A DNA stretch of 64,000 bases, from positions 211,298 through 275,297 of the IMG/VR virus record IMGVR_UViG_3300033463_000001, one strand, 5' to 3'. How positions within the stretch are numbered: the stretch's first letter is position 1; each line of letters begins with the position of its first letter. A program made the translations under genes and the position numbers. The notes below the pieces were generated by a model. That model worked only from the letters and a program-made list of their open reading frames with translations, was not told where the DNA came from and did not search any database. This document shows, piece after piece, positions 1-64,000 of the stretch. The DNA is from a virus. Taxonomy: Duplodnaviria > Heunggongvirae > Uroviricota > Caudoviricetes.

Positions 1-2475
1 GTTAGTGTTGTTTATGACACAAAACTCGGTAAATATGTTTGGTATTACAAAAACAACCATAGTAACGTACTGAATTTCAACCTGTTTGAGGTTAAGTATA
101 AAAGCGTGAAGGTTTCCGGTGGTGATTGTGGTCTTGAATTGGATAGTTATGGCCACAGTACAACGGAGGCTGGCGGTAATGTAACTGTTAACGTAAGTGG
201 TATACAAGGCACACAGGGAGTAACCGGAACAACTGATTCTTCATGGCTACATGTAACGAAAAATAGTAATAGCCGTTTCACTGTATCGTTTGATGCAATG
301 ACTGGCTTTAACAAGTGGGCGGACGATGAAACGTTAAAGCTTAGCCGCACTGGAACTGTAACAATCGGAGAGGTCGACAGTAAGTATAGCGACTGTACGT
401 GTGAATTCAATGTAACGCAGACACTTACCAACTACATATTTGTTAGCCGGCCGTATCATAAAGAGAATGGTGTTAAAATATACGAACCAGGAACTACATC
501 GTTCACACTTAACTCTGGAATCCGTGATTATTTCATGGATGTATTAACCGATGCGACGACTTTCACTAAGAGTACACAATCAGGAGACTCAGGAAACTTT
601 ACTGTTGTGCCGAATGGTGTATCGAAACCGATTACAGTCACGTGTAATCCGAACTACGGCGTTAAGCGGCAAACAACATATGCATTCAGTATCGGGCGTT
701 CAGGGGTACATAATCAGGCGACGGTAACGCTTGTACAGGAAGCACAAACAAACTTATTCCATATTGAACCAGACGGTCCTAACGCATTCAGATTTGGTAA
801 TAGAGCTGGAACGAGTACGTATCACATCTCGTCATCAACTCCTGTTGCGCGGCCTACGTTGGTCACTGGTGTTAACTGGGGTACTATCTCAAGCTACACA
901 GATGTAACGCAGCCTGGCCAGGTTGATGACACAATCTATGAATACGACATGGCAATTTCATATACGGATAACGGAGACGGCGTTCACGACATTGATGGAC
1001 GTACCGGCACGTTGACGTTCATTGTTAACAGCAAAGAGGTGAAATACAATGTCGTTCAAGATGGGTTCCGTGAACCGAGGTTTGACATGGACTATACAAC
1101 ACCTGAGTTCTTTGTTGATGAGGCACTGACACGCCAGGACACATCCAAACATGAGTTTGAAAATGTCACACTTCATACGTTAGGACGAGGTGCGGATATT
1201 ACATTACCGCTTGATGATGAGTATTGGATTACATTGACTGCTCTTACGTCGTTTGATACAGTTGGTATTACTACTGATAGAAATGTAGACGGTATTAGCA
1301 TAGATGTTCGGACTACACAAATGGGTAATGGCAACTATCGATTAGAAGCCATAATTCACGTTGAGCCGCTTCCATTTAGCCACGAGTTACGTCCTGCGCA
1401 CGGTATATGGGAACATATCACTACTGGTGGTGCAATTGGCAAAGACGTTTATCTCAAACCTGGAGAGTGGGCTGATGTATATGGAGCATTCTATGTTGCA
1501 CGTTTCTATGACGGTCTTGAATACGAATATGTACCAATGACTAAGGATACAACGAGTGGTTTGTATCATGCTGCATATAGTGGAGATTTGTTTACTTCAT
1601 GCTGTTTTATGGTGTGCGCTGGCCAATTCAATGCACGGTTCCCTGAGACGAATGTATTGGAAAAGACTGGAGAACAGACTGTATTCGCAGGTGGCAACAC
1701 ATTCAAAATTACATCAGGATATAGGAACGTTACATACACTCTGTATAATACACTTGACGAAGAGAACGAGACAACGTACGAGACGATTAAACTGATGCAA
1801 CCGAACAGGAGATACTTGTCAATTGACCCTGCTCTTGATGACATCATATTTACGTCTCGTGGAGGTAAACAAACATATACAATGCATGCGGCACCTGTCG
1901 GGTATTACCTTGAGTTGGAATGCATGGATGATTGTGGATTAACTACAATGTATGGTGGAACATCTGGAACTAAAACATCAGTAAAGGTTCCAGCTAACGG
2001 TGAGGTAAAAGTTACTGTTGAAGCCATGGAGAACTTTGTAGGGTACGAGGTAGTTGGTGAGGCAGAAATTCAGTTTAAGCGTCATACGAGTGACATGGAT
2101 GTAATAACAAGCGCAGAGTTTGAGGTTACAATTCCGGAAGCACAACACTTGTGTACGTTGGATTATTTAGGTACGTCAGGTGTTACACTTAACCTAGCCA
2201 ATAGACACGTAACGAATATCCACTCACAGCGAGTACGCTCAAGCGATGACACATTCTCATCAACAAGTGATGTTCATTGTGTTGACTACACGCTAGATAC
2301 ATCGAAACAAGAAGTGACATTATTCCTGCTTCCAGGCACAAGAGACTTATTCGTAACAACCCTGAAATCAGGACAGACGGAACGTACATTTGACGTATCA
2401 TATTCGTATTACGCCACATTTGAAGAGGAAGAAACGTATTTCTCAGACAAAATACAATTAAGAGTAAAAACGTAA
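1..2475 (+). CDS. large virion surface/tail-associated protein, 5' end outside window
   Basis: Frame of ORF 106..2475 has no stop back to nt 1, so the gene starts upstream. 789+ aa, Thr/Ser/Gly/Val-rich. It heads a co-directional block of giant ORFs. Confidence 0.55.
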   Translation, partial: VSVVYDTKLGKYVWYYKNNHSNVLNFNLFEVKYKSVKVSGGDCGLELDSYGHSTTEAGGNVTVNVSGIQGTQGVTGTTDSSWLHVTKNSNSRFTVSFDAMTGFNKWADDETLKLSRTGTVTIGEVDSKYSDCTCEFNVTQTLTNYIFVSRPYHKENGVKIYEPGTTSFTLNSGIRDYFMDVLTDATTFTKSTQSGDSGNFTVVPNGVSKPITVTCNPNYGVKRQTTYAFSIGRSGVHNQATVTLVQEAQTNLFHIEPDGPNAFRFGNRAGTSTYHISSSTPVARPTLVTGVNWGTISSYTDVTQPGQVDDTIYEYDMAISYTDNGDGVHDIDGRTGTLTFIVNSKEVKYNVVQDGFREPRFDMDYTTPEFFVDEALTRQDTSKHEFENVTLHTLGRGADITLPLDDEYWITLTALTSFDTVGITTDRNVDGISIDVRTTQMGNGNYRLEAIIHVEPLPFSHELRPAHGIWEHITTGGAIGKDVYLKPGEWADVYGAFYVARFYDGLEYEYVPMTKDTTSGLYHAAYSGDLFTSCCFMVCAGQFNARFPETNVLEKTGEQTVFAGGNTFKITSGYRNVTYTLYNTLDEENETTYETIKLMQPNRRYLSIDPALDDIIFTSRGGKQTYTMHAAPVGYYLELECMDDCGLTTMYGGTSGTKTSVKVPANGEVKVTVEAMENFVGYEVVGEAEIQFKRHTSDMDVITSAEFEVTIPEAQHLCTLDYLGTSGVTLNLANRHVTNIHSQRVRSSDDTFSSTSDVHCVDYTLDTSKQEVTLFLLPGTRDLFVTTLKSGQTERTFDVSYSYYATFEEEETYFSDKIQLRVKT

Positions 2476-2479
2476 ATCA

Positions 2480-4642
2480 ATGGAAGATAGAATTGTCAAG
2501 AAAATATCTTTAGAACCGCTTAAATCAAGGGTTCCAGGTTCTCTTTGGTATATAGGCCAGGAGGACGCGATTGGTACGTTATGCGCTACAACTGTGGCAA
2601 AATCCGGCAATTACAATAAGATAATCAGCGATATTGAGATTCCGGAGGAGTTCGTCGACATCATACGAGACTTTACAGATATAGATATCCTTCTTCCTAA
2701 TCCTGATGAAGATGGTAAGTACTATAGTATTCAGCCGTACACACCGGAATACATGGAAGAACACAAAGATGACCAGATTGTTTATTACACGAAGGCTGTT
2801 GATGTGCTTTATCCTGCAAGTGTTCTGGAAGACGGAGGAAGTGGTGATGTTACCGTTCAGCAAATGCACATTTTCAGCAAAGAAAGCGGTTCCGGTGAAC
2901 AAATACACAAATATCTACGTTACTATACATTGCGTAAGTGGTATCAATTCTTTCTTGAGTACTACAAAATGCTCGACGTTGAAATCTGTAAGGACGGAAC
3001 GCGCAAAAAATACGATTCTTTTGCGACGCTGCGCGAGGAATACCCGGAGTTGACACGTGATTACACCTATGTTTTTATGAACAGGATGGACGACCTGTGT
3101 GAGATACGTGGCGGTCGCGACTTCTTTGAGTGGATGTGCGAGAAGTGTTTCAAGATGTATCGCATGCCTGACGGTACAAATTATCCAACGTATATGTACT
3201 ACTCCGAGATATCCGCAGAGATTGACTGGTTCGAGAAATACAATAAGAAATTCAGTGGTGTTACAACCATTGATGAATGTATAGCCAGCGATGATTGCTG
3301 TGTATGCCAGGCGTATCTTCGAAAAGGTGGATATGATACCTATTTGTGGATGATTAACCTTCCGGAACCTACACACGATATCGAAACAAAGGAGGCTGAG
3401 ATTACCATACCGTTCCTGCTACCAGTTCGCACAGAGAATCTAGGTAGCCTATCAATGTTTGCGAAGGAATGGGATGCAAACGAGGTTTATAATGTCAATG
3501 CGGACGGAGTGAAGAGTACTGGTAGACTTGTTCTTTTCCAAGGGATGAGTTATGCATTGTCTGCACTCGGTAAAACGAACGGAGGTTTCAATTATAGCGA
3601 AATATACAGGGAACGTATCTTTGGTAATTTGGATGCAACGAACTACAACGATGTAGAACGCAAATACGAGGAATTACCAGATAGTAAGAAACAATGGGAA
3701 GATGCTACAGACCTTGAGGGATATGCTTATGACCAAGATATTTTTGTCAGCGGTGTATGCGATAGCTCATCAAGCATGTTGGAGGACCCTATTTTCCCAA
3801 CTGACGATAGAGGACAGCAACTGCCTGGGTCTCTCAAGAAGAGATTGAATCCAGACGGTACTTTTAACGGTTTTATCAACCCAGGTTCATATGACACACT
3901 TGATATCACGTACCATGCAGGCAATGTGGCTTGCTTGGATGAACTATGTGTCCTTACAGGGGACAATTTTAAGAACTCCGGTCTACCCGTTTCGGACAGT
4001 GGTAAAACGCTTTACACGGGGCATATCATCGTAGGCATGCTTTTTGAAGTGGTTGCTTCGGATGGTACTGTTGTAGTCAGCGCAGCAACAACTCCTGATA
4101 ACTCATTCTTCGATATTGAGTCGTTCAGTAGTTACATGACCGGCAATTCGCTGCAATGTCAAATCTACTACCTTAAAAACGCACGCATATTGCGCTATGA
4201 TAATGGCGGATATTATAGCCCTGATGTAGTTTATAATGCAAATAACACAGTTAGTATTGAAAATTTACCAATTCACAATACATTGTATGTAGATACATTT
4301 GGTGTGTCGTTGTCGAAGTGGGTTTATAACCTTGCTGGTGGTATGAGTTATCCTATTTACTACTACAAGTTAACAGGTGATTCATCGTCAAATTGCATAT
4401 TTTATATGCATTCAACGTTTATGAGCCCGGACAATCACTACGGTGGGGTGATATTTATCCCTACTGTAAGAAACGAGGTTTATTTAGGTATTAGCAACCA
4501 GGAAAAACGAGACGTTGATATTTATATAGATAGAGGGCTTCATACTCTGTATGAGAAACAATTGAAGCTTGGCGAAGTGGCATCATTGGACGATTTGGTG
4601 CAGTACGGTAATGGATTTTATAATATATTGAGTGACAAGTAA
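2480..4642 (+). CDS. hypothetical structural protein (720 aa)
   Basis: Long ORF starting 5 nt after the upstream stop, same strand as the tail-fibre block. No recognisable catalytic motif. Confidence 0.55.
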   Translation: MEDRIVKKISLEPLKSRVPGSLWYIGQEDAIGTLCATTVAKSGNYNKIISDIEIPEEFVDIIRDFTDIDILLPNPDEDGKYYSIQPYTPEYMEEHKDDQIVYYTKAVDVLYPASVLEDGGSGDVTVQQMHIFSKESGSGEQIHKYLRYYTLRKWYQFFLEYYKMLDVEICKDGTRKKYDSFATLREEYPELTRDYTYVFMNRMDDLCEIRGGRDFFEWMCEKCFKMYRMPDGTNYPTYMYYSEISAEIDWFEKYNKKFSGVTTIDECIASDDCCVCQAYLRKGGYDTYLWMINLPEPTHDIETKEAEITIPFLLPVRTENLGSLSMFAKEWDANEVYNVNADGVKSTGRLVLFQGMSYALSALGKTNGGFNYSEIYRERIFGNLDATNYNDVERKYEELPDSKKQWEDATDLEGYAYDQDIFVSGVCDSSSSMLEDPIFPTDDRGQQLPGSLKKRLNPDGTFNGFINPGSYDTLDITYHAGNVACLDELCVLTGDNFKNSGLPVSDSGKTLYTGHIIVGMLFEVVASDGTVVVSAATTPDNSFFDIESFSSYMTGNSLQCQIYYLKNARILRYDNGGYYSPDVVYNANNTVSIENLPIHNTLYVDTFGVSLSKWVYNLAGGMSYPIYYYKLTGDSSSNCIFYMHSTFMSPDNHYGGVIFIPTVRNEVYLGISNQEKRDVDIYIDRGLHTLYEKQLKLGEVASLDDLVQYGNGFYNILSDK

Positions 4643-5544
4643 TGGCAAACGGACTTTACGGACAGACAATTCCGGCGAACATAACATCCAGAGATGTTGA
4701 GATATGGTACACGTACAGTGAAAACCATAATACTGTTAGTAGCGAATCGGGTATATGGAAACAGCTTGATTCGAATATTTTGCGTCAACAGACACGAGAT
4801 GTAAGCAACGGTGCGCCGGATGAGTTCCTTGAGGGTATGTATAAAATTAACCTTCCGGCAAGCGTGTTTAATAAGCCTGGATTCTACAGTGTCTACATTA
4901 AACCGCGCGAGATTCGTGCAACAATTGTTGACGTATCTGCATTGCGTGATTTCCCGGATGTACGTGGAATCGTTGTCAACGCAGAAGCCGTAGATGGTGA
5001 GTTCCGTTCGCTTTTCAACACAAATGATGGACTTGTTGGGTACCGCGTGTGCTATCTTGACACATCAACCGGAACAAGGCAGGATTATGTAAGGCTTGTA
5101 ACTAGTAACACAAAATGTGAACCAGTTATTAAGCAAGCCAGGAACAGCTCTGACCGTTCACGTATGTACGTTTACAACTCATCGTCCACGCTTACATTCA
5201 TTACACTTACTCCGTCTATGACAACGTCGTATTCGGCAGCGAATATTGTCCCGTACATTGGTGTTAAAGACCAGGAGGTTTTATTCATCAACACAAAGTT
5301 CACGCCGATACACTTCGATATACACATTGTTGAGAATGACGCAGATACTCTGACAACTCTCATCAAGGGTGACCAAGTTCTCAATATGGAGAATGGTCTC
5401 ACAACCATCTTCACAGATAATGGTGAACCGTTTACACAGTATCGCACTGTTACAATCAAGGATGAGTACACCGGTCAACCCGTTAAGCGTCAGCGTGTCA
5501 ATATGGGTGGCAACATCGATACAAGAGAGACAATTGATATGTAA
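4642..5544 (+). CDS. hypothetical structural protein (300 aa)
   Basis: ORF with start overlapping the upstream stop (ATGG/TAATGG coupling); long and gap-free. Confidence 0.5.
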   Translation: MANGLYGQTIPANITSRDVEIWYTYSENHNTVSSESGIWKQLDSNILRQQTRDVSNGAPDEFLEGMYKINLPASVFNKPGFYSVYIKPREIRATIVDVSALRDFPDVRGIVVNAEAVDGEFRSLFNTNDGLVGYRVCYLDTSTGTRQDYVRLVTSNTKCEPVIKQARNSSDRSRMYVYNSSSTLTFITLTPSMTTSYSAANIVPYIGVKDQEVLFINTKFTPIHFDIHIVENDADTLTTLIKGDQVLNMENGLTTIFTDNGEPFTQYRTVTIKDEYTGQPVKRQRVNMGGNIDTRETIDM

Positions 5545-8500
5545 TGGCTACAAAGAGTTATACACAATATAGCAAACGGACGAAACACCAAGTTGCTGGT
5601 AAATCTGTCATTTTCGAAACAGACCTGACCACATTGCAGGACATGTCGAGTGTAGAGAATGACAGTGTTCCTGTGTACTCTAGCGGTAATATTGTCATTA
5701 CAAAATCAAACGAACAACACTACCAGCGCTCACACAAGACGGCCGGATACCTAGAAAACCAGCATGGTGGCACAATATGGAACGGAGAGATACTTAATGA
5801 GCTTCCGGTTGACGCAAATAGTTGCTCTGCGACACAGATTCTCAAGCGTGACTATAATAAGTTACAGTCATTTGCATATTACGGTTCATGCATGGAGTTG
5901 TTCCGTGCGTCTCTGAACCACATTGTAGAGGCATTTCCGGGTGAAATTTTCGTTGAGGCGTTTCCATCAGGTAGCGGCATTGGTATCCCTCATAGAGATT
6001 CAACGGCAAACGGTACTCCGTTGAGTGGTACCACTTCGGATGGTCTTGTTGCCGACTGTATGTGCAGTAATCCATTCAACATTGATATATTCGCAACTTC
6101 GGTTAGCAAGGACTTGACGTTAAGTAATAAACTCAAATACTTTGCCAACGGAGGATGCCGCAATTATAATGTGATAAGGCCGGATGGTAGCAAATATGCT
6201 ATTGAAGAATGGAACGTTATCAACCGCAGCGACAAAGACTGTTTCATTCCTGGAGATATTGTATGTGAAGTTGAAATAGGCGCAGCCGTTAACGACTTGG
6301 GTATCAGCACAATGGAAATCAATAAGGATTTCGAGGTTGGCTTGGGTCACCAGGATGGCAACTTCATGCGTGTGCTTATTATCAAGACAGATAGCGGCTA
6401 TGGTATTTTTACCAATGAGAAATACCTTGGCTACCACATCCGTCCGAATGACGCGTGCATCAACGAAGCCTACTCAAAACTGTCTATATTTGAACAATAT
6501 CTTTTAAATAGAGAGACACTGCCGATGTATAAGGCAACGTTCGAGGTTATCTACGAGACTTCGACAGGATACGAGCGTGGCCTCGAATATTTCATTTTCC
6601 CGACAGACATTAGCGGTTACAACTTGGATATCACCGGCAACCAATACGACGTATATGCCGGTTCGCTCGCTAATCTTGGTGTTCTGTACGATGAGTTATA
6701 CTCTGACAACCTGTATCGTTCAATGACACATGAGGCCATCAGCAACATGGACTTCACAAAGATTGACGAAAACAGTGAGACAGAGTACACACTTGGTGTG
6801 GAGAAAATGAAGAAAGTTATCCGTGTCCTTGGTAGGTGCTTCGACGAGATAAAGGTCTATATTGACGGTATTGAGAATGTTCACACCATCTCTTACTCTA
6901 ATGCGGCCGGAACCAGTGACTATTCTCTTTCTGACGAGTTGGAGAATGACGGTTGGGATATCGCAAGCGTTGTTGCGTTACAAAAGAAAAACTACTACGA
7001 ACATACCGGAGAAACGTTCACTGAGGAAAGCACGATGCCTATCAATGACACAGATTTCATTGATAAGATAATTTACTACATCGGTGCAGACAATCACCAG
7101 TTTGAACACGGTAAGTTCTATAGGTGCACACAGGATACATCACGTATTCAAATAACAAACACGCGTAGTGGTTCTATCGACTTTGTTGACGGTGGAATCA
7201 TGAAGACATTGCGTACATGTTTGTCTAAACTTACTCCTGCTTGGAAACAATATCTGCCGCTTACATTGAAAAGAAGCAGTGGAAAGTGGCGCCTCACCAT
7301 GAGCAACGGTACTGAGTTGATGAATGCCGATACAATCGACGAGTTCAAGTTCGGTATCACACAAGACATGATTGTTGACACGCCTATTACTAGGTACGTC
7401 TTCAATATCACCATGTTCTTATGGGAGGAGAGTGTTCCGTATGCTGCCGGTGAAAAGGTTTACACTGATAAGGAGCCTTTTGATGTATGTACCAACCTTA
7501 TTGTTGACAGCAAGGGTGAAACACATACACTATACCGTGAGTTTTCTGAGGTTGACGCAGAATATAAGCCGTATGGCAATGAGAGTGATGCGAAGTTCCT
7601 GACTTGCTGTGGTGGAGAAGTTCCGGCTAACGGGCAACAACTCATGACTGAGATTGTGAAGTTTATCCACTACAATGGAAAGAAGTACATCCTTGACTGC
7701 AACGATGAACTGCGTGAACTTGTTAATGGTGAGGTTGTAACACATCCTATTGTAAACGGATGTATTGAGTTGCGCGGTGAGACTATTCCAGTTCAAAGCG
7801 AGAAACGCATCCTGCACACTGTAACGAGTTATTTCGACAATAAGACTTGGACGGCCAGTGAGATAAACTACGAGTTCCAGAAAAGGTTGAAGCTCAACTC
7901 TCGCGCCATTTTACGCAAGAAAGGTACGGCAAACGCAATTGAGTCGTTGCTTGCTCTGTGGGGAATGAAATCGGATAGGTTCGTTAGCAATAGTTCTAAC
8001 ACCGACCTTGTTTCTGACTACAGCATACGCGAGACATCCATCTATACAGATGCCATTAAAGACACGTACGAGCCTACCAGAGAGCTTCCGACGATGGATT
8101 GGTATAACTATATCAAAACATACACATACGACACTCCAAACGCAAGAATGAATATCTACGATGCATATCGTGGATTGCCGGTTACGTATGTACAATACTA
8201 CATCGACCCGACGGACGTAAGCGGCGAAGCCTACACAACCAACGCATACGACTACAAGAACACAAAGCGCAAGGAGGCGTTCCGTATGGTATATCCGTAT
8301 TTTGACAACACAGCAGAATACGACGGTGGTATGTACTACCAGATGTACGGTGGGTGGTTAAAGAAGACTCCGTACTGTTTCGGTGATAAGAACTTGATTC
8401 TTTGCGGTGAGACATTCACTGAGACACTGCGCAACATTCACTTAGTTGACAATATAGAAGCATTGAAAGGACTGCGCTATAACTCCTTGTACGATGGATT

Positions 8501-9878
8501 CGTTTGTGAGGTACGGGATAACAGCATTCCTTACATGAATATTAGCGGTGAGTTGCTTCCGGTGAAGACTGAGAGTGTGAAATTTGTCAATAACGGTGGC
8601 ATCCTGAATGAACGTACCATATTGTCTTATGTTGAGGTACCGATGTACTTTGACGGATTCACTGTTGGTAACGTAACATATAGCGGTGATGTAAAAATAT
8701 CCAATCCTTGCTTCGAAGACTTCGAGGAGATTATTGACCTCTACGACCTGCCTAGTGAGCGCCCGACAACGAAGAAGATATACCTATATTACACAAAGGA
8801 TGGTGAGAAATACCCTGTTGACATTTACAACCTTGAATCCGGCGTTACTGCTGATATGATTCACGTGGATATCGAGATGGATACGGATATGGGCGGCGAT
8901 GACCCGTCTGTTCTCATGTACGCTGTTAGCGAATACTTGGAACCAGGACAAAACTATTCAAACTACTGGGTACTGGACGACGTTGACAACTACCAGTCTT
9001 TCGCCATGTCTAATAACCCATACTACCAAATAGGTTGGACTAGACTCAAGGAAAACGACCCGCGCGCATTGACGCTTAACTCGATTAAGACCATCATAAC
9101 AGGTAATAACCCACACAGTGCACGTATTCCTTATGATGATGGTTCCGAGTACTTATATCGCTTCGTGAAACTGTTTAAATACCCGTACATGCATCGTGAC
9201 TTCGATGAGCGTTGTTTCCAGGATGTAGAGGCGGCGTATGATGAGATATACATGTATGGATTTGAGAATATCTTTACTGATAAGTACTCAACGTACATCA
9301 ATCCGACTCCGATTGCAGAATATCGTTACGAGGACATGTCCGGCGCAACTCCGGATGATGACGGGAAACTTGTGCGCTATATCGGCGAGACGCGTACGCA
9401 AGAACCTAAATATATCAAAGGTGCATTCTATCGCTATGCCAAGAGTAGTGATACGTGGAATTTCGAGGAACAGGAGAAGGTTTATATCAACGGCATCTAC
9501 GACACAAAGTGCCATGCCTTTGCAAATGTTAAACTGAGTGACGGTTCCGTATTAAAGTGGGGTGATGTTGGTAACCAGTTAACTGATATCGCAGCGTACG
9601 GAGACACTCCGTTCCCGAAACTGTATGACGACGACACAGATTCTAACCCGAACCGTATCATCAACACGAAGTATGTTGATATTGAGTTCCACAACGACAG
9701 TGCTGACATAGAATTGGTGAAGTACTATGATGTTGCATTGGTACACTATATTCAACAGTTGCTCCCGTCAACTATTATTGCGTCGATACGTTTCGGTCGT
9801 TACCGTGATTGTGGTATCGGATGTATGATGGTACCGTACATTGTTCCTATACATGAGGACGATTTCTTGGTGCGCTAA
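5544..9878 (+). CDS. giant virion/tail protein (1444 aa)
   Basis: 4.3 kb uninterrupted ORF, start coupled to the upstream stop (TAATGG). Size and position immediately before the fibre modules suggest a tail/baseplate component. Confidence 0.6.
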   Translation: MATKSYTQYSKRTKHQVAGKSVIFETDLTTLQDMSSVENDSVPVYSSGNIVITKSNEQHYQRSHKTAGYLENQHGGTIWNGEILNELPVDANSCSATQILKRDYNKLQSFAYYGSCMELFRASLNHIVEAFPGEIFVEAFPSGSGIGIPHRDSTANGTPLSGTTSDGLVADCMCSNPFNIDIFATSVSKDLTLSNKLKYFANGGCRNYNVIRPDGSKYAIEEWNVINRSDKDCFIPGDIVCEVEIGAAVNDLGISTMEINKDFEVGLGHQDGNFMRVLIIKTDSGYGIFTNEKYLGYHIRPNDACINEAYSKLSIFEQYLLNRETLPMYKATFEVIYETSTGYERGLEYFIFPTDISGYNLDITGNQYDVYAGSLANLGVLYDELYSDNLYRSMTHEAISNMDFTKIDENSETEYTLGVEKMKKVIRVLGRCFDEIKVYIDGIENVHTISYSNAAGTSDYSLSDELENDGWDIASVVALQKKNYYEHTGETFTEESTMPINDTDFIDKIIYYIGADNHQFEHGKFYRCTQDTSRIQITNTRSGSIDFVDGGIMKTLRTCLSKLTPAWKQYLPLTLKRSSGKWRLTMSNGTELMNADTIDEFKFGITQDMIVDTPITRYVFNITMFLWEESVPYAAGEKVYTDKEPFDVCTNLIVDSKGETHTLYREFSEVDAEYKPYGNESDAKFLTCCGGEVPANGQQLMTEIVKFIHYNGKKYILDCNDELRELVNGEVVTHPIVNGCIELRGETIPVQSEKRILHTVTSYFDNKTWTASEINYEFQKRLKLNSRAILRKKGTANAIESLLALWGMKSDRFVSNSSNTDLVSDYSIRETSIYTDAIKDTYEPTRELPTMDWYNYIKTYTYDTPNARMNIYDAYRGLPVTYVQYYIDPTDVSGEAYTTNAYDYKNTKRKEAFRMVYPYFDNTAEYDGGMYYQMYGGWLKKTPYCFGDKNLILCGETFTETLRNIHLVDNIEALKGLRYNSLYDGFVCEVRDNSIPYMNISGELLPVKTESVKFVNNGGILNERTILSYVEVPMYFDGFTVGNVTYSGDVKISNPCFEDFEEIIDLYDLPSERPTTKKIYLYYTKDGEKYPVDIYNLESGVTADMIHVDIEMDTDMGGDDPSVLMYAVSEYLEPGQNYSNYWVLDDVDNYQSFAMSNNPYYQIGWTRLKENDPRALTLNSIKTIITGNNPHSARIPYDDGSEYLYRFVKLFKYPYMHRDFDERCFQDVEAAYDEIYMYGFENIFTDKYSTYINPTPIAEYRYEDMSGATPDDDGKLVRYIGETRTQEPKYIKGAFYRYAKSSDTWNFEEQEKVYINGIYDTKCHAFANVKLSDGSVLKWGDVGNQLTDIAAYGDTPFPKLYDDDTDSNPNRIINTKYVDIEFHNDSADIELVKYYDVALVHYIQQLLPSTIIASIRFGRYRDCGIGCMMVPYIVPIHEDDFLVR

Positions 9879-9892
9879 TTATGTTGTGAAAG

Positions 9893-9901
9893 TATTTATT
9901 G
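9893..9901 (+). promoter_or_regulatory. TATTTATTG motif 13 nt upstream of ATG (recurring, 5 copies)
   Basis: Exact 9-mer shared with 14456, 32838, 33409 and 52065, always 13-19 nt upstream of a + strand structural gene start; consensus (G/A)TATTTATTGnTAG. Confidence 0.4.
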
Positions 9902-9914
9902 ATAAACGTTAGAA

Positions 9915-10631
9915 ATGGATACAATAGCGGATACACTACGTGGAACGATTTTGTCACTCAAGCAAATTAGTGATAGGCTGAAAAAGCTCGCTAATGCGCT
10001 TGGTGATATGCCATCTGGTACCACAATATACACATCAATCGAAGAGATAAATAATACAGTTTATGAAAGTGCCGCCTCTATTATCGAGTACCTTCAAGGC
10101 GAAGATAGTGGCGCTACAAACACTGCCATTTTGGAGGCTATTGGTGCAATTGAATTTGATAAGTCGGGATTAGCTACAGATATTCAAGCCAATGAAATAA
10201 TTAGCGACGTCAGTGGCCTACCAAGTGAATTACACACAGTATTGGAAACCGTGTCCGGTATAACTGGTTATGCCATACAGGGTAGTGGTACTCCTGAAGA
10301 TGTGAACCTCACTGTTGTAGATGACAAAATAGGAGACATTGCAGAAATTGTAAGTGCGATTACTGGTGGTGAGATTGATTGTACAATACCAGGTAACTAC
10401 GCTCTCGAAACAACACTTGTTAATGCTCGCGATTCAATCCTAAATGAAGTTAGTGGCGTAAGTCGCGAAATAGGTACAGACACAGACCAGGTTACAGTGC
10501 ATGAAAAACTAGATTGGCTCGTCGACTCAACGGGGGAATGCACATTTGTAAGAAACAACGATGGAACCGATACATGGACGCTTATTCTAGATAGGAGTGC
10601 GTCGATTAACAATAACACACTAAACGTATAG
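9915..10631 (+). CDS. fibre-like module protein, paralog family (copy 1 of 3)
   Basis: 238 aa. Shares block FDKxGLATDxQANEIIxDVSGLPxEL...VLExVSGITGYAxQGSGxxEDVNLTVVDxKIGD with ORFs 14483..15277 and 17871..18548, each preceding a DGR target gene. Confidence 0.6.
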   Translation: MDTIADTLRGTILSLKQISDRLKKLANALGDMPSGTTIYTSIEEINNTVYESAASIIEYLQGEDSGATNTAILEAIGAIEFDKSGLATDIQANEIISDVSGLPSELHTVLETVSGITGYAIQGSGTPEDVNLTVVDDKIGDIAEIVSAITGGEIDCTIPGNYALETTLVNARDSILNEVSGVSREIGTDTDQVTVHEKLDWLVDSTGECTFVRNNDGTDTWTLILDRSASINNNTLNV

Positions 10632-10639
10632 TCTAAGAT

Positions 10640-11944
10640 ATGGATGTAACAAAAATACAAAAAGGTAATACAACGTACAATATTTCTGTACAAGGTGTTG
10701 CAACACAAGTAGAACGTGCTGAGGCTGCTGCAAATCAAGCTACAGTTGCTGCCGTTGCTGCTCAACAGGCCGTGACATCAACACACGAGCTTGTCGGTGG
10801 TGAATATGTTCCTAGCTTCGACGCTACAGTAACTTATCATGTTGGTAATTTAGTATTCCATCGTAATAACGACGATGGTCATGTGTTCAGGTGTATTGCA
10901 GAGAGAGCTCCAGGGCCTTGGGTTGGTTCAACGGATGCTTCTTTCGTTCAGACATCTTGCTACGGTGAGATAATGGATATGCGTGGCCACGATATAAATA
11001 TTGAGAGTGTAACTGTTAAACTAAAACCGGACATGGTTAAAGAGTCTCTTGGTGGAGCACCTGCGCTTTCTGGTATCACTGTATTCTTAAAAACAGGAGT
11101 CGGTGATGAAGGCTCGACTTATTCCGGAGTAACAGATGAGAATGCAGAATATACTTTCTCAAACATCCCTTGGGGAACTCAGTATACAATTTTCACAGAA
11201 ACTGAAGCCGTATCTGGTTATGCAGACCCACGGCCGAAGTCTGTTCAATCTGCGAACATGTACCACCGAAACGTAACGCTTTTCTATAGGTTGCAAATGA
11301 CGGGATGGTATGTGATTACAAAGAGTAGTGTTGAACACATTGATATCGCAGACTGGGATACATCAAACAACGACCAGGCAGAGTTACTTGGTTATCAAAA
11401 TAGTCAGTTTAGGTTTGCTATTAAGATTAAAGGACGCGCAACTCAACAGGGCGCATGGTCTAATCCAGGAAACGTAGAAATTAATATTCCGAGCTTATAC
11501 TATGCAAGTACTAACTCTGCCACGTTCATGACAGATGCCTACCTTGCAGATGTTGAGTATCCGGCAGGTGGTGAAGTTTATAGCCGTCTCGCTTTCAACA
11601 CAAAGGCGATTCTTGATAATAAAGGTACACAAGGTGTTCAAGCTGCTACGTTCTGCCATAACGCTACAGTAGAAATCGGAGGTGAAACATATCATGGATG
11701 CTTGCCGCTGCTTGCTATGCTCAACCTGTTTACTAATGGTAGTGCGGAGCGTACTGAGTTCTATAACACCATGAACGAATACCTGACGTGGCTTGGTGGT
11801 ACGCCACTGTTTCTTCGCAGTGGCACCTGGTGGTCCAGCGAGCAGTACAATAACGAGCAAGCTTGGTACATCTACCATGGTAGTCTGAGCAACCACAACA
11901 AGACTAACACGAACAACGTTGCGGTGCCGTTTTACGACCTTTAA
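10640..11944 (+). CDS. DGR target protein 1 (putative receptor-binding protein) with C-terminal variable region
   Basis: 434 aa. The last ~42 codons (...TWWSSEQYNNEQAWYIYHGSLSNHNKTNTNNVAVPFYDL) match TR1 except at TR adenines. N-terminus is paralogous to the other two targets. Confidence 0.8.
   Translation: MDVTKIQKGNTTYNISVQGVATQVERAEAAANQATVAAVAAQQAVTSTHELVGGEYVPSFDATVTYHVGNLVFHRNNDDGHVFRCIAERAPGPWVGSTDASFVQTSCYGEIMDMRGHDINIESVTVKLKPDMVKESLGGAPALSGITVFLKTGVGDEGSTYSGVTDENAEYTFSNIPWGTQYTIFTETEAVSGYADPRPKSVQSANMYHRNVTLFYRLQMTGWYVITKSSVEHIDIADWDTSNNDQAELLGYQNSQFRFAIKIKGRATQQGAWSNPGNVEINIPSLYYASTNSATFMTDAYLADVEYPAGGEVYSRLAFNTKAILDNKGTQGVQAATFCHNATVEIGGETYHGCLPLLAMLNLFTNGSAERTEFYNTMNEYLTWLGGTPLFLRSGTWWSSEQYNNEQAWYIYHGSLSNHNKTNTNNVAVPFYDL
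11818..11943 (+). repeat. DGR variable region VR1
   Basis: ~126 nt nearly identical to 12513-12638. There are 6 mismatches, all A in the TR copy (A->C,G,T,C,G,C in VR), plus one G/C at the extreme 3' end. Confidence 0.85.
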
Positions 11945-11979
11945 TTTTTAGTTTAAAGCTGCTTGCAAGGCATATTGTA

Positions 11980-12450
11980 ATGCCGCCGCACAGCTATACA
12001 AAGAAATACAAAAAAAGACAATTCATAAAAACATCACACGCAGTGGCGCGGATAACTAAAGTTCAGATTTTTAACTCCGTTCTTGGCCTATTAAAGTACC
12101 TAGAACGTACAAAAGACCAGTTTCCGAAAGGCGCAGGACGCGAATATAAGGAACGGATATCACATATCGTGCTATACGAGCTGATTCCGTTTTTGAAAGA
12201 CGCGTACGAAAGCAAAGGAGACCAGAAACGGAGGTTGGATGCCCTGAAGTCGTTTAAGAACAGTTTGGATATTCTGAGCTATGTTTTGAAACTATGTTCG
12301 GATTTCCACTGGATTTCAGTTACACACATGGCGAAAATATCTCTTATGATAGATGATATTGAAACACAATGTAATAGCTGGATTAAACGAACGAAGGCAT
12401 CCGGGTCAGAGTCCGAAGACTTACTGGTCGACGGAGAGTGCCCTAAATAA
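11980..12450 (+). CDS. avd: accessory variability determinant-like small basic helical protein
   Basis: 156 aa ORF between target and TR/RT, the canonical Avd position. Basic and helix-rich, with an FPKGAGREYKERI segment resembling four-helix-bundle Avd family proteins. Confidence 0.55.
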   Translation: MPPHSYTKKYKKRQFIKTSHAVARITKVQIFNSVLGLLKYLERTKDQFPKGAGREYKERISHIVLYELIPFLKDAYESKGDQKRRLDALKSFKNSLDILSYVLKLCSDFHWISVTHMAKISLMIDDIETQCNSWIKRTKASGSESEDLLVDGECPK

Positions 12451-12512
12451 AGGTGGCAACATACTCACCCCCAGCAATGGAAGAGTTATATCGATAATTG
12501 TTGCAAAAACGA
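12451..12512 (+). other. conserved TR leader element (copy 1)
   Basis: AGGTGGCAACATACTCACCCCCAGCAATGG...AGTTATATCGATA immediately 5' of TR1. Homologous leaders precede TR3 (16988-17059) and TR2 (20588-20651). Confidence 0.5.
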
Positions 12513-12638
12513 CAGTGGCAACTGGTGGTCCAGCGAGCAGTACAATAACGAACAAGCTTGGTACATCAACAATGGTAGTCTGAACAACAACAACAAGACT
12601 AACACGAACAACGTTGCGGTGCCGTTTTACGAGCTTTA
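12513..12638 (+). repeat. DGR template region TR1
   Basis: Non-coding copy of VR1, rich in AAC (Asn) codons in the VR frame. It ends 3 nt before the RT start codon. Confidence 0.85.
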
Positions 12639-12641
12639 TTC

Positions 12642-13877
12642 ATGGAAAATAACGTAGTGGATATTGAAGAACTTTGGCTGGCAGAACAAGACTGTGCCAA
12701 GAGAAAAAGGAGTAGCACTGCGTGTGATGAATTTATGATAAACGAAGCCGCCAATGTGGCTAAGCTTTGGAAGGAACTAAACGACGGAACGTATGAGATA
12801 GGTTATAGCACAGCGTTTGTTGTAACAAGGCCTAAATTGCGAGAGGTGTTTGCGGCTGATTTTAGGGATAGGATTGCGCACCACTATATAATCAATAGGA
12901 CAATAAACCTGTTTGAAGCCCACTTTATTGAAGACAGCTACAATTGTCGTAAAGGAAAGGGCACGACATACGCAATTAAACGCATAGACGAACAGATACG
13001 CCAGATTTCCAATAACTTCACAACTGATTGTTGGATTCTGAAGTGTGATATCAAGAATTTTTTTATGAGCATCAACAAGAATATCCTTTGGAGAATGCTC
13101 GAAAAGTTCTTGATTGAAAACTACCAAGGAGACGATAAAGCATTTGTAATTAGCCTGACAAAGCAGATTGTAATGCATCGTCCGGAATTGAAATGTATCA
13201 GGCACGGTACGAATGACTTATGGGATGCGCTTGACACAGGGAAAAGTCTGTTTAACAGTCTACCGTACAAAGGTCTTGCAATAGGCAACCTGACCAGTCA
13301 GATATTTGCAAACTTCTACCTCTCGTATTTCGATAAGTGGATAATCAGCAAACCAGGACTTGGGTACGGAAGATATGTGGACGACTTCATCGTATTAGCA
13401 AAGACAAAAGAGGAGTTGTTATCTCTAATACACGAAATTAGAGCATACCTCAAGGATAATCTTGAACTCCAACTACACCCGAAGAAGTTCTACCTGCAGC
13501 ACTACACGAAGGGTGTGAAGTTCACAGGGTACGTCTGGAAGATGAATCGCATCTACACAAGCAACCGGACTGTAAACAATGCTATTATGATGGTTAGAGA
13601 ATGGAACATGCATCCAGGATTGCCTGGTATAGAGCGATACATACAGAGATATAACTCATTTATGGGTTTCTTGCTATACACGTGTTCGTATAATATACGC
13701 AAGCGAATATGGGAGATGCTTGATGCAAAAATAAAGGAATTGATATATATTGATAAAGATTACAAAGCCGTCCATATCAAGGACAGATTCAACCGAATAA
13801 ACCTAAGAGCAAATGCAATACGGAATCATAAACATAGAAAGCGAAAACTTCGCTCAGTCAAAAAAAATAGCCGATAA
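12642..13877 (+). CDS. DGR-type reverse transcriptase 1
   Basis: 411 aa; RT motifs including IGNLTSQIFANFYL (DGR-specific I/LGxxxSQ instead of QGxxxSP) and YGRYVDDFIV (YxDD catalytic box). Confidence 0.9.
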   Translation: MENNVVDIEELWLAEQDCAKRKRSSTACDEFMINEAANVAKLWKELNDGTYEIGYSTAFVVTRPKLREVFAADFRDRIAHHYIINRTINLFEAHFIEDSYNCRKGKGTTYAIKRIDEQIRQISNNFTTDCWILKCDIKNFFMSINKNILWRMLEKFLIENYQGDDKAFVISLTKQIVMHRPELKCIRHGTNDLWDALDTGKSLFNSLPYKGLAIGNLTSQIFANFYLSYFDKWIISKPGLGYGRYVDDFIVLAKTKEELLSLIHEIRAYLKDNLELQLHPKKFYLQHYTKGVKFTGYVWKMNRIYTSNRTVNNAIMMVREWNMHPGLPGIERYIQRYNSFMGFLLYTCSYNIRKRIWEMLDAKIKELIYIDKDYKAVHIKDRFNRINLRANAIRNHKHRKRKLRSVKKNSR

Positions 13878-14376
13878 CCTATATTTTATCCGCGTAAAAT
13901 TAGGCGAAGACGGTAGTGGTTTTACACAAGCAATTGAGGCCGTCGTAACGCACGAACCAACAGAAGAAGATTTTGCCGGCTTACTGAATAGCTATACCGA
14001 TGGTGTTAAGCGTCATAAGATTGACGACGTGGATACATACGATAAGTCAGATAATGTGAACGGTTTCATTATAAATGGCGAGCATGCTTGGTTTGATAAG
14101 ACGACGCGCATGGGAATTATCAATTTGTTAGAATGTCAACAAAAGACCGGTGAGACATTCACAACTATAGACATCAACGATAAGCTATATGAACTAACAA
14201 TCAGTAGAGGGCTTGAGATGATGCAACAATTGGAGGTGTACGCCGGACAGTGTTTCTTGCGCACGGCGATACACAAGAAGAATATACAAGCACTTGATTC
14301 CGTTAGTGACATTGTAGCATATGACATAACGGATGGCTATCCGGAGCAACTGGAGTTCACACTGGCAGCACTCTAA
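13813..14376 (+). CDS. DGR-module-associated ~187 aa protein, paralog family (copy 1 of 3)
   Basis: Shares NxFxINGxxAWxDKxTRxGxxNLL...LEVYAGQC...TxGYPExLEF with 17302..17868 and 21941..22501, each located at the 3' end of a module. Overlaps the RT 3' end by 65 nt in another frame. Confidence 0.55.
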   Translation: MQYGIINIESENFAQSKKIADNLYFIRVKLGEDGSGFTQAIEAVVTHEPTEEDFAGLLNSYTDGVKRHKIDDVDTYDKSDNVNGFIINGEHAWFDKTTRMGIINLLECQQKTGETFTTIDINDKLYELTISRGLEMMQQLEVYAGQCFLRTAIHKKNIQALDSVSDIVAYDITDGYPEQLEFTLAAL

Positions 14377-14390
14377 CTGACTGGATTTGG

Positions 14391-14424
14391 GCGAGAACAC
14401 GATGCGTTGTTCTCGCTTTCTTTG
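14391..14424. terminator. Rho-independent terminator
   Basis: GCGAGAACA-cgatgcg-TGTTCTCGC hairpin followed by TTTCTTTG. Confidence 0.6.
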
Positions 14425-14455
14425 TCTATGTCCGTGGACAAACGCAGCAATTTGA

Positions 14456-14464
14456 TATTTATTG
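14456..14464 (+). promoter_or_regulatory. TATTTATTG motif (copy 2)
   Basis: GATATTTATTGTTAG, 19 nt upstream of ATG 14483. Confidence 0.4.
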
Positions 14465-14482
14465 TTAGATGTAGATACAATT

Positions 14483-15277
14483 ATGACAATAACAGAGTTA
14501 TTTAGAAAAGCAATCATGAGTCTCTCCGGGATTTCTCAAGTCCTCAAAGAGCTCTATAACTGGTCACACGAGAGTGTTGCCACAAAGGAGTCTGTTCAAC
14601 AGGAGCTTACCAACAAGGCCACCAAGCAGAATGTGACGGATGCACAATCCGCTATTATTGGTGCAATCAACAGCAAACCTGTTACACCGGCTACTGACCT
14701 AACACCGGTTACACAGGTCTTGGGTAGCTATAACTCCAGCAAAGGTACTATTCAAGACCAAATCGGCAATATTGTATTCGATAAGAATGGACTCGCTACT
14801 GATGCGCAGGCTAATGAAATTATCGGAGATGTCAGTGGGCTACCTGGTGAGTTGAATGCCGTTTTGGAAAGTGTTTCTGGTATTACCGGATATGCTTACC
14901 AAGGAAGTGGGTCTTCAGAGGATGTTAATCTCACAGTAGTAGACAATAAGATTGGTGACGTACAGGAGGTAATCGACACAATTAACGGCGGAACGATGGA
15001 TATTAATATTCCATCGGATTACGTTCGCGACACAACGGTTACAAGTGCCAAAACTGAGATTCTTAGCGCTATTACTGCTGTTAGTGGCTCGGTTGGTGTT
15101 GACAATAGCGGCGTGACTGTACACGAAAAAGTTGATACAATAGAAGCAATGGTGCGATACCTGTTCAATGGGTGTAGCATTGTAGAGAATAGTGACGATG
15201 TCGGAACAGGAAATCAAGGATATACAGTAATACTTGACCAGACAGCATCGATTAACGACGGAATACTTACATTATAA
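14483..15277 (+). CDS. fibre-like module protein, paralog family (copy 2 of 3)
   Basis: ORF track begins at TTG 14462; first ATG is 14483 (MTITELFRK). Strong identity to 9915..10631 over FDKNGLATDAQANEIIGDVSGLPGEL...VHEKVD. Confidence 0.6.
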   Translation: MTITELFRKAIMSLSGISQVLKELYNWSHESVATKESVQQELTNKATKQNVTDAQSAIIGAINSKPVTPATDLTPVTQVLGSYNSSKGTIQDQIGNIVFDKNGLATDAQANEIIGDVSGLPGELNAVLESVSGITGYAYQGSGSSEDVNLTVVDNKIGDVQEVIDTINGGTMDINIPSDYVRDTTVTSAKTEILSAITAVSGSVGVDNSGVTVHEKVDTIEAMVRYLFNGCSIVENSDDVGTGNQGYTVILDQTASINDGILTL

Positions 15278-15278
15278 C

Positions 15279-16841
15279 ATGAGCGCGAATAAAATTACAA
15301 AATTTCAGAAGGGTAACGTTATATACGACCTGTTTGCTCCCGGATTGGATGAAGCAGTAGCAAGTGCTGCTACCGCACAGAATAACGCCGAGTATGCTGC
15401 CAACACGGCTTCGTACGCTGCGGCTATGACATACCATATGCTTGGACTTGAGAATGTTCCTTTGTGGAACCAGTCCGATGCCTATGCAAAGAATGACATT
15501 GTTCGTAAGACGGTTGTTTCTGGGGGCGTGTCCAGTGACCATATCTTCCGTGCCAACAACGAAATTGCTGCAGGAACGGCGTGGAATGATGACCTATGGA
15601 CGGATACATCTGTGTGGGGTGAGATTCAAAACATGAAGGTTGGTGCTTTGTCTGTTGAGACGGTGCGTGTTACAGGATATATGTTCCAGGATGGCTCACT
15701 TATACCGGTTCCGGAAGGAGAGGCATTGAATGTTGTCTATAACGAGACCAACCACTTTTATTCCTTTAAGGCAGGCCTATGTGAGTTCTCAGTACCGCGT
15801 GGTACGGAATATGGCATCATTTATAGCCCGATTAATGGTTACAATACTCCGTCTGCTGCCTACTATAACGCTAATATGTCAACGCGTAGTATCACAGCTA
15901 CATATCACTATCGTCAAAGTGGTTGGTTTGGTGTTAAGACTGTAACTACAACGGTTAACAACACATCAAGTGTAAGCATCGAAGAAGTTCCAATGTCAGA
16001 GTGGAACCAGGCTGATAATGATGCATCAATAGGTATTAAGTTCTACGGACCTCTTGGTCACTACTTCCTGCCGAAAAACTGGAAAGACTATAGAACAACA
16101 GGTGTTCAATTCTCTTCTCTAAATATTGAGTTCTCTACCACTACTGCGGCAAACATGGAAGCATTGGTTATTGACCGGTATTTCCGCATTGGAACAGAGC
16201 TAACCTATCAAAAGAGTGGTGGTGTTGCAACGTGCATCATTACAAAGGCACAGGCAGACACTTGGTATCAAGGCAACGACGTTACCGATACCGACGGTGA
16301 CTTAATTGTCAGCGGACTTTCTTCTGAGGATAAAACAGCGTATCAAGCAGTTATCACGGCTCGTTATGACTATGGATTGAGTCCTGCGGTTGGTGGACAT
16401 ACGTTAAGTTCTAACAATGCAACACTGACGAATGACTGGGATGCCTTTGATGCAACGCAACAACTTGTTGAGATGTGGCAGGCATTTGCCAGCTTTAACC
16501 TTCAATCATTAACTGCGTGCGCTGCAGTGTGGGCACGTGGTAAATCGCTAACCATTGGAGAGTCAACGTATTACGGAAACTTACCTACTGCCGGTATGGT
16601 TCTCAGCCTTAGTGGAAACAGAAGCCAAATTCAACAGCATCTCAAGACAATCGGCGTCGACGCAGCCTATGCTGAAGCGTTTACCATCGGTACGGCGTCG
16701 TGGGGTTCCGGCAGCGCCGGTAACACCTGGTCGTCCTCACAGTTTAATGCTAGCATCGCGTGGTGCTTGAATACGTCTGGGGCGTTGCTCAGCCACAACA
16801 AGAGCTACAGTTACTCGGCGGTGGCCGTGTTCGACCTATAA
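15279..16841 (+). CDS. DGR target protein 3 with C-terminal variable region
   Basis: ATG at 15279 (MSANKITKFQKGN), directly after the upstream stop; N-terminus paralogous to 10640 (MDVTKIQKGN). The last ~43 codons match the orphan TR3 except at TR adenines. Confidence 0.8.
   Translation: MSANKITKFQKGNVIYDLFAPGLDEAVASAATAQNNAEYAANTASYAAAMTYHMLGLENVPLWNQSDAYAKNDIVRKTVVSGGVSSDHIFRANNEIAAGTAWNDDLWTDTSVWGEIQNMKVGALSVETVRVTGYMFQDGSLIPVPEGEALNVVYNETNHFYSFKAGLCEFSVPRGTEYGIIYSPINGYNTPSAAYYNANMSTRSITATYHYRQSGWFGVKTVTTTVNNTSSVSIEEVPMSEWNQADNDASIGIKFYGPLGHYFLPKNWKDYRTTGVQFSSLNIEFSTTTAANMEALVIDRYFRIGTELTYQKSGGVATCIITKAQADTWYQGNDVTDTDGDLIVSGLSSEDKTAYQAVITARYDYGLSPAVGGHTLSSNNATLTNDWDAFDATQQLVEMWQAFASFNLQSLTACAAVWARGKSLTIGESTYYGNLPTAGMVLSLSGNRSQIQQHLKTIGVDAAYAEAFTIGTASWGSGSAGNTWSSSQFNASIAWCLNTSGALLSHNKSYSYSAVAVFDL
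16709..16838 (+). repeat. DGR variable region VR3
   Basis: 130 nt versus 17060-17189 at a constant offset of 351 nt. About 20 mismatches, all at TR adenines, plus one terminal G/C. Confidence 0.85.
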
Positions 16842-16987
16842 ATTTAGGTTCGCAAGTTACAGCATTGGGTCATTGCAGACACAATGCGCTATATAATACA
16901 TAAGTGAACATTGACATATACAGCAAGAGGTTAAATTCTCGACGCAATGTAAGCCAGCATGCTGATACTTACGGGTTAGGCAGCGCG

Positions 16988-17059
16988 CATTAATCATAGG
17001 TGGCCTACCACTTTCCCCCTGCTTGCAGGATAAGTTATATCGATAGAGTAGGCGTATAA
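16988..17059 (+). other. conserved TR leader element (copy for orphan TR3)
   Basis: AGGTGGCCTACCACTTTCCCCCTGCTTGCAGG...AGTTATATCGATAGAG, homologous to the leader 5' of TR1. Confidence 0.5.
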
Positions 17060-17189
17060 CGGCAACGCCGGTAACACCTGGTCGTCCTCACAGTATAATG
17101 CTAACAACGCGTGGTACTTGAATACGTCTGGGGCGTTGAACAACAACAACAAGAACAACAGTTACTCGGCGGTGGCCGTGTTCGAGCTA
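17060..17189 (+). repeat. DGR template region TR3 (orphan: no adjacent avd or RT)
   Basis: Intergenic, AAC-rich (aacaacaacaacaagaacaac) copy of VR3. Confidence 0.8.
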
Positions 17190-17192
17190 GGA

Positions 17193-17204
17193 ATGAAATG
17201 CTAA
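17193..17204 (+). pseudogene. vestigial RT start (ATG AAA TGC TAA) at the position where RT genes begin after TR1 and TR2
   Basis: In modules 1 and 3 an RT ATG lies 3-5 nt after the TR end. Here an ATG at the same offset is followed by a stop after 3 codons. Confidence 0.4.
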
Positions 17205-17301
17205 TAGCAGATTTAATTACATTGGCGTGCCGGAGACGGCTCGTTTAGGAAGGTCGAGAATACCTCTTTGCTGTATTTATTGTAAGACAAAAACATGTTA
17301 T

Positions 17302-17868
17302 ATGGAATATATAATTGAGAGATATGCGTCGGACGATTTCCGTACGTCAGAAAAGATTGGAAATAGGTACATCATACGCACAAAAATTGAAGACTTGCCG
17401 GAAAGTGAGTCTGTTCGCTGCGTCGAAAGTATCATTGACCATAGTCCGGCACAAGCAGATTATGATGCACAGGTAGCAAGCTACATAGGAGATGTGCAAC
17501 AGGAGAAACTGTCATGCATACGGCGCTATGATGTGTCGGATAACGTCAATATCTTCTACATTGATGAGCACGCAACATGGCTTGACAAAGATACTCGCGT
17601 CGGTCTGGACAACCTCATTAAGAAACAAAAGGAGGCCGGTGCTACAGAAACGACCTTGTGGTTAGCTGGTGTCAGCTTTGTTATCGAGATTGACCATGCA
17701 ATAGACCTTCTCAGACAACTTGAGATTTACGCAGGTCAATGCTACAACAAGACAGAGGAACATAAGGCAGCAGTTCTTGCAACTACAACAATAGCTGGCG
17801 TTGAGAACTACGACTACACAACAGGTTATCCGGAGCCACTGCACTTTACGATTAGTAATAATGAATAA
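17302..17868 (+). CDS. DGR-module-associated ~188 aa protein, paralog (copy 2 of 3)
   Basis: ORF track starts at 17227. Paralog alignment and ATG 17302 (MEYIIERYASDDF) give 188 aa. Conserved NIFYIDEHATWLDKDTRVGLDNL...LEIYAGQCYN...TTGYPEPLHF. Confidence 0.55.
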   Translation: MEYIIERYASDDFRTSEKIGNRYIIRTKIEDLPESESVRCVESIIDHSPAQADYDAQVASYIGDVQQEKLSCIRRYDVSDNVNIFYIDEHATWLDKDTRVGLDNLIKKQKEAGATETTLWLAGVSFVIEIDHAIDLLRQLEIYAGQCYNKTEEHKAAVLATTTIAGVENYDYTTGYPEPLHFTISNNE

Positions 17869-17870
17869 CC

Positions 17871-18548
17871 ATGCCAGAGTCTATTAGCCAATTGTTTAAC
17901 AAGACCATACTCAGTCTAACAGGGATATCTACATTCCTGAGTAATATCTACGCCTGGCTTACAAGCAACGTTGCTACGAAGAGTGACGTTTCTACAGCCA
18001 CGCAGAATGGTGCTACAAAGACAGACCTTAGCACATCAACCAATACCATTGTAACTGCTATCACGAATAAGCCAGTGACACAGATTGGACCTATAATGGA
18101 TGTGCTGGGTGACTTCAATGCAGGTAATGGTACAATACAAGACCAGATTGCAGACCTTGGAACTGCTGTTGGGCAGATTGAGTTTGATAAGACCGGGTTG
18201 GCAACAGAGAGTGGAACAACGAGCGCCGTTACGGCAGCGGCCGGGAGTGTTATCAATGCGCTACCAAAAGACTACGCACAGAGAGGGGAGAATAGTGGTG
18301 CAACTAATAGTGCAATTCTAAACGCTTTGAGCGATGATAGTGGAAATACTGTTGTTGATATTCTTACCGACGAAACAAGTGGCCTATCAGCCATAAGTAA
18401 TGCAGTTTCAGGACTGCCTGAAGTAATGAAAAATATGTATGCGGCACACTTTGAACAAAACGAAGATGGTGAGGATACGTATACAATGGTAATGCCGTTA
18501 ACAGCCATAGTTAGTGAAACCGGCGAAGCAATCACAATAAACATTTAA
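17871..18548 (+). CDS. fibre-like module protein, paralog family (copy 3 of 3, diverged)
   Basis: 225 aa; retains the IQDQI...FDKTGLATE block and the same position in the module. Confidence 0.5.
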   Translation: MPESISQLFNKTILSLTGISTFLSNIYAWLTSNVATKSDVSTATQNGATKTDLSTSTNTIVTAITNKPVTQIGPIMDVLGDFNAGNGTIQDQIADLGTAVGQIEFDKTGLATESGTTSAVTAAAGSVINALPKDYAQRGENSGATNSAILNALSDDSGNTVVDILTDETSGLSAISNAVSGLPEVMKNMYAAHFEQNEDGEDTYTMVMPLTAIVSETGEAITINI

Positions 18549-18556
18549 TACAATAT

Positions 18557-20128
18557 ATGTCAACACCTACAAAAATAGCTACTAGATTAAAATCAGCAAT
18601 AACCGGTGAAGAGTTCTTTATTGGAACTGTTGGTACTCAAGAAAAGGTTTCTGTATTATTGTCTGCACCTTCCAGTGTGGATTGGACACAATATTCCGTA
18701 GTAGTACAAAATATATCACAAACTGGTTCCCAGACTCTCAATTTAACATCTGAGGCATCTGGTGCAACAACCGTCGGTGTATGTGCTTTCAATATGCCAA
18801 TGGGCGTTATATACGAAGTGCAATTACCGACAATTACGGGATACGTATCTCCAATTAACCAGCGATTCTCAGCAACATCAGCAATGAGACAACTTATTCA
18901 TGAATACACAGCTGAAGGTGAGAAATTCGAACAAGTAACAATACTTGCATCCTTTGCATCTGCAGGAGGTACTGTTGCGTTATTGGAAAATATGACTGTT
19001 ACAGCGCTGTGCACCGATGGAACATCTTATTCAGGTATGTTTAATGCTAGTGGAATGTGTACTATTACCAATATCCCATATGGTAAAACATACACAATTC
19101 AATACCCGGATGTAATTAGTAGTGACGGGTCTATTCCATTTCATCATGACCGCAATAATGAACAGTTTACCGCCGGAGAACCATCAAGGATGCTTAATGT
19201 TACCTATTATGAGGGTATCATTGGTATTCATGGTGTTGACAGGTACGGAAACCTATTAAGTCTAGAAGAAATTGAATCTGGCATCACAAACGGAACGATA
19301 GTTGCTTCCGACATTATAGCAGGATATTACAATGATTCAAGGCTATCTCAGTCAACACGTGGTGATGGTTCAGGTATAGGTAATGCTGTTGTATGGAGTG
19401 TGTGGGATAATAAAATGCAAGGTTCCTGGATGAACCCGAATGGAAGCACTGTTAATGGCGTACCATTGAATAGCTCAGAAGGATATCACCTTGATAAATC
19501 GCGCTGTGCTGGAAAATATTATACGTTGCTAATCTCAGACTACGCAACAAGTAATAGCTATGCTTCAATCATTAAAGACTGTACCGCGCGAACTATAAGA
19601 GCACAAAAACTTTATGCTGTATATAACGATATTGTATATCGCCAAGTAGAATATAGTGACAATCAATGGAAATCTGTAACAGAGACCCCTGTTATTGTTT
19701 ATACTCATGATTCTATTACAAACCTTAACGGTGTAACAGGCGTGACTTTCTATAGCACTGCGCAAGGCGCAACTGATGAAGATAGTAGCGATATCGCATT
19801 TACTGCTGATGTTTTGAACTCTGCCGCAACAAAGAATGGTTTTACGGGTTCATACGCACAGATGAAAGGAATGGCAGACAACTGGGCTAATAACACAACC
19901 AATCCAGGTGCTTATACGGCGTACAGACTCTACAAAGCTTTAGGCATTGAGACTAAGATTACATCTGCTTCCAGCAACGCGACGTCTCACAACATCCGTA
20001 ACGGCTACTGGTGGACGTCTTGTCAGGCCAGTTCGACTTATGGAGTCTTACTGCTTAGTGGCTCCTTCGACATCGGCAACAAGTACTACGGTAGCTCTGT
20101 GTTGGTTTTGTTCGACCCTTTTGAATAA
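18557..20128 (+). CDS. DGR target protein 2 with C-terminal variable region
   Basis: 523 aa. C-terminus ...GYWWTSCQASSTYGVLLLSGSFDIGNKYYGSSVLVLFDPFE corresponds to TR2 (GNWWTSCQNSSTNGVKLNSGSFNNNNKNNSNSVLVLFEP). Confidence 0.8.
   Translation: MSTPTKIATRLKSAITGEEFFIGTVGTQEKVSVLLSAPSSVDWTQYSVVVQNISQTGSQTLNLTSEASGATTVGVCAFNMPMGVIYEVQLPTITGYVSPINQRFSATSAMRQLIHEYTAEGEKFEQVTILASFASAGGTVALLENMTVTALCTDGTSYSGMFNASGMCTITNIPYGKTYTIQYPDVISSDGSIPFHHDRNNEQFTAGEPSRMLNVTYYEGIIGIHGVDRYGNLLSLEEIESGITNGTIVASDIIAGYYNDSRLSQSTRGDGSGIGNAVVWSVWDNKMQGSWMNPNGSTVNGVPLNSSEGYHLDKSRCAGKYYTLLISDYATSNSYASIIKDCTARTIRAQKLYAVYNDIVYRQVEYSDNQWKSVTETPVIVYTHDSITNLNGVTGVTFYSTAQGATDEDSSDIAFTADVLNSAATKNGFTGSYAQMKGMADNWANNTTNPGAYTAYRLYKALGIETKITSASSNATSHNIRNGYWWTSCQASSTYGVLLLSGSFDIGNKYYGSSVLVLFDPFE
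20003..20119 (+). repeat. DGR variable region VR2
   Basis: 117 nt versus 20652-20768. About 20 mismatches, all at TR adenines, plus a terminal G/C. Confidence 0.85.
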
Positions 20129-20169
20129 TTAAAAGCGCTAGGACATTCCTGTCCAGCGCATAAACAGCA

Positions 20170-20583
20170 ATGGGAAAAATTGTAGATAAATACACAGACG
20201 GTAGGGAGATACCTCTATATAAAGCAACGGAAACATTGCTTTATGACGTTGATAATTTGATTAATTTTTTACAGAAAGATAGGAAGCATACTCTTGGACA
20301 ACACATGCTTCTCCTTGTTTTGGATATGCTGGATTGCGTGGCGGTAGCATACGATTTTCCAGAAAGAAAAGTTGAACAATTAAAGTTGTATATTTCGAAG
20401 TATAACAACTTGGCAACAATTCTTAAAATGTGTGAAATAAAGGGTTATCTAATGAACAATAATAAGAACTATTATGTTGAGATGATTAAACCTTTAGGAA
20501 ACGCATATAAACAAGCTAAAGGTTGGTTAGTATCCGCAAACAAAGAAGCCGGAGTCTGTATGGATAATACAGAGAGCGCGTAA
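20170..20583 (+). CDS. avd: accessory variability determinant-like protein
   Basis: 137 aa helical ORF between target 2 and TR2. The segment KDRKHTLGQHMLLLVLDML resembles the PRKHG region of known Avd proteins. Confidence 0.55.
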   Translation: MGKIVDKYTDGREIPLYKATETLLYDVDNLINFLQKDRKHTLGQHMLLLVLDMLDCVAVAYDFPERKVEQLKLYISKYNNLATILKMCEIKGYLMNNNKNYYVEMIKPLGNAYKQAKGWLVSANKEAGVCMDNTESA

Positions 20584-20587
20584 AATT

Positions 20588-20651
20588 TAGGGTGGCTATC
20601 TACTTTCTCCAGAAATGGGAAGTTAAGAATAAGATAATGATAGCGACATAC
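20588..20651 (+). other. conserved TR leader element (copy 3)
   Basis: AGGGTGGCTATCTACTTTCTCCAGAAATGGGAAGTTAAGAATAAGATAATGATAG; same architecture as the TR1 and TR3 leaders. Confidence 0.45.
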
Positions 20652-20768
20652 GGCAACTGGTGGACGTCTTGTCAGAACAGTTCGACTAATGGAGTCAAAC
20701 TGAATAGTGGCTCCTTCAACAACAACAACAAGAACAACAGTAACTCTGTGTTGGTTTTGTTCGAGCCT
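20652..20768 (+). repeat. DGR template region TR2
   Basis: AAC-rich copy of VR2 ending 4 nt before the RT2 ATG. The ORF-track 'protein' 20592..20780 is just its translation. Confidence 0.85.
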
Positions 20769-20772
20769 AAAT

Positions 20773-21996
20773 ATGAGTGAGTGGTGTACAATAGAAGAAG
20801 TATATGCTGCCTATCTTGACTGTAAAAAGCACAAAACAAGGTCTAGTTCATACGCAGAATTTGCTGCTAACGAAGCAATAAATTTGTATGAATTATGGCT
20901 TGATTTGAATAATCATACCTATAAAATTGGTTTAAGTGACGCATTTTGTGTTACACGGCCAAAAGTTAGGGAAGTATTCGCTGCTAGGTTTCGCGACCGT
21001 ATAGTTCACCATTTGGTGATTATGCGATTGTTGCCTATATTTGAACAACATTTTATTGAAGATACGTATAATTGCCGAAAAGGGAAGGGTACGGATTACG
21101 GAATTAATCGTGTATTGAATTTTACTAAAAACCACCCAAATGGTTGGATATTAAAGTATGATATAAGTTGTTTTTTCATGAGTATTAACAAAACTTTGTT
21201 AAACTCAATGCTGAAAACATTTATTTGCGATAATTATAGTAGGGATGACAAAGACGAGATTTTATCTTTGGTAGAAATGATTGTCATGCATCGCCCTGAA
21301 TTGCTTTGTATAAGGAAAGGTGATTTAAGCTTATGGAATCAATTACAAAAAGGAAAATCTTTATTTCGCAGCGACGGAAATCACGGCCTTGCAATTGGCA
21401 ACCTTACAAGCCAGATATTTGCGAATTTCTACATGTCGCAAATAGATAAATGGCTAGCAAGTATTGATGGTGTAGAATATGGAAGGTATGTTGATGATGC
21501 AATTTTAGTATCTGACGATAAAAATTTATTACTATCTATACTCCCCAAACTGCGTGAGCGATTAAGCGTTGAGCTTGATTTAGAACTACATAAAAAGAAA
21601 ATATACATACAACCAGTCAGGCATGGCGTTTCGTTTTTAGGGAGCGTAATTAAGAATGGGCGTTTATATGCAGGAAATCATACAGTTACAAATGCATTTA
21701 ATATAACGAAAGAGTTTGCGTGTAGGTTAGATAAGGAGAGTTGCGTTGAAAAATTTGCACAGCGATACAATTCTTATATGGGATATCTAATACATCGTAA
21801 AACATACGCAATCCGATGGAATCTATGGAATAATGTAGATGAAGAAACAAAAAAGTTTGTATACTTAACAAAACGCATGGGTTTAATGCGTGTAAGGGAT
21901 GTGTACAAAGAGAAAACTAAGCTAAAAAGTCAATATAAACATGATAAAAGAAACATTAGCAATAAACGACTGGGAGGAGTTGTCAAAGGCTTTTAA
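20773..21996 (+). CDS. DGR-type reverse transcriptase 2
   Basis: Start moved to ATG 20773 (MSEWCTIEEV), downstream of TR2. Motifs IGNLTSQIFANFYM and YGRYVDDAILV. About 50% identical to RT1 by eye. Confidence 0.9.
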   Translation: MSEWCTIEEVYAAYLDCKKHKTRSSSYAEFAANEAINLYELWLDLNNHTYKIGLSDAFCVTRPKVREVFAARFRDRIVHHLVIMRLLPIFEQHFIEDTYNCRKGKGTDYGINRVLNFTKNHPNGWILKYDISCFFMSINKTLLNSMLKTFICDNYSRDDKDEILSLVEMIVMHRPELLCIRKGDLSLWNQLQKGKSLFRSDGNHGLAIGNLTSQIFANFYMSQIDKWLASIDGVEYGRYVDDAILVSDDKNLLLSILPKLRERLSVELDLELHKKKIYIQPVRHGVSFLGSVIKNGRLYAGNHTVTNAFNITKEFACRLDKESCVEKFAQRYNSYMGYLIHRKTYAIRWNLWNNVDEETKKFVYLTKRMGLMRVRDVYKEKTKLKSQYKHDKRNISNKRLGGVVKGF

Positions 21997-22501
21997 GGTT
22001 GGTAATAAGCAATTCTATTACTTACGCATGTTCAAAAAAGACCTGCCTGGTGATTTGTGTGTTTGCTACACCGAATTAGTTGACCACCAACCAACACAAG
22101 AAGAAAAGGATGAGTTGTATGCAGCTTATCTTGCCGGAATGAAAAATATGGTAATAGACGAGATTGTCGCATATGATTCTTCTAGTGCCGTAAACAAATT
22201 CTATATCAACGGTATTGAAGCGTGGCTGGATAAACAGACTCGTGTTGGATTAGTGAACCTTCTGGAATCGCAAAAGAAAACAGAACACACTCGCACAACA
22301 CTTTGGTTTAATGGAACACCAATCGAGTTAGATATTGAAACAGCGCTCAATATGTTGTATGAGCTTGAGGTATACGCTGGCTTATGTTATAACCAAACGG
22401 AATTACATAAAGCCAATGTGTTAGCTTTAGTAAATATTGATGACGTCGAAAACTATGGCTACACAACAGGATATCCTGAATACCTCGAATTTGAGGTGTG
22501 A
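21941..22501 (+). CDS. DGR-module-associated ~186 aa protein, paralog (copy 3 of 3)
   Basis: KFYINGIEAWLDKQTRVGLVNLL...LEVYAGLCYN...TTGYPEYLEF. Confidence 0.55.
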   Translation: MIKETLAINDWEELSKAFKVGNKQFYYLRMFKKDLPGDLCVCYTELVDHQPTQEEKDELYAAYLAGMKNMVIDEIVAYDSSSAVNKFYINGIEAWLDKQTRVGLVNLLESQKKTEHTRTTLWFNGTPIELDIETALNMLYELEVYAGLCYNQTELHKANVLALVNIDDVENYGYTTGYPEYLEFEV

Positions 22502-22583
22502 GTATTATAGAAACGGCCTTGTTATTAAATTCATAGGCGGAACGCTAGTAGCAGAATGGAATCGAAATGATTCGGAATAATAA

Positions 22584-22618
22584 AAACCGGTACCTCAATC
22601 GAGATGCCGGTTTTCTTG
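22584..22618. terminator. bidirectional Rho-independent terminator between convergent genes
   Basis: AACCGGTA-cctcaatcgaga-TGCCGGTT hairpin, A-run on the 5' side and TTTTCTTGTTG on the 3' side. Confidence 0.6.
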
Positions 22619-22621
22619 TTG

Positions 22622-23008
22622 TTAGTACACAACCTCTTCGCAGTTGTATCCCTGTTTCCTAATCCAGTCAGCAACGAGATGCCTATGACAGAAGTCGCCT
22701 GGTTTCTCGTAGCACAAGAGCGTTAATTCATCAAGCGCTACGCCATCGGAACCGTAGAATTCATTCAAATCGAACAGGACGTTGAGTATATCCAATTTCG
22801 ATAACACCTCATTGTTAAACCTGCGTGTATACAGTTCCGTGTCTCCTTTTTCAACTCCACCATTTTTGTAAGCATTCAAGATGCTATATGTCGGTGCTAG
22901 CTTCTTATATTCAGGTTTTCCTAGTGCTGTGTACCACACAGGTGCTTTCGCTGCGATAGAGACGGGATATTTGATTTGTTTTAACTTTGCAAAATAACTG
23001 GTTTTCAT
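22622..23008 (-). CDS. DUF488-family protein
   Basis: 128 aa with the conserved ...EKPGDFCHRHLVADWI... block typical of DUF488. Last gene of the NAD operon. Confidence 0.5.
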   Translation of the reverse strand: MKTSYFAKLKQIKYPVSIAAKAPVWYTALGKPEYKKLAPTYSILNAYKNGGVEKGDTELYTRRFNNEVLSKLDILNVLFDLNEFYGSDGVALDELTLLCYEKPGDFCHRHLVADWIRKQGYNCEEVVY

Positions 23009-23754
23009 AGTCCATAGAGTTTATGTTCATGCATGTACCTGAGCGACTCCTTGTAGTTTGGCAACCACTGTTGTAAATTTTTCTTATTTACATCAAACTG
23101 TATGCTTGCGTTAGGAATGCTTCCGATACATCTCCTCAGTTCTGTTGACGATATCTCCTGGATGTTGATATTCTCAGCGTAGATGCAGTTGTCATTCAGC
23201 AAGCGCCTATCAACCTCGTATCCTTTGCGTGGGATGATGATTATCTTAACAATGCCGGAGTTCAATAACCAGTTGTAGTCCTTGAACTTTTCTATACTAT
23301 TAAAGCTATCAACACCCATCACAAAGTAATACTGGTTCTCATTGAAGACGTTCTCACAGACGATGCGCTTCAATGTATCAACAGTATATGCACATTGCGC
23401 GGTGCCGAAGTGAACAATCTCGTAAGGACTTATAACAATTTTATCCTTGAACCAGTCACGAATGAACTGAGGGTACTCCGGATTTAATGTCATTTGTTTT
23501 AGTGCAATGTCACACAACTTGCACCGGTGGTATGCATCAACAGTTTCTGAGTTACCTGTCTTGAACGGACTACACGGAGAAGGGAGGACATAAACCTTTT
23601 GCACAAGGACAGGATTCTCACGTTGCCCATCCCCAAGCAATGCCATTACCGTCTGTACGTGCCCAGCATGGATAGGATTGAATGAACCACCGTATATGGC
23701 GATTTTCGTACACCTATCCACACCTGGATGCATTAAGCCGTCAACTTCCAACAT
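23005..23754 (-). CDS. nadD: nicotinate/nicotinamide-mononucleotide adenylyltransferase
   Basis: GGSFNPIHAGH (HxGH nucleotidyltransferase motif), ...SPYEI..., FVMGVDSF and ISSTELR blocks match the NadD pattern. Confidence 0.8.
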   Translation of the reverse strand: MLEVDGLMHPGVDRCTKIAIYGGSFNPIHAGHVQTVMALLGDGQRENPVLVQKVYVLPSPCSPFKTGNSETVDAYHRCKLCDIALKQMTLNPEYPQFIRDWFKDKIVISPYEIVHFGTAQCAYTVDTLKRIVCENVFNENQYYFVMGVDSFNSIEKFKDYNWLLNSGIVKIIIIPRKGYEVDRRLLNDNCIYAENINIQEISSTELRRCIGSIPNASIQFDVNKKNLQQWLPNYKESLRYMHEHKLYGL

Positions 23755-23756
23755 AG

Positions 23757-24287
23757 TTAGTCAATATGTAGTTGGCGTGCCATGAACGGAACATGTTTGT
23801 AGAACATCTCCGGAATCAACTCTTCGTGGCCGAAAGCCCAGTCGTATGAATCTCTATCACCGAACGGAACCCATTTAATGCCTGCAATCTCGTCCACCTC
23901 AGAGTTCGTGTCGTTGAAGGTGAAATCACTTGTTACCTTATCGTTGATAACGGTTACATAACGCAGTGTGACATTCTGGTCTTTCTTCTTACTGAAGGAT
24001 ATCGAGTCAAATACCATCTGTTCTGGCTTCAACCCAACGCCTGTCTCCTCGAAGATTTCGCGAACAACTGCCTCGTTGCCATTCTCATCGAAGTCCAGGA
24101 ATCCGCACGGTGCGTTCCACTTGAAGTTCTCATCGGGACAACCGGCACCACGCTGATTAGCAAGCACGCACCATGTACCATCTTTGTCACGACAGAAAAC
24201 GAATCCTACAACTGCTACTGAACGACTACGCCAGTATGTCTGCCCGTCCACTTCGAACGGGAAATTTTTCATTATTCTCTCACCCAT
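23757..24287 (-). CDS. Nudix hydrolase (candidate ADP-ribose/NAD(H) pyrophosphatase)
   Basis: Perfect Nudix box GFLDFDENGNEAVVREIFEETGV (Gx5Ex7REUxEExGU). Confidence 0.8.
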   Translation of the reverse strand: MGERIMKNFPFEVDGQTYWRSRSVAVVGFVFCRDKDGTWCVLANQRGAGCPDENFKWNAPCGFLDFDENGNEAVVREIFEETGVGLKPEQMVFDSISFSKKKDQNVTLRYVTVINDKVTSDFTFNDTNSEVDEIAGIKWVPFGDRDSYDWAFGHEELIPEMFYKHVPFMARQLHID

Positions 24288-24288
24288 A

Positions 24289-25446
24289 CTATTGCTTAAT
24301 ATCTAATTCTTTCATCGCAACCTCCAACTCCTCAGGAAGACCCATCATCTTTCCCTTATCGTCGGAAATCTTCACACAATAGTTCCACTTCCAACCTCTG
24401 AACTGGCAGCGATTTAACTTCATAACGATGTTCATAGGCTTGTAACCGGTATCGTTTGTTAAATTTGTTCCGATGCCGGCGCTACACATGATTTTTCCAC
24501 TGCAGTACTCAGCAATCTCCTTGTACTTTGGGAAATCCAGCGCATTCGAGAAAACAATCGTCTTCGTTGTCGGGTCAATGCCATAGCTCTTGTAGAAGGC
24601 AACAACCTTATCAACGAATTCATACTCGTCACCGCTATCCTGGCGCACACCGTCGAACAGCTTTGCCTGCTTCAGCGTGAAGTTATTCAGGAAAGCATCC
24701 AATCCCCACGTATCGGTCAGTGCGATGCCAAGGTCACCGTCATAGGTGCGTACCCAGTTCTCGTATGCCTCGAAGTTGGCGTTGCGATAGCCGTACAGTG
24801 CACCGTGCATCATTATCCATTCGTGAGCAACAGTACCGATTGGCTTCATATCATATTTCCATGCCAGATGTACATTTGATGTACCAACACAATAGGCTGC
24901 GTAGTCTTTCAAGTACTCAACCACCATATCCTGTACCTCGTAACTGAAGCGACGGCGTGTTCCAAACTCAGAGAAGAGGAGGTTGTTGGTATTGGAGAGC
25001 ATAACCTTTGCCTCCAGGCGGCTCATCACTTCTTGCTTGTCAAGCTTGTTGTGATGGTTGCATGCCTCAGAAACGATTGCGAGGATGGGAACTTCGTACA
25101 GCGTGGCCTTGTACATGAGGTCTGTAACGGAGATATGAAGATGGCGCTGCTCGTCAACCCACAGGTCGATTTTATCTGACTCGAAACGGAATCCGGATAG
25201 CCACTCCCAGTAGAAAGCAGGGATGTACGGCATTTTCTCGATTGCCCATTCCTTCATATCCGGGGACATGGAAACCTTTTCCAGGTCGAACATCGCCATT
25301 TTAATGCGTGCAACCGTAGCGGCGTCGTACTCAGTATTATTGCGGTCGTTAAACACAAACTCACCCACCACATTAGGGAAGAGTTTCATATAAGCGTAGC
25401 CCATGCTAAACTTATACAAGTCATTATCAAGAAGGCTTTGAATCAT
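24289..25446 (-). CDS. pncB: nicotinate phosphoribosyltransferase family enzyme (PncB-like; NadV/Namat-like not excluded)
   Basis: N-terminal LLDNDLYKFSMGYAY (compare PncB LLDTDAYKLHM) and FGTRRR motif. Start moved to the MIQSLL Met (ORF track 25554 gives an N-extension). Confidence 0.75.
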   Translation of the reverse strand: MIQSLLDNDLYKFSMGYAYMKLFPNVVGEFVFNDRNNTEYDAATVARIKMAMFDLEKVSMSPDMKEWAIEKMPYIPAFYWEWLSGFRFESDKIDLWVDEQRHLHISVTDLMYKATLYEVPILAIVSEACNHHNKLDKQEVMSRLEAKVMLSNTNNLLFSEFGTRRRFSYEVQDMVVEYLKDYAAYCVGTSNVHLAWKYDMKPIGTVAHEWIMMHGALYGYRNANFEAYENWVRTYDGDLGIALTDTWGLDAFLNNFTLKQAKLFDGVRQDSGDEYEFVDKVVAFYKSYGIDPTTKTIVFSNALDFPKYKEIAEYCSGKIMCSAGIGTNLTNDTGYKPMNIVMKLNRCQFRGWKWNYCVKISDDKGKMMGLPEELEVAMKELDIKQ

Positions 25447-25711
25447 GTAAATAAAGTTGTTTAAAGTTTTCGTTATATTCTGCAATCTCCTTTTCGAGAC
25501 GTGCAATGCGTTCATCGCTGTATCCGGATATATCGTATACCTGACGGTCACCAATCACTTCGTCAACTGGCATGTAGAGCACTTTAACGGTATCATCAAA
25601 CTCAGAAGATATATGCTTGATGACATGTTCTACAAACTCAGGAACGTCGCCACGGTTAACGCCACCGATGTAAATCTGGATAACGATAATGCGTTTTTCT
25701 TTATCAGTCAT
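25427..25711 (-). CDS. hypothetical protein (94 aa)
   Basis: Compact ORF coupled to neighbours inside the operon; acidic C-terminus; no motif recognised. Confidence 0.45.
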   Translation of the reverse strand: MTDKEKRIIVIQIYIGGVNRGDVPEFVEHVIKHISSEFDDTVKVLYMPVDEVIGDRQVYDISGYSDERIARLEKEIAEYNENFKQLYLHDSKPS

Positions 25712-26540
25712 CGTTACAAATGATTAATGAATCAACAAAGGCACGGCCAGCACCGGTAAGGATAGGCATTTCAGTATCTACATACCATTGCGTGCGGACA
25801 GTCTCCTCACCGTGCTGGTTAGTAAACGATACACCCCTCTTGATGCATGCAGAACCACGCTTCTGCGGAATTGGTAGGTCATTCCAGTTAATACCTTTCT
25901 CCGTGAAGAGCTTATCTTGCAGCTTATTGCAGTTCAAGCCGAACATCTCCTTGTGTGAGAAATGTGCCTGTGCCAATGCCTGAATAGAGTTGCGTGTTGC
26001 ATCTTGCTGGCGCCAGAGGATATTATTGGTTACATCCTCTTTCGGAACATTGAACGCGCGACAGTCGAAGATGGCACCATCCAGTGTTACACGGTCATAT
26101 GCGTTATATACCTTGCGGAAATTATCCGTAGTAACGGTCAGGTCAACCACTTCTTTGGAACAGATGGCCATATTTGCTACGAAGTACGAGTTAAAGGCCT
26201 TGGTTGCCATGGATGCAGCAACGGAGCACATTTTCTGTACTTCATTATCGAACCATGCAGATGAGTTGAGTTTCTTGTAGTCTACAAGGATAAGCGTTAT
26301 CTCATCCGACTGTGTATAGCCGAATACACAACCTTGTATATGCTCACAGAGATACTTCATGGTATCCTGCATGGTTTTCATCATGACCGGGTCAAACGGT
26401 TTGATAAAGCCACGGGTTGTCGTGTGGAAGTGACACCCGTCGAGACGCAGAATAACCGGCATACGAGGAACAAGAGACGTCTTGCTGACCGCCTCGTACT
26501 TCTTCATTCTATCGCCGAGTGAATCGTTTTTGTTTGCCAT
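25704..26540 (-). CDS. tRNA-His guanylyltransferase (Thg1)-like 3'-5' nucleotidyltransferase
   Basis: VILRLDGCHFH...KPFD...GYTQSDEITLIL and ...LWRQQD... align with Thg1 family signatures (RLDGRNFH, AYGQSDE, SWRQAD). Confidence 0.75.
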   Translation of the reverse strand: MANKNDSLGDRMKKYEAVSKTSLVPRMPVILRLDGCHFHTTTRGFIKPFDPVMMKTMQDTMKYLCEHIQGCVFGYTQSDEITLILVDYKKLNSSAWFDNEVQKMCSVAASMATKAFNSYFVANMAICSKEVVDLTVTTDNFRKVYNAYDRVTLDGAIFDCRAFNVPKEDVTNNILWRQQDATRNSIQALAQAHFSHKEMFGLNCNKLQDKLFTEKGINWNDLPIPQKRGSACIKRGVSFTNQHGEETVRTQWYVDTEMPILTGAGRAFVDSLIICNDD

Positions 26541-26566
26541 AGTTGTAATAGTTTTTCAAATTCGCC

Positions 26567-26617
26567 CACAAAGATATGTAAAATTTTTGATATATACAAA
26601 TCCTGTGGACGAATTTT
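26567..26617 (-). promoter_or_regulatory. Bacteroidota-type promoter (TTTG-N20-TATCTTTG) within a 50 nt conserved repeat, copy 1 of 3
   Basis: Minus-strand read: AAAATTCGTCCACAGGATTTG-tatatatcaaaaattttaca-TATCTTTG, 22 nt before the Thg1 start. Near-identical copies at 44485-44535 and 51899-51949. Confidence 0.6.
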
Positions 26618-26619
26618 CA

Positions 26620-27198
26620 TTACTCTGCAGCAGCTGCGGCGCGTTTTGCCTTCTTTTCGGCAATCTTCGCCAGCTGTGCTGCCTTACGTTCTGCGCGCTC
26701 TTTCTCTTTTGCTTCGCGACGAGTTTTGAGGTAGGCTTGTTTCTTCTCGCGCTTTTCTGCACGAGCCTTCTCGTCGGCTTCCTCCTGTTTTTTCTTCTGC
26801 TCCTCTGCTTTCTCAATTCGCTCTTTGCGCTTTGCAGCGAAGTCCTTGAAGTTCTGAATTTGCTCGTCAACAATCTCACGCAGGAAGACCTTGCCTTCAT
26901 CCGTTCCGTTGAGGAATGTAATGAATCCGCGTACTGCAGAACTGAGCGTGCTGGTCTTGTTCTCACATGCAGCAACCTCTTGTTCGAGAGAGCTCTTGGA
27001 ATTCATAATTCGTTCAACAAGAAGAGAAACTTCTTTGCGGAAACTGTAGGTAAGCGTCATCTTGGTATAGTAATGACTATACTCTTCCGGCGTCATTCCG
27101 TTGTGTTCTTTCTTGAAACGCTCCAGCGCCTCTTGGGATAACTGTTGAACATCGTCCAACGTCTCCATGGTGTTACCGTTTACACTTTTAATTGCCAT
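26620..27198 (-). CDS. hypothetical protein with Lys/Glu/Ala-rich coiled-coil tail
   Basis: 192 aa; C-terminal 70 aa low-complexity KEKRAE repeats. Confidence 0.5.
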   Translation of the reverse strand: MAIKSVNGNTMETLDDVQQLSQEALERFKKEHNGMTPEEYSHYYTKMTLTYSFRKEVSLLVERIMNSKSSLEQEVAACENKTSTLSSAVRGFITFLNGTDEGKVFLREIVDEQIQNFKDFAAKRKERIEKAEEQKKKQEEADEKARAEKREKKQAYLKTRREAKEKERAERKAAQLAKIAEKKAKRAAAAAE

Positions 27199-27211
27199 GT
27201 GTTCTCATTTG

Positions 27212-27400
27212 TTAATCGTCAATTACCTGCCAATCCTCGCGGTTAACGAACTTGTCAAACCACGGGCTGTTATCAATGGTACCTTCTTTTGTGCGTACGT
27301 AGAACAGATTATCATCGCCTACGAACCACCAGCCTTCCCACTCTGGGAGCTTAATCTTTTTGCCACTATATGCTGCGGCCAGCGCTAATCTAAAGTTCAT
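27212..27400 (-). CDS. small hypothetical protein (62 aa)
   Basis: Compact ORF between the coiled-coil gene and prs on the same strand. Confidence 0.4.
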   Translation of the reverse strand: MNFRLALAAAYSGKKIKLPEWEGWWFVGDDNLFYVRTKEGTIDNSPWFDKFVNREDWQVIDD

Positions 27401-27412
27401 ATCCTTTATTGT

Positions 27413-28309
27413 TTATACATTTGCGATTACATGTACCTTCGGATTCTTACCTGTGTAGATGCTATCCGTTGTGTAGATACCGGACAGTTCACCAACCAAC
27501 AGAGCGTCGAGAAGTTTTGTGTTCTCTGGGTGTGCATCTTTGTCTATGTAGCTGTTCTCAAGGTGTGTGCAGTATGCGAAGATATTCTTGAAACCACACT
27601 CACGCAGTTCCGATGCGCTCAGCACAACTGTTTCTCCCGTAGAGATAATATCATCGATGATGAGAGCTACCTTGTTTGCGAAGTACTCCGGCGTTGTGAT
27701 ACCTTCTGTGCCACGATGCTGGTGTAACCCGAACTCAACAATCTCCCTGGTATCGAAGTTTCGCAGTTTCTTACCGTAGAATACCGTAGATGCCAACTCA
27801 GTATCATTTGCGATATCCTTGTAGCGCTCCATGGCACCCATATCCGGGAAACAGAGTACGACGTCTCGATTGATGTAGGTCTTAATACCTTCAATTACCT
27901 TGCGGATGTATGTGTCAGGCGACATGACCTGAACGTTGTTAATCAACTCGCATGCCTTTGCAGAGTGAGGGTCAAGGAAATAAACCTTGGTGAAATGTAG
28001 TGAGTTAATGACATCAGCGAAATGCTTCAGTGTAAATACCTGCTTCTCATCCTCAACACGGTCGAGTCGTGCGTTCGGCATGTACGGCACTGTAAGCGTG
28101 ATTTGCGGGCAGCGCTTATCCATGTTTTTAAACGTGTCACGGATGTGTTTAACGAGATAGATGATTGTGATTAGTTCACCTTCGTTTTCGTACGTCCAGT
28201 GAATATCCTGAACACCATGGTAGCGCACTGCAACGTTGAACATCTTCAGTGTTCCGTCGGCAAAGTGTTCGTTGCCGACAACTAATTCTCCATTATAAAG
28301 TGTTATCAT
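27413..28309 (-). CDS. prs: ribose-phosphate pyrophosphokinase family enzyme (PRPP synthetase or ADPR-PP synthetase-like)
   Basis: VPYMPNARLDR (compare IPYFGYARQDR), FLDPHS (DLH), VALIIDDIISTGETV (PRPP-binding loop), NIFAYCTHL. Divergent from housekeeping Prs. Confidence 0.75.
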   Translation of the reverse strand: MITLYNGELVVGNEHFADGTLKMFNVAVRYHGVQDIHWTYENEGELITIIYLVKHIRDTFKNMDKRCPQITLTVPYMPNARLDRVEDEKQVFTLKHFADVINSLHFTKVYFLDPHSAKACELINNVQVMSPDTYIRKVIEGIKTYINRDVVLCFPDMGAMERYKDIANDTELASTVFYGKKLRNFDTREIVEFGLHQHRGTEGITTPEYFANKVALIIDDIISTGETVVLSASELRECGFKNIFAYCTHLENSYIDKDAHPENTKLLDALLVGELSGIYTTDSIYTGKNPKVHVIANV

Positions 28310-29061
28310 ACTGTTTGTGTTGTGTACATTGTGTTAGGTTGTAACGAATTTGGTTCGCTTACAGGCTCTTTGTATTTCTCTGCCTTTTTGAAGTCTTCGT
28401 TGAACTCGATGTAAGCTGCTTTCCATTTGTCGAACTCTTCTTGAGTGATAGGGTAGATAGCGTACTTGTCAGCCATGTACATGAATCCTGCCTCGCCGGC
28501 CATGCACTTATCGTCACCTTCTTTCAACGGGTGTCCGATGAAGATGTGGCCAAGGTGTGCTTCGTGGAAGCTTGCAATACAATTAATTTCCTCATCCGGA
28601 CGGAACGAACGTGTGAATACAAATCTGTTTACAGTTCCGGCGTATTGTTTATTGAGTCCGAATGCAACCAAGTAAGCCTCGTTTTCTTCTTTGTATGCGT
28701 GGCCACCAATCTTGACGAGCTTCTTCGCATCTTCGTTTCCGATGATATATTCAACGAAATATTCAGCCTCTACCGTAGAAACAGTAGCCGTTGGAATGTC
28801 GATACCGTTCACCTCAGTGATTGTTTCAATCTTGAGTTTATAGATATCGTTTTCTACATCGTGCTCCACTTCAAGAACCTTATCGAACAAGCGCATGCAC
28901 GCGCCGTTTTGGAACTTGTTGGTGTGGAATACCGTACCAGGCACAACTGCCTCACAGAATTTCTGAACGAGCTTACCCTGCTTGTAGAGTGCAATTAACT
29001 CACGTGCCATGAATATCAACATGATAACAATGGCTACAATAAAGACAATCTTTACAGTCAT
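28306..29061 (-). CDS. hypothetical membrane-anchored protein
   Basis: 251 aa; N-terminal hydrophobic helix (IVFIVAIVIMLIFMA); start overlaps the pncA stop. Confidence 0.5.
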   Translation of the reverse strand: MTVKIVFIVAIVIMLIFMARELIALYKQGKLVQKFCEAVVPGTVFHTNKFQNGACMRLFDKVLEVEHDVENDIYKLKIETITEVNGIDIPTATVSTVEAEYFVEYIIGNEDAKKLVKIGGHAYKEENEAYLVAFGLNKQYAGTVNRFVFTRSFRPDEEINCIASFHEAHLGHIFIGHPLKEGDDKCMAGEAGFMYMADKYAIYPITQEEFDKWKAAYIEFNEDFKKAEKYKEPVSEPNSLQPNTMYTTQTV

Positions 29062-29657
29062 ACAGCATCTGATTTAATGACTTTAATCTGGCAACTTTTC
29101 ATCACGTCCAGCGCCTCTGCGTGTTTCTCCGGTGTTGTTCCAGCACTCAGGTCTTCAATGACACGAATAACAGCGTCAGGATAGGTTGCGCGCAGGATAA
29201 GTGCATTGCTTACAACACAAATATCGGTACATACACCCATTATATCAATCACGTATCCTTCTCCGGCGAAATCATCATTGTTTTTCCTGATAGGGATAAT
29301 GTCGAGCAGGTCATACATCCAGTGTATGTTGCCGAAGGTGTTTTTCTCAATACGACGGCATGACAGTTCGCTGAACTTATCTGCTACCTCGTTAATCTGA
29401 TGATTTAACGCATGACCCCACGAACCCTTGATGCAGTGCTCAACCGGCAGGTTTATACCTTCCAACGTCTCAAGATAGTTTTTCTCGTGCGTATCGAGAG
29501 TGAAAACGGTCATCTCGTAGTCCTTGTGTGTGCGTTCCAGGAAATCAGCCATCTTCTCTACAATGGCAACCGTATCCTTATTTGCGAGTGTTCCGGTCTG
29601 TGAACAGAAGTCGTTTTGCATGTCAACGACAACCAGTAAATGTTTTGATTTAGACAT
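29058..29657 (-). CDS. pncA: nicotinamidase (isochorismatase family)
   Basis: LLVVVDMQNDFC, DTH, PVEHCIKGSWGHAL, IEK, MGVCTDICV match the PncA catalytic Asp/Lys/Cys and metal-binding positions. Confidence 0.8.
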   Translation of the reverse strand: MSKSKHLLVVVDMQNDFCSQTGTLANKDTVAIVEKMADFLERTHKDYEMTVFTLDTHEKNYLETLEGINLPVEHCIKGSWGHALNHQINEVADKFSELSCRRIEKNTFGNIHWMYDLLDIIPIRKNNDDFAGEGYVIDIMGVCTDICVVSNALILRATYPDAVIRVIEDLSAGTTPEKHAEALDVMKSCQIKVIKSDAV

Positions 29658-29669
29658 ATGCGTGCTGTG

Positions 29670-30542
29670 TTATCCGATGTTATACGAAGGAGCCAGTTCT
29701 GGTACCAATGAATCATTTACAGAGAAAAGGTAACGACCGTCACATAAAGTCGGCGTATCCTCTGTTTCAAATACAGTGTTATCCATGTCATACAAGAGTC
29801 CGGGAGCCGGTTGGAACATTGGAACAGGCATCAGCTTGAACAGGTTCTTGTTGTGACGATTGGTGATATTTTCAAGGTCTGTCTGCGATGCGCATTCGCC
29901 TGTACGGATATACTTATCAAGTGTTGCGTAGGTAAAACCGAACTTCTCTTCATCCGTAGCGCCAACGAGTCCATCAGCTGGAGCTTTCTCGATAAAGCGC
30001 TTATCAAGGCCGAGTTCATAGCCGATTTCCTTCACCTCACTTGCTGTTAGGAGTGCGAACGGCATTACGTCACCAACGGAGTCTCCCCAACGGGTCATCC
30101 ATCCAACCCAATCCTCAGAGTAGTTACTGGTGTTCACAACGCGGCCATTGCAAGACTGAGCCACTGCATATAGTACAGACATACGCAATCTCGGAGGCAA
30201 GTTCCACTTTGTCTGGTCAGTGATAGAGATGCCTGCGTCATCAATTCCTGCGAGGATGGCGTCGTATGCGCAACGTATATTAACCGTTACGTTCTGTATT
30301 CCAAGCGTTTTACACAGGTCTTGCGATACGTTAATGTCAGATTGTACACCATTCGGAATGAGAACACCGAGAACATTCTCCTTACCGATAGCAGCACAGC
30401 ACAACGCGGCCATGATACTTGAATCCTTGCCACCAGAGATACCGATGACGAGTTTACAACCTTTTGCGTTGGCCTCGTACCATGTAATCAGGAACCTCTT
30501 GAGTGATTCACATGTTTCTTTTCGATTGAAATTATAATTCAT
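29670..30542 (-). CDS. nadE: NH3-dependent NAD+ synthetase
   Basis: PP-loop VIGISGGKDSS plus LIPNGVQ, TVNI and C-terminal KAP.DGL...DE..FGFTY blocks align with NadE. Confidence 0.85.
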   Translation of the reverse strand: MNYNFNRKETCESLKRFLITWYEANAKGCKLVIGISGGKDSSIMAALCCAAIGKENVLGVLIPNGVQSDINVSQDLCKTLGIQNVTVNIRCAYDAILAGIDDAGISITDQTKWNLPPRLRMSVLYAVAQSCNGRVVNTSNYSEDWVGWMTRWGDSVGDVMPFALLTASEVKEIGYELGLDKRFIEKAPADGLVGATDEEKFGFTYATLDKYIRTGECASQTDLENITNRHNKNLFKLMPVPMFQPAPGLLYDMDNTVFETEDTPTLCDGRYLFSVNDSLVPELAPSYNIG

Positions 30543-30585
30543 ACAACGTGTATTTTCTTAAACTCAATACTAATATAGTCCTTTT

Positions 30586-31167
30586 TTAGGAATCTTGACT
30601 CTTTTCTACGTACAATTTGCAACAACAACGGTTCTTTGTACGATATCCCTCACATGGACAATGTAAATCTCCGTCATTCTCCGGGTGTTTGCACGGACAG
30701 TTGCCATCACAGCGTTGGATTCCCTTATAGATACCCTTTCGAACTGCTATATTGTCAGTCAGCTTAAATCCGTCCAACTCAGTGACAGGAACTAGGTACG
30801 TCGGTGCCTGTAGTTCAACGCGCTCTCCGTTTGGCTTATAGATGATGAACGCGAATGAGTAGCCATCCGTCTCGAAACCACGTATATCTCCGTACTCACC
30901 ATCCGGAAGTAGGTAGTCGCGACGTGTGTCTGCTTCATTTATGACGGTGTCAATCCACTCTTGCGCTCCTGCCGGAAGGTACTTGTTGTCGTTGATGAAT
31001 AAACCTTGTGCGTATGCCAGTTCCATCTGGTAGAAGAGCCTGCGCTCAGTGATATACTCTCCGCGAAGATACGGTTGCTCAATACGCAGGATAACCTTGT
31101 TGCCTTTACCGTATTTGCGCATCAGTTTCTTGAATATGCGTGCGTCTTTAGTAATATATGTTTTCAT
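30586..31167 (-). CDS. hypothetical protein with Cys-rich C-terminus
   Basis: 193 aa; C-terminal CDGNCPCKHPENDGDLHCPCEGYRTKNRCCC cluster suggests metal binding. Confidence 0.5.
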   Translation of the reverse strand: MKTYITKDARIFKKLMRKYGKGNKVILRIEQPYLRGEYITERRLFYQMELAYAQGLFINDNKYLPAGAQEWIDTVINEADTRRDYLLPDGEYGDIRGFETDGYSFAFIIYKPNGERVELQAPTYLVPVTELDGFKLTDNIAVRKGIYKGIQRCDGNCPCKHPENDGDLHCPCEGYRTKNRCCCKLYVEKSQDS

Positions 31168-31174
31168 GCGTGTG

Positions 31175-31226
31175 TTAAAAAATAGGAGGAATGTAGCCAG
31201 GACATTCCGTCAGCATACATTCCTCC
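31175..31226 (-). terminator. Rho-independent terminator downstream of the flotillin-like gene
   Basis: Perfect 10 bp inverted repeat GGAGGAATGT...ACATTCCTCC. On the minus strand it is followed by TATTTTTTAA. Confidence 0.6.
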
Positions 31227-31243
31227 ACCAATGATAGTAGTGA

Positions 31244-32752
31244 TTACTTACCCTGTTGTCCCAGGTCAACACTTGCCGTTGCAACAGTAGAGTTGTCTTG
31301 CATGATTCGACTCAGGTCAACGCCGGTAGCTTCTTTAACGACGTCCATGGTCTGTTTCATCAGCACTGGGACGTTCCCAGAAAGTCCGGAAACCTCATTA
31401 CCGGTTGTTCCATAGACACGTACATCACCAATCTGACTCAGCGGGCTTGCAACCTTCTCGGCAACCTCAGGAAGAACGTGTACCATCATCTCTGCAAGTG
31501 CTGCAGGACCGTATTTCTTGAATGCCTCAGCCTTCTTGTCCATTGCGGCTGCTTCTGCCTCACCTTTAGCCTTGATGGCTGCGGCTTCTGCCTTACCGAC
31601 AGCCTCGATACCGGCTGCTTTCTGTTGTTGAGCGAAGAGGTCTGCCTCTGCCTTTGCCTTGATGGCGCGTGCTTGTTGCTCTGCCTCGTATGCTTCGGCC
31701 TCGGCTTTACGCTTGCGTTGCTCCAGTTCAGCTGCTGCGGCTTGCTCTTTCTGATACTTCTCAGCATCGGCTTGCTTGTTAACCTTTGCAGCGAGGGTCT
31801 TCTCCTGGATGGCAATCTCTTGCTCTTTGAGCTGTTGCTGTTGTTTTGCCTTCTCAACCTCTGCCTCAACGGCCTTGCGGTTAATAAGGAGTTGCTGCTC
31901 CTGAATACGAATCTCCTTTGCGGTAGAAGCCTCAACCGTCTTGACGTTAATGTCCTTTGCTTGCTCTTGTTTCTGAATCTCATAAGCTGCGTCAGCGATA
32001 GCCTTTTGTTTATCGGCCTTGCTTTTCAACTCAGACTGTTTGATGGACAGTTCAGTGTTCTTCTCGGCAATCTGCGTCTCTGCCTCAACGCGTGCATCGT
32101 TAGCCTCTTTCTGTGCAAGTGCTTTTGCAATAGCAACGTCGCGCTCTGCGTTAGCCTTGTTGATGGATGCATCTTTTGTAATCCTGCATGTGTTGTCAGC
32201 ACCGAGGGCGTAGATGAGACCGTCGTTGTCCTTAATGGTTTGAATGTTGCAAGAGATAATCTTGATACCCAGTTCTGTCATGTCCGGAGCTGCCTTTGCC
32301 TGAATCTGGTTAGAGAATCCGTCACGGTCAGTGTTCAACGAGCGTAGGTCTTGCGTACCGATAATCTCACGCATGTTACCTTGCAAGGAGTCACGAATTT
32401 CCTCTGCGATTTCCTCACGCGACTTATTAAGGAAGTTTGCAGCGGCAATGTCAATACAGTCACGGTCAATACTTACTTTGGCAACTGCGTCGACGTCAAC
32501 ATTGATAAAGTCGGATGTCGGAACGGGTGTACCTGTTTTGATGTCAACAGACAATTGTCCGAGATAGAGGGTATCAACACGATGCAATCCAGGGATACGG
32601 AATCCACCGGTACCAGTTAAATACCTCGGCTTTTTCAACGGCCAACCAGATACAACCAACGCTTTGTTTGGTCCAACTTTCACATAGCAGACTGCGAAGA
32701 ATAGCATCGCCAGTCCAAGCACTACAAGTGCAATAATTAATCCAGTACTCAT
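31244..32752 (-). CDS. flotillin-like SPFH/band-7 membrane protein
   Basis: 502 aa. N-terminal TM helix, SPFH-like core, then a >150 aa Ala/Glu/Lys/Gln coiled coil (EAEVEKAKQQQQLKEQE...), the classic flotillin (FloT/YqiK) architecture. Confidence 0.7.
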   Translation of the reverse strand: MSTGLIIALVVLGLAMLFFAVCYVKVGPNKALVVSGWPLKKPRYLTGTGGFRIPGLHRVDTLYLGQLSVDIKTGTPVPTSDFINVDVDAVAKVSIDRDCIDIAAANFLNKSREEIAEEIRDSLQGNMREIIGTQDLRSLNTDRDGFSNQIQAKAAPDMTELGIKIISCNIQTIKDNDGLIYALGADNTCRITKDASINKANAERDVAIAKALAQKEANDARVEAETQIAEKNTELSIKQSELKSKADKQKAIADAAYEIQKQEQAKDINVKTVEASTAKEIRIQEQQLLINRKAVEAEVEKAKQQQQLKEQEIAIQEKTLAAKVNKQADAEKYQKEQAAAAELEQRKRKAEAEAYEAEQQARAIKAKAEADLFAQQQKAAGIEAVGKAEAAAIKAKGEAEAAAMDKKAEAFKKYGPAALAEMMVHVLPEVAEKVASPLSQIGDVRVYGTTGNEVSGLSGNVPVLMKQTMDVVKEATGVDLSRIMQDNSTVATASVDLGQQGK

Positions 32753-32837
32753 AATTTAATTTAGTGTGTTTTGTGAATTTCGTATCTAATATAGTCCGGA
32801 TAATCCGATTCTTGTAACGAATACTTGATTATTTTAG

Positions 32838-32846
32838 TATTTATTG
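32838..32846 (+). promoter_or_regulatory. TATTTATTG motif (copy 3)
   Basis: AGTATTTATTGTCAG, 19 nt upstream of ATG 32866. Confidence 0.4.
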
Positions 32847-32865
32847 TCAGATAATATATTATAAC

Positions 32866-33354
32866 ATGACGAAGTTGAATGAGAAAAATAAAGCTGTACG
32901 CGTAACGGAGGCTCAGCTGAATGAGATTACACGTATGACTGTCAGTCGCATGCTCAAGGAGGAAATTGCAAGTCAGAAGCACTCGATGGAGGAGCAACTG
33001 CAGGAAGCTATTGATACAATTGTATTCGGTCTCCTGGATGAAGCATGTGGTAAGAAAAAGGCAAACCTTGAGGAATACGGACCTGAGAATCTTTTCGCAA
33101 AGGACAGCCGCATTGCCGCTAATGGTTATGTAAACAAATCCGTTAACATGCCGAACCCTCACCAGCAATCCTACTACAGTGGTAACCCGTATCTTGGAGA
33201 CACAGACTCCAACCGTATGCAACAGGATATCGAGGACTTCAACCAAAAGATTAAGCGTAGCGCTCACAACAACTTGATGCGTGCATTGAAAGCCGCAGAC
33301 AAGCGTCCTCTTTATGGCAAAGATGCATTGAATAACGTCGGTGCACAGGCTTAA
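32866..33354 (+). CDS. hypothetical protein (162 aa)
   Basis: ORF with upstream TATTTATTG motif; helical N-terminus, Asn/Gln-rich C-terminus. Confidence 0.5.
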   Translation: MTKLNEKNKAVRVTEAQLNEITRMTVSRMLKEEIASQKHSMEEQLQEAIDTIVFGLLDEACGKKKANLEEYGPENLFAKDSRIAANGYVNKSVNMPNPHQQSYYSGNPYLGDTDSNRMQQDIEDFNQKIKRSAHNNLMRALKAADKRPLYGKDALNNVGAQA

Positions 33355-33408
33355 TTTGGATAAATTCCTAATTCTTGTTTGAGAACTGCCAAGAATTAAA
33401 AACTTGGC

Positions 33409-33417
33409 TATTTATTG
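33409..33417 (+). promoter_or_regulatory. TATTTATTG motif (copy 4)
   Basis: GCTATTTATTGGTAG, 16 nt upstream of ATG 33434; identical TATTTATTGGTAG at 52065. Confidence 0.4.
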
Positions 33418-33433
33418 GTAGAAAGAACTGTAC

Positions 33434-34798
33434 ATGGCACGCGTATCAAAAGAAGACTTGTGGGAGTTGTTCCGAAACGGAGATAAACCGAATGAGGAAG
33501 ATTTCTTAACCCTATTAAACGAATGTTATAACGATGGGATTGACCCTATCGCTATGATTACGTCTTTTGGTACCCCTCCGGAGAATCCGGTTGAGGGTGA
33601 CATGTATATTGCTCTTGGTGTTGGCGGTGCACGCGACAGACTCTATCAATGGGATATTGTTGACGGTGTTTGGCAATGGGTTGAAGTTGCGATAGAGCAG
33701 GATAAGTTCTACAAGGTTGTTGGTACTTCCGAGGTATATATCTACGATGGTAGGTATTTTGATGTTATCGCCGGTTGCCCTGATAATGGTGTTAAGCGAT
33801 GGCTTGATGGTGACGTAGAAGAGATTCTCGGTGCTAGCGACGAGATGACCTCCGGTGAGACTCTCGTACAAAAACAGAATTTCCGTGACTTCTGGAATGG
33901 TGCTTTGTGGGTTGTTGGTGACCGCATGAAGATAAAAAACAGGGGAAAAACGTATATTATCTCCAATGTTCATGAGTCCATTACCCCTGCAGACCCTGTA
34001 TTCTCACCAAGTGGCACAACAGACAGCGTTTACAACCAATTGGTTTATATGTCCAGTTCGCCTGCCGGATATAACATCTACTACACAACGGACGGTTCTA
34101 CACCTACCACTGCAAGCACGAAATATACAAGCGCTGGTGTTACGTTAAGCCAGGATAAGAATGTTTCCGGCAAAACATACACTGTTAAGGCTATTGCTGA
34201 GTTGAACGGTGAATTGTCGGATAGTGCAACGACTGGTACGTATACGATACTTAGGCGCTTAGATGCTCCTGGTATTAGTTTTAACGGTAATGAGTATAGC
34301 TCTGCGCGTACGTGTACCTTAACCAGTAGTGACTCAGCAGACAAAATCTACTACACAACAGACGGCACAGACCCGACCAGTGGAAGCTCTGTATACCCAA
34401 GCGGTGGATTCGTTGTCTATTCATCATGTACGGTTAAGGCGATGTGCGTTAAGAGTGGCTGGGTGGACTCTTTGGTATCATCTACAGCTGTTACTCTTAA
34501 TACTAAGACGATGTACTACGGTATCGTTGATAACGCACCGACTGCAGAATCTGGTATTACCGCATTGCATAGGCTGGAAGCTAAGACTTTGCCACAGACA
34601 ATTGAAATCCTGGATAGTGGTATTAAGAAGGTATGTTTTGCATACGCTAAGACGATTAAGGACGTTACCTCAATCAAGGATGCAAGCGGACAGCAGTACT
34701 GGCCGGTTAACTTTACCAAGACAACGGTTGGTGATTACAAGGTATATACCATGAATAGTCCGGCTGACCAATATCAGATGAAATATACATTCTCATAA
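33434..34798 (+). CDS. virion fibre/structural protein with repeated IYYTTDGSxPT (chitobiase-C/CHB_HEX_C-like) modules
   Basis: 454 aa. Two copies of the motif (NIYYTTDGSTPTTAS and KIYYTTDGTDPTSGS). N-terminus resembles ORF 52093. Confidence 0.55.
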   Translation: MARVSKEDLWELFRNGDKPNEEDFLTLLNECYNDGIDPIAMITSFGTPPENPVEGDMYIALGVGGARDRLYQWDIVDGVWQWVEVAIEQDKFYKVVGTSEVYIYDGRYFDVIAGCPDNGVKRWLDGDVEEILGASDEMTSGETLVQKQNFRDFWNGALWVVGDRMKIKNRGKTYIISNVHESITPADPVFSPSGTTDSVYNQLVYMSSSPAGYNIYYTTDGSTPTTASTKYTSAGVTLSQDKNVSGKTYTVKAIAELNGELSDSATTGTYTILRRLDAPGISFNGNEYSSARTCTLTSSDSADKIYYTTDGTDPTSGSSVYPSGGFVVYSSCTVKAMCVKSGWVDSLVSSTAVTLNTKTMYYGIVDNAPTAESGITALHRLEAKTLPQTIEILDSGIKKVCFAYAKTIKDVTSIKDASGQQYWPVNFTKTTVGDYKVYTMNSPADQYQMKYTFS

Positions 34799-34811
34799 AC
34801 ACAGTTGAGAT

Positions 34812-35114
34812 ATGCCAAAGATAGGTGCCAATTTTACATACACAGCCTACGAGCCGAACTTCACGCGCGACCAATATGCAACGCTTGAAGACATGAGTGG
34901 TGTGACCATTATGGATGAAGGCCACCTTGCTTATTGTAAAGAAACGAAGAAAACCTACCGATTCCAACCATATAGCGAATTCGTTGCTCCGGTCGGGTAC
35001 TGGCGAGAATGGGAAGCGGAGAATATTATCGATGATAACTCGCGAAGTACAAATAAGACATGGAGTGCGCATAAGCTAAGTGCGATGGAACTAATGATTT
35101 ACGCTGCGATGTAA
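34812..35114 (+). CDS. hypothetical protein (100 aa)
   Basis: Compact ORF 13 nt after the upstream stop. Confidence 0.45.
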   Translation: MPKIGANFTYTAYEPNFTRDQYATLEDMSGVTIMDEGHLAYCKETKKTYRFQPYSEFVAPVGYWREWEAENIIDDNSRSTNKTWSAHKLSAMELMIYAAM

Positions 35115-35115
35115 C

Positions 35116-35550
35116 ATGAGGTATAGAATAAACACATATGATGTCAACAAGACGGAAGATAGCGTTCGGTTGTTGATTAAAGCTCCGGAAGATGCCACCA
35201 TTGAGGGCATCCGACTGGTTATTGACGAATCGAAAACCTTACCTCTTGTTAGCTCGATGCAGAAGGGTAATGCAACGCTGGAGTCTGGTGTCACTGGCGG
35301 AGATTTTACACATGCCATTATTATACAAAGTGGTGTTGTTGACGAGGTTGGATTAAAGCTTGGCATAGCCAGCGCCTTTACTTTTGTAGAGGAGAGTGAT
35401 GAGTTTACCATTGAGGTAGACTGGGGAGATAAACTAGAAGATGTCATTGATTTAATAGGAGACCTAAACGAAATCTTGGAGGCTATTAATGGAGACACAG
35501 TTGACGGAATAGTTGCGGATTATCTAGAAGAACATCCAATAACTCCGTAA
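35116..35550 (+). CDS. hypothetical protein (144 aa)
   Basis: ORF 1 nt after the upstream stop; acidic. Confidence 0.45.
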   Translation: MRYRINTYDVNKTEDSVRLLIKAPEDATIEGIRLVIDESKTLPLVSSMQKGNATLESGVTGGDFTHAIIIQSGVVDEVGLKLGIASAFTFVEESDEFTIEVDWGDKLEDVIDLIGDLNEILEAINGDTVDGIVADYLEEHPITP

Positions 35551-35561
35551 TAAACAAAAAA

Positions 35562-35592
35562 CCGATGCCATTCACGGACATCGGTTTTCTTT
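35562..35592. terminator. bidirectional Rho-independent terminator
   Basis: AAAAAA-CCGATGcc-attcacgga-CATCGG-TTTTCTTTTT between convergent genes. Confidence 0.65.
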
Positions 35593-36090
35593 TTAGTTGA
35601 CATTAATAAACATTTTATGTGGCGCGCGAGATTTACCACCGAAGTAGAAGCCAAGCGTTGTTAGGAAACATGCGCTAGACCTCATATCAGAGAACAAAGA
35701 TACCTCATTTCCGTCAATCAGAAATCTAAATGTATAGTCTCCAAGAACTTCACTTATGCGATTTACTTCGATTCTATACGTATGCTGTTCACCAACATTT
35801 AAAGAAGCAATTTTGTTCTTTGTGAGTACTCCATTTTTGTATATGTAGCTCCAAATATAGATACTATTCATATACTCATTGTACGTCCATCCGAATCGTA
35901 TCGAGTTCTTATGCACACCGAAACCAAAACAGAATCCAAATAGTTTATTCACACAGCTCGGCTCGTCAATACTATATTTGCATGACTCATCGAATGCAAT
36001 AGTGCGCTCCATATAGAAGTATGAACTTGGTCTTTTGAACCACGGAATGAAGGTTGAATAGTGACAACCTTTAAATATTGTTTGCCTCAT
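35593..36090 (-). CDS. hypothetical protein (165 aa)
   Basis: ORF at the start of a minus-strand block; aromatic-rich; no motif. Confidence 0.45.
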   Translation of the reverse strand: MRQTIFKGCHYSTFIPWFKRPSSYFYMERTIAFDESCKYSIDEPSCVNKLFGFCFGFGVHKNSIRFGWTYNEYMNSIYIWSYIYKNGVLTKNKIASLNVGEQHTYRIEVNRISEVLGDYTFRFLIDGNEVSLFSDMRSSACFLTTLGFYFGGKSRAPHKMFINVN

Positions 36091-36091
36091 A

Positions 36092-37210
36092 TTATATCTC
36101 GTTTAATACAACAACCACACTCATAATGATGCACGTTATAATGGAAGATAGGACGACAAAAAACCATCCTGTTGATGTGACTGGTGTCTCGATGTAGTCG
36201 AAGTCTGCAAACTCCTTGCGTTTCCATTGTTTCGGAACGTTCTCAAGCAGATATCGCTCCAATACCATTAAATCCAGCGTCTCACCTTCTTCGTAGATGT
36301 GATTACACCCAACACTCATGTACGGTGTATCCTCCCAACTAAAAGAGTTGACCCATTGCACGTTATCAGTTTCGTCGATTGATATACATACAATCAACTC
36401 ATTCTTGTTGCCACCGATAAGGAAGTTCTTTTGTTCCTCCACAATACTCATTGGTTTATTCCTGTATACAAAGACAAAACACCTGAACTGATATGGCGCA
36501 CCGTAATAGGCATTAACATATTTGAATGAGTCAATTACGCTTTCACCAGGATTATAGCCAACGATTGGGTTCTGGTCGCGCACAACCGGCGGGTAATCGT
36601 ATAATCCGAGTGAATCAGCTTTATCCTCTCCAACCTCTGAGAAATTGAAGATAGACATACTGTTCTTAACCTTGTTCTTATACCTGTGCGTCAGTGTGAC
36701 TGTGTACATATGGTTCCTGTCACCGTTGAATGAGCACGTGTATTTGTCGCCATCCTTGGTGTAGTAATGCCGGTGCATATCAACGAAGACCTTTGGTGTT
36801 CCGAACCTGCACACAATCTCATCATATTCGCGCTGTGATATTTCCAATGTCCTGCCGTTGCTAAGTATCATCTCCCAGTACTCACGGTGCTCCTTTACAT
36901 ATGAACAGTCATAGGTCTCGGTGTGATACTTTGCATTTCCATCTTCATCTCTTCCGTCATACACCTCCCTTGTGCAGGTCTTATGGATATACTCATTCCA
37001 AGGCTCGTAGTAGGCAACCTGTGTTGTGTAGTAGCCAAGATACTCAGTATCTGATGATACGTACGATTTGATTGAGATATACACAATCACCGGAACTAAT
37101 ATACCTGGTATCAATACCAATAGATATTCAAGCGGGCGTACCCATTCCCGAAAGAAAACGAGAAGGAGCGCACACGCAAGAATAGGTATGAGGAAGACAA
37201 GTGCTATCAT
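36092..37210 (-). CDS. hypothetical membrane protein (N- and C-terminal TM helices)
   Basis: 372 aa; hydrophobic helices at both ends. Confidence 0.5.
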   Translation of the reverse strand: MIALVFLIPILACALLLVFFREWVRPLEYLLVLIPGILVPVIVYISIKSYVSSDTEYLGYYTTQVAYYEPWNEYIHKTCTREVYDGRDEDGNAKYHTETYDCSYVKEHREYWEMILSNGRTLEISQREYDEIVCRFGTPKVFVDMHRHYYTKDGDKYTCSFNGDRNHMYTVTLTHRYKNKVKNSMSIFNFSEVGEDKADSLGLYDYPPVVRDQNPIVGYNPGESVIDSFKYVNAYYGAPYQFRCFVFVYRNKPMSIVEEQKNFLIGGNKNELIVCISIDETDNVQWVNSFSWEDTPYMSVGCNHIYEEGETLDLMVLERYLLENVPKQWKRKEFADFDYIETPVTSTGWFFVVLSSIITCIIMSVVVVLNEI

Positions 37211-37215
37211 AGCTT

Positions 37216-37833
37216 TTAGTGATTAAACAGTTCAACCGAGTCGTCGATTCCTGTTGTGATGGTGGATTTTGTTTTTGTTGATGAGATGACTGTGTATTCA
37301 ATCGGTTCCTTGTTCTGAATGAACCACTTCGCCGGCATAGATTCACAGAGTGTTGTGTGTTGCCTAATGATGTCCAGCATGCGATACTGTGCATTAGCAA
37401 ATGAGAGACGCTGTGCCTCAATGCTCTGCATCAAGTGTTTGTAAAGCGACGTGTCGAAGTTTGGGTTTTGCTCTTGAATCCACTTCATGAGAGAACCATC
37501 TCCTTGAGAGTAGCGACCTTCGATAATAGCCGGATAGATTTCTTTGAAGGCGTTCTTGTACTCGTCAGCAACCTGTGCTTCCTGGTTGATGATTTTCCAC
37601 ATTGCGTCGAAGTTGGTTTCGATTTTACCACGTTGTGCCTCTGCTTGATTGCGCAGTGATACTTCTGTGTTGTTGTACGAGAAGTACATGATGCCGGCCG
37701 TTGCGCCAAAGAGAACTCCTAGGCCGAGAATGATTGCCGCGATGATTGCGACGATAAATGATGAATTGTTTTCCATTGTTGTTATTGTTGTTTTAGTTAG
37801 TGACCGTAGTCGTATGATATTTCTTTTCCACAT
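37216..37833 (-). CDS. LemA-family-like membrane protein
   Basis: N-terminal TM helix followed by ...SLRNQAEAQRGKIETNFDAMWKIINQEAQVADEYKNAFKEI..., reminiscent of the LemA topology and conserved core. Confidence 0.45.
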   Translation of the reverse strand: MWKRNIIRLRSLTKTTITTMENNSSFIVAIIAAIILGLGVLFGATAGIMYFSYNNTEVSLRNQAEAQRGKIETNFDAMWKIINQEAQVADEYKNAFKEIYPAIIEGRYSQGDGSLMKWIQEQNPNFDTSLYKHLMQSIEAQRLSFANAQYRMLDIIRQHTTLCESMPAKWFIQNKEPIEYTVISSTKTKSTITTGIDDSVELFNH

Positions 37834-38015
37834 TCAACCGTAATGATTACGTTTCTTGCGATGCCACGGATGCCTTGTTTTGTTGAGTAGTGTTTTCCGT
37901 CAAGGTAGCGTGTGAAGACGTAACCTGAGTGCTCGCCATAATATGCTCCGTCAGGCAGTTCTGTGATTTTTGATGTTATTTCAGGATTCATATTCCGTAT
38001 TTGATTAGTTCCCAT
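37797..38015 (-). CDS. small hypothetical protein (72 aa)
   Basis: ORF coupled to neighbours on the same strand. Confidence 0.35.
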   Translation of the reverse strand: MGTNQIRNMNPEITSKITELPDGAYYGEHSGYVFTRYLDGKHYSTKQGIRGIARNVIITVECGKEISYDYGH

Positions 38016-38275
38016 ATGTTATAACGGAAGAATTGAACAAGTCCTTTGAGAGACCGCCATATTACTTTCAGCAATGATATCAACAAACAGATAGTCATTG
38101 CTACCACATATGCGGCAATAGTTACAGGCCAGAAGAGCACTTTTGCCATTGATATTTCATCATTCCTGTCATCCGCAAACCACCCAAATAGTCCGCCGAG
38201 ACACCAGAATGCAAATCCAGCGATGCCATATATGATAAGTGCTGCGACAACGCATCCAATTGTTTCAAGCGTCAT
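37988..38275 (-). CDS. small membrane protein (95 aa, two TM helices)
   Basis: Two hydrophobic helices (IGCVVAALIIYGIAGFAFWCLGGLFGWF and FWPVTIAAYVVAMTICLLISLL). Confidence 0.45.
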   Translation of the reverse strand: MTLETIGCVVAALIIYGIAGFAFWCLGGLFGWFADDRNDEISMAKVLFWPVTIAAYVVAMTICLLISLLKVIWRSLKGLVQFFRYNIWELIKYGI

Positions 38276-38792
38276 TGTCTTCAGTGATTTTAGAGAAGTC
38301 CAACTCAGATATAATGTGTAACAGTCGTTCCAGCTCGAAGTTTCGGTAAGCCGTCATTGCGTAGGTGCGAGGATTGGAGTGGTTGTAACCAAATCGCTCG
38401 ATGTATTCTTTGCAAGCGCGTTTTGTGAGGAAAGCACCGGTGTTCATGCTAATGAAATCCTCTTGGCGAGTTGAGATGAGCCGTGCCTCGTCTACGCCAC
38501 ACATGTCGTTATAGAAATCGATAACACTCTCAATATCTGATTTATCAACATCACACCAAGCAATCCCCTCTTCTTGACCGTCAACGTACTCGTCCACGTG
38601 TTCTACAAACTCGTCACATGTGTATGTTCTATCGTCGCAGACGACCATTTCGTCATCTCCGCAGCCTTCCGGAACGCCGACTGTTTTTGTTTCAAGAACT
38701 CCCCAGTATACAGGTGATGCGTTACCGTCATTCGTCTGAGTGTTGAGTTCGTGCTGTAAATCCTTCAGGAATTCAATATCTTCTTTTTTCAT
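38265..38792 (-). CDS. hypothetical acidic protein (175 aa)
   Basis: ORF, Cys/Asp-rich. Confidence 0.45.
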   Translation of the reverse strand: MKKEDIEFLKDLQHELNTQTNDGNASPVYWGVLETKTVGVPEGCGDDEMVVCDDRTYTCDEFVEHVDEYVDGQEEGIAWCDVDKSDIESVIDFYNDMCGVDEARLISTRQEDFISMNTGAFLTKRACKEYIERFGYNHSNPRTYAMTAYRNFELERLLHIISELDFSKITEDNDA

Positions 38793-38802
38793 AATGTTAG
38801 TT

Positions 38803-39294
38803 TTATTGGATTGGCATCCAGTGAGTGATTAAACCTTGCAATATCTTCGCAGGACACCAAGTCTTTGTCGCATGGTCATACCTGGCTGATGTTCCGTCAC
38901 CTTTGTATGTCTTTACGAAAACTGTTTTTGATAATAATGTTTTATGACTATCATCTATTTCCGGAAGACGGTCATCTACACTAATCCATCTGTCGCGCAG
39001 TATAGCATTTTCAACTGACGCCATATCTACAGCTGTTGAGTAGGCAGCTATTCGCTTATCGCGCAGTGCCACGGAATCTTCCAAACGTCTGTTTGCAACG
39101 GATAGTTTTTCACACATATCTTGGAGCCTTTTGATTTCTGCATCACGACTGTGTGCTCCTGCAATAAAGGCCTTTTCACTAACAGCATGACACATGTTAC
39201 TGCCAGAATGGTCAGTATAATCGTGTTTATCATACTCACCATAATTATCTATTGCGTACTCTAATGCATTTTGTTTAATTTGTTCTTCTGCCAT
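38803..39294 (-). CDS. DUF551-like protein fused to shared N-terminal 'MTDEQIRQNA...AGAHSRD' module
   Basis: C-terminal RWISVDDRLPE...THWMPIQ. N-terminus MAEEQIKQNALEY...FIAGAHSRDAEI matches standalone ORFs 40663 and 41600. Confidence 0.55.
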   Translation of the reverse strand: MAEEQIKQNALEYAIDNYGEYDKHDYTDHSGSNMCHAVSEKAFIAGAHSRDAEIKRLQDMCEKLSVANRRLEDSVALRDKRIAAYSTAVDMASVENAILRDRWISVDDRLPEIDDSHKTLLSKTVFVKTYKGDGTSARYDHATKTWCPAKILQGLITHWMPIQ

Positions 39295-39578
39295 AGTTCT
39301 TTTAGGTAATTAACGTATCGTTGCTGCTCATCAAGCACCTTCTCCTCGCGTTCAATGACTTTCTCAATTGATATTAACGCAACATTGTTTGCAGCGCACT
39401 CATAATGCAGCTCCTTGGGTAGTCGGCAACCGTTATATCCAGCAAAAGCACAGTGTCGGCAGTGCGAGTAATCTGGATTCTGCTCCTCACACAGATATTT
39501 CTTATCATTAATAATAACGACGTCGCCGTGGTTGAGGTATTTTTCCCCTGTTAATTCGTCCGTATCCATATTGTTCAA
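39261..39578 (-). CDS. hypothetical protein (105 aa) with CxxC pairs
   Basis: ORF containing ...CEEQNPDYSHCRHCAFAGYNGC... Confidence 0.4.
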   Translation of the reverse strand: MNNMDTDELTGEKYLNHGDVVIINDKKYLCEEQNPDYSHCRHCAFAGYNGCRLPKELHYECAANNVALISIEKVIEREEKVLDEQQRYVNYLKELWQKNKLNKMH

Positions 39579-39931
39579 TGCTTCTTTTGGTTAGGCCGTT
39601 TTCCGTTATGTGTCTCGCGGTAGTCCATGTCAATGTAGTCAAGGAGCCTTATAAGGAATGGGATTTCGTTTTCTACATCTGTTAACTCGTTCGCTTCAAA
39701 TCCAATGACTGTCCTGTAGTCTTGCGCTTTGAGATAAAGCTTGAGTCCGAATTCGTTACCACTGATTATGTCAAAACAAGCGTTAAACGTTCCGAACGGC
39801 TGGAGGTAGTGTATTATCGTTTCACCAGTCAGTTCAAACTTACCATTCTCGAAATACTCTGCGATATTACGCATAAGGCGCTGCTTAATTGGTAGCAGTT
39901 GGTTTTGGTATTTTTTACTTGGTAAACTCAT
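39575..39931 (-). CDS. hypothetical protein (118 aa)
   Basis: ORF; start overlaps the upstream stop. Confidence 0.45.
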   Translation of the reverse strand: MSLPSKKYQNQLLPIKQRLMRNIAEYFENGKFELTGETIIHYLQPFGTFNACFDIISGNEFGLKLYLKAQDYRTVIGFEANELTDVENEIPFLIRLLDYIDMDYRETHNGKRPNQKKH

Positions 39932-39941
39932 AGTGTTTTAT

Positions 39942-40232
39942 TTAAAAATTCACCCAAATTACTTTATATATCATGCGATACCTATTGCGCCTTGTTAAGA
40001 CGGTGTACCGCCAATGTTTCTTAGACGAATCAAAATACTCATCGCGAATATATCTTGAATCGCCATCAGAGATGACGCTTGTTTCGCCGTTGTTTTTGCG
40101 TATCATTTCTCCGGGGAGTGGAACGCGCTCTGCGTAGGAATACCAACGTTGTTTTCCGTTAAGGAACTTAGCAATCTCTTTACTGTTCATCACGTACTTC
40201 TCCACTGTGACAGGAATAACTTCGTATGCCAT
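39942..40232 (-). CDS. hypothetical protein (96 aa)
   Basis: ORF, basic. Confidence 0.4.
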   Translation of the reverse strand: MAYEVIPVTVEKYVMNSKEIAKFLNGKQRWYSYAERVPLPGEMIRKNNGETSVISDGDSRYIRDEYFDSSKKHWRYTVLTRRNRYRMIYKVIWVNF

Positions 40233-40250
40233 AATTAACTGTTTTTATTT

Positions 40251-40658
40251 TTAATAACCAAGCAAAAGAGCTAAACATTTCCTAATTCCTTCCTCTAGTG
40301 CATACTCATACGTAAGGAAATTACCTTCTGAATAGGCGAAGTTAGCCATATTGATTACACCTTGTATACTGTATTCGTATTCTCTGTTTTCAAATGAGGC
40401 GATTTTACCATTACTCAGGATTACATGCCATTTTACAATGACTTCAATCCCCTTAACTTCTCTTAACCATCGTTGTGCTACAGCAAGCGTTGGTGCTGAT
40501 TTCAGAAGGTCTTCCTCGTTGAGATTGCATGCGTCGTACTCTTCGTTCGATAGCGTTGGTTGGTTATTGAAATAAGCATATTCACAATCCCAGTTGAAAC
40601 CAATTTCTTTCAGTAGGGATGCAGTTGCTAATGATACGTAACTTTCGTGTTTAGTCAT
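40251..40658 (-). CDS. paralog family A protein (HESYVS...SAPTLAVAQRWL), copy 1 of 4
   Basis: MTKHESYVSLATASLLKEIGFNW...SAPTLAVAQRWLREV...YEYALEEGIRKCL shared with 41182, 42396 and 45754. Confidence 0.55.
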   Translation of the reverse strand: MTKHESYVSLATASLLKEIGFNWDCEYAYFNNQPTLSNEEYDACNLNEEDLLKSAPTLAVAQRWLREVKGIEVIVKWHVILSNGKIASFENREYEYSIQGVINMANFAYSEGNFLTYEYALEEGIRKCLALLLGY

Positions 40659-40662
40659 GTTA

Positions 40663-40914
40663 TTAGTTGTTTAAGAATTTACGTGGAAGCATCATCCTGT
40701 CGCTAGCATAATCTTTCAACTCTTCGTAACGTTTGCGCAATGCGTCCAGTTCTTCGTTGCGACTGTTTGCTCCGGCAATAAATGCCCTTACTAACGGTTC
40801 CTCGTGGAATCCATCCAACGGTTCCTCACCATCCAGAAGCCGCTGCAGCTCGTATTTGTCATATCCGACTCCGATATAACTGATGGCATTGTCTCTTATT
40901 TCCTTATCTGTCAT
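40663..40914 (-). CDS. paralog family C small protein (MTD.EIR.NA...AGA.SR), standalone copy
   Basis: MTDKEIRDNAISY...AFIAGANSRNEELDAL; same module as the N-termini of 38803 and 44545. Confidence 0.5.
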   Translation of the reverse strand: MTDKEIRDNAISYIGVGYDKYELQRLLDGEEPLDGFHEEPLVRAFIAGANSRNEELDALRKRYEELKDYASDRMMLPRKFLNN

Positions 40915-41195
40915 TTCTTATCCTCCTTATCTTTCCACTTGAGTTTGTAGGTGTGCGTTGTGTCGCCATTGAGAATATGTGTCGTTTCAATGTAGACGGC
41001 GCGACCTTCGATAACGTCGGTGTCGTTAGGCGTTTCTGTTAACTCGATGATTGCCGGAATGGTCAGGAAGAACAAGAAAATTGAAAAGATACATCTTGGG
41101 TCTTCTTTAGCAAAGCCAACGCAAACGAGTACAACAAATAAAGCACAAATTGTGCAGATTAACGTAATTGCTGATGCCATATTATTTTTGTTCAA
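40911..41195 (-). CDS. small membrane protein (94 aa)
   Basis: Single long hydrophobic helix (AITLICTICALFVVLVCVGF...). Confidence 0.4.
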   Translation of the reverse strand: MNKNNMASAITLICTICALFVVLVCVGFAKEDPRCIFSIFLFFLTIPAIIELTETPNDTDVIEGRAVYIETTHILNGDTTHTYKLKWKDKEDKK

Positions 41196-41598
41196 TTAAC
41201 ATCGTTAAACATTTTTGAATGCCTTCCTCCAAAGCGTCTTCATATGTATTTGCTCTACCCATGTGGTAAAACACTTTAATGAATTCATTCTTAGCATTTG
41301 CAATCTCAGCTTCTTCTTTGGACGGAATGTAATCACATATATATTGAAAGAATCCAATGAAAGGTTCTACAAAAACGTGTAATTTGAATGTTTCTCTTAA
41401 CCACCGTTGAGCAACTGCAAGAGTTGGTGCCGATAGGCCATATTTTTTACTATTATGATTTCTTCCATCTGGGAAAAAAGACATTAAAAACGTTTTTTCA
41501 TCCCATAACTCATAGCAGTAGTTTGTATTCCAATCGAATCCGGCGTCTTTTAAGAGTTTAGCTGTTTCCTCACTAACATATGATTCGTGTGTTGTCAT
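41182..41598 (-). CDS. paralog family A protein, copy 2 of 4
   Basis: MTTHESYVSEETAKLLKDAGFDW...SAPTLAVAQRWLRE...YEDALEEGIQKCL. Confidence 0.55.
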   Translation of the reverse strand: MTTHESYVSEETAKLLKDAGFDWNTNYCYELWDEKTFLMSFFPDGRNHNSKKYGLSAPTLAVAQRWLRETFKLHVFVEPFIGFFQYICDYIPSKEEAEIANAKNEFIKVFYHMGRANTYEDALEEGIQKCLTMLIEQK

Positions 41599-41599
41599 T

Positions 41600-41809
41600 T
41601 TAATATTCCAATTCGGTAATTCTTAATTGAAGTTTTTGAACCAAAGCCCTATACTTTGCGATTTCCTCATCGCGGCTATGAGCACCCTTGATATAGGCGA
41701 CCTCAGCAGCCGTATGTATCGCTAAAGGGATACCATTATTTTGTTCCGTAATAGGAGCAGCTTTGTTAGCGTACTCCTCTGCGTTTTGTCTAATTTGTTC
41801 GTCTGTCAT
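41600..41809 (-). CDS. paralog family C small protein, standalone copy
   Basis: MTDEQIRQNAEEYA...AYIKGAHSRDEEIAKY. Confidence 0.5.
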   Translation of the reverse strand: MTDEQIRQNAEEYANKAAPITEQNNGIPLAIHTAAEVAYIKGAHSRDEEIAKYRALVQKLQLRITELEY

Positions 41810-41811
41810 AG

Positions 41812-42393
41812 TTATTTACCCTTCCAATTTTCCTGTATATACCAATTTGCCGCTTCGAGCGCCTCTTCTTTTGTATTCCATTTTTGATTGCCATCTTTAT
41901 CTACGACGTCCAGACTTCCTATTTTTGCATAGTAATGAACTCCACCAGGCCAAACAAGCACCCTAATATCAGAAGCAGAAGGTTTTTCTTCATCCGGGAA
42001 AGTTAGTGTTTCTTTTTCCACTTCGGCAATTACCTCGGATACTCTCTCATCGAAAAGCATTACTTGCATTCCATGGGTTAGGTAAATTTCTTTATCGCCA
42101 CATGATTTGATTCGAGATTGAAACGCTTCGTTTTCGACGCAAACAAGTGCTGTACGCAAATCTGTGCCTGTAGCAGCCATATATACTTCAACTGCTCGTT
42201 CAAAGTCGTTATTACAATGCCCGATAACACTTTTCAATACTTTCCTTACAAGGTGATGCGTGCCTTCTTTGATTACCGACGCAGGATATTTATACCAGTG
42301 TTCAACGACCTGTGCAACATCTTTTGGTTTAAACAACCAATATTCGTTGTTGCCATTAATTTTTTGTTTTATTTTAACAAACGTGTAAGACAT
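41812..42393 (-). CDS. hypothetical protein (193 aa)
   Basis: ORF 2 nt after the upstream stop. Confidence 0.45.
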   Translation of the reverse strand: MSYTFVKIKQKINGNNEYWLFKPKDVAQVVEHWYKYPASVIKEGTHHLVRKVLKSVIGHCNNDFERAVEVYMAATGTDLRTALVCVENEAFQSRIKSCGDKEIYLTHGMQVMLFDERVSEVIAEVEKETLTFPDEEKPSASDIRVLVWPGGVHYYAKIGSLDVVDKDGNQKWNTKEEALEAANWYIQENWKGK

Positions 42394-42395
42394 AC

Positions 42396-42806
42396 TTATT
42401 TCTCAAGTAAAATGGTTAAACATTTCTTGATACCTGCTTCAAGAGCCAATTCATAAGTATCAAAATTTTCAGGTGTAAGTGCAATGCCACCAACGTCTTC
42501 ATGCAAAAGCCAAAAGTCTTTAGCAATTAAAGGTGTCCATTTTTTACTGCCTGATAATGGTGATGCTATTATTTGAATATTCTTCACTTCTATCAACCAC
42601 CTCTGAGCAACTGCGAGGGTCGGCGCGGAGAAAAATTCATAAGGTGTATTTACCTCGTAGCTTTTTGCGTTAAAATTGTCCTGGAGGCCATCTGTTTTGT
42701 GCACAAGCTCACCATCTCTATACGCTGAGTCTATAAACCACTTAAAACCTGCTTGTTTTAGAAGTTTAGATGTTTCAAGACTTACATATGTTTCGTGTTG
42801 GTTCAT
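42396..42806 (-). CDS. paralog family A protein, copy 3 of 4
   Basis: MNQHETYVSLETSKLLKQAGFKW...SAPTLAVAQRWLIEV...YELALEAGIKKCL. Confidence 0.55.
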   Translation of the reverse strand: MNQHETYVSLETSKLLKQAGFKWFIDSAYRDGELVHKTDGLQDNFNAKSYEVNTPYEFFSAPTLAVAQRWLIEVKNIQIIASPLSGSKKWTPLIAKDFWLLHEDVGGIALTPENFDTYELALEAGIKKCLTILLEK

Positions 42807-42809
42807 AAT

Positions 42810-43535
42810 TTATTCAGGATTATTAGTTGTACCTACCAAGCGTTCATTGCCTTCGTATGGAATACAATATTTATAATCATTTGCGCAGCAACGATATGGA
42901 TAGTCCTTTGGATAGTTGCCGTCATAATAGCGAAATATATCTGGCACCCATTTTCCTTCACTATTATCCCTCACTAACACCTTATCAAACGGCTTAAACT
43001 CATATTTCTCTTTATAGTGTTTTAATTTTCTGAGTTCTACTTTAGAACATCCACATGTCCCATCTGCGAATATCAAGGCTTTATCGTTTTTAATTTCTTT
43101 TATAGTCCATATAATCTCACTACCACTTTTTGTAACTTTATCCCCAACCTTGAAATTATGTGTCCATACATCATATTTACGTTCTGTGCAATCATTAGTA
43201 CATGAATGACATTGCCCGTCACAACCTGCCAAGCCATTCAACTGCTCTGATGGCTCTTCTGGGAGTTCAATGAATAAATCAGTAGGATGCTCATCAATAA
43301 CTGCATTAAAACCATTTCTTCCATCTTTTGTAAAATTATATATAACATCCTGTTTTTCTTCAGGTAATACAATAATACCAACTATCGGATGAAATGGGTG
43401 TTTAAAATCAAAACATAGTATTTTGACGTTATATCCGCTTCTTGTTACAATTCTACCTTCAACCTCTCCTGATTGAATCTTCTTTGCTAGTTCAATAGTG
43501 AATGGCAGTTGTTTCAATTGTTTATTTTCTTCCAT
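42810..43535 (-). CDS. hypothetical Cys-rich protein (241 aa)
   Basis: ORF with CDGQCHSCTNDC and CGCS clusters. Confidence 0.45.
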   Translation of the reverse strand: MEENKQLKQLPFTIELAKKIQSGEVEGRIVTRSGYNVKILCFDFKHPFHPIVGIIVLPEEKQDVIYNFTKDGRNGFNAVIDEHPTDLFIELPEEPSEQLNGLAGCDGQCHSCTNDCTERKYDVWTHNFKVGDKVTKSGSEIIWTIKEIKNDKALIFADGTCGCSKVELRKLKHYKEKYEFKPFDKVLVRDNSEGKWVPDIFRYYDGNYPKDYPYRCCANDYKYCIPYEGNERLVGTTNNPE

Positions 43536-43554
43536 TTTTTTTTCTCGTAGTGTT

Positions 43555-43872
43555 TTAGTTTTTGTTTATATAACTTTCCATTGCTTTGTTGATGCCACCG
43601 AAATTTTCTACGATATTATCACACCAATCAATATTAAGTTCGTCAATATAGTCAGGAGCATCTTCGATACTGTAATACGTATGGATTAGAGGTATCATTT
43701 GTGTAGTGGTAAAACTGTATACACCTCCGACTTTTGTTGCGTGGAAACACCATGCTTCTTTGTTGTTGTATGCGCAAAGAAGTTTTGTTGCCATAACGGG
43801 TTCACCTTTGAGTGTATGTTCTTCGTACAATGGCGCGTTTTTTAATGCTCGTAGAATATCTTCTTTTGTCAT
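43555..43872 (-). CDS. hypothetical protein (105 aa)
   Basis: ORF, no motif. Confidence 0.4.
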   Translation of the reverse strand: MTKEDILRALKNAPLYEEHTLKGEPVMATKLLCAYNNKEAWCFHATKVGGVYSFTTTQMIPLIHTYYSIEDAPDYIDELNIDWCDNIVENFGGINKAMESYINKN

Positions 43873-43910
43873 ATTCCTAATGGTTCTTCAGCAAAGATAA
43901 TATATTGATT

Positions 43911-44261
43911 TTACTTATCAAGGAATTCTTGTATTTGTTTTACTGTCTCATCGTGCGTTTCTTTTGTGTATGGGAACACTCTCATAACTTTACTCGCTGG
44001 TGATGTGTTGCAAGCGTATGTTAGTGTGTACAGGTATTCGTTCAGGTATGCACCTTGTAGCCCTGTAGAGTCAAACACAACGAGTATTCTGTATGGTGCG
44101 CCTTTTCCCTCTGCGATGATGCGCGTAGTTCTAGCGTAAGAGCCTAGTGTGTTTCTATTATTGACATTGATACGGTGGGCTTCTTTGAAACTTGTAATGT
44201 TGAGTGATTTGATAAATGCATCACCAGTTTCAGCTCTGTCCGTTACGATGTAGAGGTTCAT
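43911..44261 (-). CDS. hypothetical protein (116 aa)
   Basis: ORF, no motif. Confidence 0.4.
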   Translation of the reverse strand: MNLYIVTDRAETGDAFIKSLNITSFKEAHRINVNNRNTLGSYARTTRIIAEGKGAPYRILVVFDSTGLQGAYLNEYLYTLTYACNTSPASKVMRVFPYTKETHDETVKQIQEFLDK

Positions 44262-44460
44262 AGTGCTCCTTTCTCTTTAAGTTTGTTTGCGAGTCGATTT
44301 GTTTTGACAATTTTATACCATATTCCATCAAATGTTGTATTTTCTCTCGTTCCTCTTTTGAAAACTGTTTCGGAGGCTTTCCACAGACCATTGGTGGGTA
44401 GTCAACAATTATAAGACCAGTCTTTTCGTACGCCCAGACGTTATTTCCTAAACTAAACAT
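44230..44460 (-). CDS. small hypothetical protein (76 aa; start moved)
   Basis: ORF-track start 44487 would fall inside the -7 box of promoter 44485-44535. The next ATG (44460, MFSLGNN) leaves a ~20 nt leader. Confidence 0.4.
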   Translation of the reverse strand: MFSLGNNVWAYEKTGLIIVDYPPMVCGKPPKQFSKEEREKIQHLMEYGIKLSKQIDSQTNLKRKEHYEPLHRNGQS

Positions 44461-44484
44461 AATACATAGTTCGTTAAAATCCGA

Positions 44485-44535
44485 CACAAAGGTAAGTAAA
44501 ATTTTTCAATTTTGCAAATCCTTTAGATGAATTTT
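44485..44535 (-). promoter_or_regulatory. Bacteroidota-type promoter within a 50 nt conserved repeat, copy 2 of 3
   Basis: Minus-strand read: AAAATTCATCTAAAGGATTTG-caaaattgaaaaattttac-TTACCTTTG (TTTG ... TAccTTTG). Confidence 0.55.
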
Positions 44536-44544
44536 ACAAACTTA

Positions 44545-44988
44545 TCACTTATTCATTGTAAATCTTGGTATTGGCATCCAGTGTGTGAACCCATCAAAAT
44601 CAACTTCACCATGTATGGTGTGCCAGCAATGGTTTTCGTTTAAATCACCAATGTTATACTCACCTTCATCTGGTTTATGAAAATCGCCTAAAATAACAGT
44701 GTCACTACATTTACCGTCACTACATGTACACTCTAGCATCGGTGTTTGTTCTTGTACAGAAATCCACCTACCTAACGCGAGTTGGTTATATCTTGACTCT
44801 AGCTCACTAATGTATGTGCGTAACGCTTCGATTTCTTTATCTCTGCTTCTGTACCCATCAACATATCCTCTGGCTGCTTGGTAATTCAGAGCGTGTTGGA
44901 AATGGTTTCCAATTTGAGTAACAGGAGAAACTTTATCCGCATACTCTTCAGAAGCGGTTACGACTTTTTCAAATTCTTCTTCCGTCAT
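44545..44988 (-). CDS. DUF551-like protein fused to family C N-terminal module
   Basis: MTEEEFEKVVTASEEYA...GYRSRDKEIEAL N-terminus. C-terminus RWISVQEQTPM...FTHWMPIPRF. Confidence 0.55.
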   Translation of the reverse strand: MTEEEFEKVVTASEEYADKVSPVTQIGNHFQHALNYQAARGYVDGYRSRDKEIEALRTYISELESRYNQLALGRWISVQEQTPMLECTCSDGKCSDTVILGDFHKPDEGEYNIGDLNENHCWHTIHGEVDFDGFTHWMPIPRFTMNK

Positions 44989-45010
44989 AATATGGCAATT
45001 GTTATTCAGA

Positions 45011-45253
45011 TTAATCCCACGAAATCATCCACTCGTTGTAGTCGCATTCTTCAACCTTGAAGCCGTCTTCTTTCAAACGGTTCTTAGTTTGCCATGTGCA
45101 TATCCAATCCGGTTTGAAACCGTCGAATCCCTCTATACCAACTATGATATTGCTTTCTCCATTCTGCATAGCCTCTTTGATGTGCTCCTGGATGATATCA
45201 TAGTTGTTTTCGTTGGTAATTGCGTACTTACGCAACATTTCGTCTTTTGTCAT
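45011..45253 (-). CDS. hypothetical protein (80 aa)
   Basis: ORF; ATGA overlap with the small ORF upstream. Confidence 0.4.
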   Translation of the reverse strand: MTKDEMLRKYAITNENNYDIIQEHIKEAMQNGESNIIVGIEGFDGFKPDWICTWQTKNRLKEDGFKVEECDYNEWMISWD

Positions 45254-45402
45254 GCTTTAGCTTGTTTTTCGTTCCACTGTTTATCACTTCCGTATTCGTG
45301 AAGCCGATTGGCTAATTCACATATTTGTGAACCGCTCAATCTTTGAGATACGACATAGTTGTATAACTCCTCAGTTATTTTCGAACTAAAACCCTTACTC
45401 AT
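45250..45402 (-). CDS. small ORF (50 aa) not in the ORF track
   Basis: ATG 4 nt after the upstream stop. MSKGFSSKITEELYNYVVSQRLSGSQICELANRLHEYGSDKQWNEKQAKA; its TGA overlaps the ATG of 45253 (ATGA coupling). It fills an otherwise empty 140 nt gap. Confidence 0.35.
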   Translation of the reverse strand: MSKGFSSKITEELYNYVVSQRLSGSQICELANRLHEYGSDKQWNEKQAKA

Positions 45403-45757
45403 AATCTTTCAATTTTGAAAAATCCATGTCACACGTACCGATAATCGTAATCAACTGTTCTATTAAAGGCTTATCGCTATAGAATAAATCCCAACTTCTG
45501 CTCTTACGAACTCTGCATGTTTTAATGATTTCAATCAGTCTTCCTGCAGACCATGCTGGTGTGTATAAACTAGAAGTTCTAAAATAATCCAGTATTACCT
45601 GTCTGTGTTCATCATCTGGCATGAGCTGTAATGTGTCGTTATTACGCCCCCAACCAACTCCTGAATAATAACAATCTACACTATATAATGGTACGCCAAT
45701 ATCCACTAGACGTTGTGATTGTTCCATAGTGGTAAATCCGTTTTGAATTGATTTCAT
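45395..45757 (-). CDS. paralog family D protein (TPEQSKRLLDLGVP...PCWSAGRLIEIYEIC), copy 1 of 3
   Basis: Start moved to MKSIQNGFTTMEQSQRLVDIGVP by paralog alignment with 48278 and 49166. This gives an ATGA-type 4 nt overlap with the upstream gene. Confidence 0.5.
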   Translation of the reverse strand: MKSIQNGFTTMEQSQRLVDIGVPLYSVDCYYSGVGWGRNNDTLQLMPDDEHRQVILDYFRTSSLYTPAWSAGRLIEIIKTCRVRKSRSWDLFYSDKPLIEQLITIIGTCDMDFSKLKDYE

Positions 45758-46191
45758 TGTTTCGTCATTACGTATATTAAACATTGTTGTAAGCCAACTT
45801 CGAGCGCCTCTTCGTACGAAGGAAAAGTCCACTTATCTGGTTCGCCTAATGGTACATCATCAGCTTCGATATCAGTATCAGTAGCAGCGGATTGCCACAT
45901 CATGCGCCATGTATCCTCACCTTTATCTACCAGCTCAAATCCTGGACATGTGTACACTGCGATGTGTTTAGACTCAAGAAGCCATTTTTGTGCAACCGCC
46001 AAGGTCGGTGCAGAATAGTATTCTACGTCCGGATTAACAGACGCAGTTGCGTTTGCGTTCCAGTCTGATTCATATCCACGGAGGATAAACTTGCCATCTT
46101 TATTGTAATGCGCTGGGCATTCCCAGTCAAAACCAACGGCTTTTAATTGTTTCGCGGTATCGAAACTAACGTATGATTCATGTTTACTCAT
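45754..46191 (-). CDS. paralog family A protein, copy 4 of 4
   Basis: Start moved to MSKHESYVSFDTAKQLKAVGFDW by paralog alignment. ...SAPTLAVAQKWLLE...YEEALEVGLQQCL. Confidence 0.55.
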   Translation of the reverse strand: MSKHESYVSFDTAKQLKAVGFDWECPAHYNKDGKFILRGYESDWNANATASVNPDVEYYSAPTLAVAQKWLLESKHIAVYTCPGFELVDKGEDTWRMMWQSAATDTDIEADDVPLGEPDKWTFPSYEEALEVGLQQCLIYVMTKQ

Positions 46192-46269
46192 ATCACTCTG
46201 TATTTTATATTGCTGTACGCATGAAATCGACAGCATTCTCTAACAATTCTGTTGGTGTCATCCTTTACA

Positions 46270-46569
46270 TCATTTTGGTAATTCTGGGATAGGCATCCAA
46301 TGCGTACATTTATATCCTGAATACCCAAGAAATCTTTTCTCTTTGTTGAGGTCAGTAACGTGCATCGCAGTATATCCAACTAACCCAATAAAGCGCACAA
46401 ATACAAAGTCTCCCTTTTCAGGAAGTTTATCTTCTACACTTATCCACGGGTTCTGCGGATGAGCATCTGCCCATTTGGCACCTTCCGTAAAGTACTCCAT
46501 AGGGTACTTATGGTACATTTCTCCATAGTACGCCTTTGCAACTTGTTTTATTTCTTCTTCGCGTGTCAT
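46270..46569 (-). CDS. DUF551-like protein (99 aa)
   Basis: MTREEEIKQ...NPWISVEDKLPEKGD...CTHWMPIPELPK. Confidence 0.55.
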   Translation of the reverse strand: MTREEEIKQVAKAYYGEMYHKYPMEYFTEGAKWADAHPQNPWISVEDKLPEKGDFVFVRFIGLVGYTAMHVTDLNKEKRFLGYSGYKCTHWMPIPELPK

Positions 46570-46585
46570 AATTCAGTTATCCTTT

Positions 46586-46909
46586 CTATAATTGGGGTAT
46601 CGGCATCCAGTGGGTTACAAATTCTCCATCTTCAAAATCAAGTGTTTCTGGTTCTTCAGAGAAAAACCAATCTTTATTGTTATAATCATATTGCCCCTTA
46701 AACCAATATCCAATATTTGTAAGGGCAATGACTGCTTTCGAAATATTGTCTTTATCCTTTATTGGTAGTTCTTTGCTTGCATCACGCCACGGATTAACCG
46801 GGTGCTCGTCTGCCCATTTGCACGCATCTTGCCATGTAGTACGTTCAGAACAGTCTAAGTCATCCCTCCATTGTTCGTATGCTTTATTTATTTCTTCTTC
46901 GCGCGTCAT
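46586..46909 (-). CDS. DUF551-like protein (107 aa)
   Basis: MTREEEINKAYEQW...NPWRDASKELPIKD...VTHWMPIPQL; adjacent tandem paralog of 46270. Confidence 0.55.
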   Translation of the reverse strand: MTREEEINKAYEQWRDDLDCSERTTWQDACKWADEHPVNPWRDASKELPIKDKDNISKAVIALTNIGYWFKGQYDYNNKDWFFSEEPETLDFEDGEFVTHWMPIPQL

Positions 46910-46923
46910 AATCAGCCATTTCT

Positions 46924-47196
46924 TTAGTCAATCGGTTTTCCGTGCTTCAACTTCTCGGATGCCTCGTTAATCCACTTGATAATCTCGTCGCTCTTCATAA
47001 TGCGTATAGCATACTCATGGATTCGGGCAGACGGTTTCATAAGGTAGTCGTCATAATAATCTAGCACCTCCTCTGTGAAGCCATGTGCCCATTCTGTCGT
47101 CTTGCTAATGATTATCAACAGGATGGCGATTGGGAACAGAATTGCCATTAGGATATAATGGCACAGCATAATTGGTACCACCAATAACTTTTTCAT
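46924..47196 (-). CDS. small membrane protein (90 aa)
   Basis: MKKLLVVPIMLCHYILMAILFPIAILLIIIS hydrophobic N-terminus; first ATG is at 47196 (the ORF track used GTG 47202). Confidence 0.45.
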   Translation of the reverse strand: MKKLLVVPIMLCHYILMAILFPIAILLIIISKTTEWAHGFTEEVLDYYDDYLMKPSARIHEYAIRIMKSDEIIKWINEASEKLKHGKPID

Positions 47197-47198
47197 TT

Positions 47199-47375
47199 TC
47201 ACTCCTCCAATTTTAGTTTTTTAAGATTAAGTAACATAATTTTATCTTCTCCGCATGTTGCAATATCCAATCTCGCATCAGTTACTTCACAATCGCAATA
47301 ATCATGATTGAAATATAATGGGATGTTCTCTACATTATATTTTTGCGCAAATTCATATAATTCTTTTGCTGTCAT
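47199..47375 (-). CDS. small ORF (58 aa) not in the ORF track
   Basis: MTAKELYEFAQKYNVENIPLYFNHDYCDCEVTDARLDIATCGEDKIMLLNLKKLKLEE. ATG 2 nt after the upstream stop; its stop abuts the next start. It fills a 175 nt gap. Confidence 0.35.
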   Translation of the reverse strand: MTAKELYEFAQKYNVENIPLYFNHDYCDCEVTDARLDIATCGEDKIMLLNLKKLKLEE

Positions 47376-47377
47376 AA

Positions 47378-47797
47378 TTACTCCCTCGATATTTCTATTG
47401 CCAGTCCTTTTTCAATTAAACCTCTGTAATCAAAATGGTGTTCATTAAGCCAATCTATTGCTTCGTATGGTATGTACCATGTTTCGTTGTTAAAGTTATG
47501 GTAAACAGTTACGTATCCATATTCCTCTGTATGTCTTCCATTATCCTCTTCTCTAACGTCTATACAGAACTCTTGTTTAAGTTCTTCTTTTTCTTCATCA
47601 GTCATACTTGACAATGGCCGAAGATATGGTTTAATTTCCATACCTGCACACCGATTATACAATACACTCAGGTTTAACTCAGTATCATAAGGCTCACGTT
47701 CATCATAGAATACGTCATGTTCAATATGCACTGTTGGTTTATATGGTAATCTTGCACATAAATCTTTGTATAATATGGTCAAATCTTCCTTTGTCAT
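47378..47797 (-). CDS. hypothetical protein (139 aa)
   Basis: ORF, acidic. Confidence 0.45.
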   Translation of the reverse strand: MTKEDLTILYKDLCARLPYKPTVHIEHDVFYDEREPYDTELNLSVLYNRCAGMEIKPYLRPLSSMTDEEKEELKQEFCIDVREEDNGRHTEEYGYVTVYHNFNNETWYIPYEAIDWLNEHHFDYRGLIEKGLAIEISRE

Positions 47798-48069
47798 AAT
47801 TTTTGACTTACAATTACAAATTTAATATGGTCTGATGGGAATCCAATTGTTTTTTCGTTTTCGATATATGGCTTACGTTCACAGTATCCATACAATCCGC
47901 TTTTTTCAACGGTTACTACCATCTTTAATGTCTTTGGTTTTTCAATAAATTCTTTAACAATTCCAGTCATTACAAAAGAATTACCGGTTGTCCATCCATC
48001 AGACATTACAATTCTATCACCAATTTTTGGTGTCTTTCCGTTTAAATCATATATATCATTAATTGTCAT
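47794..48069 (-). CDS. hypothetical protein (91 aa)
   Basis: ORF; start overlaps the upstream stop. Confidence 0.4.
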   Translation of the reverse strand: MTINDIYDLNGKTPKIGDRIVMSDGWTTGNSFVMTGIVKEFIEKPKTLKMVVTVEKSGLYGYCERKPYIENEKTIGFPSDHIKFVIVSQKL

Positions 48070-48080
48070 AATTGAGCTAT

Positions 48081-48248
48081 TTAATTTCCTAATGCAATTT
48101 CTATTGCTCTTTCAGCAGCACTAAGACTAACTACATATGAACATTCTGTATATTCTCGACAATCTGGTCCATATGATTTTTCTATGTGATGCATTTTGAA
48201 CATATTAAGATAATCCAATGCTTTCTTTTTTCTGTCTTCCTTTTTCAT
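48081..48248 (-). CDS. small ORF (55 aa) not in the ORF track
   Basis: MKKEDRKKKALDYLNMFKMHHIEKSYGPDCREYTECSYVVSLSAAERAIEIALGN; occupies the 48070-48277 gap on the coding strand of the block. Confidence 0.3.
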   Translation of the reverse strand: MKKEDRKKKALDYLNMFKMHHIEKSYGPDCREYTECSYVVSLSAAERAIEIALGN

Positions 48249-48277
48249 ATTTTATTTGTTTTCATTGTTTGTCATAT

Positions 48278-48613
48278 TCACTCATCCAATTTTAAAAAGT
48301 CAAACCTATATTTTTTCTCCACATCTTCAAAATCTTCGAGTAGCATATCAATTTTTGAATAATTTTCAATAATTTCGTTTTGCCACACTTGTCCGGTACA
48401 GATTTCATACACCTCAATCAGTTGGCCAACCGACCAACAAGGAGTAAATCTGGTGTATGTGTCAAAGAATGAACTTTCTAACTTACCGTATACTCGAACT
48501 TCTAAATTCTTGTAATGGTCATAATAGCAATCCGCACTATCAGCCGGAACGCCTAAATCCAACAGCCGTTTTGACTGCTCTGGTGTTGTGAAATTACTTC
48601 GTAGCTTCTTCAT
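48278..48613 (-). CDS. paralog family D protein, copy 2 of 3
   Basis: MKKLRSNFTTPEQSKRLLDLGVPADSADCYY...PCWSVGQLIEVYEIC. Confidence 0.5.
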   Translation of the reverse strand: MKKLRSNFTTPEQSKRLLDLGVPADSADCYYDHYKNLEVRVYGKLESSFFDTYTRFTPCWSVGQLIEVYEICTGQVWQNEIIENYSKIDMLLEDFEDVEKKYRFDFLKLDE

Positions 48614-49169
48614 GTTTCAAATTTCTTCTAAATTCAATTTCATCACGATATTGTGGTGGGATAATAGCTGTTACCAACGCTTCACCAAATTCAATTTGGT
48701 TGTAAGGTTTAATATCTTTCCCATCTTTATGGCCACATCCGAGACTGAATCCCATGCTGAAATAGTATTCCAGCATGCTTGCAAGTCTACGTTGAGCTGC
48801 GAAGACGAAATCGCCAGGAATACGATGGTTATGCCTAGCTATACTGGGGAAAACTTCCTCAACATCTTTGTCACGTGCAATTTGAAAATCGGGATGATTC
48901 TCGTATTTTTTTGCGTGGTCGAAATGCATTTCATATTCCCTTTGTATACGTGCAGCTATTTCACGGTACGCATCCTCTTTTCCCATGAAATATGAGATTT
49001 GGTCTGCTTCATTGTGCCTATCGTAATGCTCCAGAACCAGTTTCCATTGTGCATTTTTGCAGTTATCAGCGATGTTATCGAGAGCTGTCATCAATTCACT
49101 ATAAAACTTCGCATAAAGCTCAAGTGCGTACGGCAATGCTATATCAAATTCTTCTTTTGTCATGGTCAT
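48594..49169 (-). CDS. hypothetical protein (191 aa)
   Basis: ORF coupled on both sides; His-rich segments. Confidence 0.45.
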   Translation of the reverse strand: MTMTKEEFDIALPYALELYAKFYSELMTALDNIADNCKNAQWKLVLEHYDRHNEADQISYFMGKEDAYREIAARIQREYEMHFDHAKKYENHPDFQIARDKDVEEVFPSIARHNHRIPGDFVFAAQRRLASMLEYYFSMGFSLGCGHKDGKDIKPYNQIEFGEALVTAIIPPQYRDEIEFRRNLKHEEATK

Positions 49170-49525
49170 TCCTCTAGTTTTGAAAGGTCGAGTCTATGAT
49201 TCAGGAATGCAGATTCCATTGTCGTGTAGATGTCTGCGAAAACGCCATATACGTCAAGTCGAGTGAAAATCTTTCCAGAACAGATTTCGTAGATTTCAAT
49301 GAGTCGCCCGGCAGACCAACAAGGTCGCATGTTAGGCGCTATCTCATATGTAAATGCTGTTGTGAGTTGTTCCGAATAGGTTTGGTCGCCACAGTGGAAT
49401 ATTCTTGACAGTTCCTTGCGCCTATTCTCGTGGAAATAGCAATCAGCAGTATCTTCCGGGAGGCCTAACTCTAAGAGCCGTTTCGCTTGCTCCGGTGTTG
49501 TGTAGTTATTTTGTAATTTTCTCAT
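49166..49525 (-). CDS. paralog family D protein, copy 3 of 3
   Basis: MRKLQNNYTTPEQAKRLLELGLPEDTADCYF...PCWSAGRLIEIYEIC. Confidence 0.5.
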   Translation of the reverse strand: MRKLQNNYTTPEQAKRLLELGLPEDTADCYFHENRRKELSRIFHCGDQTYSEQLTTAFTYEIAPNMRPCWSAGRLIEIYEICSGKIFTRLDVYGVFADIYTTMESAFLNHRLDLSKLEE

Positions 49526-49527
49526 AA

Positions 49528-50175
49528 TCAGTCAACTAGTTCGAATTCGTAAACAAATACAATTGGGTTATACGGTTCGCACGGAAGATTCCGATACGCT
49601 TTCTTTGGTTTTTTCCGGATTTTATCCATGAGTAATAGAAATGCCTCGCGGGCGGTCGGCTTCCACTCTTCGATTGTTCCATGGCTAAATATATACGCGA
49701 CCTTGGAACCGTTTTCGCAGTAGTTTACCTCATGAATACCTTCCCTAAGAGCATCCTCTTCGCTGATATCTTGTAACTCTTGTGCTGTGATGCTTGTGAT
49801 GCGGATATGGTGTGGCATGTATTTTGCCTTAGCAAAGAGTTTATTGTTCCAACCTGTGAGAATACCTTCTCCACTGCATACAGCTTCTCTGTAACACATA
49901 CACGGAACGTCTTTGTACTTTTGTGCAACAGCTACAATCTCACCAACATGGTACTGCGAGCGGATGTACTGCTCCGGCTCATATGAGAACTCGTCCGGGT
50001 CGAGCACTTCGATGAACAGGTACTGTCCATCGCCTACGACCTTTCCTGCTGGCCATCGATAGAAGCCGATTTCCTTTTTGCCACGATAGCGAGCCACACG
50101 GCGCGTCATTGTTTTCTTTCCTTTCAGTACAGCATCTGTTAGTCTGTACTTATCGTTGAACATTATCTTTTTCAT
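49528..50175 (-). CDS. ASCH (PUA-like) domain protein
   Basis: N-terminal FNDKYRLTDAVLKGKKTMTRR resembles the ASCH GxKxxExR beta-barrel start; later ISEEDALREG. Confidence 0.45.
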   Translation of the reverse strand: MKKIMFNDKYRLTDAVLKGKKTMTRRVARYRGKKEIGFYRWPAGKVVGDGQYLFIEVLDPDEFSYEPEQYIRSQYHVGEIVAVAQKYKDVPCMCYREAVCSGEGILTGWNNKLFAKAKYMPHHIRITSITAQELQDISEEDALREGIHEVNYCENGSKVAYIFSHGTIEEWKPTAREAFLLLMDKIRKKPKKAYRNLPCEPYNPIVFVYEFELVD

Positions 50176-50178
50176 AAT

Positions 50179-50742
50179 TTACCTCCATTCGTGATGACAG
50201 TCGAGACATTCGAACCGGTCTGCAAACATGCCAGGATAACAGTGTATATTTGTCGAACCGCACTTTGGGCAGCATTCCAAGTTGTTAACTTCTATTTTTC
50301 CATAATCTCGCAGCTGTTTCAATCTTGAACAAAACTCAGTTTGCGTTAGTACGGTTTTTGTTTTATCATTTTTTCCGATTGAGTGTGTAAGCGTACACCC
50401 TTTTGTTGCTTCTAGTGCATTCCTGAACCCAGCATTCTCGTATAATGCATTGTATGCTCTATCTAGTAATACTTGATATTCTTTAGATTGACGAGCAATC
50501 GCTTTACCCTGCCAATACAAAGTTTGTGTTTTCCACCACTTTTTATTTTTACCCTTAAATTTGGCGGCTTTTCCAACAAGCGTACATACATATTTCTGCA
50601 TATCTACCGATTCAAACTTGAGAGACTGTAAAAAGCCTTCCATTGAATTGCACTGGACTCCATCTATTACAAACGGGTGCGGTGCAAAATTCGATAGAGC
50701 AGAACTTGGATAACTATTTCCACTTCCTATATCCATTACCAA
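50179..50742 (-). CDS. NADAR (YbiA/DUF1768) domain protein with C-terminal zinc ribbon
   Basis: ...SALSNFAPHPFVIDGVQCNSMEGFLQSLKF... aligns with E. coli YbiA FSNFAAWPIKVDGKTWPTSEHYFQAQKF. C-terminal CCPKCGS...CLDCHH. Confidence 0.7.
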   Translation of the reverse strand: MVMDIGSGNSYPSSALSNFAPHPFVIDGVQCNSMEGFLQSLKFESVDMQKYVCTLVGKAAKFKGKNKKWWKTQTLYWQGKAIARQSKEYQVLLDRAYNALYENAGFRNALEATKGCTLTHSIGKNDKTKTVLTQTEFCSRLKQLRDYGKIEVNNLECCPKCGSTNIHCYPGMFADRFECLDCHHEWR

Positions 50743-51149
50743 TTATATTTTAATACTCGCTCAATTTTTCTATTTCCGTACGTTCCAAAGATGCGCCCAA
50801 CCACTATACGAGCTCCTTCCTTCTGCGTGTGTATATCATATAAGGTGACTGCCAAAGTGTTGTCCTGTACATCTGAAACGATTCCGTAGTGATATCTTGG
50901 AGAATTGGCCGAGTCGTTCATAATGTAGAGAACGTGGTCTCCTCGATGCAGCTTATACGACTTGATATCAGTCCAATCTGTTTCCTTAACTTCGTCATCA
51001 GTGTCTTCCGGTGGAAACAGGTCTACAACAGCGAAGTCATTATCAACCATTACGTCACCTACGAGCGCACTCTCTTCGTTTATCGTCATCTGAACCGAGT
51101 AGTTATTCGGAACAGAGTCGAGACGTTGTATAAGTTCTTGTTTTGTCAT
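50736..51149 (-). CDS. hypothetical protein (137 aa)
   Basis: ORF; start overlaps the upstream stop. Confidence 0.45.
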   Translation of the reverse strand: MTKQELIQRLDSVPNNYSVQMTINEESALVGDVMVDNDFAVVDLFPPEDTDDEVKETDWTDIKSYKLHRGDHVLYIMNDSANSPRYHYGIVSDVQDNTLAVTLYDIHTQKEGARIVVGRIFGTYGNRKIERVLKYNW

Positions 51150-51544
51150 TCTTCTGTGTATTTGTGGAAATATTCGTTTACGAACGGCGACCCGTCTTCC
51201 TTTTGTATCTCCTCACACCTGTGAGCCCATGCTACGAATCTATGAATAGGCCAAATATCGGAATACATTCCTATAGGACAATCAATATCATTGTAGTGCA
51301 TGTGGTAGTGATGTACACAGCCGCCAATGAGCTGCATCCATTCACCTTCACTATCCTCCTCAATTTTACCACCAGAGAGTACGTAGTCAATCATTTCTTG
51401 AGCCGTGTGAAAATAACCACACAATTCCATGCGTTCATACTTTTCCTGCTTACGCTCTTCCTCACGTCTTTTCATTTCAGCATCATATTGAGCTGCAAGT
51501 TCCTCAAGAGTCTTACCACTCTTTTTTCCGTACTTGACTTCCAT
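51146..51544 (-). CDS. hypothetical protein (132 aa)
   Basis: ORF; charged N-terminus; His/Cys cluster (CVHHYHMHYNDIDC). Confidence 0.45.
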   Translation of the reverse strand: MEVKYGKKSGKTLEELAAQYDAEMKRREEERKQEKYERMELCGYFHTAQEMIDYVLSGGKIEEDSEGEWMQLIGGCVHHYHMHYNDIDCPIGMYSDIWPIHRFVAWAHRCEEIQKEDGSPFVNEYFHKYTEE

Positions 51545-51548
51545 ATTA

Positions 51549-51881
51549 TTATTCTTCTAGTTGGTCAATAATTTCTAATCCGTTATTTGTGCTGGCCTCA
51601 CAAAAGTTCCGCAAGCCTTGTTCAAACTCGTCCATATCGAACTTGCTGCCAGTACTAGTGTGACATCTGAATTTGTAGTGGCATTCCGGGCATTCAAACA
51701 CAGCCATCAATCCCCAACTTGTTTCACACCAGCCGATGATGTTTGCTTTGATGTATCTACCCTCTTTATCCCACGCCGCATATGCCAAGTCGCAACGTCC
51801 ACATTTACAGTTTAATCCTGCGGAATATGGAATAGTTTCCCATTGGGTGATTTTCGGTAAAATATCAGTAATTCTTTTCAT
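51549..51881 (-). CDS. hypothetical Cys-rich (zinc-finger-like) protein (110 aa)
   Basis: CKCGRC...CPECHYKFRC pairs. First gene after promoter 51899-51949. Confidence 0.45.
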   Translation of the reverse strand: MKRITDILPKITQWETIPYSAGLNCKCGRCDLAYAAWDKEGRYIKANIIGWCETSWGLMAVFECPECHYKFRCHTSTGSKFDMDEFEQGLRNFCEASTNNGLEIIDQLEE

Positions 51882-51898
51882 GCGCTTTCAAATTTCGG

Positions 51899-51949
51899 TG
51901 CAAAGATATGTAAAAATTTTGAATTTTGCAAATCCTTTGGACGATTTTT
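51899..51949 (-). promoter_or_regulatory. Bacteroidota-type promoter within a 50 nt conserved repeat, copy 3 of 3
   Basis: Minus-strand read: AAAATCGTCCAAAGGATTTG-caaaattcaaaatttttaca-TATCTTTG, 13 nt before ATG 51881. Divergent from the + strand fibre genes. Confidence 0.6.
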
Positions 51950-52064
51950 GGCTATTATCCATGGATTTGCATGTCTCGCTACTAATATAGTCCCGGTGAA
52001 CGGTACTTTGTACCACAATCGTTGATTTTTATCTGGCATAAGGTATGAAACCGTTGAAATACGT

Positions 52065-52073
52065 ATTTATTGG
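52065..52073 (+). promoter_or_regulatory. TATTTATTG motif (copy 5)
   Basis: ACGTATTTATTGGTAGTAG, 19 nt upstream of ATG 52093. Confidence 0.4.
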
Positions 52074-52092
52074 TAGTAGATTGCTATAGCAA

Positions 52093-53238
52093 ATGTTTGA
52101 GCACGAATATACAATAGAACAACTTAAAAGCTACTTCCTAACCGGTTTAAAACCAACTGAGGAACAGTTTGCCAGATTCATCAAAGAGTGTTACAATAAC
52201 GACGAAGAGGTTATTGCCGCACTTCAGTCATGGACAACGGATGAACTAAATGCGTTAAAGAGTTACGTCGATGAGGCCGACCAGGAAATCATCGATATGA
52301 TTAACCGCATCGCCGCACGTATTGACCATGATTTCGATGTTTCGTACAATATCGGTGGGTATAACCAAGGTGATATCATCACAAGCGGCACCACTGTTCA
52401 AGATGTAGTAGAGCATCTATTGCATACAGTATTCCAAGCAGAGGCTGCAATCGAACCGTCTGCTGTTGTAAGCATTAACGGAACCAGTGGCGACACATAC
52501 TATGTTGAGGTTGGTACAACATTTACACCGACGATTGAGTCTATCTATAATGACGGAAAATTGCTGACGTGGAATCACTATACAAGCGGCTACACAGACA
52601 GTCTTAACTCGGTTTCTACACATTATCCACAATTCTACATTGACGGTGAGTTACAAACCGGAACTGGTATGCAATGCCGCGTGCCAATTACTGTTCCTAA
52701 ACCGTCCAGTGTCACACAAGAGTCTATTGTTCCTGTTTATACAGTGCAAGAGTACGACACGTCTACAGGTGTTGCTAAAAACTCTGACGATACTGTAGGT
52801 ACTGCTGCGGTATTCCCTGCTTCTGAGTGCACTGCTCAAACAATGAATATCGTTGGTCGCTTCATGTATTTCGGCGGGTACACCACGAAGGCAGGATATG
52901 ATGCGATTATCGACTCGGATAGTGTTCGTGCATTAACCACATTCAGCGGATTCATTGATAGGAATGGTGTTGAAGTTACACGTTTCAATGAGCGCCAGTA
53001 CACCAGAACAGATGGTAGTGAGTTCTACCTTGTTGTGGCAGTTCCTGACGGATATGGTGTTAGTGTTGATAACGAAGCAAGTATGGAAACACCGATGTCA
53101 TACAGTGCAGGAACAATTGCTGTGTATACAGGTGGTGGTATGGATAAATCAAATCCTTCACTGCAACAGCAGTATCGCCTATTCTTCACACCGCAGAATG
53201 GTGCAACATTTAGAAATCTATATATCTACAAAGAATAA
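52093..53238 (+). CDS. tail fibre-associated protein (381 aa)
   Basis: N-terminus (...LKSYFLTGLKPTEEQFARFIKECYNND) resembles that of ORF 33434 (...LWELFRNGDKPNEEDFLTLLNECYNDG). Precedes the giant fibre. Confidence 0.5.
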   Translation: MFEHEYTIEQLKSYFLTGLKPTEEQFARFIKECYNNDEEVIAALQSWTTDELNALKSYVDEADQEIIDMINRIAARIDHDFDVSYNIGGYNQGDIITSGTTVQDVVEHLLHTVFQAEAAIEPSAVVSINGTSGDTYYVEVGTTFTPTIESIYNDGKLLTWNHYTSGYTDSLNSVSTHYPQFYIDGELQTGTGMQCRVPITVPKPSSVTQESIVPVYTVQEYDTSTGVAKNSDDTVGTAAVFPASECTAQTMNIVGRFMYFGGYTTKAGYDAIIDSDSVRALTTFSGFIDRNGVEVTRFNERQYTRTDGSEFYLVVAVPDGYGVSVDNEASMETPMSYSAGTIAVYTGGGMDKSNPSLQQQYRLFFTPQNGATFRNLYIYKE

Positions 53239-53246
53239 TACAATCC

Positions 53247-56200
53247 ATGGCTGATAGCAAATATTCATTACTTCGCGGTTACGAATTTTGTGACCAAACG
53301 ACATTAGATGTTGCTCAAACGGTGAGAATGACCGTGCGGGCTCCTCATGTTGCGAATCGAATCTTCCAGACACTTGCACAGGCACAGGCATATGTGAATA
53401 TCTACGACGATACAGCTACCGCCGTACGTGGCCTCGTTCTATCGGTTTATGACGATGATATTTCTGCAGACAACAATGGACTGTACCTCGTAAAGAAAGT
53501 TAAAACCAACGCAAGTGATTCAGATGGTATCTTGCAGCCAATCGGTCGTAATGACTGCTGCCTGCCAACCATCGTGATTGCCGACTACAACACAGACCTT
53601 GACGACTATCATAACGACGACATCTATTTCTGTATCTTGTCTGGTTCTCCTGAGGTCGCCACAACAACGTATATCTTTATTGTAGACAATATGGAAAACC
53701 AACTACTTTGGTATAACAAAGGCTACGGTACGCGTTGGTATAATAGCGTTGATGGCGTGTGGAGCGCATGGAAATGGGTCACATACCTTGACAGCACACA
53801 CAAGCACGTTTCTGCTGATATCATCGACTCTTTGTCATCGCTTCCGTATCAGATTGGCGATGAGGAGAAATTAGTACAAGCACAGGCTATTCAATCCTAC
53901 CTTGACGGAATAGGTGCACAGGAGGTTCCTACAGTTGACCACATGTTGATTTACTGTGAGGATAACAAGACACTTATTGCGAAGGAGTTCATGCTTCCAT
54001 ATGTGTACGTTGTTGACAACATGGAAGATGAGCTGGCTTGTTTATCACCTGCCGGCGTCAGGACGGATACAGACCGTATATTGAAAGAATGGCGCGCGTA
54101 CTCCAACTCTCAGAACATGCCGGAATTCGGTGGAGGTGTATCATGGGATGCTGATGCATATACTCCTGTTGGTTACTGTCAGGGTTATGGCAATTGGACG
54201 GTTGAACCTCGTACGAAGGCCTTGATGAGCGGTGGGCAAATGGTTGAGACGAACGGTTACATGTCTCCTTCTCCATTTGCTGAGTTAAAACTGGAGGCTT
54301 ACGTTGGTTGCAGTGATAACACATCATCCAATATACAAAACGACCACTCTAGAGGCATCTGGGTTCTCAATATGAAGGACGCAACACCTGCTAGTGTTTC
54401 TGACGGCACGATTACCTATTACCGCAACACAATGTACGATAAGGAGAACAAGACAGTTAGTTCTCCATGGAAGGCGTGGGCGTCACTTCCGGATGCAAGC
54501 GGTATCACTCGTGTTATCTACGGTGGGCAAAGCAGCACAAATACAGTGAACGAGCATGGTACTAGTGGTCCTATCACGGCTATTAGTAACGCTTTCTATC
54601 AAGATGTGTTCCCGTCCGGTAATACATACTCGTTGTTTAGTGGTAGTTCGTATGAGGATAGGCATACGCCGATTTGTACCATAACAGGGACGGATATCAA
54701 CACATCTCTCAACATGGGCGCTAGCGGTACGATTAGTGCTATTGAGGTTGACATTGACAACTTCGCTATTTCGCGTAACTCAAAAACAATTACCGTTAAG
54801 AGCCATGTGTTTGATTTAGACTCGAAATTCGTTGGCCGTATCTATTGCGATGCAGAGGATAATAGGGGTTCACAAACAGTAGTTTCAACTGACGATGAGA
54901 ATGAGGACATGTCATTCGCACACACCATCATCAATGAGACAGAGGGTAAGACGGTTGTTCCGTTCAATGTAGACGCATTTACGAACGGACAGACATCTCT
55001 CGTAAAGAGCCTTGTTGAATACAAGAATGGTGTACTGAAATTGTCATTCAGTGACGTACAAACAGACCTGACGGCGAACCTTATCCCGCAACTTAACAAC
55101 AGCAGCAACGTTGAATACAACGGTGCCAGCATTACCATTGACTTTAACACAGAAAGTGTACGCATTGTTGATACTGACGGAAATATAACAACGAAAGCGC
55201 TCCCGGCTGATGGTAGTCTGTGGGACGACTTTAAGACTGGTGAAGAAGTGAATGTGATGTACGAGAACCGTGGTTGCAAGACCAGCGTGTTTAAGTCGAC
55301 AAACAGTTCAATTCCTCACAATATCATTCTGAATGTCAACGAGACGTCACCGCATATCACGTGGTTCAATGAAGAAACGTGGATGTACGAGACAGTTGTG
55401 ACTCCGAGACCTATTGACTATATGCACGGTTCTCATATGGCATATAACGACATTACCGGTACTCTGTGGTATAGTAATGGTACGGAGATATTCCCAATTG
55501 TCATCATGCCGAAACATCACACACATGTGTCGGCTGACATCATTGACTCTGTAAGTGCTATTACTGATGAGAATAGTGCGTCAACTTGCCTTGTTGAGAC
55601 ACGTGCAGTTTATAACTACATCGACAATACCATTCCGAAGGAGTATCACGAGTTGATTTACACAGAGGATGTTGTACATGAGATTCCTGGTGGTGGACAG
55701 GTTACTAAGAAAGAGTTGGTTCCAAGAGGATTCATGTATGATGGTGGTATATATGCAAATAACGAGAAGATTTACGTTGTTAATACAAAGAAAGACCTCG
55801 ATGATTGTAAGGGTGAACAGGTTGATGAGCCAGATATCCTGCAAGAATGGAGGCAGTTCTCATATTCTCAATATTCTCCAGAATACAACACTGGTAAAAA
55901 ACCACTAGATACTGGGTCTGACGGATTTGGTTATGGACGATGGGGCGGAGTTGCAGGACATCCTGGTATTATTACAAATCCAGTAAATTCATATGATTAC
56001 ATGGGCTATATTGATGAGTCAAGAGTTAAAAACTTATCAGTAGAGTCTGTAATTGGCTGCTCGTATGCACAAACAACTGGTGACCTCCTAGGATGTGCAC
56101 TTATCAATACTGACAATGCACAACCACGTCGTGTAGTAACTACTGGAGGTGATACGTATAACCGCGATACGCTCTATGACATTACATCCGGATATACAGC

Positions 56201-58241
56201 TAGCGCAAATACAGGAACATACGAAGCAGCTTGGGTTTGTGAGAAAAACGGTATAGCTTACGTAGTGTATAGTAAAGGCGGGCAAGGATATCCAACGGAA
56301 ACATGGCCTGATTCGTCTTCTACAATCTATAGAGCTGCTGGCACACAGGATAGTGCAAAGAGAAAAAGTGTATCGCCGACAGAAAATACTCTAGGAACAA
56401 GAACGGAGGTAAATCCAAGTGGTTATATCACAACATTAAATATAATGACCGTTAACTCAACTGACATTAGTTGGGGAAGTATTGGCAGTGGGTATGGTAG
56501 TACAGGTACTGTTTATGTGTTTACACAGGTATATTCTCTTGATTCAAGAGACGGAACGTATTATGACATGAACCTGAATACGTATTATCCGTTTAGTAAA
56601 AACCAGACTCGTGCAATTATTAACGGTAACTCAGGTAGAACAGGTTCTGATTCTGGAGCTATTATGGTTCCTTACGTATCAAACCTTGACCAGACTACCA
56701 AAGGCACTAGATACTCATTTATTAAGTCAAATGTAGTATTCGATGGTGATGTTCTACAAGTCGCATTTAGTGATGTTACATCTGGAAAAACAAGTGGTGG
56801 TACACTAGAGTCATACGATTCATTCCTGGATAAACACAGCAACAGTACTGACATGCCATATAATGGGTCTGTATTAACTATCAACTTACCTGAAAGGAAG
56901 TACACTCTCATTGGACGCAAAAATGATGATAACACACAAGAGAAATATGAAGATGTAGCACTTGGTAATATGGACGTAAATGTGTATAATCCAAGTACTA
57001 ACTCATATGACACTATCAATGTGCTCGACACATTCAGTGGGAACACGAAAATCATGTATTTTGCTCAATCAGAAGCATATTTAGCCATCAAGAGTAGTGC
57101 TGTTAAATTCCAGGATAGACTTATCATTGACCTTGGTAATGAAGAGGAGTCTAGGCCGTACGCAGTATGGAGATACAACCCTTCTACTAAAACATATGAC
57201 AATATAACCGAAAGTGATAACGTTCAGCCGCTTGATGTATTCCTTGGCTCACACATGGCGTACAATGATGTCACCGGAATTCTGTGGTATAGCAACGGTA
57301 GTGAGATTTACCCGCTTACACAGAAGATGACCATCGGAATGAGTGGTTACACCGCAACAGATGTTGGTGTACTCGATGGAAACTCTCTCATTAAGGAAAG
57401 TGATACACTGAGTGAGATTTTACAGCGCATATTGTTTAAGACGTTTGAGGCAGAACTGATATCTACACCGAAGATTCAACTATCAACAGCTGCAGGTGCA
57501 AGCGCATTTGACACATACGAAGCATATTCAACTGTCAATACTACGTTGGCCATTGCGTATACTGACGCTAAATTCAAGTCATATATCAATGCGTCTACTC
57601 ATACTACAATCGATGGTGGATGCCCGCGTAAAAACACCACATTTACATATGGTTCAAACACGAATACAACGTCAGGCACAACGGCTTCAGTTAACATTAC
57701 ATTGGGAGACCATGCAACCACTGTTCTTTGTTCGGCACAGACACAATATGGTGCATCAACCGTATATCCGAAGAACTCTGATGGCCAGCAAAACACAGGA
57801 ATAACAGTTGCATCCGGCTCGTGCTCTGATTCAAGCGCGAACTATACATTCAAGGCTTCATACAAATACTTTATTGGTTATAAATCTGATGCTGACTTTG
57901 CTGGAGCAACTGACTGGTCTGCATTCGTAAGAGGACTCAGTGAGCATACTGGTTTCGTAACAAAAACAAAGGGTAGTTACGAAGGTGGTGAGTTACTTAC
58001 AACTAAAGATGCAATTTATACTGCAACTAAATATTGGTTGGTAATTGCTTTCCCGTATAATGGTAGTTATAAATATAAACCGCGCGTATGGGCAGACCTT
58101 GGAACTGAGTACTCGGAGGTGCGTAATTTCGGCGATAAGTCAGTGAAGTTGGGTGATGGTACAACAACCGCAACATACAGAATATACCGTATCGCAATCA
58201 ATAATGCGAAATACAAGAATATTACAATACAAGCAGATTAA
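53247..58241 (+). CDS. giant tail fibre protein (1664 aa) built from two duplicated ~450 aa units
   Basis: Internal repeats (HKHVSADIIDSLSS.../HHTHVSADIIDSVSA...; EWRAYSNSQNMPEFGGG/EWRQFSYSQYSPEYNTG; HMAYNDITGTLWYSNGTEIFPI/HMAYNDVTGILWYSNGSEIYPL). N-terminus paralogous to 58251. Confidence 0.65.
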   Translation: MADSKYSLLRGYEFCDQTTLDVAQTVRMTVRAPHVANRIFQTLAQAQAYVNIYDDTATAVRGLVLSVYDDDISADNNGLYLVKKVKTNASDSDGILQPIGRNDCCLPTIVIADYNTDLDDYHNDDIYFCILSGSPEVATTTYIFIVDNMENQLLWYNKGYGTRWYNSVDGVWSAWKWVTYLDSTHKHVSADIIDSLSSLPYQIGDEEKLVQAQAIQSYLDGIGAQEVPTVDHMLIYCEDNKTLIAKEFMLPYVYVVDNMEDELACLSPAGVRTDTDRILKEWRAYSNSQNMPEFGGGVSWDADAYTPVGYCQGYGNWTVEPRTKALMSGGQMVETNGYMSPSPFAELKLEAYVGCSDNTSSNIQNDHSRGIWVLNMKDATPASVSDGTITYYRNTMYDKENKTVSSPWKAWASLPDASGITRVIYGGQSSTNTVNEHGTSGPITAISNAFYQDVFPSGNTYSLFSGSSYEDRHTPICTITGTDINTSLNMGASGTISAIEVDIDNFAISRNSKTITVKSHVFDLDSKFVGRIYCDAEDNRGSQTVVSTDDENEDMSFAHTIINETEGKTVVPFNVDAFTNGQTSLVKSLVEYKNGVLKLSFSDVQTDLTANLIPQLNNSSNVEYNGASITIDFNTESVRIVDTDGNITTKALPADGSLWDDFKTGEEVNVMYENRGCKTSVFKSTNSSIPHNIILNVNETSPHITWFNEETWMYETVVTPRPIDYMHGSHMAYNDITGTLWYSNGTEIFPIVIMPKHHTHVSADIIDSVSAITDENSASTCLVETRAVYNYIDNTIPKEYHELIYTEDVVHEIPGGGQVTKKELVPRGFMYDGGIYANNEKIYVVNTKKDLDDCKGEQVDEPDILQEWRQFSYSQYSPEYNTGKKPLDTGSDGFGYGRWGGVAGHPGIITNPVNSYDYMGYIDESRVKNLSVESVIGCSYAQTTGDLLGCALINTDNAQPRRVVTTGGDTYNRDTLYDITSGYTASANTGTYEAAWVCEKNGIAYVVYSKGGQGYPTETWPDSSSTIYRAAGTQDSAKRKSVSPTENTLGTRTEVNPSGYITTLNIMTVNSTDISWGSIGSGYGSTGTVYVFTQVYSLDSRDGTYYDMNLNTYYPFSKNQTRAIINGNSGRTGSDSGAIMVPYVSNLDQTTKGTRYSFIKSNVVFDGDVLQVAFSDVTSGKTSGGTLESYDSFLDKHSNSTDMPYNGSVLTINLPERKYTLIGRKNDDNTQEKYEDVALGNMDVNVYNPSTNSYDTINVLDTFSGNTKIMYFAQSEAYLAIKSSAVKFQDRLIIDLGNEEESRPYAVWRYNPSTKTYDNITESDNVQPLDVFLGSHMAYNDVTGILWYSNGSEIYPLTQKMTIGMSGYTATDVGVLDGNSLIKESDTLSEILQRILFKTFEAELISTPKIQLSTAAGASAFDTYEAYSTVNTTLAIAYTDAKFKSYINASTHTTIDGGCPRKNTTFTYGSNTNTTSGTTASVNITLGDHATTVLCSAQTQYGASTVYPKNSDGQQNTGITVASGSCSDSSANYTFKASYKYFIGYKSDADFAGATDWSAFVRGLSEHTGFVTKTKGSYEGGELLTTKDAIYTATKYWLVIAFPYNGSYKYKPRVWADLGTEYSEVRNFGDKSVKLGDGTTTATYRIYRIAINNAKYKNITIQAD

Positions 58242-58250
58242 TAGCAAGTT

Positions 58251-60221
58251 ATGGCAGTAGATAATTCATATGGAGTTTATAGTGGTGTTACTGAAGGTTA
58301 TATCATTCAAAACCAAGGTAATACACCATGGGCGCAGACGTTTAGGATGACTATCCAGGCACCGGCTATTGCGAACCGTATCTTTGATACCAAGGCACAC
58401 GCAGAGGCTTTTATTAACGATAGTGCGACAACGGCAAGTGCTGTCGTTGGCCTTGTGTTGTCTGTGATTGGTGATTCAGACGAGGGAAATAACTGCATTT
58501 GGCGTGTTAAATCTGTCTATAATCCAACAACACATGCACTTGGTGAATTGGAGAAGGTAGGAACATCATTGCCTGCTGTACAACATGAGCTGATTTACTC
58601 TGACGACAATAAAACGCACACAACAAAACAGTTGATGTATGAGGAAGGTATTGTTGTTGATAACCCAACCGATTTAGCATTTTGTAAAGGACAAAATGAT
58701 TTCTCATTCCTTGAAGTTAAAGACACCTGGCCAACCGAGGTTATTTCCGATACTACTTCTGATATTTCAAGCGAAGGAATGCTAGAGCCAGGTGGAATTA
58801 CAGTACCATCCAACGCATTTTGGTATTACAATGAAACAGAACACACGTTAGATGCAAAATTTAACGATGATTCATATTCAAGGTTAGCTTTTTTACACGA
58901 CCCAAGTGGTGTTACTGATATGTATCACGATGCTCTCTATGGTTTTTACGACAATATAAGCACAAATGATACTATAGGGTGTAGTTTTATTGGTTTTGGC
59001 ACAACACCAATCCAAAGAGAGGGAGATGCAACACCATGGCTACCAACAGTAACACTAACCTTTAATATTGACCCGAAATATAAAAACAATACGTTTACTG
59101 CATGTAATATGGGATTTGGTGTGCGAAAACGCAAGGTAATATGGACTGATAAACGTAGCAAATATGTAGACAGGACTGCTCCATACGGGTTTGGAATTAT
59201 TGGAAGTTCTGGGTCTGAAGTTGTATCTGGAACTAGTGTAGAATATGGAAAATGCGTCGTTAAAAACACATCACTTATTAACCAACCATGGCATAGCTCA
59301 TACTACGGACCTTCCTATGTACGCGTTGTAACAGAAAAAAAAGGTGGCGTAATCACATGGACTTTTTCACAAATTGTCACATCACCAACAACAATACCAG
59401 ACTTAATTAATGGTACAAAAGTACAAATTGACCTGGTAAATTATAAAGTACGGTATATTCAAGCCTCTTTGTCTGGATGGAAAGAATTTACTGTTGGCGA
59501 CGAATATCATCAATTTTTTGATATTCTTCGTAATGATGCTCATTTTGCGTTTCACCAATCATCAACAGAATATGGACGTGTGTATAATGTTTCGTTGATT
59601 GACCATAGATTAATTCTTGATATTGATACTGAACAAGTATGGAAAAATACAGATGGCACTTGGTCTATTGAGACTGGAAAATATCCTAGGGAATTATTTA
59701 CTGGTTCTAGGCTTAATTATAATGACAAGACAAAAAAGCTATGGTATTCTAGTGGGCGACAGATATATGAGATAGGTAGTTCTGGAGCAACACCTGTTGA
59801 TGTTAGTGGTTATTTACCATTGTCAGGTGGAACAATGACAGGAACCATCCTAGCAGATGACACTGGTACGGCTCCAGACATTGGTAGTAGTACTGCTCCA
59901 TTCGGTAATATGTATGCCGGCGCATTCTATCAAACGTCAGATAGAAATAAAAAGGATATTATTTCACCGATATCGCTTGAGAAGGCATACGATGCTATTT
60001 GTGGATGTAATGCTGTACTATACACACTCAAAGATGATATAACAAAGCGAGAGCAAATCGGTCTTATTGCACAGGAAGTAGAGAAGTTCTTCCCGGAGCT
60101 TGTTATGACTGATGAAAATGGTGTTAAATCACTTGATTATGCTCGCCTGACCGTGTTGACGTTTAGTGTGTTGAAAGATTTGATTGGGCGCGTAAATGCA
60201 CTAGAAAATAAAACTGTGTAA
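58251..60221 (+). CDS. tail fibre/tailspike with C-terminal intramolecular chaperone (peptidase S74-like) domain
   Basis: N-terminus RMTIQAPAIANRIFDT...GLVLSV matches 53247 (RMTVRAPHVANRIFQT...GLVLSV). C-terminus LPLSGGTMTGT...SDRNKKDI...IGLIAQEVEKFFPELV...DYARLTVLTFSVLKDLIGRVNALE is the autoproteolytic chaperone signature. Confidence 0.75.
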   Translation: MAVDNSYGVYSGVTEGYIIQNQGNTPWAQTFRMTIQAPAIANRIFDTKAHAEAFINDSATTASAVVGLVLSVIGDSDEGNNCIWRVKSVYNPTTHALGELEKVGTSLPAVQHELIYSDDNKTHTTKQLMYEEGIVVDNPTDLAFCKGQNDFSFLEVKDTWPTEVISDTTSDISSEGMLEPGGITVPSNAFWYYNETEHTLDAKFNDDSYSRLAFLHDPSGVTDMYHDALYGFYDNISTNDTIGCSFIGFGTTPIQREGDATPWLPTVTLTFNIDPKYKNNTFTACNMGFGVRKRKVIWTDKRSKYVDRTAPYGFGIIGSSGSEVVSGTSVEYGKCVVKNTSLINQPWHSSYYGPSYVRVVTEKKGGVITWTFSQIVTSPTTIPDLINGTKVQIDLVNYKVRYIQASLSGWKEFTVGDEYHQFFDILRNDAHFAFHQSSTEYGRVYNVSLIDHRLILDIDTEQVWKNTDGTWSIETGKYPRELFTGSRLNYNDKTKKLWYSSGRQIYEIGSSGATPVDVSGYLPLSGGTMTGTILADDTGTAPDIGSSTAPFGNMYAGAFYQTSDRNKKDIISPISLEKAYDAICGCNAVLYTLKDDITKREQIGLIAQEVEKFFPELVMTDENGVKSLDYARLTVLTFSVLKDLIGRVNALENKTV

Positions 60222-61375
60222 TGTCAAGAGCTTCTAGTGGAATATCAACAATTGAGGATGCCTGGAAATATGCGGCAGAGGAAGAGGAACGTCCTTCCGG
60301 GTTAACCACAGACTATCCAGACAATCGATGCTTACCAAACGTGGCAAGCATCCTTTCCTTGTGTAATGTTTCCATTCGCACAGGTGTAACATATGAAACA
60401 AACCAACTTGTTAAGTATGAAGATTTGTTAGTCGCGCCGCGAGATTTGAAGTTTAAGATTATCGGACAAACAAACCAACTTGGTACAACTGTGGATGTTC
60501 TACCGTCGTTTATCACTTCAATGGAAATTAATGATGGCGCAATCACGCCAAGTAATATCTACAACTCTGCAACTAAAGAATATACTTTAACGAATTTCCA
60601 AAATACACGTATACATCTTGAGATAGAGGCAGAATATGCAACGCAGTCGATAACATATAGGAAAGAAGACAACGAATATACATTCAAGGCGTTGAATGGT
60701 AGTACAATTTATCTAATGAATGTGGATAGCCCTCCGTGTACACAATTGAAATACACATGGAAAGTTGCAAGTCGTGATATTGACTTGAATTTCTTTGTTA
60801 TCAAAAAAAGTGGAGATACGTATACAACACTAGGCATGTTTGGATATGACGAAAATGCTAGTAGTCATGCTGATTATTGGCCAGTTAGGTCAAATGGGAC
60901 ATTGGCTCCTGGTGTCGATACAATTCCATCTGGTGACACATATGATTTGTGTTTATCACTGGATGTGGATGACACCGGAAGTGGAAACTGGGTAGAAGTT
61001 TTAACAATTTATCCTATTGGAAAAACATGGGCGCAATTAATGCAAGAATATAATTTTGTATATGCTGCAATTGATTATCGTGGCGAACATGGAATGTCTG
61101 GTATGACTGCAACTGCACGTAGTGACGCAGACCCAAGTATTCAAGAAGAATTTCAAATAGAACCACCTGATGGTGTTACATTTGACAATATTAATGCTTG
61201 GTTAATTTGTCGTTTTGGTGTATCCACAAATGGCCGTGTTGTTGAATACAGAGGTGATGATAATAAAAGTATTGTTTATAGTGGTAACAATAACATCACA
61301 GTTGATGCGGACGTAAGTAAAGTTGGCACATCACTACTACTTAAAAAGGGTTCTTCATGGACACCATCATCATAA
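60221..61375 (+). CDS. hypothetical virion/fibre-associated protein (384 aa)
   Basis: ORF; start overlaps the upstream stop (TAATG). Last gene of the + strand fibre block. Confidence 0.5.
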   Translation: MSRASSGISTIEDAWKYAAEEEERPSGLTTDYPDNRCLPNVASILSLCNVSIRTGVTYETNQLVKYEDLLVAPRDLKFKIIGQTNQLGTTVDVLPSFITSMEINDGAITPSNIYNSATKEYTLTNFQNTRIHLEIEAEYATQSITYRKEDNEYTFKALNGSTIYLMNVDSPPCTQLKYTWKVASRDIDLNFFVIKKSGDTYTTLGMFGYDENASSHADYWPVRSNGTLAPGVDTIPSGDTYDLCLSLDVDDTGSGNWVEVLTIYPIGKTWAQLMQEYNFVYAAIDYRGEHGMSGMTATARSDADPSIQEEFQIEPPDGVTFDNINAWLICRFGVSTNGRVVEYRGDDNKSIVYSGNNNITVDADVSKVGTSLLLKKGSSWTPSS

Positions 61376-61382
61376 ACAAAAA

Positions 61383-61414
61383 AAGCGGGCTACAATAGCT
61401 CGCTTTCTTTTTCT
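61383..61414. terminator. bidirectional Rho-independent terminator
   Basis: AAAAAA-AGCGGGCT-acaat-AGCTCGCT-TTCTTTTTCTC (one G-U wobble) between convergent genes. Confidence 0.6.
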
Positions 61415-61416
61415 CA

Positions 61417-61716
61417 TTATCGCGTTGGATAGATAATCACCACACTATCATTTGTCGTTACGGTTTGAACTGTACTGTCTTTGCGAAGTAAATGGAATGT
61501 TCCACCGCGCACGCCGGTTATCTTAACACTATCGGCCTTAAACACTGTATCATTCCCATGAATAATGTACATACTAACCAAATCGGTCTGTTCTCTACGC
61601 GAAATGTGATTGTGCTGACAGTTGAGTGTTAAAAGCCCAACTACAATCGCAAAAATCGTCGCAAAGCATGCAAACACCGAGATGGCAACCGTGGTTGATA
61701 CAGTACGTCTTATCAT
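61417..61716 (-). CDS. small membrane protein (99 aa)
   Basis: N-terminal helix VAISVFACFATIFAIVVGLLTL. Confidence 0.45.
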   Translation of the reverse strand: MIRRTVSTTVAISVFACFATIFAIVVGLLTLNCQHNHISRREQTDLVSMYIIHGNDTVFKADSVKITGVRGGTFHLLRKDSTVQTVTTNDSVVIIYPTR

Positions 61717-62693
61717 AATGTGACAGGTTTTACTTCGATACCATCAACATGGAATGCGGAACCATATTTCTCCAGGTCAACCTTAGCAGCCAACTTGTGC
61801 CCACCTAGTCCAAATTGAGTGGCTATTTTCGATAGGTCTAATTCATCACCAATCGCACGCAGTGAACCTCCGTCAGGCTCTGAAATCAAGATGAAATCTT
61901 CTTCCGGATGCGTTTCTCTCAATATCTGTGCAATCAACGACTGGTAATAGTTTCCATCCTCGCAGTAGATAAAGGATAAACGTCCATATGCCTCTGTATC
62001 AACCCAGCCTGTTTTCTTTCCGCGAATAACATTAACGATAGTCATGAGTTGTTTATCGTTGTATTTGCGAATACGGTTCATATCCGTCTTTGAGAACATA
62101 TGCGGCTCAGAACCGGATAGATAAGCCATAATATTACTTTCAAATCTGCTCGTAGATAGCATTCCATTTGCATTTGAAAGCAGTAACGGTTTGTTTTTGT
62201 ACAAATACGTTCTATCGTACTTATCCGGGTTCGTCCATGTCCACAAATCCCACTGGTTTACCAAATCCAAATATGATTTAACACGGCGATGAACATAGTG
62301 ACGTTCGTAGTAATCGGTAGGTGCGTTTTTCAAAAGCATTTCAAAGAGAAGAACAGCGCCACACTTATCACCATCAGCAACGCAGTTACAGTGGTGACCC
62401 TTCCACGGTAAGAAGATGTCATTCATCCATGTTGACGTCATATGGTGGTCTGCGATGAATACCTCGTGCTTTGACAAAAGCTCAATAGTAATATCAGAGC
62501 ATTCCTGTGAGTATGATATATCAGATATCAGCACACGAGCGGAGTGGTGATGTTTAGCCAACTCCTCTCGCATGATATCGTTAACCTCGTGATAGTTGCA
62601 GTAGAACACCTTTACGTTTGGGTAAAAGAGTTTTGCGACAATCGCGCACGATATACCATCAAGGTCTGTGTGTGTAAATAATAGTGTTTTCAT
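61713..62693 (-). CDS. DHH-DHHA1 family phosphoesterase (NrnA/oligoribonuclease-like)
   Basis: Motifs HTDLDGISCA (DxD), LISDIS, FIADHHM (DHH) and C-terminal FGLGGHKLAAK (GGGH-like DHHA1). Likely start MKTLLFTHTDLDG; the ORF track's 62792 start adds a 33 aa extension. Confidence 0.7.
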   Translation of the reverse strand: MKTLLFTHTDLDGISCAIVAKLFYPNVKVFYCNYHEVNDIMREELAKHHHSARVLISDISYSQECSDITIELLSKHEVFIADHHMTSTWMNDIFLPWKGHHCNCVADGDKCGAVLLFEMLLKNAPTDYYERHYVHRRVKSYLDLVNQWDLWTWTNPDKYDRTYLYKNKPLLLSNANGMLSTSRFESNIMAYLSGSEPHMFSKTDMNRIRKYNDKQLMTIVNVIRGKKTGWVDTEAYGRLSFIYCEDGNYYQSLIAQILRETHPEEDFILISEPDGGSLRAIGDELDLSKIATQFGLGGHKLAAKVDLEKYGSAFHVDGIEVKPVTL

Positions 62694-62833
62694 ATTAAAT
62701 TGGTTCGGCTGTACCGCAATCTCTATCGCATCCTTCGTTCCATGCGTCTTTGATGACGTGTCTATCCCAGAAGCATTGGAGCTCGCGGCCAACCAACATT
62801 GTATCAGGACATATACGACAGTGGCTTTTCATA

Positions 62834-63931
62834 TTACTCCTGTGCGAATAAACTAATAAGCGTGTCTTTCTCCGGTGCTGTCAAGTCAACTGCAACATCC
62901 TCACCTTCCTCTGCCTGGTGCATTCCGCATTCCTTCAGCAAAGTTTCCATGTCGATGACATGTTTCAGACGGTATGCAAGCGACAGTGTCAGCTCCGCAC
63001 GGTACTTCGACGGGATGCGCGTGTTACCAGATGCGATATTGGTAATATACAGGATGCTGTCCTTGATAATACCAATATTCATGGTGCGTTCATCCGCAGT
63101 CAACTCCGCGTCGATGATGATGTGGTTCGGATTGCAGGTATAGTTGCGCGAAAGAGTATCAACTTCCTCGTTCGTGAAGAACACCCTAAACATAGAGTTC
63201 GGGCGACCATGGTACATACTTACTGAAAGTACAGAATCCGGCATTTCTACCTTATTGCAGTAGATGAGTTCTGTAGCCTCAGGGTCTGCATTAGTCATAT
63301 CACCTGAATAGATATACCCAGGATTGTTCATATCATACTTGTGGTAGTAACCAGCGTTCCAACCGATATGATTACCCTTAGTGTCATGGAGGTGTAAGTC
63401 AAAGTCATGTGCTCCCCACTCGTTGCGCCAGTATATACCGATGATGTTAGCTCCGGCACCGTTAATGCTGGTTCCAATCGGGTAGTTACCGATGAAATTT
63501 TTCTCCGACGTAGGAGCTGCTACCTTCACAAGTGGATTGACGCGATAAGCCTTAGACGGAAGTTTCTCAATGTTCTTAGTGAGAACTGTCTTAATATAGC
63601 CTATCAAGAAGGCCTCAAGACTTTCATACCACAAGTCGTTAAACTCTTCCGGTTGGTAGTTGGTATCCACAAATAACTTACCGTTACGAATGAGATAGGA
63701 TTTCGTAGTATTCTCGTCCTCTACACGGTGCATAGATGCGCGCAACTCATTCAAGAGTGCAATTGCCTTGTACACAGTAAGAGAAGGAAGGTGTGCCTCC
63801 ATATCCTCGTAGCTTGCCGGGAATGCAATGATGTTCTGCCAGAATCCTGGCTTCATCGGCTTGTGCATAGTCTTTGCATAGCGGCGAATAACGTTCACAG
63901 GGTGTACGTTAGCCTTCGATGCGCGTCTCAT
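62834..63931 (-). CDS. hypothetical protein (365 aa)
   Basis: Long ORF at the window end; no motif recognised. Confidence 0.45.
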   Translation of the reverse strand: MRRASKANVHPVNVIRRYAKTMHKPMKPGFWQNIIAFPASYEDMEAHLPSLTVYKAIALLNELRASMHRVEDENTTKSYLIRNGKLFVDTNYQPEEFNDLWYESLEAFLIGYIKTVLTKNIEKLPSKAYRVNPLVKVAAPTSEKNFIGNYPIGTSINGAGANIIGIYWRNEWGAHDFDLHLHDTKGNHIGWNAGYYHKYDMNNPGYIYSGDMTNADPEATELIYCNKVEMPDSVLSVSMYHGRPNSMFRVFFTNEEVDTLSRNYTCNPNHIIIDAELTADERTMNIGIIKDSILYITNIASGNTRIPSKYRAELTLSLAYRLKHVIDMETLLKECGMHQAEEGEDVAVDLTAPEKDTLISLFAQE

Positions 63932-64000
63932 GGCAAGGAACAGTGGCTTGTACCTGTAAAAGATACAGGCAAGCGTGCGCAGGTGTTTGTCTTCGAGGCA

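What the first reader, a model, noticed from the sequence alone, without database searches (positions are those of the whole stretch)
26567..26617. Fifty-nt promoter-containing repeat present three times (also 44485-44535 and 51899-51949)
Three near-identical elements lie directly upstream of minus-strand genes: AAAAT(T/C)(C/G)(T/A)(C/T)C(A/T)A(A/C)AGGATTTG-N19-20-TA(T/c)CTTTG. The TTTG and TAnnTTTG boxes with ~20 nt spacing match the Bacteroides primary-sigma promoter consensus. This also points to a Bacteroidota host. Conservation extends ~17 nt upstream of the -33 box, suggesting an additional bound factor or UP-like element. The element marks operon starts, including the NAD operon's Thg1 segment and the start of the early block at 51881.
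Basis: partly seen in the sequence, partly recalled or inferred. Interest (0 to 1): 0.55.

Follow-up and report, generated by a model that had tools for sequence, protein, structure and literature searches.

The report
Repeated host-type early promoters in a jumbo phage
A 327-kb phage that very probably infects a Bacteroidota bacterium carries at least six copies of a ~66-base promoter-plus-leader cassette. The cassette matches its host's main promoter consensus almost perfectly, which is the usual way large phages capture the host RNA polymerase for their first genes, so the finding is real but of a familiar kind.

Summary
AGGATTTG-N20-TAYCTTTG occurs exactly three times in the window, always on the minus strand and 19-28 nt upstream of a minus-strand start codon; none are expected by chance.

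The repeat is longer than reported, about 66 nt (roughly -52 to +14). It includes a conserved first ~12 transcribed bases, GAAATTTGAAA.

The window belongs to a 327-kb circular phage genome. Walking about 27 kb past the right end found three more copies. Two of them sit in tandem directly upstream of a phage sigma-factor gene.

The boxes and spacing fit the Bacteroidota primary-sigma consensus (TTTG / TAnnTTTG). Several results support a Bacteroidota host:
- Genes lack Shine-Dalgarno sequences and have A-rich leaders with A at -3.
- A generic form of the pattern hit 20 places in reference genomes, 18 of them Bacteroidota.
- The phage carries a host-like RNAP alpha-CTD gene.

Two other motif classes mark other gene sets. 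GGACTATATTAG lies upstream of replication and metabolism genes. TATTTATTG lies 14-21 nt upstream of plus-strand, partly tail-fibre-like, genes. Together they suggest an early/middle/late cascade.

Best reading: very strong early promoters read by host sigma-A RNA polymerase, analogous to T4 early promoters. This is a new member of a known kind. No transcription data exist.

The parts
26550..26621 (-). Class I cassette copy 1. UP-like AAAATTCGTCCACAGGA at 26617-26601; -33 TTTG at 26600-26597; -7 box TATCTTTG at 26576-26569; predicted start near 26564/26563; conserved leader GAATTTGAAAAAC. It begins immediately after the stop codon of the upstream gene (26620-26622).
   Evidence: This is the only copy with a strong hairpin across the whole element (13-nt inverted repeat; RNA fold -23.7 kcal/mol, z = -6.7).
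25704..26540 (-). Gene served by copy 1: Thg1-like tRNA-His guanylyltransferase (278 aa). NAPRTase (24289-25554) lies downstream on the same strand.
   Evidence: Pfam Thg1 1.6e-29 and NAPRTase 1.7e-56; PHROG 4717. The ATG lies 28 nt after the -7 box.
44468..44539 (-). Class I cassette copy 2. -33 TTTG at 44518-44515; -7 box TACCTTTG at 44494-44487; predicted start near 44482; leader GGATTTTAACGAAC.
   Evidence: It fills the 84-nt gap between the genes at 44545-44988 and 44230-44460.
44230..44460 (-). Gene served by copy 2: 76-aa protein of unknown function, first of a run of small minus-strand ORFs.
   Evidence: No Pfam, NCBIfam or PHROG match. The ATG lies 26 nt after the -7 box.
51882..51953 (-). 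Class I cassette copy 3. -33 TTTG at 51932-51929; -7 box TATCTTTG at 51908-51901; predicted start G near 51896; leader GAAATTTGAAAGCGC. It heads the minus-strand block of about 45 small ORFs (35593-51881).
   Evidence: In a variant strain about 97% identical (L051), 9 substitutions fall in the 211-nt intergenic region. Only 2 are in the cassette, both at positions that also vary among the copies.
51549..51881 (-). Gene served by copy 3: 110-aa protein of unknown function, first gene of the small-ORF block.
   Evidence: The ATG lies 19 nt after the -7 box.
51982..51993 (-). Context: class II motif GGACTATATTAG, 28 nt upstream of copy 3, so copy 3 is probably also read through from a second promoter class.
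   Evidence: The other exact copies are at 30570-30581 and 32786-32797, both on the minus strand.
52064..52072 (+). Context: class III motif TATTTATTG serving the divergent plus-strand gene 52093-53238. All three motif classes lie in the one 211-nt divergent region.
   Evidence: 6 copies against 1.2 expected, all on the plus strand and 14-21 nt upstream of plus-strand ATGs. The motif is conserved upstream of the homologous gene in a 42%-identical relative.

Best explanation
The elements are copies of a promoter-plus-leader cassette of about 66 nt (-52 to +14). After infection, the unmodified host RNA polymerase carrying the Bacteroidota primary sigma factor (sigma-A) recognises it.

Proposed contacts and roles:
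- Sigma region 4 contacts GGATTTG at -33.
- Sigma region 2 contacts TAYCTTTG at -12 to -5.
- Transcription starts about 5 nt later, at the G of GAAATTTGAAA.
- The conserved A-tracts at about -53/-50 and -43/-40 (AAAATTCGTCCAAAGGA) act like the distal and proximal halves of an UP element for the alpha C-terminal domains.
- The conserved A/U-rich first 12 nt give an unstructured, Shine-Dalgarno-free leader suited to Bacteroidota translation.

Together these make a near-optimal 'uber-promoter' that out-competes host promoters. It drives the first wave of phage genes: the small-ORF block, a Thg1/NAD-salvage segment, a 615-aa protein and, from two tandem copies, a phage sigma factor. That sigma factor and a second one then plausibly switch polymerase to the GGACTATATTAG and TATTTATTG promoter classes.

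Shown: the repeat, its significance, its position relative to genes, the consensus match, the host signals and the existence of the other motif classes. Inferred: that it fires, where it starts, its early timing, and the roles of the flanks.
For: - Significance: exact three-fold match with 0 expected. The PWM separates copies (81-84 bits) from background (at most 5.6 bits).
- Further copies: found outside the window with the same architecture, on either strand but always facing a gene.
- Extent of conservation: -52 to +14, with a variable discriminator (-4 to -1) and unrelated flanks.
- Consensus: TTTG at -33 and TAnnTTTG at -7 (PMC7366714); box at -12 to -5 relative to mapped starts (PMC9723704).
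- Strand bias: TAnnTTTG overall occurs at about the frequency my rough base-composition estimate gives for chance (52 sites). However, 7 sites lie 5-80 nt upstream of same-strand starts against 2.5 expected, and all 7 are on the minus strand. Plus-strand genes instead carry TATTTATTG.
- Host signals: SD-like 4-mers upstream of 11% of genes against 12% at random; A at -3 in 59%; A-rich from -10 to -17; 18 of 20 genome hits to the generic pattern are Bacteroidota.
- Tandem copies sit upstream of a phage sigma gene. A phage sigma factor that acts later must first be made by host polymerase.
- A variant strain keeps all core positions.
- Another Thg1-carrying phage (L001) has its own family of three near-identical sigma-A-type promoters.
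- Precedents: T4 early promoters are 'uber' UP/-35/TGn/-10 promoters with extra consensus regions (PMC2988021). A Bacteroides phage promoter with UP elements is the strongest known in B. thetaiotaomicron.
Against: - There are no transcription start or expression data for this phage.
- The host is uncultured and unidentified.
- No related phage carrying the same cassette was found, so conservation can only be judged among paralogous copies and two near-identical strains. Part of the similarity could therefore reflect recent duplication or gene conversion rather than function.
- UP elements are not well defined in Bacteroidota, and the upstream block contains a conserved CGTC that is not typical of A/T-rich UP elements.
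- The phage encodes two sigma factors and an alpha-CTD-like protein. Any of them could be the real reader of the family-specific positions.
Confidence: 0.75

Rival explanations
1. The core is a host-type promoter, but the family-specific flanks (-54 to -38 and +1 to +14, loosely dyad-symmetric around TTCG...CGAA) are operator sites for a phage-encoded protein. That protein would switch the whole class off, or boost it, during the early-to-middle transition. The free-standing alpha-CTD homologue encoded in a class II operon is one candidate.
For: - The flanks stay conserved even in the two diverged copies whose spacers have drifted.
- The reverse complement of each window copy (and of the copy in L071) scores 10-22 bits against the family PWM at a fixed offset, compared with at most 5.6 bits elsewhere in the window.
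- The phage encodes a 163-aa protein with a complete RNA_pol_A_CTD domain. It scores 33.7 bits against a cutoff of 23.8 and keeps the equivalents of R265, G296 and K298.
Against: - A direct test gives weak dyad symmetry: 12-13 of 19-20 arm positions, p = 0.03-0.17 per copy. The copies are homologous, so they count as roughly one observation. Generic host promoters reach 12.
- No binding data exist.
- Nothing links the alpha-CTD-like protein to these sites except plausibility.
Confidence: 0.15
2. The cassette is read by one of the phage's own sigma factors rather than by host sigma-A. The host-like boxes would reflect descent of the phage sigma from a primary sigma.
For: The phage has two sigma-70-family genes. 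The 218-aa protein has regions 1.2, 2 and 4 and is closest to primary or RpoS-type sigmas. The 301-aa protein has region 2 and is named 'primary sigma factor' by one source.
Against: - The 301-aa sigma gene is itself preceded by two cassette copies, and the 218-aa gene lies in an operon headed by a class II motif. A phage-sigma-only model therefore has a bootstrapping problem unless sigma is injected.
- Two other over-represented motif classes are available as targets for the phage sigmas.
- The match to the host consensus is complete in both boxes and in the spacing.
Confidence: 0.07
3. The repeats act mainly as mobile or recombinogenic promoter-terminator cassettes, like PeSLs of T4-type phages, or as an RNA hairpin or processing site in read-through transcripts. 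Promoter activity would be secondary.
For: - Copies lie between small ORFs in a block that resembles a hyperplastic region.
- Copy 1 folds into a very stable hairpin (-23.7 kcal/mol, z = -6.7).
- PeSLs are a documented precedent (PMC4122927).
Against: - Hairpin potential is not conserved. The z-scores are -2.3, -1.3 and +0.65 for copies 2-4, and the left arm stays constant while the right arm changes without compensation.
- No terminator-like site precedes the copies.
- No Rfam family matches.
- No gene-content difference flanking a copy was seen between the assemblies compared.
Confidence: 0.03

Closest known systems
Bacteroidota primary-sigma (sigma-A / sigma-ABfr) promoters: -33 TTTG, -7 TAnnTTTG
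   Same: Both boxes are present, with a 20-nt gap between TTTG and TA. The distance to the start codon is compatible with a start 5 nt after the box and a short SD-less leader.
   Different: Host promoters share little beyond the two boxes. That is visible in the 20 genome hits and 16 viral or metagenome hits, which match only at the forced positions. The phage copies share 71-78% identity over 69 nt.
T4 early promoters (Pe): 'uber' UP/-35/TGn/-10 promoters
   Same: There are many copies in one large phage genome. Each matches every host recognition element and carries additional phage-specific consensus positions, upstream A/T-rich tracts included. The inferred role is immediate capture of host polymerase (PMC2988021).
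   Different: The host phylum, sigma and box sequences all differ. Timing and strength are untested here. No Alt-like ADP-ribosyltransferase was identified; this phage instead has sigma factors and an alpha-CTD homologue.
Bacteroides phage promoter P_BfP1 / P_BfP1E6 (Whitaker et al. 2017, used as a strong constitutive promoter)
   Same: It is a phage-derived Bacteroides promoter with UP elements plus the -7 consensus and its own leader/RBS. It gives far higher expression than native promoters.
   Different: I could not obtain its sequence, so no direct comparison was made. It is one characterised promoter rather than a repeated family.
PeSL promoter-early/stem-loop cassettes of T4-type phages
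   Same: These are short, well-conserved regulatory repeats scattered among small ORFs of unknown function (PMC4122927).
   Different: PeSLs are composite terminator-plus-promoter units tied to indels between sister phages. Here there is no terminator-like site upstream of the copies, the hairpin is not conserved, and no associated indels were seen.

Membership tests
Bacteroidota sigma-A-dependent promoter | -7 box TAnnTTTG | tested here: met
   The window copies carry TATCTTTG, TACCTTTG and TATCTTTG. The copies outside carry TATCTTTG, TATATTTG and TATATTTG.
Bacteroidota sigma-A-dependent promoter | -33 box TTTG at the consensus distance from the -7 box | tested here: met
   TTTG-N20-TA in all six copies. 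The exact published spacer range was not retrieved from a paper; I recall 19-21 nt from memory.
Bacteroidota sigma-A-dependent promoter | Located upstream of, and oriented towards, a gene, with a short SD-less leader | tested here: met
   The -7 box lies 19-34 nt from the ATG on the same strand for five of the six copies; the upstream tandem copy lies further from the sigma gene. There is no SD enrichment across the window.
Bacteroidota sigma-A-dependent promoter | A transcription start about 5 nt downstream of the box, dependent on sigma-A holoenzyme | not testable with these tools
   Needs dRNA-seq, 5'-RACE or in vitro transcription.
Phage early promoter class (T4 Pe-like) | Multiple copies sharing consensus beyond the host elements | tested here: met
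   Six copies in about 99 kb. The conserved block spans -52 to +14, and 39 of 69 positions are invariant among the first four copies.
Phage early promoter class (T4 Pe-like) | Active immediately after infection without phage protein synthesis | not testable with these tools
   Indirect support only. Two copies precede a phage sigma gene, and other gene sets carry different motifs.
UP element (alpha-CTD binding site) | A/T-rich tracts between -40 and -60 that raise promoter activity through alpha-CTD contact | tested here: inconclusive
   Conserved A-tracts lie at about -53/-50 and -43/-40. They are separated by a conserved CGTC, which is not typical of UP elements. Activity and alpha-CTD contact are untested.
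PeSL (promoter-early stem-loop cassette) | Terminator-type stem-loop coupled to the promoter | tested here: not met
   No terminator-like site on the minus strand upstream of copies 1 and 2. Whole-element hairpin z-scores run from -6.7 to +0.65.
PeSL (promoter-early stem-loop cassette) | Indels between sister genomes bounded by the cassettes | tested here: inconclusive
   Only near-identical assemblies were available. No differences were seen at the copies.
Structured RNA family (Rfam) | Match to a curated covariance model or conserved secondary structure | tested here: not met
   No Rfam hit in the window at gathering thresholds. The predicted fold is not conserved.

The most novel reading that the evidence does not exclude
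The cassette is more than a strong promoter. Its conserved flanks would be the target of the phage's own free-standing RNAP alpha-CTD homologue, a protein type absent from PHROGs. That protein, made from a class II operon, would occupy the UP-like site and displace the host alpha-CTD, shutting off the whole early class (or host UP-dependent promoters). A second possibility is that the -7-like nAnnTTTG sequence at +1 to +8, which I read by eye in 4 of the 6 aligned copies, causes sigma-dependent promoter-proximal pausing. Either would be a previously undescribed way for a phage to time early transcription in Bacteroidota.
Probability: 0.12. Interest if true: 0.7.

Novelty: new member of a known kind. 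Interest (0 to 1): 0.35.

Why it matters
Transcription programmes of Bacteroidota phages that use the host polymerase are almost unmapped, and very large gut and rumen phages are known only from metagenomes.

This cassette and the two other motif classes give a concrete, testable early/middle/late map for a 327-kb phage. They also give sequence-only evidence for its host phylum.

Practically, a compact 66-nt promoter-plus-leader that evolved to out-compete host promoters is a candidate high-expression part for Bacteroides or Prevotella engineering, as the P_BfP1E6 phage promoter already is.

It does not change how phage early transcription is understood.

Tried and rejected
- Phage GenBank collection: megablast of 28 kb of the window gave no match.
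- Pattern scans for family members: 0 hits in IMG/VR with the strict 25-base pattern. Looser patterns gave 8 hits in IMG/VR and 8 in metagenome contigs, all generic Bacteroidota-type promoters with no similarity outside the forced positions. The source contig is evidently not in those two collections.
- Relatives through neighbouring proteins:
  - The 381-aa protein has one distant relative (42% identity), whose locus lacks the cassette and has no TAnnTTTG at all.
  - 48 Thg1-encoding viral loci lack the cassette upstream of Thg1.
- RNA structure: the fold is not conserved across copies, and there is no Rfam match.
- Dyad symmetry or operator idea: only weak support.
- PeSL-like terminator: none found.
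- Bidirectional promoter: by inspection, the reverse strand of the cassette has no TAnnTTTG.
- Two window-edge proteins were not on record under my ORF boundaries. Adjusted boundaries worked.
- The Whitaker 2017 paper could not be retrieved, so there is no sequence comparison with P_BfP1.
- No tRNA genes in the window.

Full report

Yes. On the minus strand the three stated places read:
- GAAAATTCGTCCACAGGATTTGTATATATCAAAAATTTTACATATCTTTGTGGGCGAATTTGAAAAAC
- TAAAATTCATCTAAAGGATTTGCAAAATTGAAAAATTTTACTTACCTTTGTGTCGGATTTTAACGAAC
- CAAAAATCGTCCAAAGGATTTGCAAAATTCAAAATTTTTACATATCTTTGCACCGAAATTTGAAAGCG

The pattern AGGATTTG-N{17,22}-TANNTTTG matches exactly these three sites and nothing else on either strand. 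None were found in 100 dinucleotide-preserving shuffles. A 72-nt weight matrix scores the copies 81-84 bits. The best unrelated site in the window scores 5.6 bits, and shuffled sequence reached at most 12.9.

Aligning 200 nt around each copy shows that similarity starts at the AAAAT tract and ends about 14 nt after the predicted start. The flanks are unrelated (A1). The unit is therefore about 66 nt rather than 50. The spacer is 20 nt in every copy, and pairwise identity is 71-78% over 69 nt.

**2. Where the window comes from, and further copies**

The 110-aa protein downstream of the third copy is encoded on contigs of 327,292 and 327,291 bp from two independent assemblies with different start points. 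This indicates a circular or circularly permuted genome of about 327 kb.

It has no close relative in the GenBank phage collection, and its cassette is absent from IMG/VR and the metagenome contig set.

Fetching DNA beyond the window's right end gave three more copies:
- A fourth copy lies about 700 nt outside the window (L071:7805-7876), 17 nt upstream of a 615-aa gene.
- After a further walk, two more diverged copies appeared in tandem, 104 nt apart (L092:16825-16896 and 16929-17000). They are on the opposite strand from the window copies but again face a gene, a 301-aa sigma-70-family protein.

With six copies, the conserved positions run from about -52 to +14. The discriminator (-4 to -1) and everything beyond +14 are variable. 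About 99 kb of the 327 kb could be read, so the true copy number is unknown.

**3. What it is**

The boxes match the published consensus for the Bacteroidota primary sigma factor: TTTG near -33 and TAnnTTTG at -7 (PMC7366714). In a mapped flavobacterial transcriptome the -7 box occupies -12 to -5 (PMC9723704). That places the start at the G of GAAATTTGAAA and gives leaders of about 15-30 nt.

Each window copy fills one of the few intergenic gaps in a tightly packed minus-strand array.

TAnnTTTG as such is no more frequent than my rough base-composition estimate for chance (52 sites). Seven sites lie 5-80 nt upstream of a same-strand start against 2.5 expected. All seven serve minus-strand genes and none serves a plus-strand gene.

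**4. Host**

Four lines of evidence, independent of the promoter boxes themselves, point to Bacteroidota:
- Shine-Dalgarno-like 4-mers occur upstream of 11% of genes, against 12% at random positions.
- Leaders are A-rich, with A at -3 in 59% of genes and G at -1 in 1%. This is the SD-less, Kozak-like pattern described for the phylum (PMC6847099, abstract).
- A generic 19-base version of the pattern (GGATTTG-N13-TTTTAC-N-TANNTTTG) found 20 sites in 185,579 species-representative genomes. Eighteen are in Bacteroidota, many from rumen or gut (Prevotella, Alistipes, Muribaculaceae, RUG bins). I estimate about four chance hits from the size of the collection.
- The phage encodes an RNAP alpha-CTD homologue whose best solved-structure match is the alpha subunit of Porphyromonas gingivalis RNAP (8DKC; E = 2.8e-6, against about 1e-3 for E. 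coli).

**5. Context: two other motif classes**

Reading the remaining intergenic regions revealed two more over-represented motifs.

TATTTATTG:
- It occurs six times in the window (1.2 expected; 0 of 100 shuffles reach 6). All six are on the plus strand, and each lies 14-21 nt upstream of a plus-strand start codon.
- The genes it serves include the block that ends in a Peptidase_S74 tail-fibre-like protein.
- In the only distant relative found (42% protein identity), the single TATTTATTG in 8.8 kb sits 20 nt upstream of the homologous gene.

GGACTATATTAG:
- It occurs three times exactly in the window, all on the minus strand.
- Two copies lie 28-34 nt upstream of the NAD synthase and SPFH/flotillin genes. 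The third lies just upstream of cassette copy 3.
- Further copies outside the window precede a primase-like operon that contains a 218-aa sigma factor, and other operons.

The 211-nt divergent region at 51882-52092 carries one member of each class.

This fits a temporal cascade. Host-type class I promoters would fire first and make, among other things, a phage sigma factor. Classes II and III would then serve replication/metabolism genes and late, partly virion-type, genes. The assignment of particular sigma factors to particular classes is inference only.

**6. Why the extra conservation?**

The most economical reading is the one established for T4. Its early promoters match every host recognition element, UP elements included, and show additional consensus positions, which makes them exceptionally competitive (PMC2988021).

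Here the conserved A-tracts near -53/-50 and -43/-40 sit where UP subsites would be. The conserved A/U-rich first 12 nt form most of a short leader in an organism that relies on unstructured A-rich leaders.

Three further observations bear on this:
- A Bacteroides phage promoter with UP elements and its own RBS is already the strongest known expression part in B. thetaiotaomicron.
- Another Thg1-carrying phage (L001, 184 kb) has its own family of three near-identical sigma-A-type promoters with a different spacer consensus (TATTTGGTTATTTGAAAAAA...TAYCTTTGCA). Phage-specific families of this sort therefore seem to recur in phages with this promoter type.
- A variant strain about 97% identical has nine substitutions in the 211-nt intergenic region. 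Two fall in the cassette, both at positions that already vary among copies, and four cluster in the 14 nt just upstream of it. This is consistent with constraint but not significant on its own. By my calculation the chance that none of nine hits a family-invariant position is about 0.16.

**7. Alternatives examined**

Dyad symmetry or operator:
- The reverse complement of each window copy scores 13-22 bits against the family matrix at a constant offset. Copy 1 has a 13-nt inverted repeat.
- A direct symmetry test gives only p = 0.03-0.17 per copy. Generic host promoters reach similar values.

RNA hairpin:
- Copy 1 folds at -23.7 kcal/mol (z = -6.7), but copies 2-4 give z = -2.3, -1.3 and +0.65.
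- The difference comes from changes in the right arm alone, without compensation.
- Rfam finds nothing in the window.

PeSL-type terminator/promoter cassettes: there is no terminator-like site upstream of copies 1 and 2, and no indels were seen at the copies in the assemblies available.

Reading by a phage sigma factor: this is possible in principle, since there are two sigma genes. One of those genes lies behind two cassette copies and the other behind a class II motif, while the cassette matches the host consensus completely.

**8. Verdict**

- The element is a promoter-plus-leader cassette of about 66 nt.
- It has at least six copies.
- Two of the window copies are internal promoters rather than clear operon starts.

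It is a new member of a known kind: phage early promoters built on the host consensus with added phage-specific positions.

The more unusual items turned up beside it: two phage sigma factors, a free-standing alpha-CTD homologue with no PHROG family, and a conserved TATTTATTG motif. Everything about activity and timing remains to be measured.

Noticed in passing
L093:13377-13868 (+), about 20 kb beyond the right end of the window, same phage: A 163-aa protein whose C-terminal 70 residues form a complete RNA polymerase alpha C-terminal domain (PF03118, 33.7 bits against a 23.8 cutoff). It keeps the equivalents of E. coli R265, G296 and K298. It ends in LQFGMDL, like one of the two best-matching alpha subunits in the PDB search (9n9p, organism not identified). 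The best match overall is P. gingivalis RNAP alpha, 8DKC. The N-terminal 90 residues have no match, and there is no PHROG family. A free-standing alpha-CTD in a phage looks unusual and could act on UP-like sites.
   Followed up: partly
window 9893, 14456, 17274, 32838, 33409, 52064 (+); also L068:3302 (+): TATTTATTG occurs six times (1.2 expected), always on the plus strand and 14-21 nt upstream of a plus-strand start codon. It is conserved upstream of the homologous gene in a 42%-identical relative. This is probably the late-promoter motif of this phage lineage.
   Followed up: partly
window 30570-30581, 32786-32797, 51982-51993 (-); L092:4586, 14193, 18362 (+): Exact 12-mer GGACTATATTAG, 28-34 nt upstream of the NAD synthase and SPFH/flotillin genes in the window. 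Outside the window it precedes a primase-like operon and other operons. It contains a TATATT that resembles a -10 box. This is probably a second (middle) promoter class.
   Followed up: partly
L071:908-1564 (-) = L093:194-850 (+); L093:8301-9206 (+): Two phage sigma-70-family genes. One is a 218-aa minimal sigma with regions 1.2, 2 and 4, closest to primary or RpoS-type sigmas. The other is a 301-aa protein with region 2, which sits directly behind two tandem cassette copies.
   Followed up: partly
window 10640-22000 (+): Two reverse transcriptase genes (12642-13877 and 20707-21996; PHROG 1423, about 1e-76). Three variable-repeat/template-repeat-like pairs link the 3' ends of large genes to nearby non-coding repeats: 11818-11943 / 12513-12638 (94%), 20001-20119 / 20650-20768 (86%) and 16709-16843 / 17060-17194 (90%). 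These are probably two or three diversity-generating retroelement cassettes.
   Followed up: partly
window 22622-32752 (-): A metabolic gene cluster on the minus strand: Thg1-like guanylyltransferase, NAPRTase, a phosphoribosyltransferase-domain protein, NAD synthase and an SPFH/flotillin protein. A strong hairpin followed by a T-run lies at about 31175-31225, just downstream of the flotillin gene.
   Followed up: no
L001:14492-14563, 14752-14823 (+) and 7535-7606 (-): An unrelated 184-kb Thg1-carrying viral contig has its own family of three near-identical sigma-A-type promoters (TATTTGGTTATTTGAAAAAA-N6-7-TAYCTTTGCA). A fourth TTTG/TAnnTTTG site lies directly upstream of what looks like a tRNA gene.
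   Followed up: partly
window 43892-43899, 48301-48308, 47817-47824 (-): Three further TAnnTTTG boxes lie 19-52 nt upstream of minus-strand genes. Two have a TTG or TTTG about 19 nt upstream. None shows the extended family similarity. They are possibly ordinary-strength host-type promoters inside the small-ORF block.
   Followed up: no
L093:11826-12239 (+) and L093:3850-4638 (+): A cREC_REC (cyclic-phosphate processing receiver) domain protein and an ArdA anti-restriction homologue lie in the region beyond the window.
   Followed up: no

Follow-up and report, generated by a model that had tools for sequence, protein, structure and literature searches.

Adps, the Prs homolog of the NARP1 systems of SPbetaL1, Bas63 and ICP1 (10.1101/2024.02.11.579819; structure in PMC13586617), was only recently shown to be a PRPS-like enzyme that catalyses a new reaction; annotation must now tell Adps from Prs. 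The phage-specific Adps clade has been described as separate from cellular Prs, with Namat homologues no more than about 10 genes away in 97% of the clade (Osterman et al. 2024, 10.1101/2024.02.11.579819). Namat combines a Nampt-type architecture with the adenine-clamp motif GSxΦxΦxΦTRD (PMC12774641), and in ICP1 Adps a remodelled PP loop (C215-S220) binds the donor ATP, the adenine being capped by Phe221 and Phe223 (PMC13586617). Two further phage systems are close to the locus studied here: NARP2 of Vibrio phage KVP40 (Nampt and Nmnat-Nudix), and the clustered Preiss-Handler genes of gut jumbo phages (pncB-nadD-nadE, for example in Kuafu_71; PMC11662467). A keyword search of the latter paper for PRPP or ribose-phosphate gave no occurrence, so a Prs/Adps-like gene and ADP-ribose recycling are apparently undiscussed there.

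Analysis of a 64-kb stretch of gut-phage DNA (the window, meaning the whole stretch) revealed a Prs-like gene that, as in NARP1, is encoded among NAD+ salvage genes:

23005..23754, minus strand: NadD-like nicotinate-mononucleotide adenylyltransferase, 249 aa (Pfam CTP_transf_like)
23757..24287, minus strand: Nudix hydrolase, 176 aa (Pfam NUDIX), a possible ADP-ribose pyrophosphatase that would supply ribose-5-phosphate
24289..25446, minus strand: PncB, nicotinate phosphoribosyltransferase, 385 aa from the ATG at 25446 (NCBIfam, 2im5, Phocaeicola PncB), the predicted PRPP consumer
25704..26540, minus strand: Thg1-like 3'-5' nucleotidyltransferase, 278 aa (Pfam Thg1, 1.6e-29)
27413..28309, minus strand: Prs-like enzyme, 298 aa, ATG start, intact ORF; predicted PRPP synthetase of the T-class (see below) within the phage Adps clade
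28306..29061, minus strand: ORFan, 251 aa, with an N-terminal hydrophobic helix; 4-nt overlaps with both the PncA gene and the Prs-like gene
29058..29657, minus strand: PncA-like nicotinamidase, 199 aa (Pfam Isochorismatase)
29670..30542, minus strand: NadE, NAD+ synthetase, 290 aa (Pfam NAD_synthase, 6e-46; TIGR00552, 158 bits against a cut-off of 64)

The locus shares the clustered pathway genes with the gut jumbo phages, and with NARP2 the salvage of nicotinamide by a phage via a mononucleotide and a NadM-type Nudix domain. NARP2, however, is an amidated route (nicotinamide to NMN to NAD+) with no phage Prs, whereas the window encodes a deamidated one (PncA, PncB, NadD and NadE) with its own PRPS-like enzyme. 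It differs from NARP1 in that the partner transferase is PncB and not Namat.

Identity and phylogenetic placement of the Prs-like enzyme

The Prs signatures reported in the initial annotation (PNARLDR, DPH and IIDDIISTGET) were all found in the 298-aa product of ORF 27413-28309. An independent JGI contig (L004) carries the operon again, with a copy whose protein is 95% identical, and the two gene copies are separated by 44.5 synonymous and 15.5 non-synonymous differences (dN/dS = 0.083). The ORF is a real gene under strong purifying selection. Its AlphaFold2 model (pLDDT 88.6) showed a complete two-domain PRPS fold, and the top 50 Foldseek matches were all PRPP synthetases or PRPS-associated proteins (TM 0.64-0.71), solved PRPP synthetases matching with TM 0.65-0.71 and 15-22% identity; no solved Adps structure was present among the PDB copies searched. 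The remoteness from housekeeping Prs that had been proposed was also borne out, since the 11 NCBIfam Prs models that match the protein all scored under their own curated cut-offs (the best, TIGR01251, with 88.4 bits against 113), Pfam recognised the C-terminal PRTase domain only, and the closest solved structure was B. subtilis Prs at E = 1.2e-10. The profile phrog_619 was discarded as a discriminator, as E. coli Prs scores on it even higher (193 bits) than the window protein (182 bits), so that membership of this PHROG has no power to separate Adps from Prs.

For the phylogenetic comparison, canonical Prs diversity was taken from PDB alignments and from canonical Prs encoded on viral contigs; a scan of genome contigs with E. 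coli Prs returned gamma-proteobacterial sequences only, at identities of at least 80%. Canonical Prs and the phage family were split in 198/200 and 199/200 neighbour-joining (NJ) bootstraps with the window protein on the phage side, and tight clustering with canonical Prs, which would have spoken against the initial suggestion, was found neither in the NJ trees nor in the HMM scores. In 158/200 bootstraps the protein fell inside the smallest clade holding the SPbetaL1, ICP1 and Bas63-like Adps. Scores against two Adps-family models were 296 and 147 bits vs 81 bits for the canonical Prs model, and the protein shares 34% identity over 196 residues with ICP1 Adps and 32% with SPbetaL1 Adps. By these trees and profiles the protein is placed in the phage Adps (NARP1) clade, not in cellular Prs. 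The class III PRPP synthetases (S. solfataricus 4twb, M. jannaschii 1u9y and T. volcanium 3lpn) lie on the opposite side of the 199/200 split, are housekeeping rather than phage-borne enzymes and share only about 20-25% identity with the window protein. They resemble it in length, in the type of PP loop and in having no long C-terminal regulatory helices, and the reaction they catalyse is the one predicted here. The short C-terminus is common to NARP1 Adps as well.

PP loop, catalytic hairpin and the T-class

Two segments of the translated protein bear on its substrate:

27629..27655, minus strand: PP loop DDIISTGET, residues 219-227, with Thr224 as the equivalent of E. coli Prs Thr225
27740..27769, minus strand: catalytic beta-hairpin KLRNFDTREI, residues 181-190, with the catalytic Lys181 and Arg183 and the T-class-specific Arg188

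Within the ribose-5-phosphate site of E. coli Prs, the phosphate is bound by the Thr225 side chain (PMC6332680). The window loop fits the canonical pattern DD-x-x-[DS]-T-[GA]-G-T, including this Thr, save for a Glu at a position that is Gly in 15/15 canonical Prs examined. It is of the same type as the loop DDIISTGGT present in all three solved class III enzymes, the loops of class I being DD[MI]IDT[GA]GT. At this position 212/267 sequences of the phage family have Y, R or K, and only 13, the T-class, have T. Residues 221-223 (ICP1 numbering), mostly aromatic in the phage family, read V-V-L in the window protein, and the number of aromatics at these positions is 0-1 in T-class proteins vs 2-3 in most others. 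The remodelled donor-binding loop and the aromatic cap are thus absent from the window protein (I-S-T-G-E-T-V-V-L vs C/S, D/S, G/F, F at 221 in the characterised Adps). Of the Adps-like identity initially suggested, the clade and HMM placement stood, whereas the Adps donor-site signature is missing and the PP loop is of the ribose-5-phosphate type.

The hairpin follows the NARP1 Adps pattern K-x-R-[DN]-x-x-T-x-[EK]-I and is of the longer Adps type, the ICP1 donor contacts I194, V195 and C197 corresponding to I, V and F in the window; the hairpin of 4twb (KERDRTTGEV) also resembles that of the phage family. Its Lys and Arg are kept in every family member and in Prs. On the other hand, the position of window Arg188 is Arg in 12/13 T-class proteins and Gly in about 213/230 others, Gly being also the residue of NARP1 Adps. 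Loop Thr and hairpin Arg thus co-vary in the alignment of the phage family. R87, H121, D161, K185, D212 and D213 (ICP1 numbering; the Lys is K162 in SPbetaL1), which include the acceptor-groove residues shared with NARP1 Adps, are all conserved in the window protein; canonical Prs keeps the same catalytic and acceptor residues, and their presence therefore cannot tell Adps from Prs.

Judged by its Prs-type loop, missing aromatic cap and hairpin Arg, the enzyme is assigned to a rare T-class of the Adps clade. A search of IMG/VR with a degenerate DNA pattern for DDII-x-TGGT retrieved canonical Prs and unrelated matches only, and no further T-class members. Monophyly of the T-class was recovered in 0/100 NJ bootstraps, a count that left out singletons and was made on near-saturated distances, with which a reversal, an ancestral state and multiple origins of the T state would be alike compatible.

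Gene context and the partner transferase

Quantification of the neighbourhoods, after removal of sequences more than 90% identical, revealed a Nampt/Namat-like gene within 10 kb in 35/42 non-T loci and in 0/4 T-class loci (Fisher p = 0.002, with few T-class loci that are phylogenetically related). In the window, tblastn with six Namat/Nampt queries gave no match beyond the PncB locus, and the sole phosphoribosyltransferase is canonical PncB. The protein, whose start was chosen from its N-terminal LLDNDLYKFSM motif, has NAPRTase_N and NAPRTase domains, exceeds NCBIfam equivalog cut-offs (TIGR01514, 393 bits against 270) and aligns collinearly with P. gingivalis NAPRTase (2im5, E = 7e-99). Its identity to Phocaeicola PncB is 58-59%, and an identical (100%) PncB is also encoded on a 327-kb contig. 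The GT(V)AHEW stretch, which holds the PncB phospho-histidine, is retained. BLASTP against SPbetaL1 Namat was negative (E = 0.68), and this PncB gave no sign of a Nampt-type architecture or of the Namat adenine clamp. The proposal that the PncB-like gene encodes a Namat was therefore rejected on the equivalog scores, the 2im5 match, the Phocaeicola identity and the lack of similarity to Namat.

The Preiss-Handler component that had been suggested for the operon is present: PncA, PncB, NadD-like and NadE genes are packed within 7.6 kb on one strand. The best solved matches of the PncA-like protein were nicotinamidases (2h0r, 3pl1 and 1ilw), with the HC.K..WG stretch kept, and those of the NadD-like protein were all NaMN adenylyltransferases, with NCBIfam NadD models matching under cut-off. 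Among solved structures the Nudix protein was closest to the ADP-ribose pyrophosphatase (Nudix) domain of NadM-Nudix from F. tularensis (2qjt, E = 2e-5), NCBIfam gave weak matches to NadM-Nudix and NtrR, and the PncB-Nudix adjacency is kept in another phage (L301); these matches hint at ADP-ribose as its substrate. The tight spacing and the overlapping stop and start codons suggest that the block is co-transcribed, and a scan for promoters and terminators within it found no excess of sites over shuffled sequence.

Some T-class genes adjoin PncA only, and others Thg1 and ADP-ribosylglycohydrolase genes. Thg1 homologues are a recurrent neighbour of Prs-like genes (L094, L217, L218, L226 and L265). 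PncA-PncB-NadE clusters with no Prs-like gene nearby were found in other phages (L299-L301), so host Prs evidently can suffice. The ORFan between the Prs-like and PncA genes had no family matches, its sole database relative being its own 100% copy; its AlphaFold2 model was unusable (pLDDT 39), and its dN/dS was 0.07.

Candidate routes from ADP-ribose and nicotinamide to NAD+

The reading that we favour, with a probability of about 0.5, is that the Prs-like enzyme is a PRPP synthetase arisen within the Adps clade, and that it would close a six-enzyme route from ADP-ribose and nicotinamide to NAD+ via nicotinic-acid intermediates. In this putative route the Nudix hydrolase would split ADP-ribose into AMP and ribose-5-phosphate, which the Prs-like enzyme would convert with ATP into PRPP. 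PncA would deamidate nicotinamide to nicotinate, PncB would join nicotinate and PRPP into NaMN, and NadD and NadE would complete the synthesis by adenylation to NaAD and amidation to NAD+, respectively. The substrates are those predicted for each of the six enzymes, and the route may act against NAD+-depleting defence. The adjacency of NadD and PncB implies NaMN as an intermediate. PRPP synthesis is favoured by the type of loop, the lack of the aromatic cap, the co-variation of the Arg, the gene context, the presence of PncB with NadD, and the Nudix gene. Counting against it are the whole-protein closeness to Adps, the Adps-type hairpin, the loop Glu, the small number of related context loci, the weakly indicated Nudix substrate and the sufficiency of host Prs elsewhere. 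The earlier caution that sequence alone cannot fully discriminate still holds, with the comparative evidence leaning to PRPP synthesis.

In the main rival reading, a true Adps would instead produce ADPR-PP from ADP-ribose and ATP, which the Nudix enzyme would then cut to AMP and PRPP, or which PncB would join with nicotinate into NaAD for amidation by NadE. We consider this rather doubtful, although the bracketing by characterised Adps, the HMM scores, the hairpin with the short C-terminus and the fully retained catalytic and acceptor residues agree with it, and relatives of the enzyme are the Adps-like members of clusters with PncA, Namat-like and NadE genes, which means that the lineage already works with PncA and NadE. 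The donor-site signature is missing from a loop that is canonical, no Namat-like gene accompanies the enzyme, and PncB is ordinary and host-like, with no Namat-type clamp or similarity; direct synthesis of NaAD would moreover leave no need for NadD. Action of the Nudix enzyme on ADPR-PP is speculation, and we know of no precedent for it; a cut at the ADP pyrophosphate bond would give the same net result as the PRPP route with two steps reversed.

An Adps-Prs intermediate that takes both ribose-5-phosphate and ADP-ribose, feeding whichever acceptor is present, would account for the mixed features, the scaffold and hairpin being Adps-like and the PP loop Prs-like, and the structural study of ICP1 Adps regards the acceptor groove as a PRPS surface of ancestral origin (PMC13586617). 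The Adps papers, however, describe a switch to ADP-ribose and not promiscuity, and two tightly coupled substitutions of the specificity type suggest a committed switch, so we hold a dual enzyme to be improbable. More improbable still is that the T-class works on another acceptor or, like the PRPS-associated proteins, consists of PRPS-like proteins that lack catalysis or have a regulatory role. The unusual Glu at the loop Gly position and the T-class genes found with PncA alone, or with Thg1 and ADP-ribosylglycohydrolase, could be read in this way, but the catalytic residues are all intact, purifying selection is strong and the position in the operon offers a direct use for PRPP.

If PRPP synthesis is confirmed, the operon would be an additional way for a phage to remake NAD+ from the products of defence depletion via nicotinic-acid intermediates; this would bear on phage-host conflict in the gut (Bacteroidales) and on the prediction of phages that escape Thoeris, DSR or SIR2-type systems. 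Membership of the Adps clade is by itself an unsafe rule for annotation, given a subset with a canonical ribose-5-phosphate loop that is never beside Namat. As specificity determinants, the two co-varying residues in loop (Thr) and hairpin (Arg) are concrete candidates.

We tentatively consider, as a possible though not probable history, a deamidated branch of phage NAD+ synthesis in which a four-gene gut-phage cluster works via NaAD without NadD. In the lineage of the window the Namat-like transferase of that cluster would have given way to host-derived PncB with NadD and Nudix, and the Adps-clade enzyme would have flipped (back) to ribose-5-phosphate by two coupled changes, the loop Thr and the hairpin Arg. 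If true, the branch has been undescribed so far and would include a natural flip of specificity from Adps to Prs. Clusters of PncA, Adps-like, Namat-like and NadE genes were observed in many gut phages, and their transferase, for example that of Phass-1 (OQ749652), lacks the nicotinamide-specifying Asp, with Ser or Ala in its place.

Descent of the Prs-like protein

The Prs-like open reading frame was found within a tightly packed minus-strand block that runs from 32752 down to 22622 in the window.

Genes of the minus-strand block, in order of position
31244-32752, minus: flotillin/SPFH-like gene (Band_7 + Flot), 502 aa, heading the block
minus, second in the block, between the flotillin-like gene and NadE: 193-aa ORF
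29670-30542, minus: NadE, clear-cut family assignment
29058-29657, minus: PncA-like isochorismatase, best solved relatives nicotinamidases
28306-29061, minus: 251-aa ORF, between the PncA-like gene and the Prs-like ORF
27413-28309, minus: Prs-like ORF, 298 aa
minus, between the Prs-like ORF and the Thg1-like gene: two small ORFs
25704-26540, minus: Thg1-like 3'-5' nucleotidyltransferase gene
minus, between the Thg1-like gene and PncB: 94-aa ORF
24289-25446, minus: PncB
23757-24287, minus: Nudix gene
23005-23754, minus: NadD-like gene, best solved relatives NaMN adenylyltransferases
22622-23008, minus: DUF488 gene (DUF488-N3a), closing the NAD block

The initial annotation had described a protein with Prs signatures that is far from housekeeping Prs, and both points were borne out: PNARLDR, DPH and IIDDIISTGET are all present, and the protein failed to reach the cut-off of any curated Prs model and matched solved Prs weakly (best E = 1.2e-10). 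Its AlphaFold2 model (pLDDT 88.6) superposed on PRPP synthetases over the whole length. The same operon occurs in L004, a JGI contig whose Prs-like protein is 95% identical, and the dN/dS of 0.083 between the two copies shows the gene to be functional.

Among the closest GenBank phage proteins was the ADP-ribose pyrophosphokinase (Adps) of SPbetaL1 (32% identity, 96% of the query covered), for which ADP-ribose pyrophosphorylation has been demonstrated (10.1101/2024.02.11.579819). Two protein searches supplied about 260 relatives for the comparison set, to which crAss-like phage homologues and the characterised-type Adps of SPbetaL1, ICP1 and the Bas63-like Felixounavirus Andreotti were added. 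Canonical Prs were represented by E. coli, B. subtilis (100% identical to 1dkr), B. pseudomallei and ten sequences from viral contigs, and class III Prs by fragments of three archaeal enzymes taken from PDB alignments. In neighbour-joining trees, canonical Prs were split from the phage family in 198 of 200 bootstraps (199 of 200 with the class III enzymes), and in 158 of 200 the smallest clade uniting the three characterised-type Adps also took in the Prs-like protein. An HMM of the family, built without members carrying Thr (T-class) or Ser (S-class) at the PP-loop position equivalent to E. coli Prs Thr225, gave 296 bits for the Prs-like protein and 96 bits for E. coli Prs; the corresponding values were 147 and 97 bits with an HMM of five Adps only, and 81 and 470 bits with one of canonical Prs. 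The match to phrog_619 was uninformative, since E. coli Prs outscores the window protein on that profile. Tight clustering with canonical Prs was thus seen in neither trees nor scores, and the Prs-like enzyme is, by descent, a member of the Adps clade.

Active-site loop and gene context

In ICP1 Adps, ADP-ribose lies in the ancestral groove for ATP and ribose-5-phosphate, the PP loop (C215-S220) and the hairpin are remodelled and hold the donor ATP, and the donor adenine is capped by F221 and F223 (PMC13586617). Canonical Prs use this loop for ribose-5-phosphate: its backbone amides and the Thr225 side chain (E. coli numbering) bind the 5-phosphate (PMC6332680).

PP-loop sequences
E. coli Prs: DDMIDTGGTL
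B. subtilis Prs: DDIIDTAGTI
Class III Prs (three solved): DDIISTGGT[IM]
ICP1 Adps: DDICDGAASF
Andreotti Adps: DDICDGGRTF
SPbetaL1 Adps: DDLSSFGGTF
Window Prs-like protein: DDIISTGETV

Judged from this alignment, the PP loop of the Prs-like enzyme is not of the Adps type; it deviates once from the canonical form, with Glu in place of Gly. Such a Glu at the second loop Gly (S/T-G-E-T) was found in 5 of 267 family sequences, all of them with Thr or Ser at the position of the canonical Thr. At this position the family as a whole mostly carries Tyr (87), Arg (69), Lys (56), Thr (13) or Ser (12). Position 221 (ICP1 numbering) is Phe in 147 of the 267, and 222-223 are mostly Tyr or His. In the T-class proteins, the window one included, Thr goes together with aliphatic side chains at 221-223, where they have 0-1 aromatics versus 2-3 in most others. 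A column scan revealed a second strongly discriminating site in the catalytic hairpin, where T-G-[EK]-I becomes T-R-E-I (R188 of the window protein); this Arg occurs in 12 of 13 T-class proteins, and about 213 of 230 others have Gly. Five of the 12 S-class members also carry the hairpin Arg.

About 180 loci around relatives, drawn from IMG/VR, metagenomes, GenBank phages and assembled contigs, were scanned with the window NAD proteins and six queries for Nampt and Namat, the latter being the partner transferase of Adps in NARP1. In non-T loci the gene order was almost always PncA, Prs-like gene, Nampt-like gene and NadE, with the Nampt-like gene some 0.8 kb downstream of the Prs-like one. When sequences >90% identical were collapsed and loci with too little flanking sequence dropped, 35 of the 42 remaining non-T loci had a Nampt-like gene no more than 10 kb away, against none of the 4 T-class loci (Fisher p = 0.002, relatedness ignored), and the shorter T-class contigs (L260, L267, L295-L298) had no Nampt-like neighbour either. 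PncA directly precedes several T-class genes. The Prs-like gene, PncB and NadD occurred together only in the window and L004 among the loci scanned.

Partner enzymes and the proposed pathway

The suggestion that the PncB-like gene could be a Namat was ruled out. Its product passed the NCBIfam equivalog thresholds for PncB, aligned end to end with the P. gingivalis NAPRTase 2im5 (E = 7e-99) with the GT(V)AHEW stretch kept, was 58-59% identical to chromosomal Phocaeicola PncB, and had no BLASTP similarity to SPbetaL1 Namat. An identical PncB is present on a 327-kb contig, which makes a Bacteroidales jumbo phage the probable source of the window. The mechanical ORF (24289-25554) has a TTG start and 421 aa, and the JGI call in L004 (12906-14021; 371 aa) starts too late; from the conserved N-terminal motif LLDNDLYKFSM, the likely start is the ATG at 25446 (385 aa), which overlaps the upstream 94-aa ORF by 20 nt. 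The nearest match of the Nudix protein, a weak one, was the ADP-ribose pyrophosphatase domain of NadM (2qjt, E = 2e-5). Related phage loci carry PncA-PncB-NadE (L299, L300) or a NadD-like gene, PncA, PncB, Nudix, NadE, PnuC and Thg1 (L301), with no Prs-like gene within 10 kb in any of the three. The PncB-Nudix adjacency of L301 is that of the window and is therefore conserved.

In the best-supported model, to which we give a probability of about one half, the Prs-like enzyme makes PRPP from ribose-5-phosphate and, with its neighbours, would turn the products of NAD+ cleavage back into NAD+. The Nudix enzyme would convert ADP-ribose to ribose-5-phosphate, the Prs-like enzyme ribose-5-phosphate to PRPP, and PncA nicotinamide to nicotinate; PncB would then form NaMN from nicotinate and PRPP, NadD would convert NaMN to NaAD, and NadE would yield NAD+. 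PRPP synthesis is favoured over the main rival, retained Adps chemistry producing ADPR-PP, by a loop of canonical type, the lack of an aromatic cap, the hairpin Arg that co-varies with the loop and the absence of a Namat. The presence of NadD likewise argues for NaMN, hence PRPP, as intermediate. What counts for that rival and against PRPP synthesis is the Adps-like scaffold, including a longer hairpin with donor-contacting hydrophobic residues; on balance we consider it doubtful. Under retained Adps chemistry, we infer that the putative Nudix enzyme could cut ADPR-PP at the ADP pyrophosphate bond into AMP and PRPP, with the net stoichiometry of the PRPP model and two steps reversed, or PncB could use ADPR-PP directly to give NaAD. 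A promiscuous enzyme appears unlikely, and some other role very improbable.

The Prs-like enzyme thus shares its clade with Adps but is without the Namat partner and donor-site loop, and is predicted to work like class III PRPP synthetases. The pathway resembles NARP2 in its mononucleotide intermediate and Nudix helper, and differs from it in being deamidated and having its own PRPS-like enzyme; it is different from NARP1 (Adps + Namat) and from NARP3 (PnuC + NadR; PMC13464706). Clusters of pncB, nadD and nadE have already been reported in gut jumbo phages (PMC11662467), and the point of interest here is the apparent specificity flip within the Adps clade, with its consequences for annotation.

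Gut-phage clusters and further observations

A four-gene cluster of PncA, an Adps-like protein, a Nampt/Namat-like protein and NadE was very common in gut phages (L095-L181, L215-L294, L002 from Phass-1, OQ749652, and L003, MT835544). Of 103 distinct Nampt-like sequences (97 of them from fetched loci, 6 reference proteins), 77 have Ser and 22 have Ala (99 together) at the position of SPbetaL1 Namat Asp215, and 99 have Ser at that of Ala242. Asp215 is kept in all three characterised-type Namat; its counterpart in human NAMPT, Asp219, forms a hydrogen bond with the nicotinamide amide and defines substrate specificity (PMC12774641; PMC7096376). The adenine-clamp motif contains an insertion in most Nampt-like proteins, but in Phass-1 it has the Namat form, GAYTYQYVTRD. 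Searching these clusters with the window NadD as query revealed no NadD homologue. The cluster may be a nicotinate-using, NaAD-forming NARP1 variant, in which PncA would convert nicotinamide to nicotinate, Adps ADP-ribose to ADPR-PP, the Namat-like enzyme nicotinate and ADPR-PP to NaAD, and NadE NaAD to NAD+. By keyword, nicotinic acid, nicotinamidase and NadE are unmentioned in the NARP1 paper (10.1101/2024.02.11.579819), as are these and PncA/PncB/NAPRT in the Namat structure paper (PMC12774641). The window operon seems to derive from this cluster through replacement of the transferase by PncB and NadD. The Ser/Ala-type clusters are a side observation of larger potential.

The PncA-PncB-NadE clusters of L299-L301 lie amid candidate anti-defence genes, with an Acb2/Tad1-like hairpin protein, Tad6-like, PARG-like and ADP-ribosyl exotoxin-like proteins, a PnuC-like transporter and nucleoside deoxyribosyltransferase-like proteins as neighbours. 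Thg1-like genes stand beside or near Prs-like or NAD-salvage genes on several unrelated phage contigs (L094, L217, L218, L226, L265, L301), and L145 and L230 each encode a DUF488-N3a homologue (46-47% identity) some 7.5-8 kb upstream of the Prs-like gene. The flotillin/SPFH protein, an unusual phage cargo kept in L004, has a long Ala/Glu/Lys-rich coiled region. The 251-aa ORFan has an N-terminal hydrophobic helix and a 4-nt overlap with both PncA and the Prs-like gene; it differs from its L004 copy, the only homologue found, by two non-synonymous changes (dN/dS 0.07), and its structure model was unusable.

Three diversity-generating-retroelement repeat pairs were also present in window 10640-21996, with mismatches almost confined to template adenines (6/7, 11/14 and 16/17 in the three pairs).

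Retroelement features
Pair 1: variable repeat 11818-11943, at the 3' end of ORF 10640-11944; template repeat 12513-12638
Pair 2: variable repeat 16709-16843, at the 3' end of ORF 15234-16841; template repeat 17060-17194
Pair 3: variable repeat 20001-20119, at the 3' end of ORF 18557-20128; template repeat 20650-20768
Two reverse transcriptase genes: 12642-13877 and 20707-21996 (phrog_1423)

Follow-up and report, generated by a model that had tools for sequence, protein, structure and literature searches.

We analyzed a window of 64,000 nucleotides (the whole stretch of viral DNA under study, positions 211,298 to 275,297 of IMG/VR record IMGVR_UViG_3300033463_000001), which carries on its minus strand a gene for a 502-amino-acid flotillin. 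The JGI gene call for an identical protein is also 502 amino acids long and bears the name 'flotillin'. The gene, its parts and the flanking elements, with the evidence for each, are as follows.

51982..51993, minus strand: third copy of the 12-mer GGACTATATTAG, in a divergent region heading the minus-strand gene block 35593-51881
32786..32797, minus strand: 12-mer GGACTATATTAG, a promoter-like box 34 nt upstream of the flotillin ATG
31244..32752, minus strand: flotillin coding sequence, 502 aa, ATG start, stop codon included (open reading frame list)
32684..32743, minus strand: predicted N-terminal hydrophobic membrane anchor, aa ~4-23 (Kyte-Doolittle, AF2)
32144..32680, minus strand: SPFH/Band_7 domain, aa 25-203 (Pfam PF01145, AF2 model)
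31478..32143, minus strand: A/E/K/Q-rich helical (coiled-coil) region, aa 204-425 (composition, AF2, flotillin-1 alignment)
31343..31594, minus strand: Flot C-terminal domain, aa 387-470 (PF15975, above gathering score)
31175..31226, minus strand: intrinsic-terminator-like hairpin and U-tract (sequence, fold)
30570..30581, minus strand: second copy of GGACTATATTAG, 28 nt upstream of an NAD synthase gene

A first-pass annotation had described the product as a flotillin-like protein with an N-terminal transmembrane segment, an SPFH core and a long EA/KQ-rich coiled coil, and had proposed a domain search for Band_7/SPFH and the flotillin C-terminus. That search returned both domains above their cutoffs: Band_7/SPFH (PF01145) covers aa 25-203 with a score of 71 bits (cutoff 23.6; E = 1.7e-19), and Flot (PF15975) covers aa 387-470 with 36.3 bits (cutoff 27; E = 6.8e-9). 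In the AF2 model, an alpha/beta domain occupies aa 30-175. The only hydrophobic segment of the protein lies at aa ~4-23 (Kyte-Doolittle 19-residue mean of 2.9) and is modeled as a helix over aa 3-22; no lipobox was found in the protein, and the Cys at position 22 is replaced by Ser in homologues. From the hydrophobicity profile and the model, we predict that the protein attaches to the membrane through its N-terminus. Residues 204-420 consist of 66% A+K+E+Q (A 25%, K 15%, E 14%, Q 12%), and AF2 builds two long helices, 179-268 and 278-425, through a region that aligns with the helical wall of flotillin-1. Human flotillin-1/2 align with the phage protein end to end (aa 25-486, E = 6e-46, or ~1e-45), compared with E = 4e-8 for QmcA. 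The top Foldseek matches were the flotillin complex structures 9l3g and 9bq2 (E = 8e-23), with stomatin, HflK/C and prohibitin ten orders of magnitude behind at ~1e-12. The protein thus belongs to the flotillin/reggie branch of the SPFH superfamily and is nearer to it than to the stomatin, prohibitin, HflK/C or erlin proteins. The product is thus a genuine flotillin, with an anchored SPFH domain, a long coiled coil and a Flot C-terminal domain. Each element of the annotated architecture was recovered, the family annotation is correct, and the protein itself brings no new domain or architecture.

The gene is flanked by putative signals for its own transcription, both of which the first-pass annotation had pointed out and both of which we located. 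A hairpin, GGAGGAATGT...ACATTCCTCC, begins 17 nt past the stop codon and has a perfect 10 bp stem (plus-strand coordinates 31185-31194 and 31217-31226), followed on the coding strand by the U-tract UAUUUUUU (31175-31184). Its RNA folds at -24.4 kcal/mol (z = -3.66), a stability that none of 200 shuffles reached. A consensus terminator scan picked up a nested 7-bp version of this hairpin, and terminator-like sites were not enriched in the 8-kb region around the gene (5 found, 6.3 expected from shuffles), so support for the terminator comes from its fold and position and not from the scan. At two other loci, L004 and L010, the flotillin orthologue is likewise followed at this point by a hairpin and U-tract, unrelated to that of the window. 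Upstream, 34 nt separate the 3' end of GGACTATATTAG from the first base of the start codon. This 12-mer has three exact copies in the 64 kb where 0.25 would be expected, all on the minus strand, intergenic and upstream of minus-strand genes. Allowing one mismatch added no further matches within the 64 kb, and at two to three mismatches the count was that of chance (49 found, 53 expected), which leaves the three exact copies as the meaningful ones. Similar boxes lie 27-41 nt upstream of genes neighboring flotillin. At related phage loci, the motif was not found. GGACTATATTAG contains TATATTAG, one base off TAnnTTTG, which we take to be the Bacteroidota -7 consensus, and it is this resemblance that leads us to call it promoter-like; a scan with the sigma-70 consensus gave no excess (15 found, 14.4 expected). 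Downstream of flotillin, the window, L004 and L010 have unrelated genes, and we found no conserved partner among them. From these sequence features, we predict that the flotillin gene is transcribed largely alone, starting from a promoter-like box of host type and stopping at an intrinsic terminator.

The surroundings of the gene are those of a phage, as the first-pass annotation had it. Most window proteins (57 of 77, 74% ORFans) have no Pfam match. The matches include Phage_30_3, a homologue of T4 gp30.3 (E = 2e-59), three DUF551 proteins, a Peptidase_S74 tail-fibre chaperone, and bAvd with two RVT_1 proteins; tail-fibre PHROGs were matched as well, PHROGs gave no match for the giant ORFs of the window, and three DGR cassettes have VR/TR pairs with adenine-specific mismatches. 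No capsid, portal or terminase gene occurs in the 64-kb window, and the phage identity therefore rests on the tail, DGR and gp30.3 markers together with related IMG/VR contigs. The element assembles as a circle of about 327 kb; two assemblies, of 327,292 and 327,291 bp, differ in origin, and the window spans the ends of the JGI contig. The complete sequence is represented by JGI 3300028797 Ga0265301_10000011 and by ENA ERZ27257207 k141_3338118. The carrier is a circular jumbo phage of ~327 kb that probably infects rumen or gut Bacteroidales, most likely a Paludibacteraceae-like host, a lineage presumed from the flotillin relatives. In this genome, the flotillin gene stands first in a block with a complete NAD+ salvage set and a gene for a Thg1-like tRNA-repair enzyme, neighbors that duplicate host housekeeping functions. 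The NAD linkage is not conserved, as related phages have Thg1 alone as the flotillin neighbor.

The phage flotillins form a small clade (86% bootstrap) that groups with the flotillins of Paludibacteraceae/Bacteroidales (100% bootstrap). Three related phage lineages encode orthologues that are 78-79% identical; the phage-like contigs that carry them measure 365 kb, 183 kb and 86 kb. Flotillins from rumen Paludibacteraceae/Bacteroidales are 71-77% identical to the phage copy over the full length. The next outgroups in the tree are viral contigs too, so that the tree fits transfer in either direction. Among the phage copies, dN/dS is 0.04-0.07 (about 0.05) at a near-saturated dS of 1.8-3.1, the same dN/dS as among bacterial orthologues (0.05), and GC3 tracks each phage genome (0.27-0.50 in phage flotillins versus 0.49-0.76 in bacterial ones). 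The gene has long been kept under strong purifying selection in phages and is not a stray capture. It shows the marks of a host-derived accessory ('auxiliary') gene: a place on a phage genome, closest cellular relatives within the lineage presumed to be the host, and purifying selection in phages. Flotillins are also encoded on at least 51 IMG/VR contigs, most of them longer than 100 kb, and 7 of 50,697 GenBank phage records match the window flotillin, five of these being uncultured gut phage contigs. The SPFH domain of the window flotillin is 79-83% identical to those of phage and bacterial orthologues, compared with 88-92% between bacterial orthologues or between other phage copies; this greater divergence of the window lineage could reflect altered specificity rather than simple substitution.

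We compared the phage protein with known flotillins and other SPFH proteins. Its bacterial counterparts, flotillins of rumen Paludibacteraceae/Bacteroidales metagenome-assembled genomes (such as loci L064-L074 and L083; protein P0019), have the same length (~500 aa) and domain order and likewise lack a conserved adjacent NfeD gene. They are chromosomal, lie among housekeeping genes (RecA, PFK, tRNA synthetase) and have higher GC3, whereas the phage copy lies within a block of phage genes, has a promoter-like box and a terminator to itself and is slightly more diverged in the SPFH domain. The best structural match, the eukaryotic flotillin-1/flotillin-2 complex (9bq2, 9l3g), is ~30% identical in the Foldseek alignment and likewise runs from an SPFH domain through a helical wall to a C-terminal domain. 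Acylation and hydrophobic hairpins fix the eukaryotic proteins to membranes, where they assemble as a 22+22 hetero-oligomer; the phage protein, in contrast, has an N-terminal hydrophobic helix, and the window encodes no paralogue. B. subtilis FloT (YuaG) and E. coli YqiK belong to the same family, and the NCBIfam FloT model matches the phage protein at 2.8e-77. The score against NF058507, 260.8 bits, is far under the equivalog cutoff of 700, so the phage protein is not a FloT equivalog. The HflK/HflC-FtsH and QmcA-YbbJ (SPFH-NfeD) cages share the SPFH fold and helical wall and are structural relatives (E ~1e-11 to 1e-12), but they represent other subfamilies (14-19% identity) without the Flot C-terminal domain, and their partners FtsH and NfeD were not found in the phage window.

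SPFH genes previously annotated in cultured phages are phage-encoded like the window gene, but short or distant. The 'flotillin family protein' of Vibrio phage KIT04 matches only aa 19-216 of the window protein at 26% identity, the Vi01-like phage PhiSH19 encodes a 263-aa SPFH/Band 7 protein beside an annotated superinfection-exclusion gene (PMC3220722), and the Schitoviridae phage GIB1 encodes an SPFH lipoprotein in a report that calls the role of phage SPFH proteins unclear (PMC13239085). PHROGs v4 gave no significant match for the flotillin, the one weak hit being to a 'lipoprotein' family (E = 0.025). In the literature on phage flotillins, we found annotation-level mentions alone; a prophage that integrates into the host floA gene is an unrelated case.

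The genes for FloT and YqiK are operonic with an NfeD partner gene (yuaF/yqiJ), which is absent from the phage window. The first-pass annotation had remarked that no NfeD gene is adjacent, and this holds for the whole window (0 of 77 proteins scanned against Pfam). Nor was NfeD present among eight upstream neighbors of phage flotillins from other viral clades, scanned individually, where the upstream neighbors are nucleotide-metabolism enzymes, or in the top 25 families listed for 132 phage-side and 148 bacterial-side neighbor representatives. The bacterial homologues are surrounded by variable housekeeping genes with NfeD as no recurrent neighbor, and clustering of neighbors revealed no widely shared gene beside them. 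Because NfeD is not common beside the bacterial homologues, its absence is not specific to the phage.

With moderate confidence, we hypothesize that the phage flotillin is a host-type scaffold that maintains or reorganizes the inner membrane during infection, encoded by a stand-alone gene of a jumbo phage. It would oligomerize through its coiled coil and C-terminal region, as cellular flotillins do, and could assemble into cap- or cage-like structures lining the inner membrane on its cytoplasmic side. As host gene expression declines, it may supplement or replace the host flotillin, and membrane fluidity, integrity and complexes such as Sec and FtsH would then be kept working or retuned through the long infection of a jumbo phage. 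What advantage a phage gains from the gene is not obvious, since those bacteria whose flotillins have been studied can do without them.

One putatively viral IMG/VR contig (L054; IMGVR_UViG_3300032167_003270) has its flotillin gene between homologues of SecY and FtsH, in the row SecY, unknown gene, flotillin, FtsH. The topoisomerase II genes of L054 are similar to ones found close to flotillins on other viral contigs; a neighbor of 1727 aa is a BspA-like LRR protein, which is uninformative as to a viral origin. A bolder and doubtful reading is that large gut and rumen phages carry flotillin not as a spare host copy but as a dedicated module for membrane engineering that recurs among them. It would build phage-specific microdomains or cages that organize or shield infection machinery (the Sec translocon, an FtsH-type protease, entry or lysis proteins) or that neutralize membrane-targeting abortive-infection effectors. 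If this were true, the SecY-flotillin-FtsH row would be a fuller version of the module.

A role in counter-defense strikes us as rather unlikely. The flotillin would shield the membrane from depolarizing or perforating abortive-infection effectors, or would cage a host membrane protease or effector as HflK/C cages FtsH. SPFH cages enclosing FtsH are solved structures that we recovered as structural relatives, one putatively viral contig has flotillin beside an FtsH homologue, and the block that the flotillin heads contains NAD+ salvage and Thg1-like tRNA-repair genes, both plausibly anti-defense (PMC11662467). However, neither the flotillin nor either flanking gene matched a PADLOC family at E <= 0.01, the protein is orthologous to a host protein and has no novel domain, and the NAD genes are not kept beside it in related phages.

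We attach a low probability to superinfection exclusion, in which the flotillin would rearrange the inner membrane and bar the entry of DNA from later phages. The first-pass annotation had suggested this role and, as another, modulation of host membrane complexes; both are speculative. A membrane-anchored protein with its own transcription unit is what many exclusion genes encode, and the SPFH gene of PhiSH19 adjoins an annotated exclusion gene (PMC3220722). That adjacency is anecdotal, however, and concerns another SPFH subfamily (263 aa), and known exclusion proteins are small and evolve fast, whereas the phage flotillin is 502 aa long, slow-evolving (dN/dS 0.05) and has a host orthologue.

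Similarly improbable, in our estimate, is dominant interference, by which a phage flotillin ~75% identical to that of the host would co-assemble with it and poison or retarget its microdomains as part of host takeover. Hetero-oligomerization is known for eukaryotic flotillin-1 and -2 (9bq2, 9l3g), and the oligomerizing coiled coil is the segment best conserved against bacterial orthologues (79-83%, and 87-90% within the phage clade), with divergence in the anchor and the C-terminal end. We had considered this divergence as a phage-specific trait and rejected it: bacterial orthologues show the same regional pattern among themselves. In addition, all of the more than 100 family-invariant positions are retained in the phage protein.

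There is very little chance that the flotillin is not a functional phage gene, whether because the contig is mis-assigned or chimeric and the gene bacterial, or because the gene is a recent passenger without a role. The closest named homologues are indeed proteins of bacterial metagenome-assembled genomes, and the window has no capsid or terminase gene. This reading is already contradicted by an identical flotillin with the same neighbors in several independent samples and assemblies, by the separate phage clade with its saturated synonymous divergence and dN/dS of 0.05, and by phage-like surroundings that differ from the RecA, PFK and tRNA synthetase genes around bacterial homologues. Finally, the first-pass annotation's own case against itself, a generic coiled-coil protein without an SPFH core, has practically no probability and was rejected: we found no point in its favor, and the Band_7, Flot and flotillin-1/2 matches and the fold all speak against it.

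The flotillin family is well known; the window shows an intact, selectively kept, stand-alone copy of the host lineage's flotillin on a jumbo phage, and such genes recur in large phages. What flotillins and the rest of the SPFH proteins, conserved organizers of membranes, do for bacterial physiology is still debated. Purifying selection on the phage flotillin as strong as that in bacteria, together with dozens of large uncultured phage carriers, suggests that the protein is important within a single infection cycle, and the phage gene is a better experimental entry point than bacterial knock-outs, whose phenotypes are mild. Membrane homeostasis joins NAD+ synthesis and tRNA repair, encoded in the same region, among the host functions that jumbo phages encode for themselves.

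The minus-strand gene at 31244..32752 encodes a flotillin, and the JGI record holds an identical protein, with identical ends, under that name. The first-pass annotation had described an N-terminal transmembrane segment, an SPFH core and a long coiled coil, arranged as in flotillins. Pfam search and an AlphaFold2 model (mean pLDDT 71.8) gave the following layout.

31244..32752, minus strand: flotillin ORF, ATG start, 502 aa
aa 3-22: N-terminal helix (AlphaFold2)
aa 25-203: Band_7/SPFH domain (Pfam, E 1.7e-19, above gathering score)
aa 30-175: alpha/beta domain (AlphaFold2)
aa 179-268 and 278-425: very long helices (AlphaFold2), followed by a small C-terminal part
aa 387-470: Flot, the flotillin C-terminal domain (Pfam, E 6.8e-9, above gathering score)

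The sole hydrophobic segment (aa ~4-23) falls on the modelled N-terminal helix, and A, K, E and Q make up 66% of residues 204-420, in keeping with the coiled coil. In a PDB search, residues 25 to 486 aligned to human flotillin-1 (E 6e-46) and similarly to flotillin-2, whereas the next SPFH relative, QmcA, reached only E 4e-8. Foldseek likewise ranked both solved flotillin complexes first (E 8e-23), ahead of stomatin, HflK/C, prohibitin and erlin (~1e-12). The NCBIfam FloT model also matched (E 2.8e-77), but at 261 bits, far under its equivalog cutoff of 700. Taken together, the Pfam, PDB, AlphaFold2, Foldseek and composition results refute the alternative of a generic coiled-coil protein, and the initial description proved right on every point that could be checked.

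The gene occupies positions 306,239-307,747 of the 327,292-bp JGI contig Ga0265301_10000011, and a gene from the window start maps to the opposite end of that contig. Converting the coordinates puts contig position 1 at window 11,840 and position 327,292 at window 11,699, implying a 142-nt terminal overlap; window ~11699-11840 thus spans both contig ends. This overlap, together with an ENA assembly of 327,291 bp that has a different origin, indicates that the genome assembles as a circle of ~327.15 kb. The same flotillin neighbourhood recurs in several independent samples. No Pfam family was found for 57 of the 77 window proteins; the matches included T4 gp30.3 (E 2e-59), three DUF551 proteins, a Peptidase_S74 tail-fibre chaperone, bAvd and two reverse transcriptases, and one protein matched two dozen tail-fibre PHROGs. 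That the element is a jumbo phage is well supported, short of proof from the window alone, since no capsid, portal or terminase gene lies within it. Three diversity-generating retroelement (DGR) cassettes fill window 10640-22501 (plus strand), a region that also encodes the bAvd-like protein. Their repeat pairs lie at gene 3' ends and differ adenine-specifically (6/7, 11/14 and 16/17 mismatches at template adenines).

3' ends of genes 10640-11944, 15234-16841 and 18557-20128, plus strand: variable repeats
12513-12638, 17060-17194 and 20650-20768, plus strand: template repeats
12642-13877 and 20707-21996, plus strand: reverse transcriptases

The window also holds giant plus-strand ORFs of 1444 and 1664 aa (5544-9878 and 53247-58241), neither with a match in Pfam or PHROG, and just beyond it (L144, positions 1-9996) lie three more, of 2524, 953 and 1673 aa, with no Pfam family on record. 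The giant ORFs adjoin tail-fibre and DGR-target genes and presumably encode virion or adhesin proteins.

Immediately downstream of the flotillin gene lies a near-complete NAD+ Preiss-Handler/salvage set (22622-30542, minus strand), which agrees with the 'NAD-jumbo phage' class described in the literature, most of whose hosts belong to the Bacteroidota (PMC11662467).

29670-30542, minus strand: NAD synthase
29058-29657, minus strand: isochorismatase/nicotinamidase-like
27413-28309, minus strand: phosphoribosyltransferase
25704-26540, minus strand: Thg1-like (tRNA-His guanylyltransferase family; lies among these genes, outside the NAD+ set)
24289-25554, minus strand: NAPRTase
23757-24287, minus strand: NUDIX
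23005-23754, minus strand: cytidylyltransferase/NMNAT-like
22622-23008, minus strand: DUF488

The Thg1-like gene lies 22 nt upstream of flotillin in three related phage lineages (for example L004, 9147-9977, and L010, 7179-7979); in the window the two are kept apart by the NAD gene set and their order is reversed.

Closest to the window protein are P0002 (79% identity; contig of 365 kb), P0004 (78%) and, in IMG/VR, the L013 locus (79%; contig of 183 kb), each surrounded by short ORFan genes. Bacterial proteins from rumen Paludibacteraceae and Bacteroidales MAGs come next (71-77% identity), and here flotillin sits amid housekeeping genes: Pth, Hsp15 and NrdD at the P0019 locus, RecA, PFK and PheS in the broader set of bacterial homologue loci. 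Prevotella flotillins share about 55% identity with the window protein. Median gene length was 178 aa at viral-labelled loci versus 338 aa at genome-labelled loci, which supports these labels in general. In a neighbour-joining tree (200 bootstraps), the four phage flotillins formed one clade in 86% of bootstraps and joined the Paludibacteraceae/Bacteroidales sequences in 100%. The bacterial set was monophyletic by itself in just 4.5% of replicates, placing the phage clade within or beside that group; viral contigs also form the nearest outgroups, so the transfer may have run in either direction.

Among the phage copies, dN/dS was 0.04-0.07 with dS of 1.8-3.1, near saturation, and one bacterial pair gave a dN/dS of 0.05. 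All family-invariant positions are kept. Flotillin is thus no passenger but a functional gene of long standing in these phages. In GC3, the phage copies (0.27-0.50) match their own genomes and fall below the bacterial copies (0.49-0.76). The anchor and C-terminal end vary most, equally so between bacterial orthologues, and the only feature peculiar to the window lineage is a mildly faster-evolving SPFH domain.

The gene had also been credited with its own terminator. Beginning 17 nt past the stop, the coding strand reads GGAGGAATGT-(22 nt)-ACATTCCTCC-UAUUUUUU (plus coordinates 31175-31226), a hairpin and U-tract folding at -24.4 kcal/mol (z = -3.66), equalled by 0 of 200 shuffles. A terminator consensus scan detected a nested 7-bp form, with no enrichment of terminator-like sites within 8 kb around flotillin, so the case depends on fold and position. 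Further support comes from L004 (13-bp stem) and L010 (19-bp stem, z -5.6), where an unrelated hairpin with a U-tract follows the orthologue at the same place. On the minus strand, the gap separating the plus-strand gene 35116-35550 from the end of the minus-strand gene 35593-36090 contains a strong hairpin (35556-35590; 14 bp, with a U-tract), probably the terminator for the long minus-strand block that ends there. Between the flotillin terminator and a second copy of the 12-mer described next lies a 193-aa ORF (30586-31167, minus strand) with a Cys-rich C-terminus (CDGNCPCKHPENDGDLHCPCEGYRTKNRCCCKLY). It matched nothing in Pfam or PADLOC, and the orthologous flotillins have no equivalent beside them.

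Upstream, the 12-mer GGACTATATTAG was found where the first-pass annotation had placed it. Three exact copies, all intergenic, occur in the window against 0.25 expected, with no one-mismatch variants there and counts no higher than chance at 2-3 mismatches.

Copy 1, minus strand: 34 nt ahead of the flotillin ATG
Copy 2, minus strand: 28 nt ahead of the NAD synthase ATG
Copy 3, minus strand: divergent region at the head of the long minus-strand block 35593-51881

The other minus-strand block, 22622-32752, opens with flotillin. Within the 12-mer, TATATTAG is one base off TAnnTTTG, the Bacteroidota -7 promoter consensus, and similar boxes lie 27-41 nt ahead of neighbouring genes, among them the plus-strand gene that diverges at 32866. 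The 12-mer, absent from related phage loci, is a putative promoter element.

As had been noted, no NfeD gene adjoins flotillin: none was found among the 77 window proteins searched against Pfam, among eight genes lying just upstream of flotillin in phages of other viral clades, each scanned individually (seven dCTP-deaminase-like, DUF1599, metallophosphoesterase, NS-endonuclease or NMNAT-like, one without a Pfam match), or among the top 25 families of the neighbour representatives (132 viral, 148 bacterial), a scope in which a single occurrence could be missed. The phage orthologues are followed by genes that bear no relation to one another, and in the bacteria the surroundings vary greatly: across about 80 loci, the genes up to two positions from flotillin fall into 182 distinct clusters. 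In these bacteria as in the phages, flotillin is a solo gene. In several other viral flotillin clades (the L027, L036 and L043 groups), flotillin is directly preceded by a calcineurin-like metallophosphoesterase gene, and topoisomerase II subunit genes lie 5-9 kb downstream of flotillin at L030, L036, L041, L043, L049, L060 and L061, an arrangement that suggests old synteny common to large phages.

Peptide patterns derived from the window flotillin alone turned up 51 loci in IMG/VR, 42-79% identical to it, in several clades interleaved with bacterial ones; 31 are on contigs of 100 kb or more and 8 on contigs of 200 kb or more. By comparison, only seven of 50,697 GenBank phage records matched. 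Five of these are uncultured gut contigs, and the other two, from cultured phages, match partially and distantly; one is Vibrio phage KIT04, annotated 'flotillin family protein'. PHROGs v4 gave no significant match. Phage SPFH genes appear in papers as annotations only (PMC3220722; PMC13239085), one paper stating that why its phage has the gene 'remains unclear' (PMC13239085), and a comparative review of jumbo phages leaves SPFH unmentioned.

We propose that the N-terminal helix would insert the protein into the membrane, and that the helical wall and C-terminal domain would drive assembly into cap-like oligomers, as solved for flotillin-1/2, which may keep the infected cell's inner membrane functional or re-tune it. 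This proposal parallels the adjacent NAD-salvage and Thg1-like genes, which likewise duplicate host functions. A further locus, on a putatively viral contig, points in the same direction, its flotillin lying between SecY and FtsH homologues. At this locus (L054, 3622-18567 of IMGVR_UViG_3300032167_003270; 290 kb, GC ~28%) the order is GyrB-like, GyrA-like, SecY (E 1e-76), a 226-aa unknown, flotillin, FtsH (AAA, M41 and FtsH_ext domains) and a 1727-aa BspA-like LRR protein. FtsH genes are known from PA5oct-like jumbo phages, and if the contig is viral, this would be a phage-borne membrane-protein insertion and quality-control cluster centred on flotillin. Counter-defence, superinfection exclusion and dominant interference with the host flotillin are possible roles that we rank below membrane maintenance, as none has specific support.

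Our analysis places a complete flotillin, orthologous to those of the probable host lineage, on a jumbo phage, where it has long been retained under purifying selection and, at the sequence level, has its own putative start and stop signals. The family is known and the carrier is what is unusual; no new kind of system or mechanism is demonstrated. The finding raises a tractable question: what makes large phages retain a flotillin.
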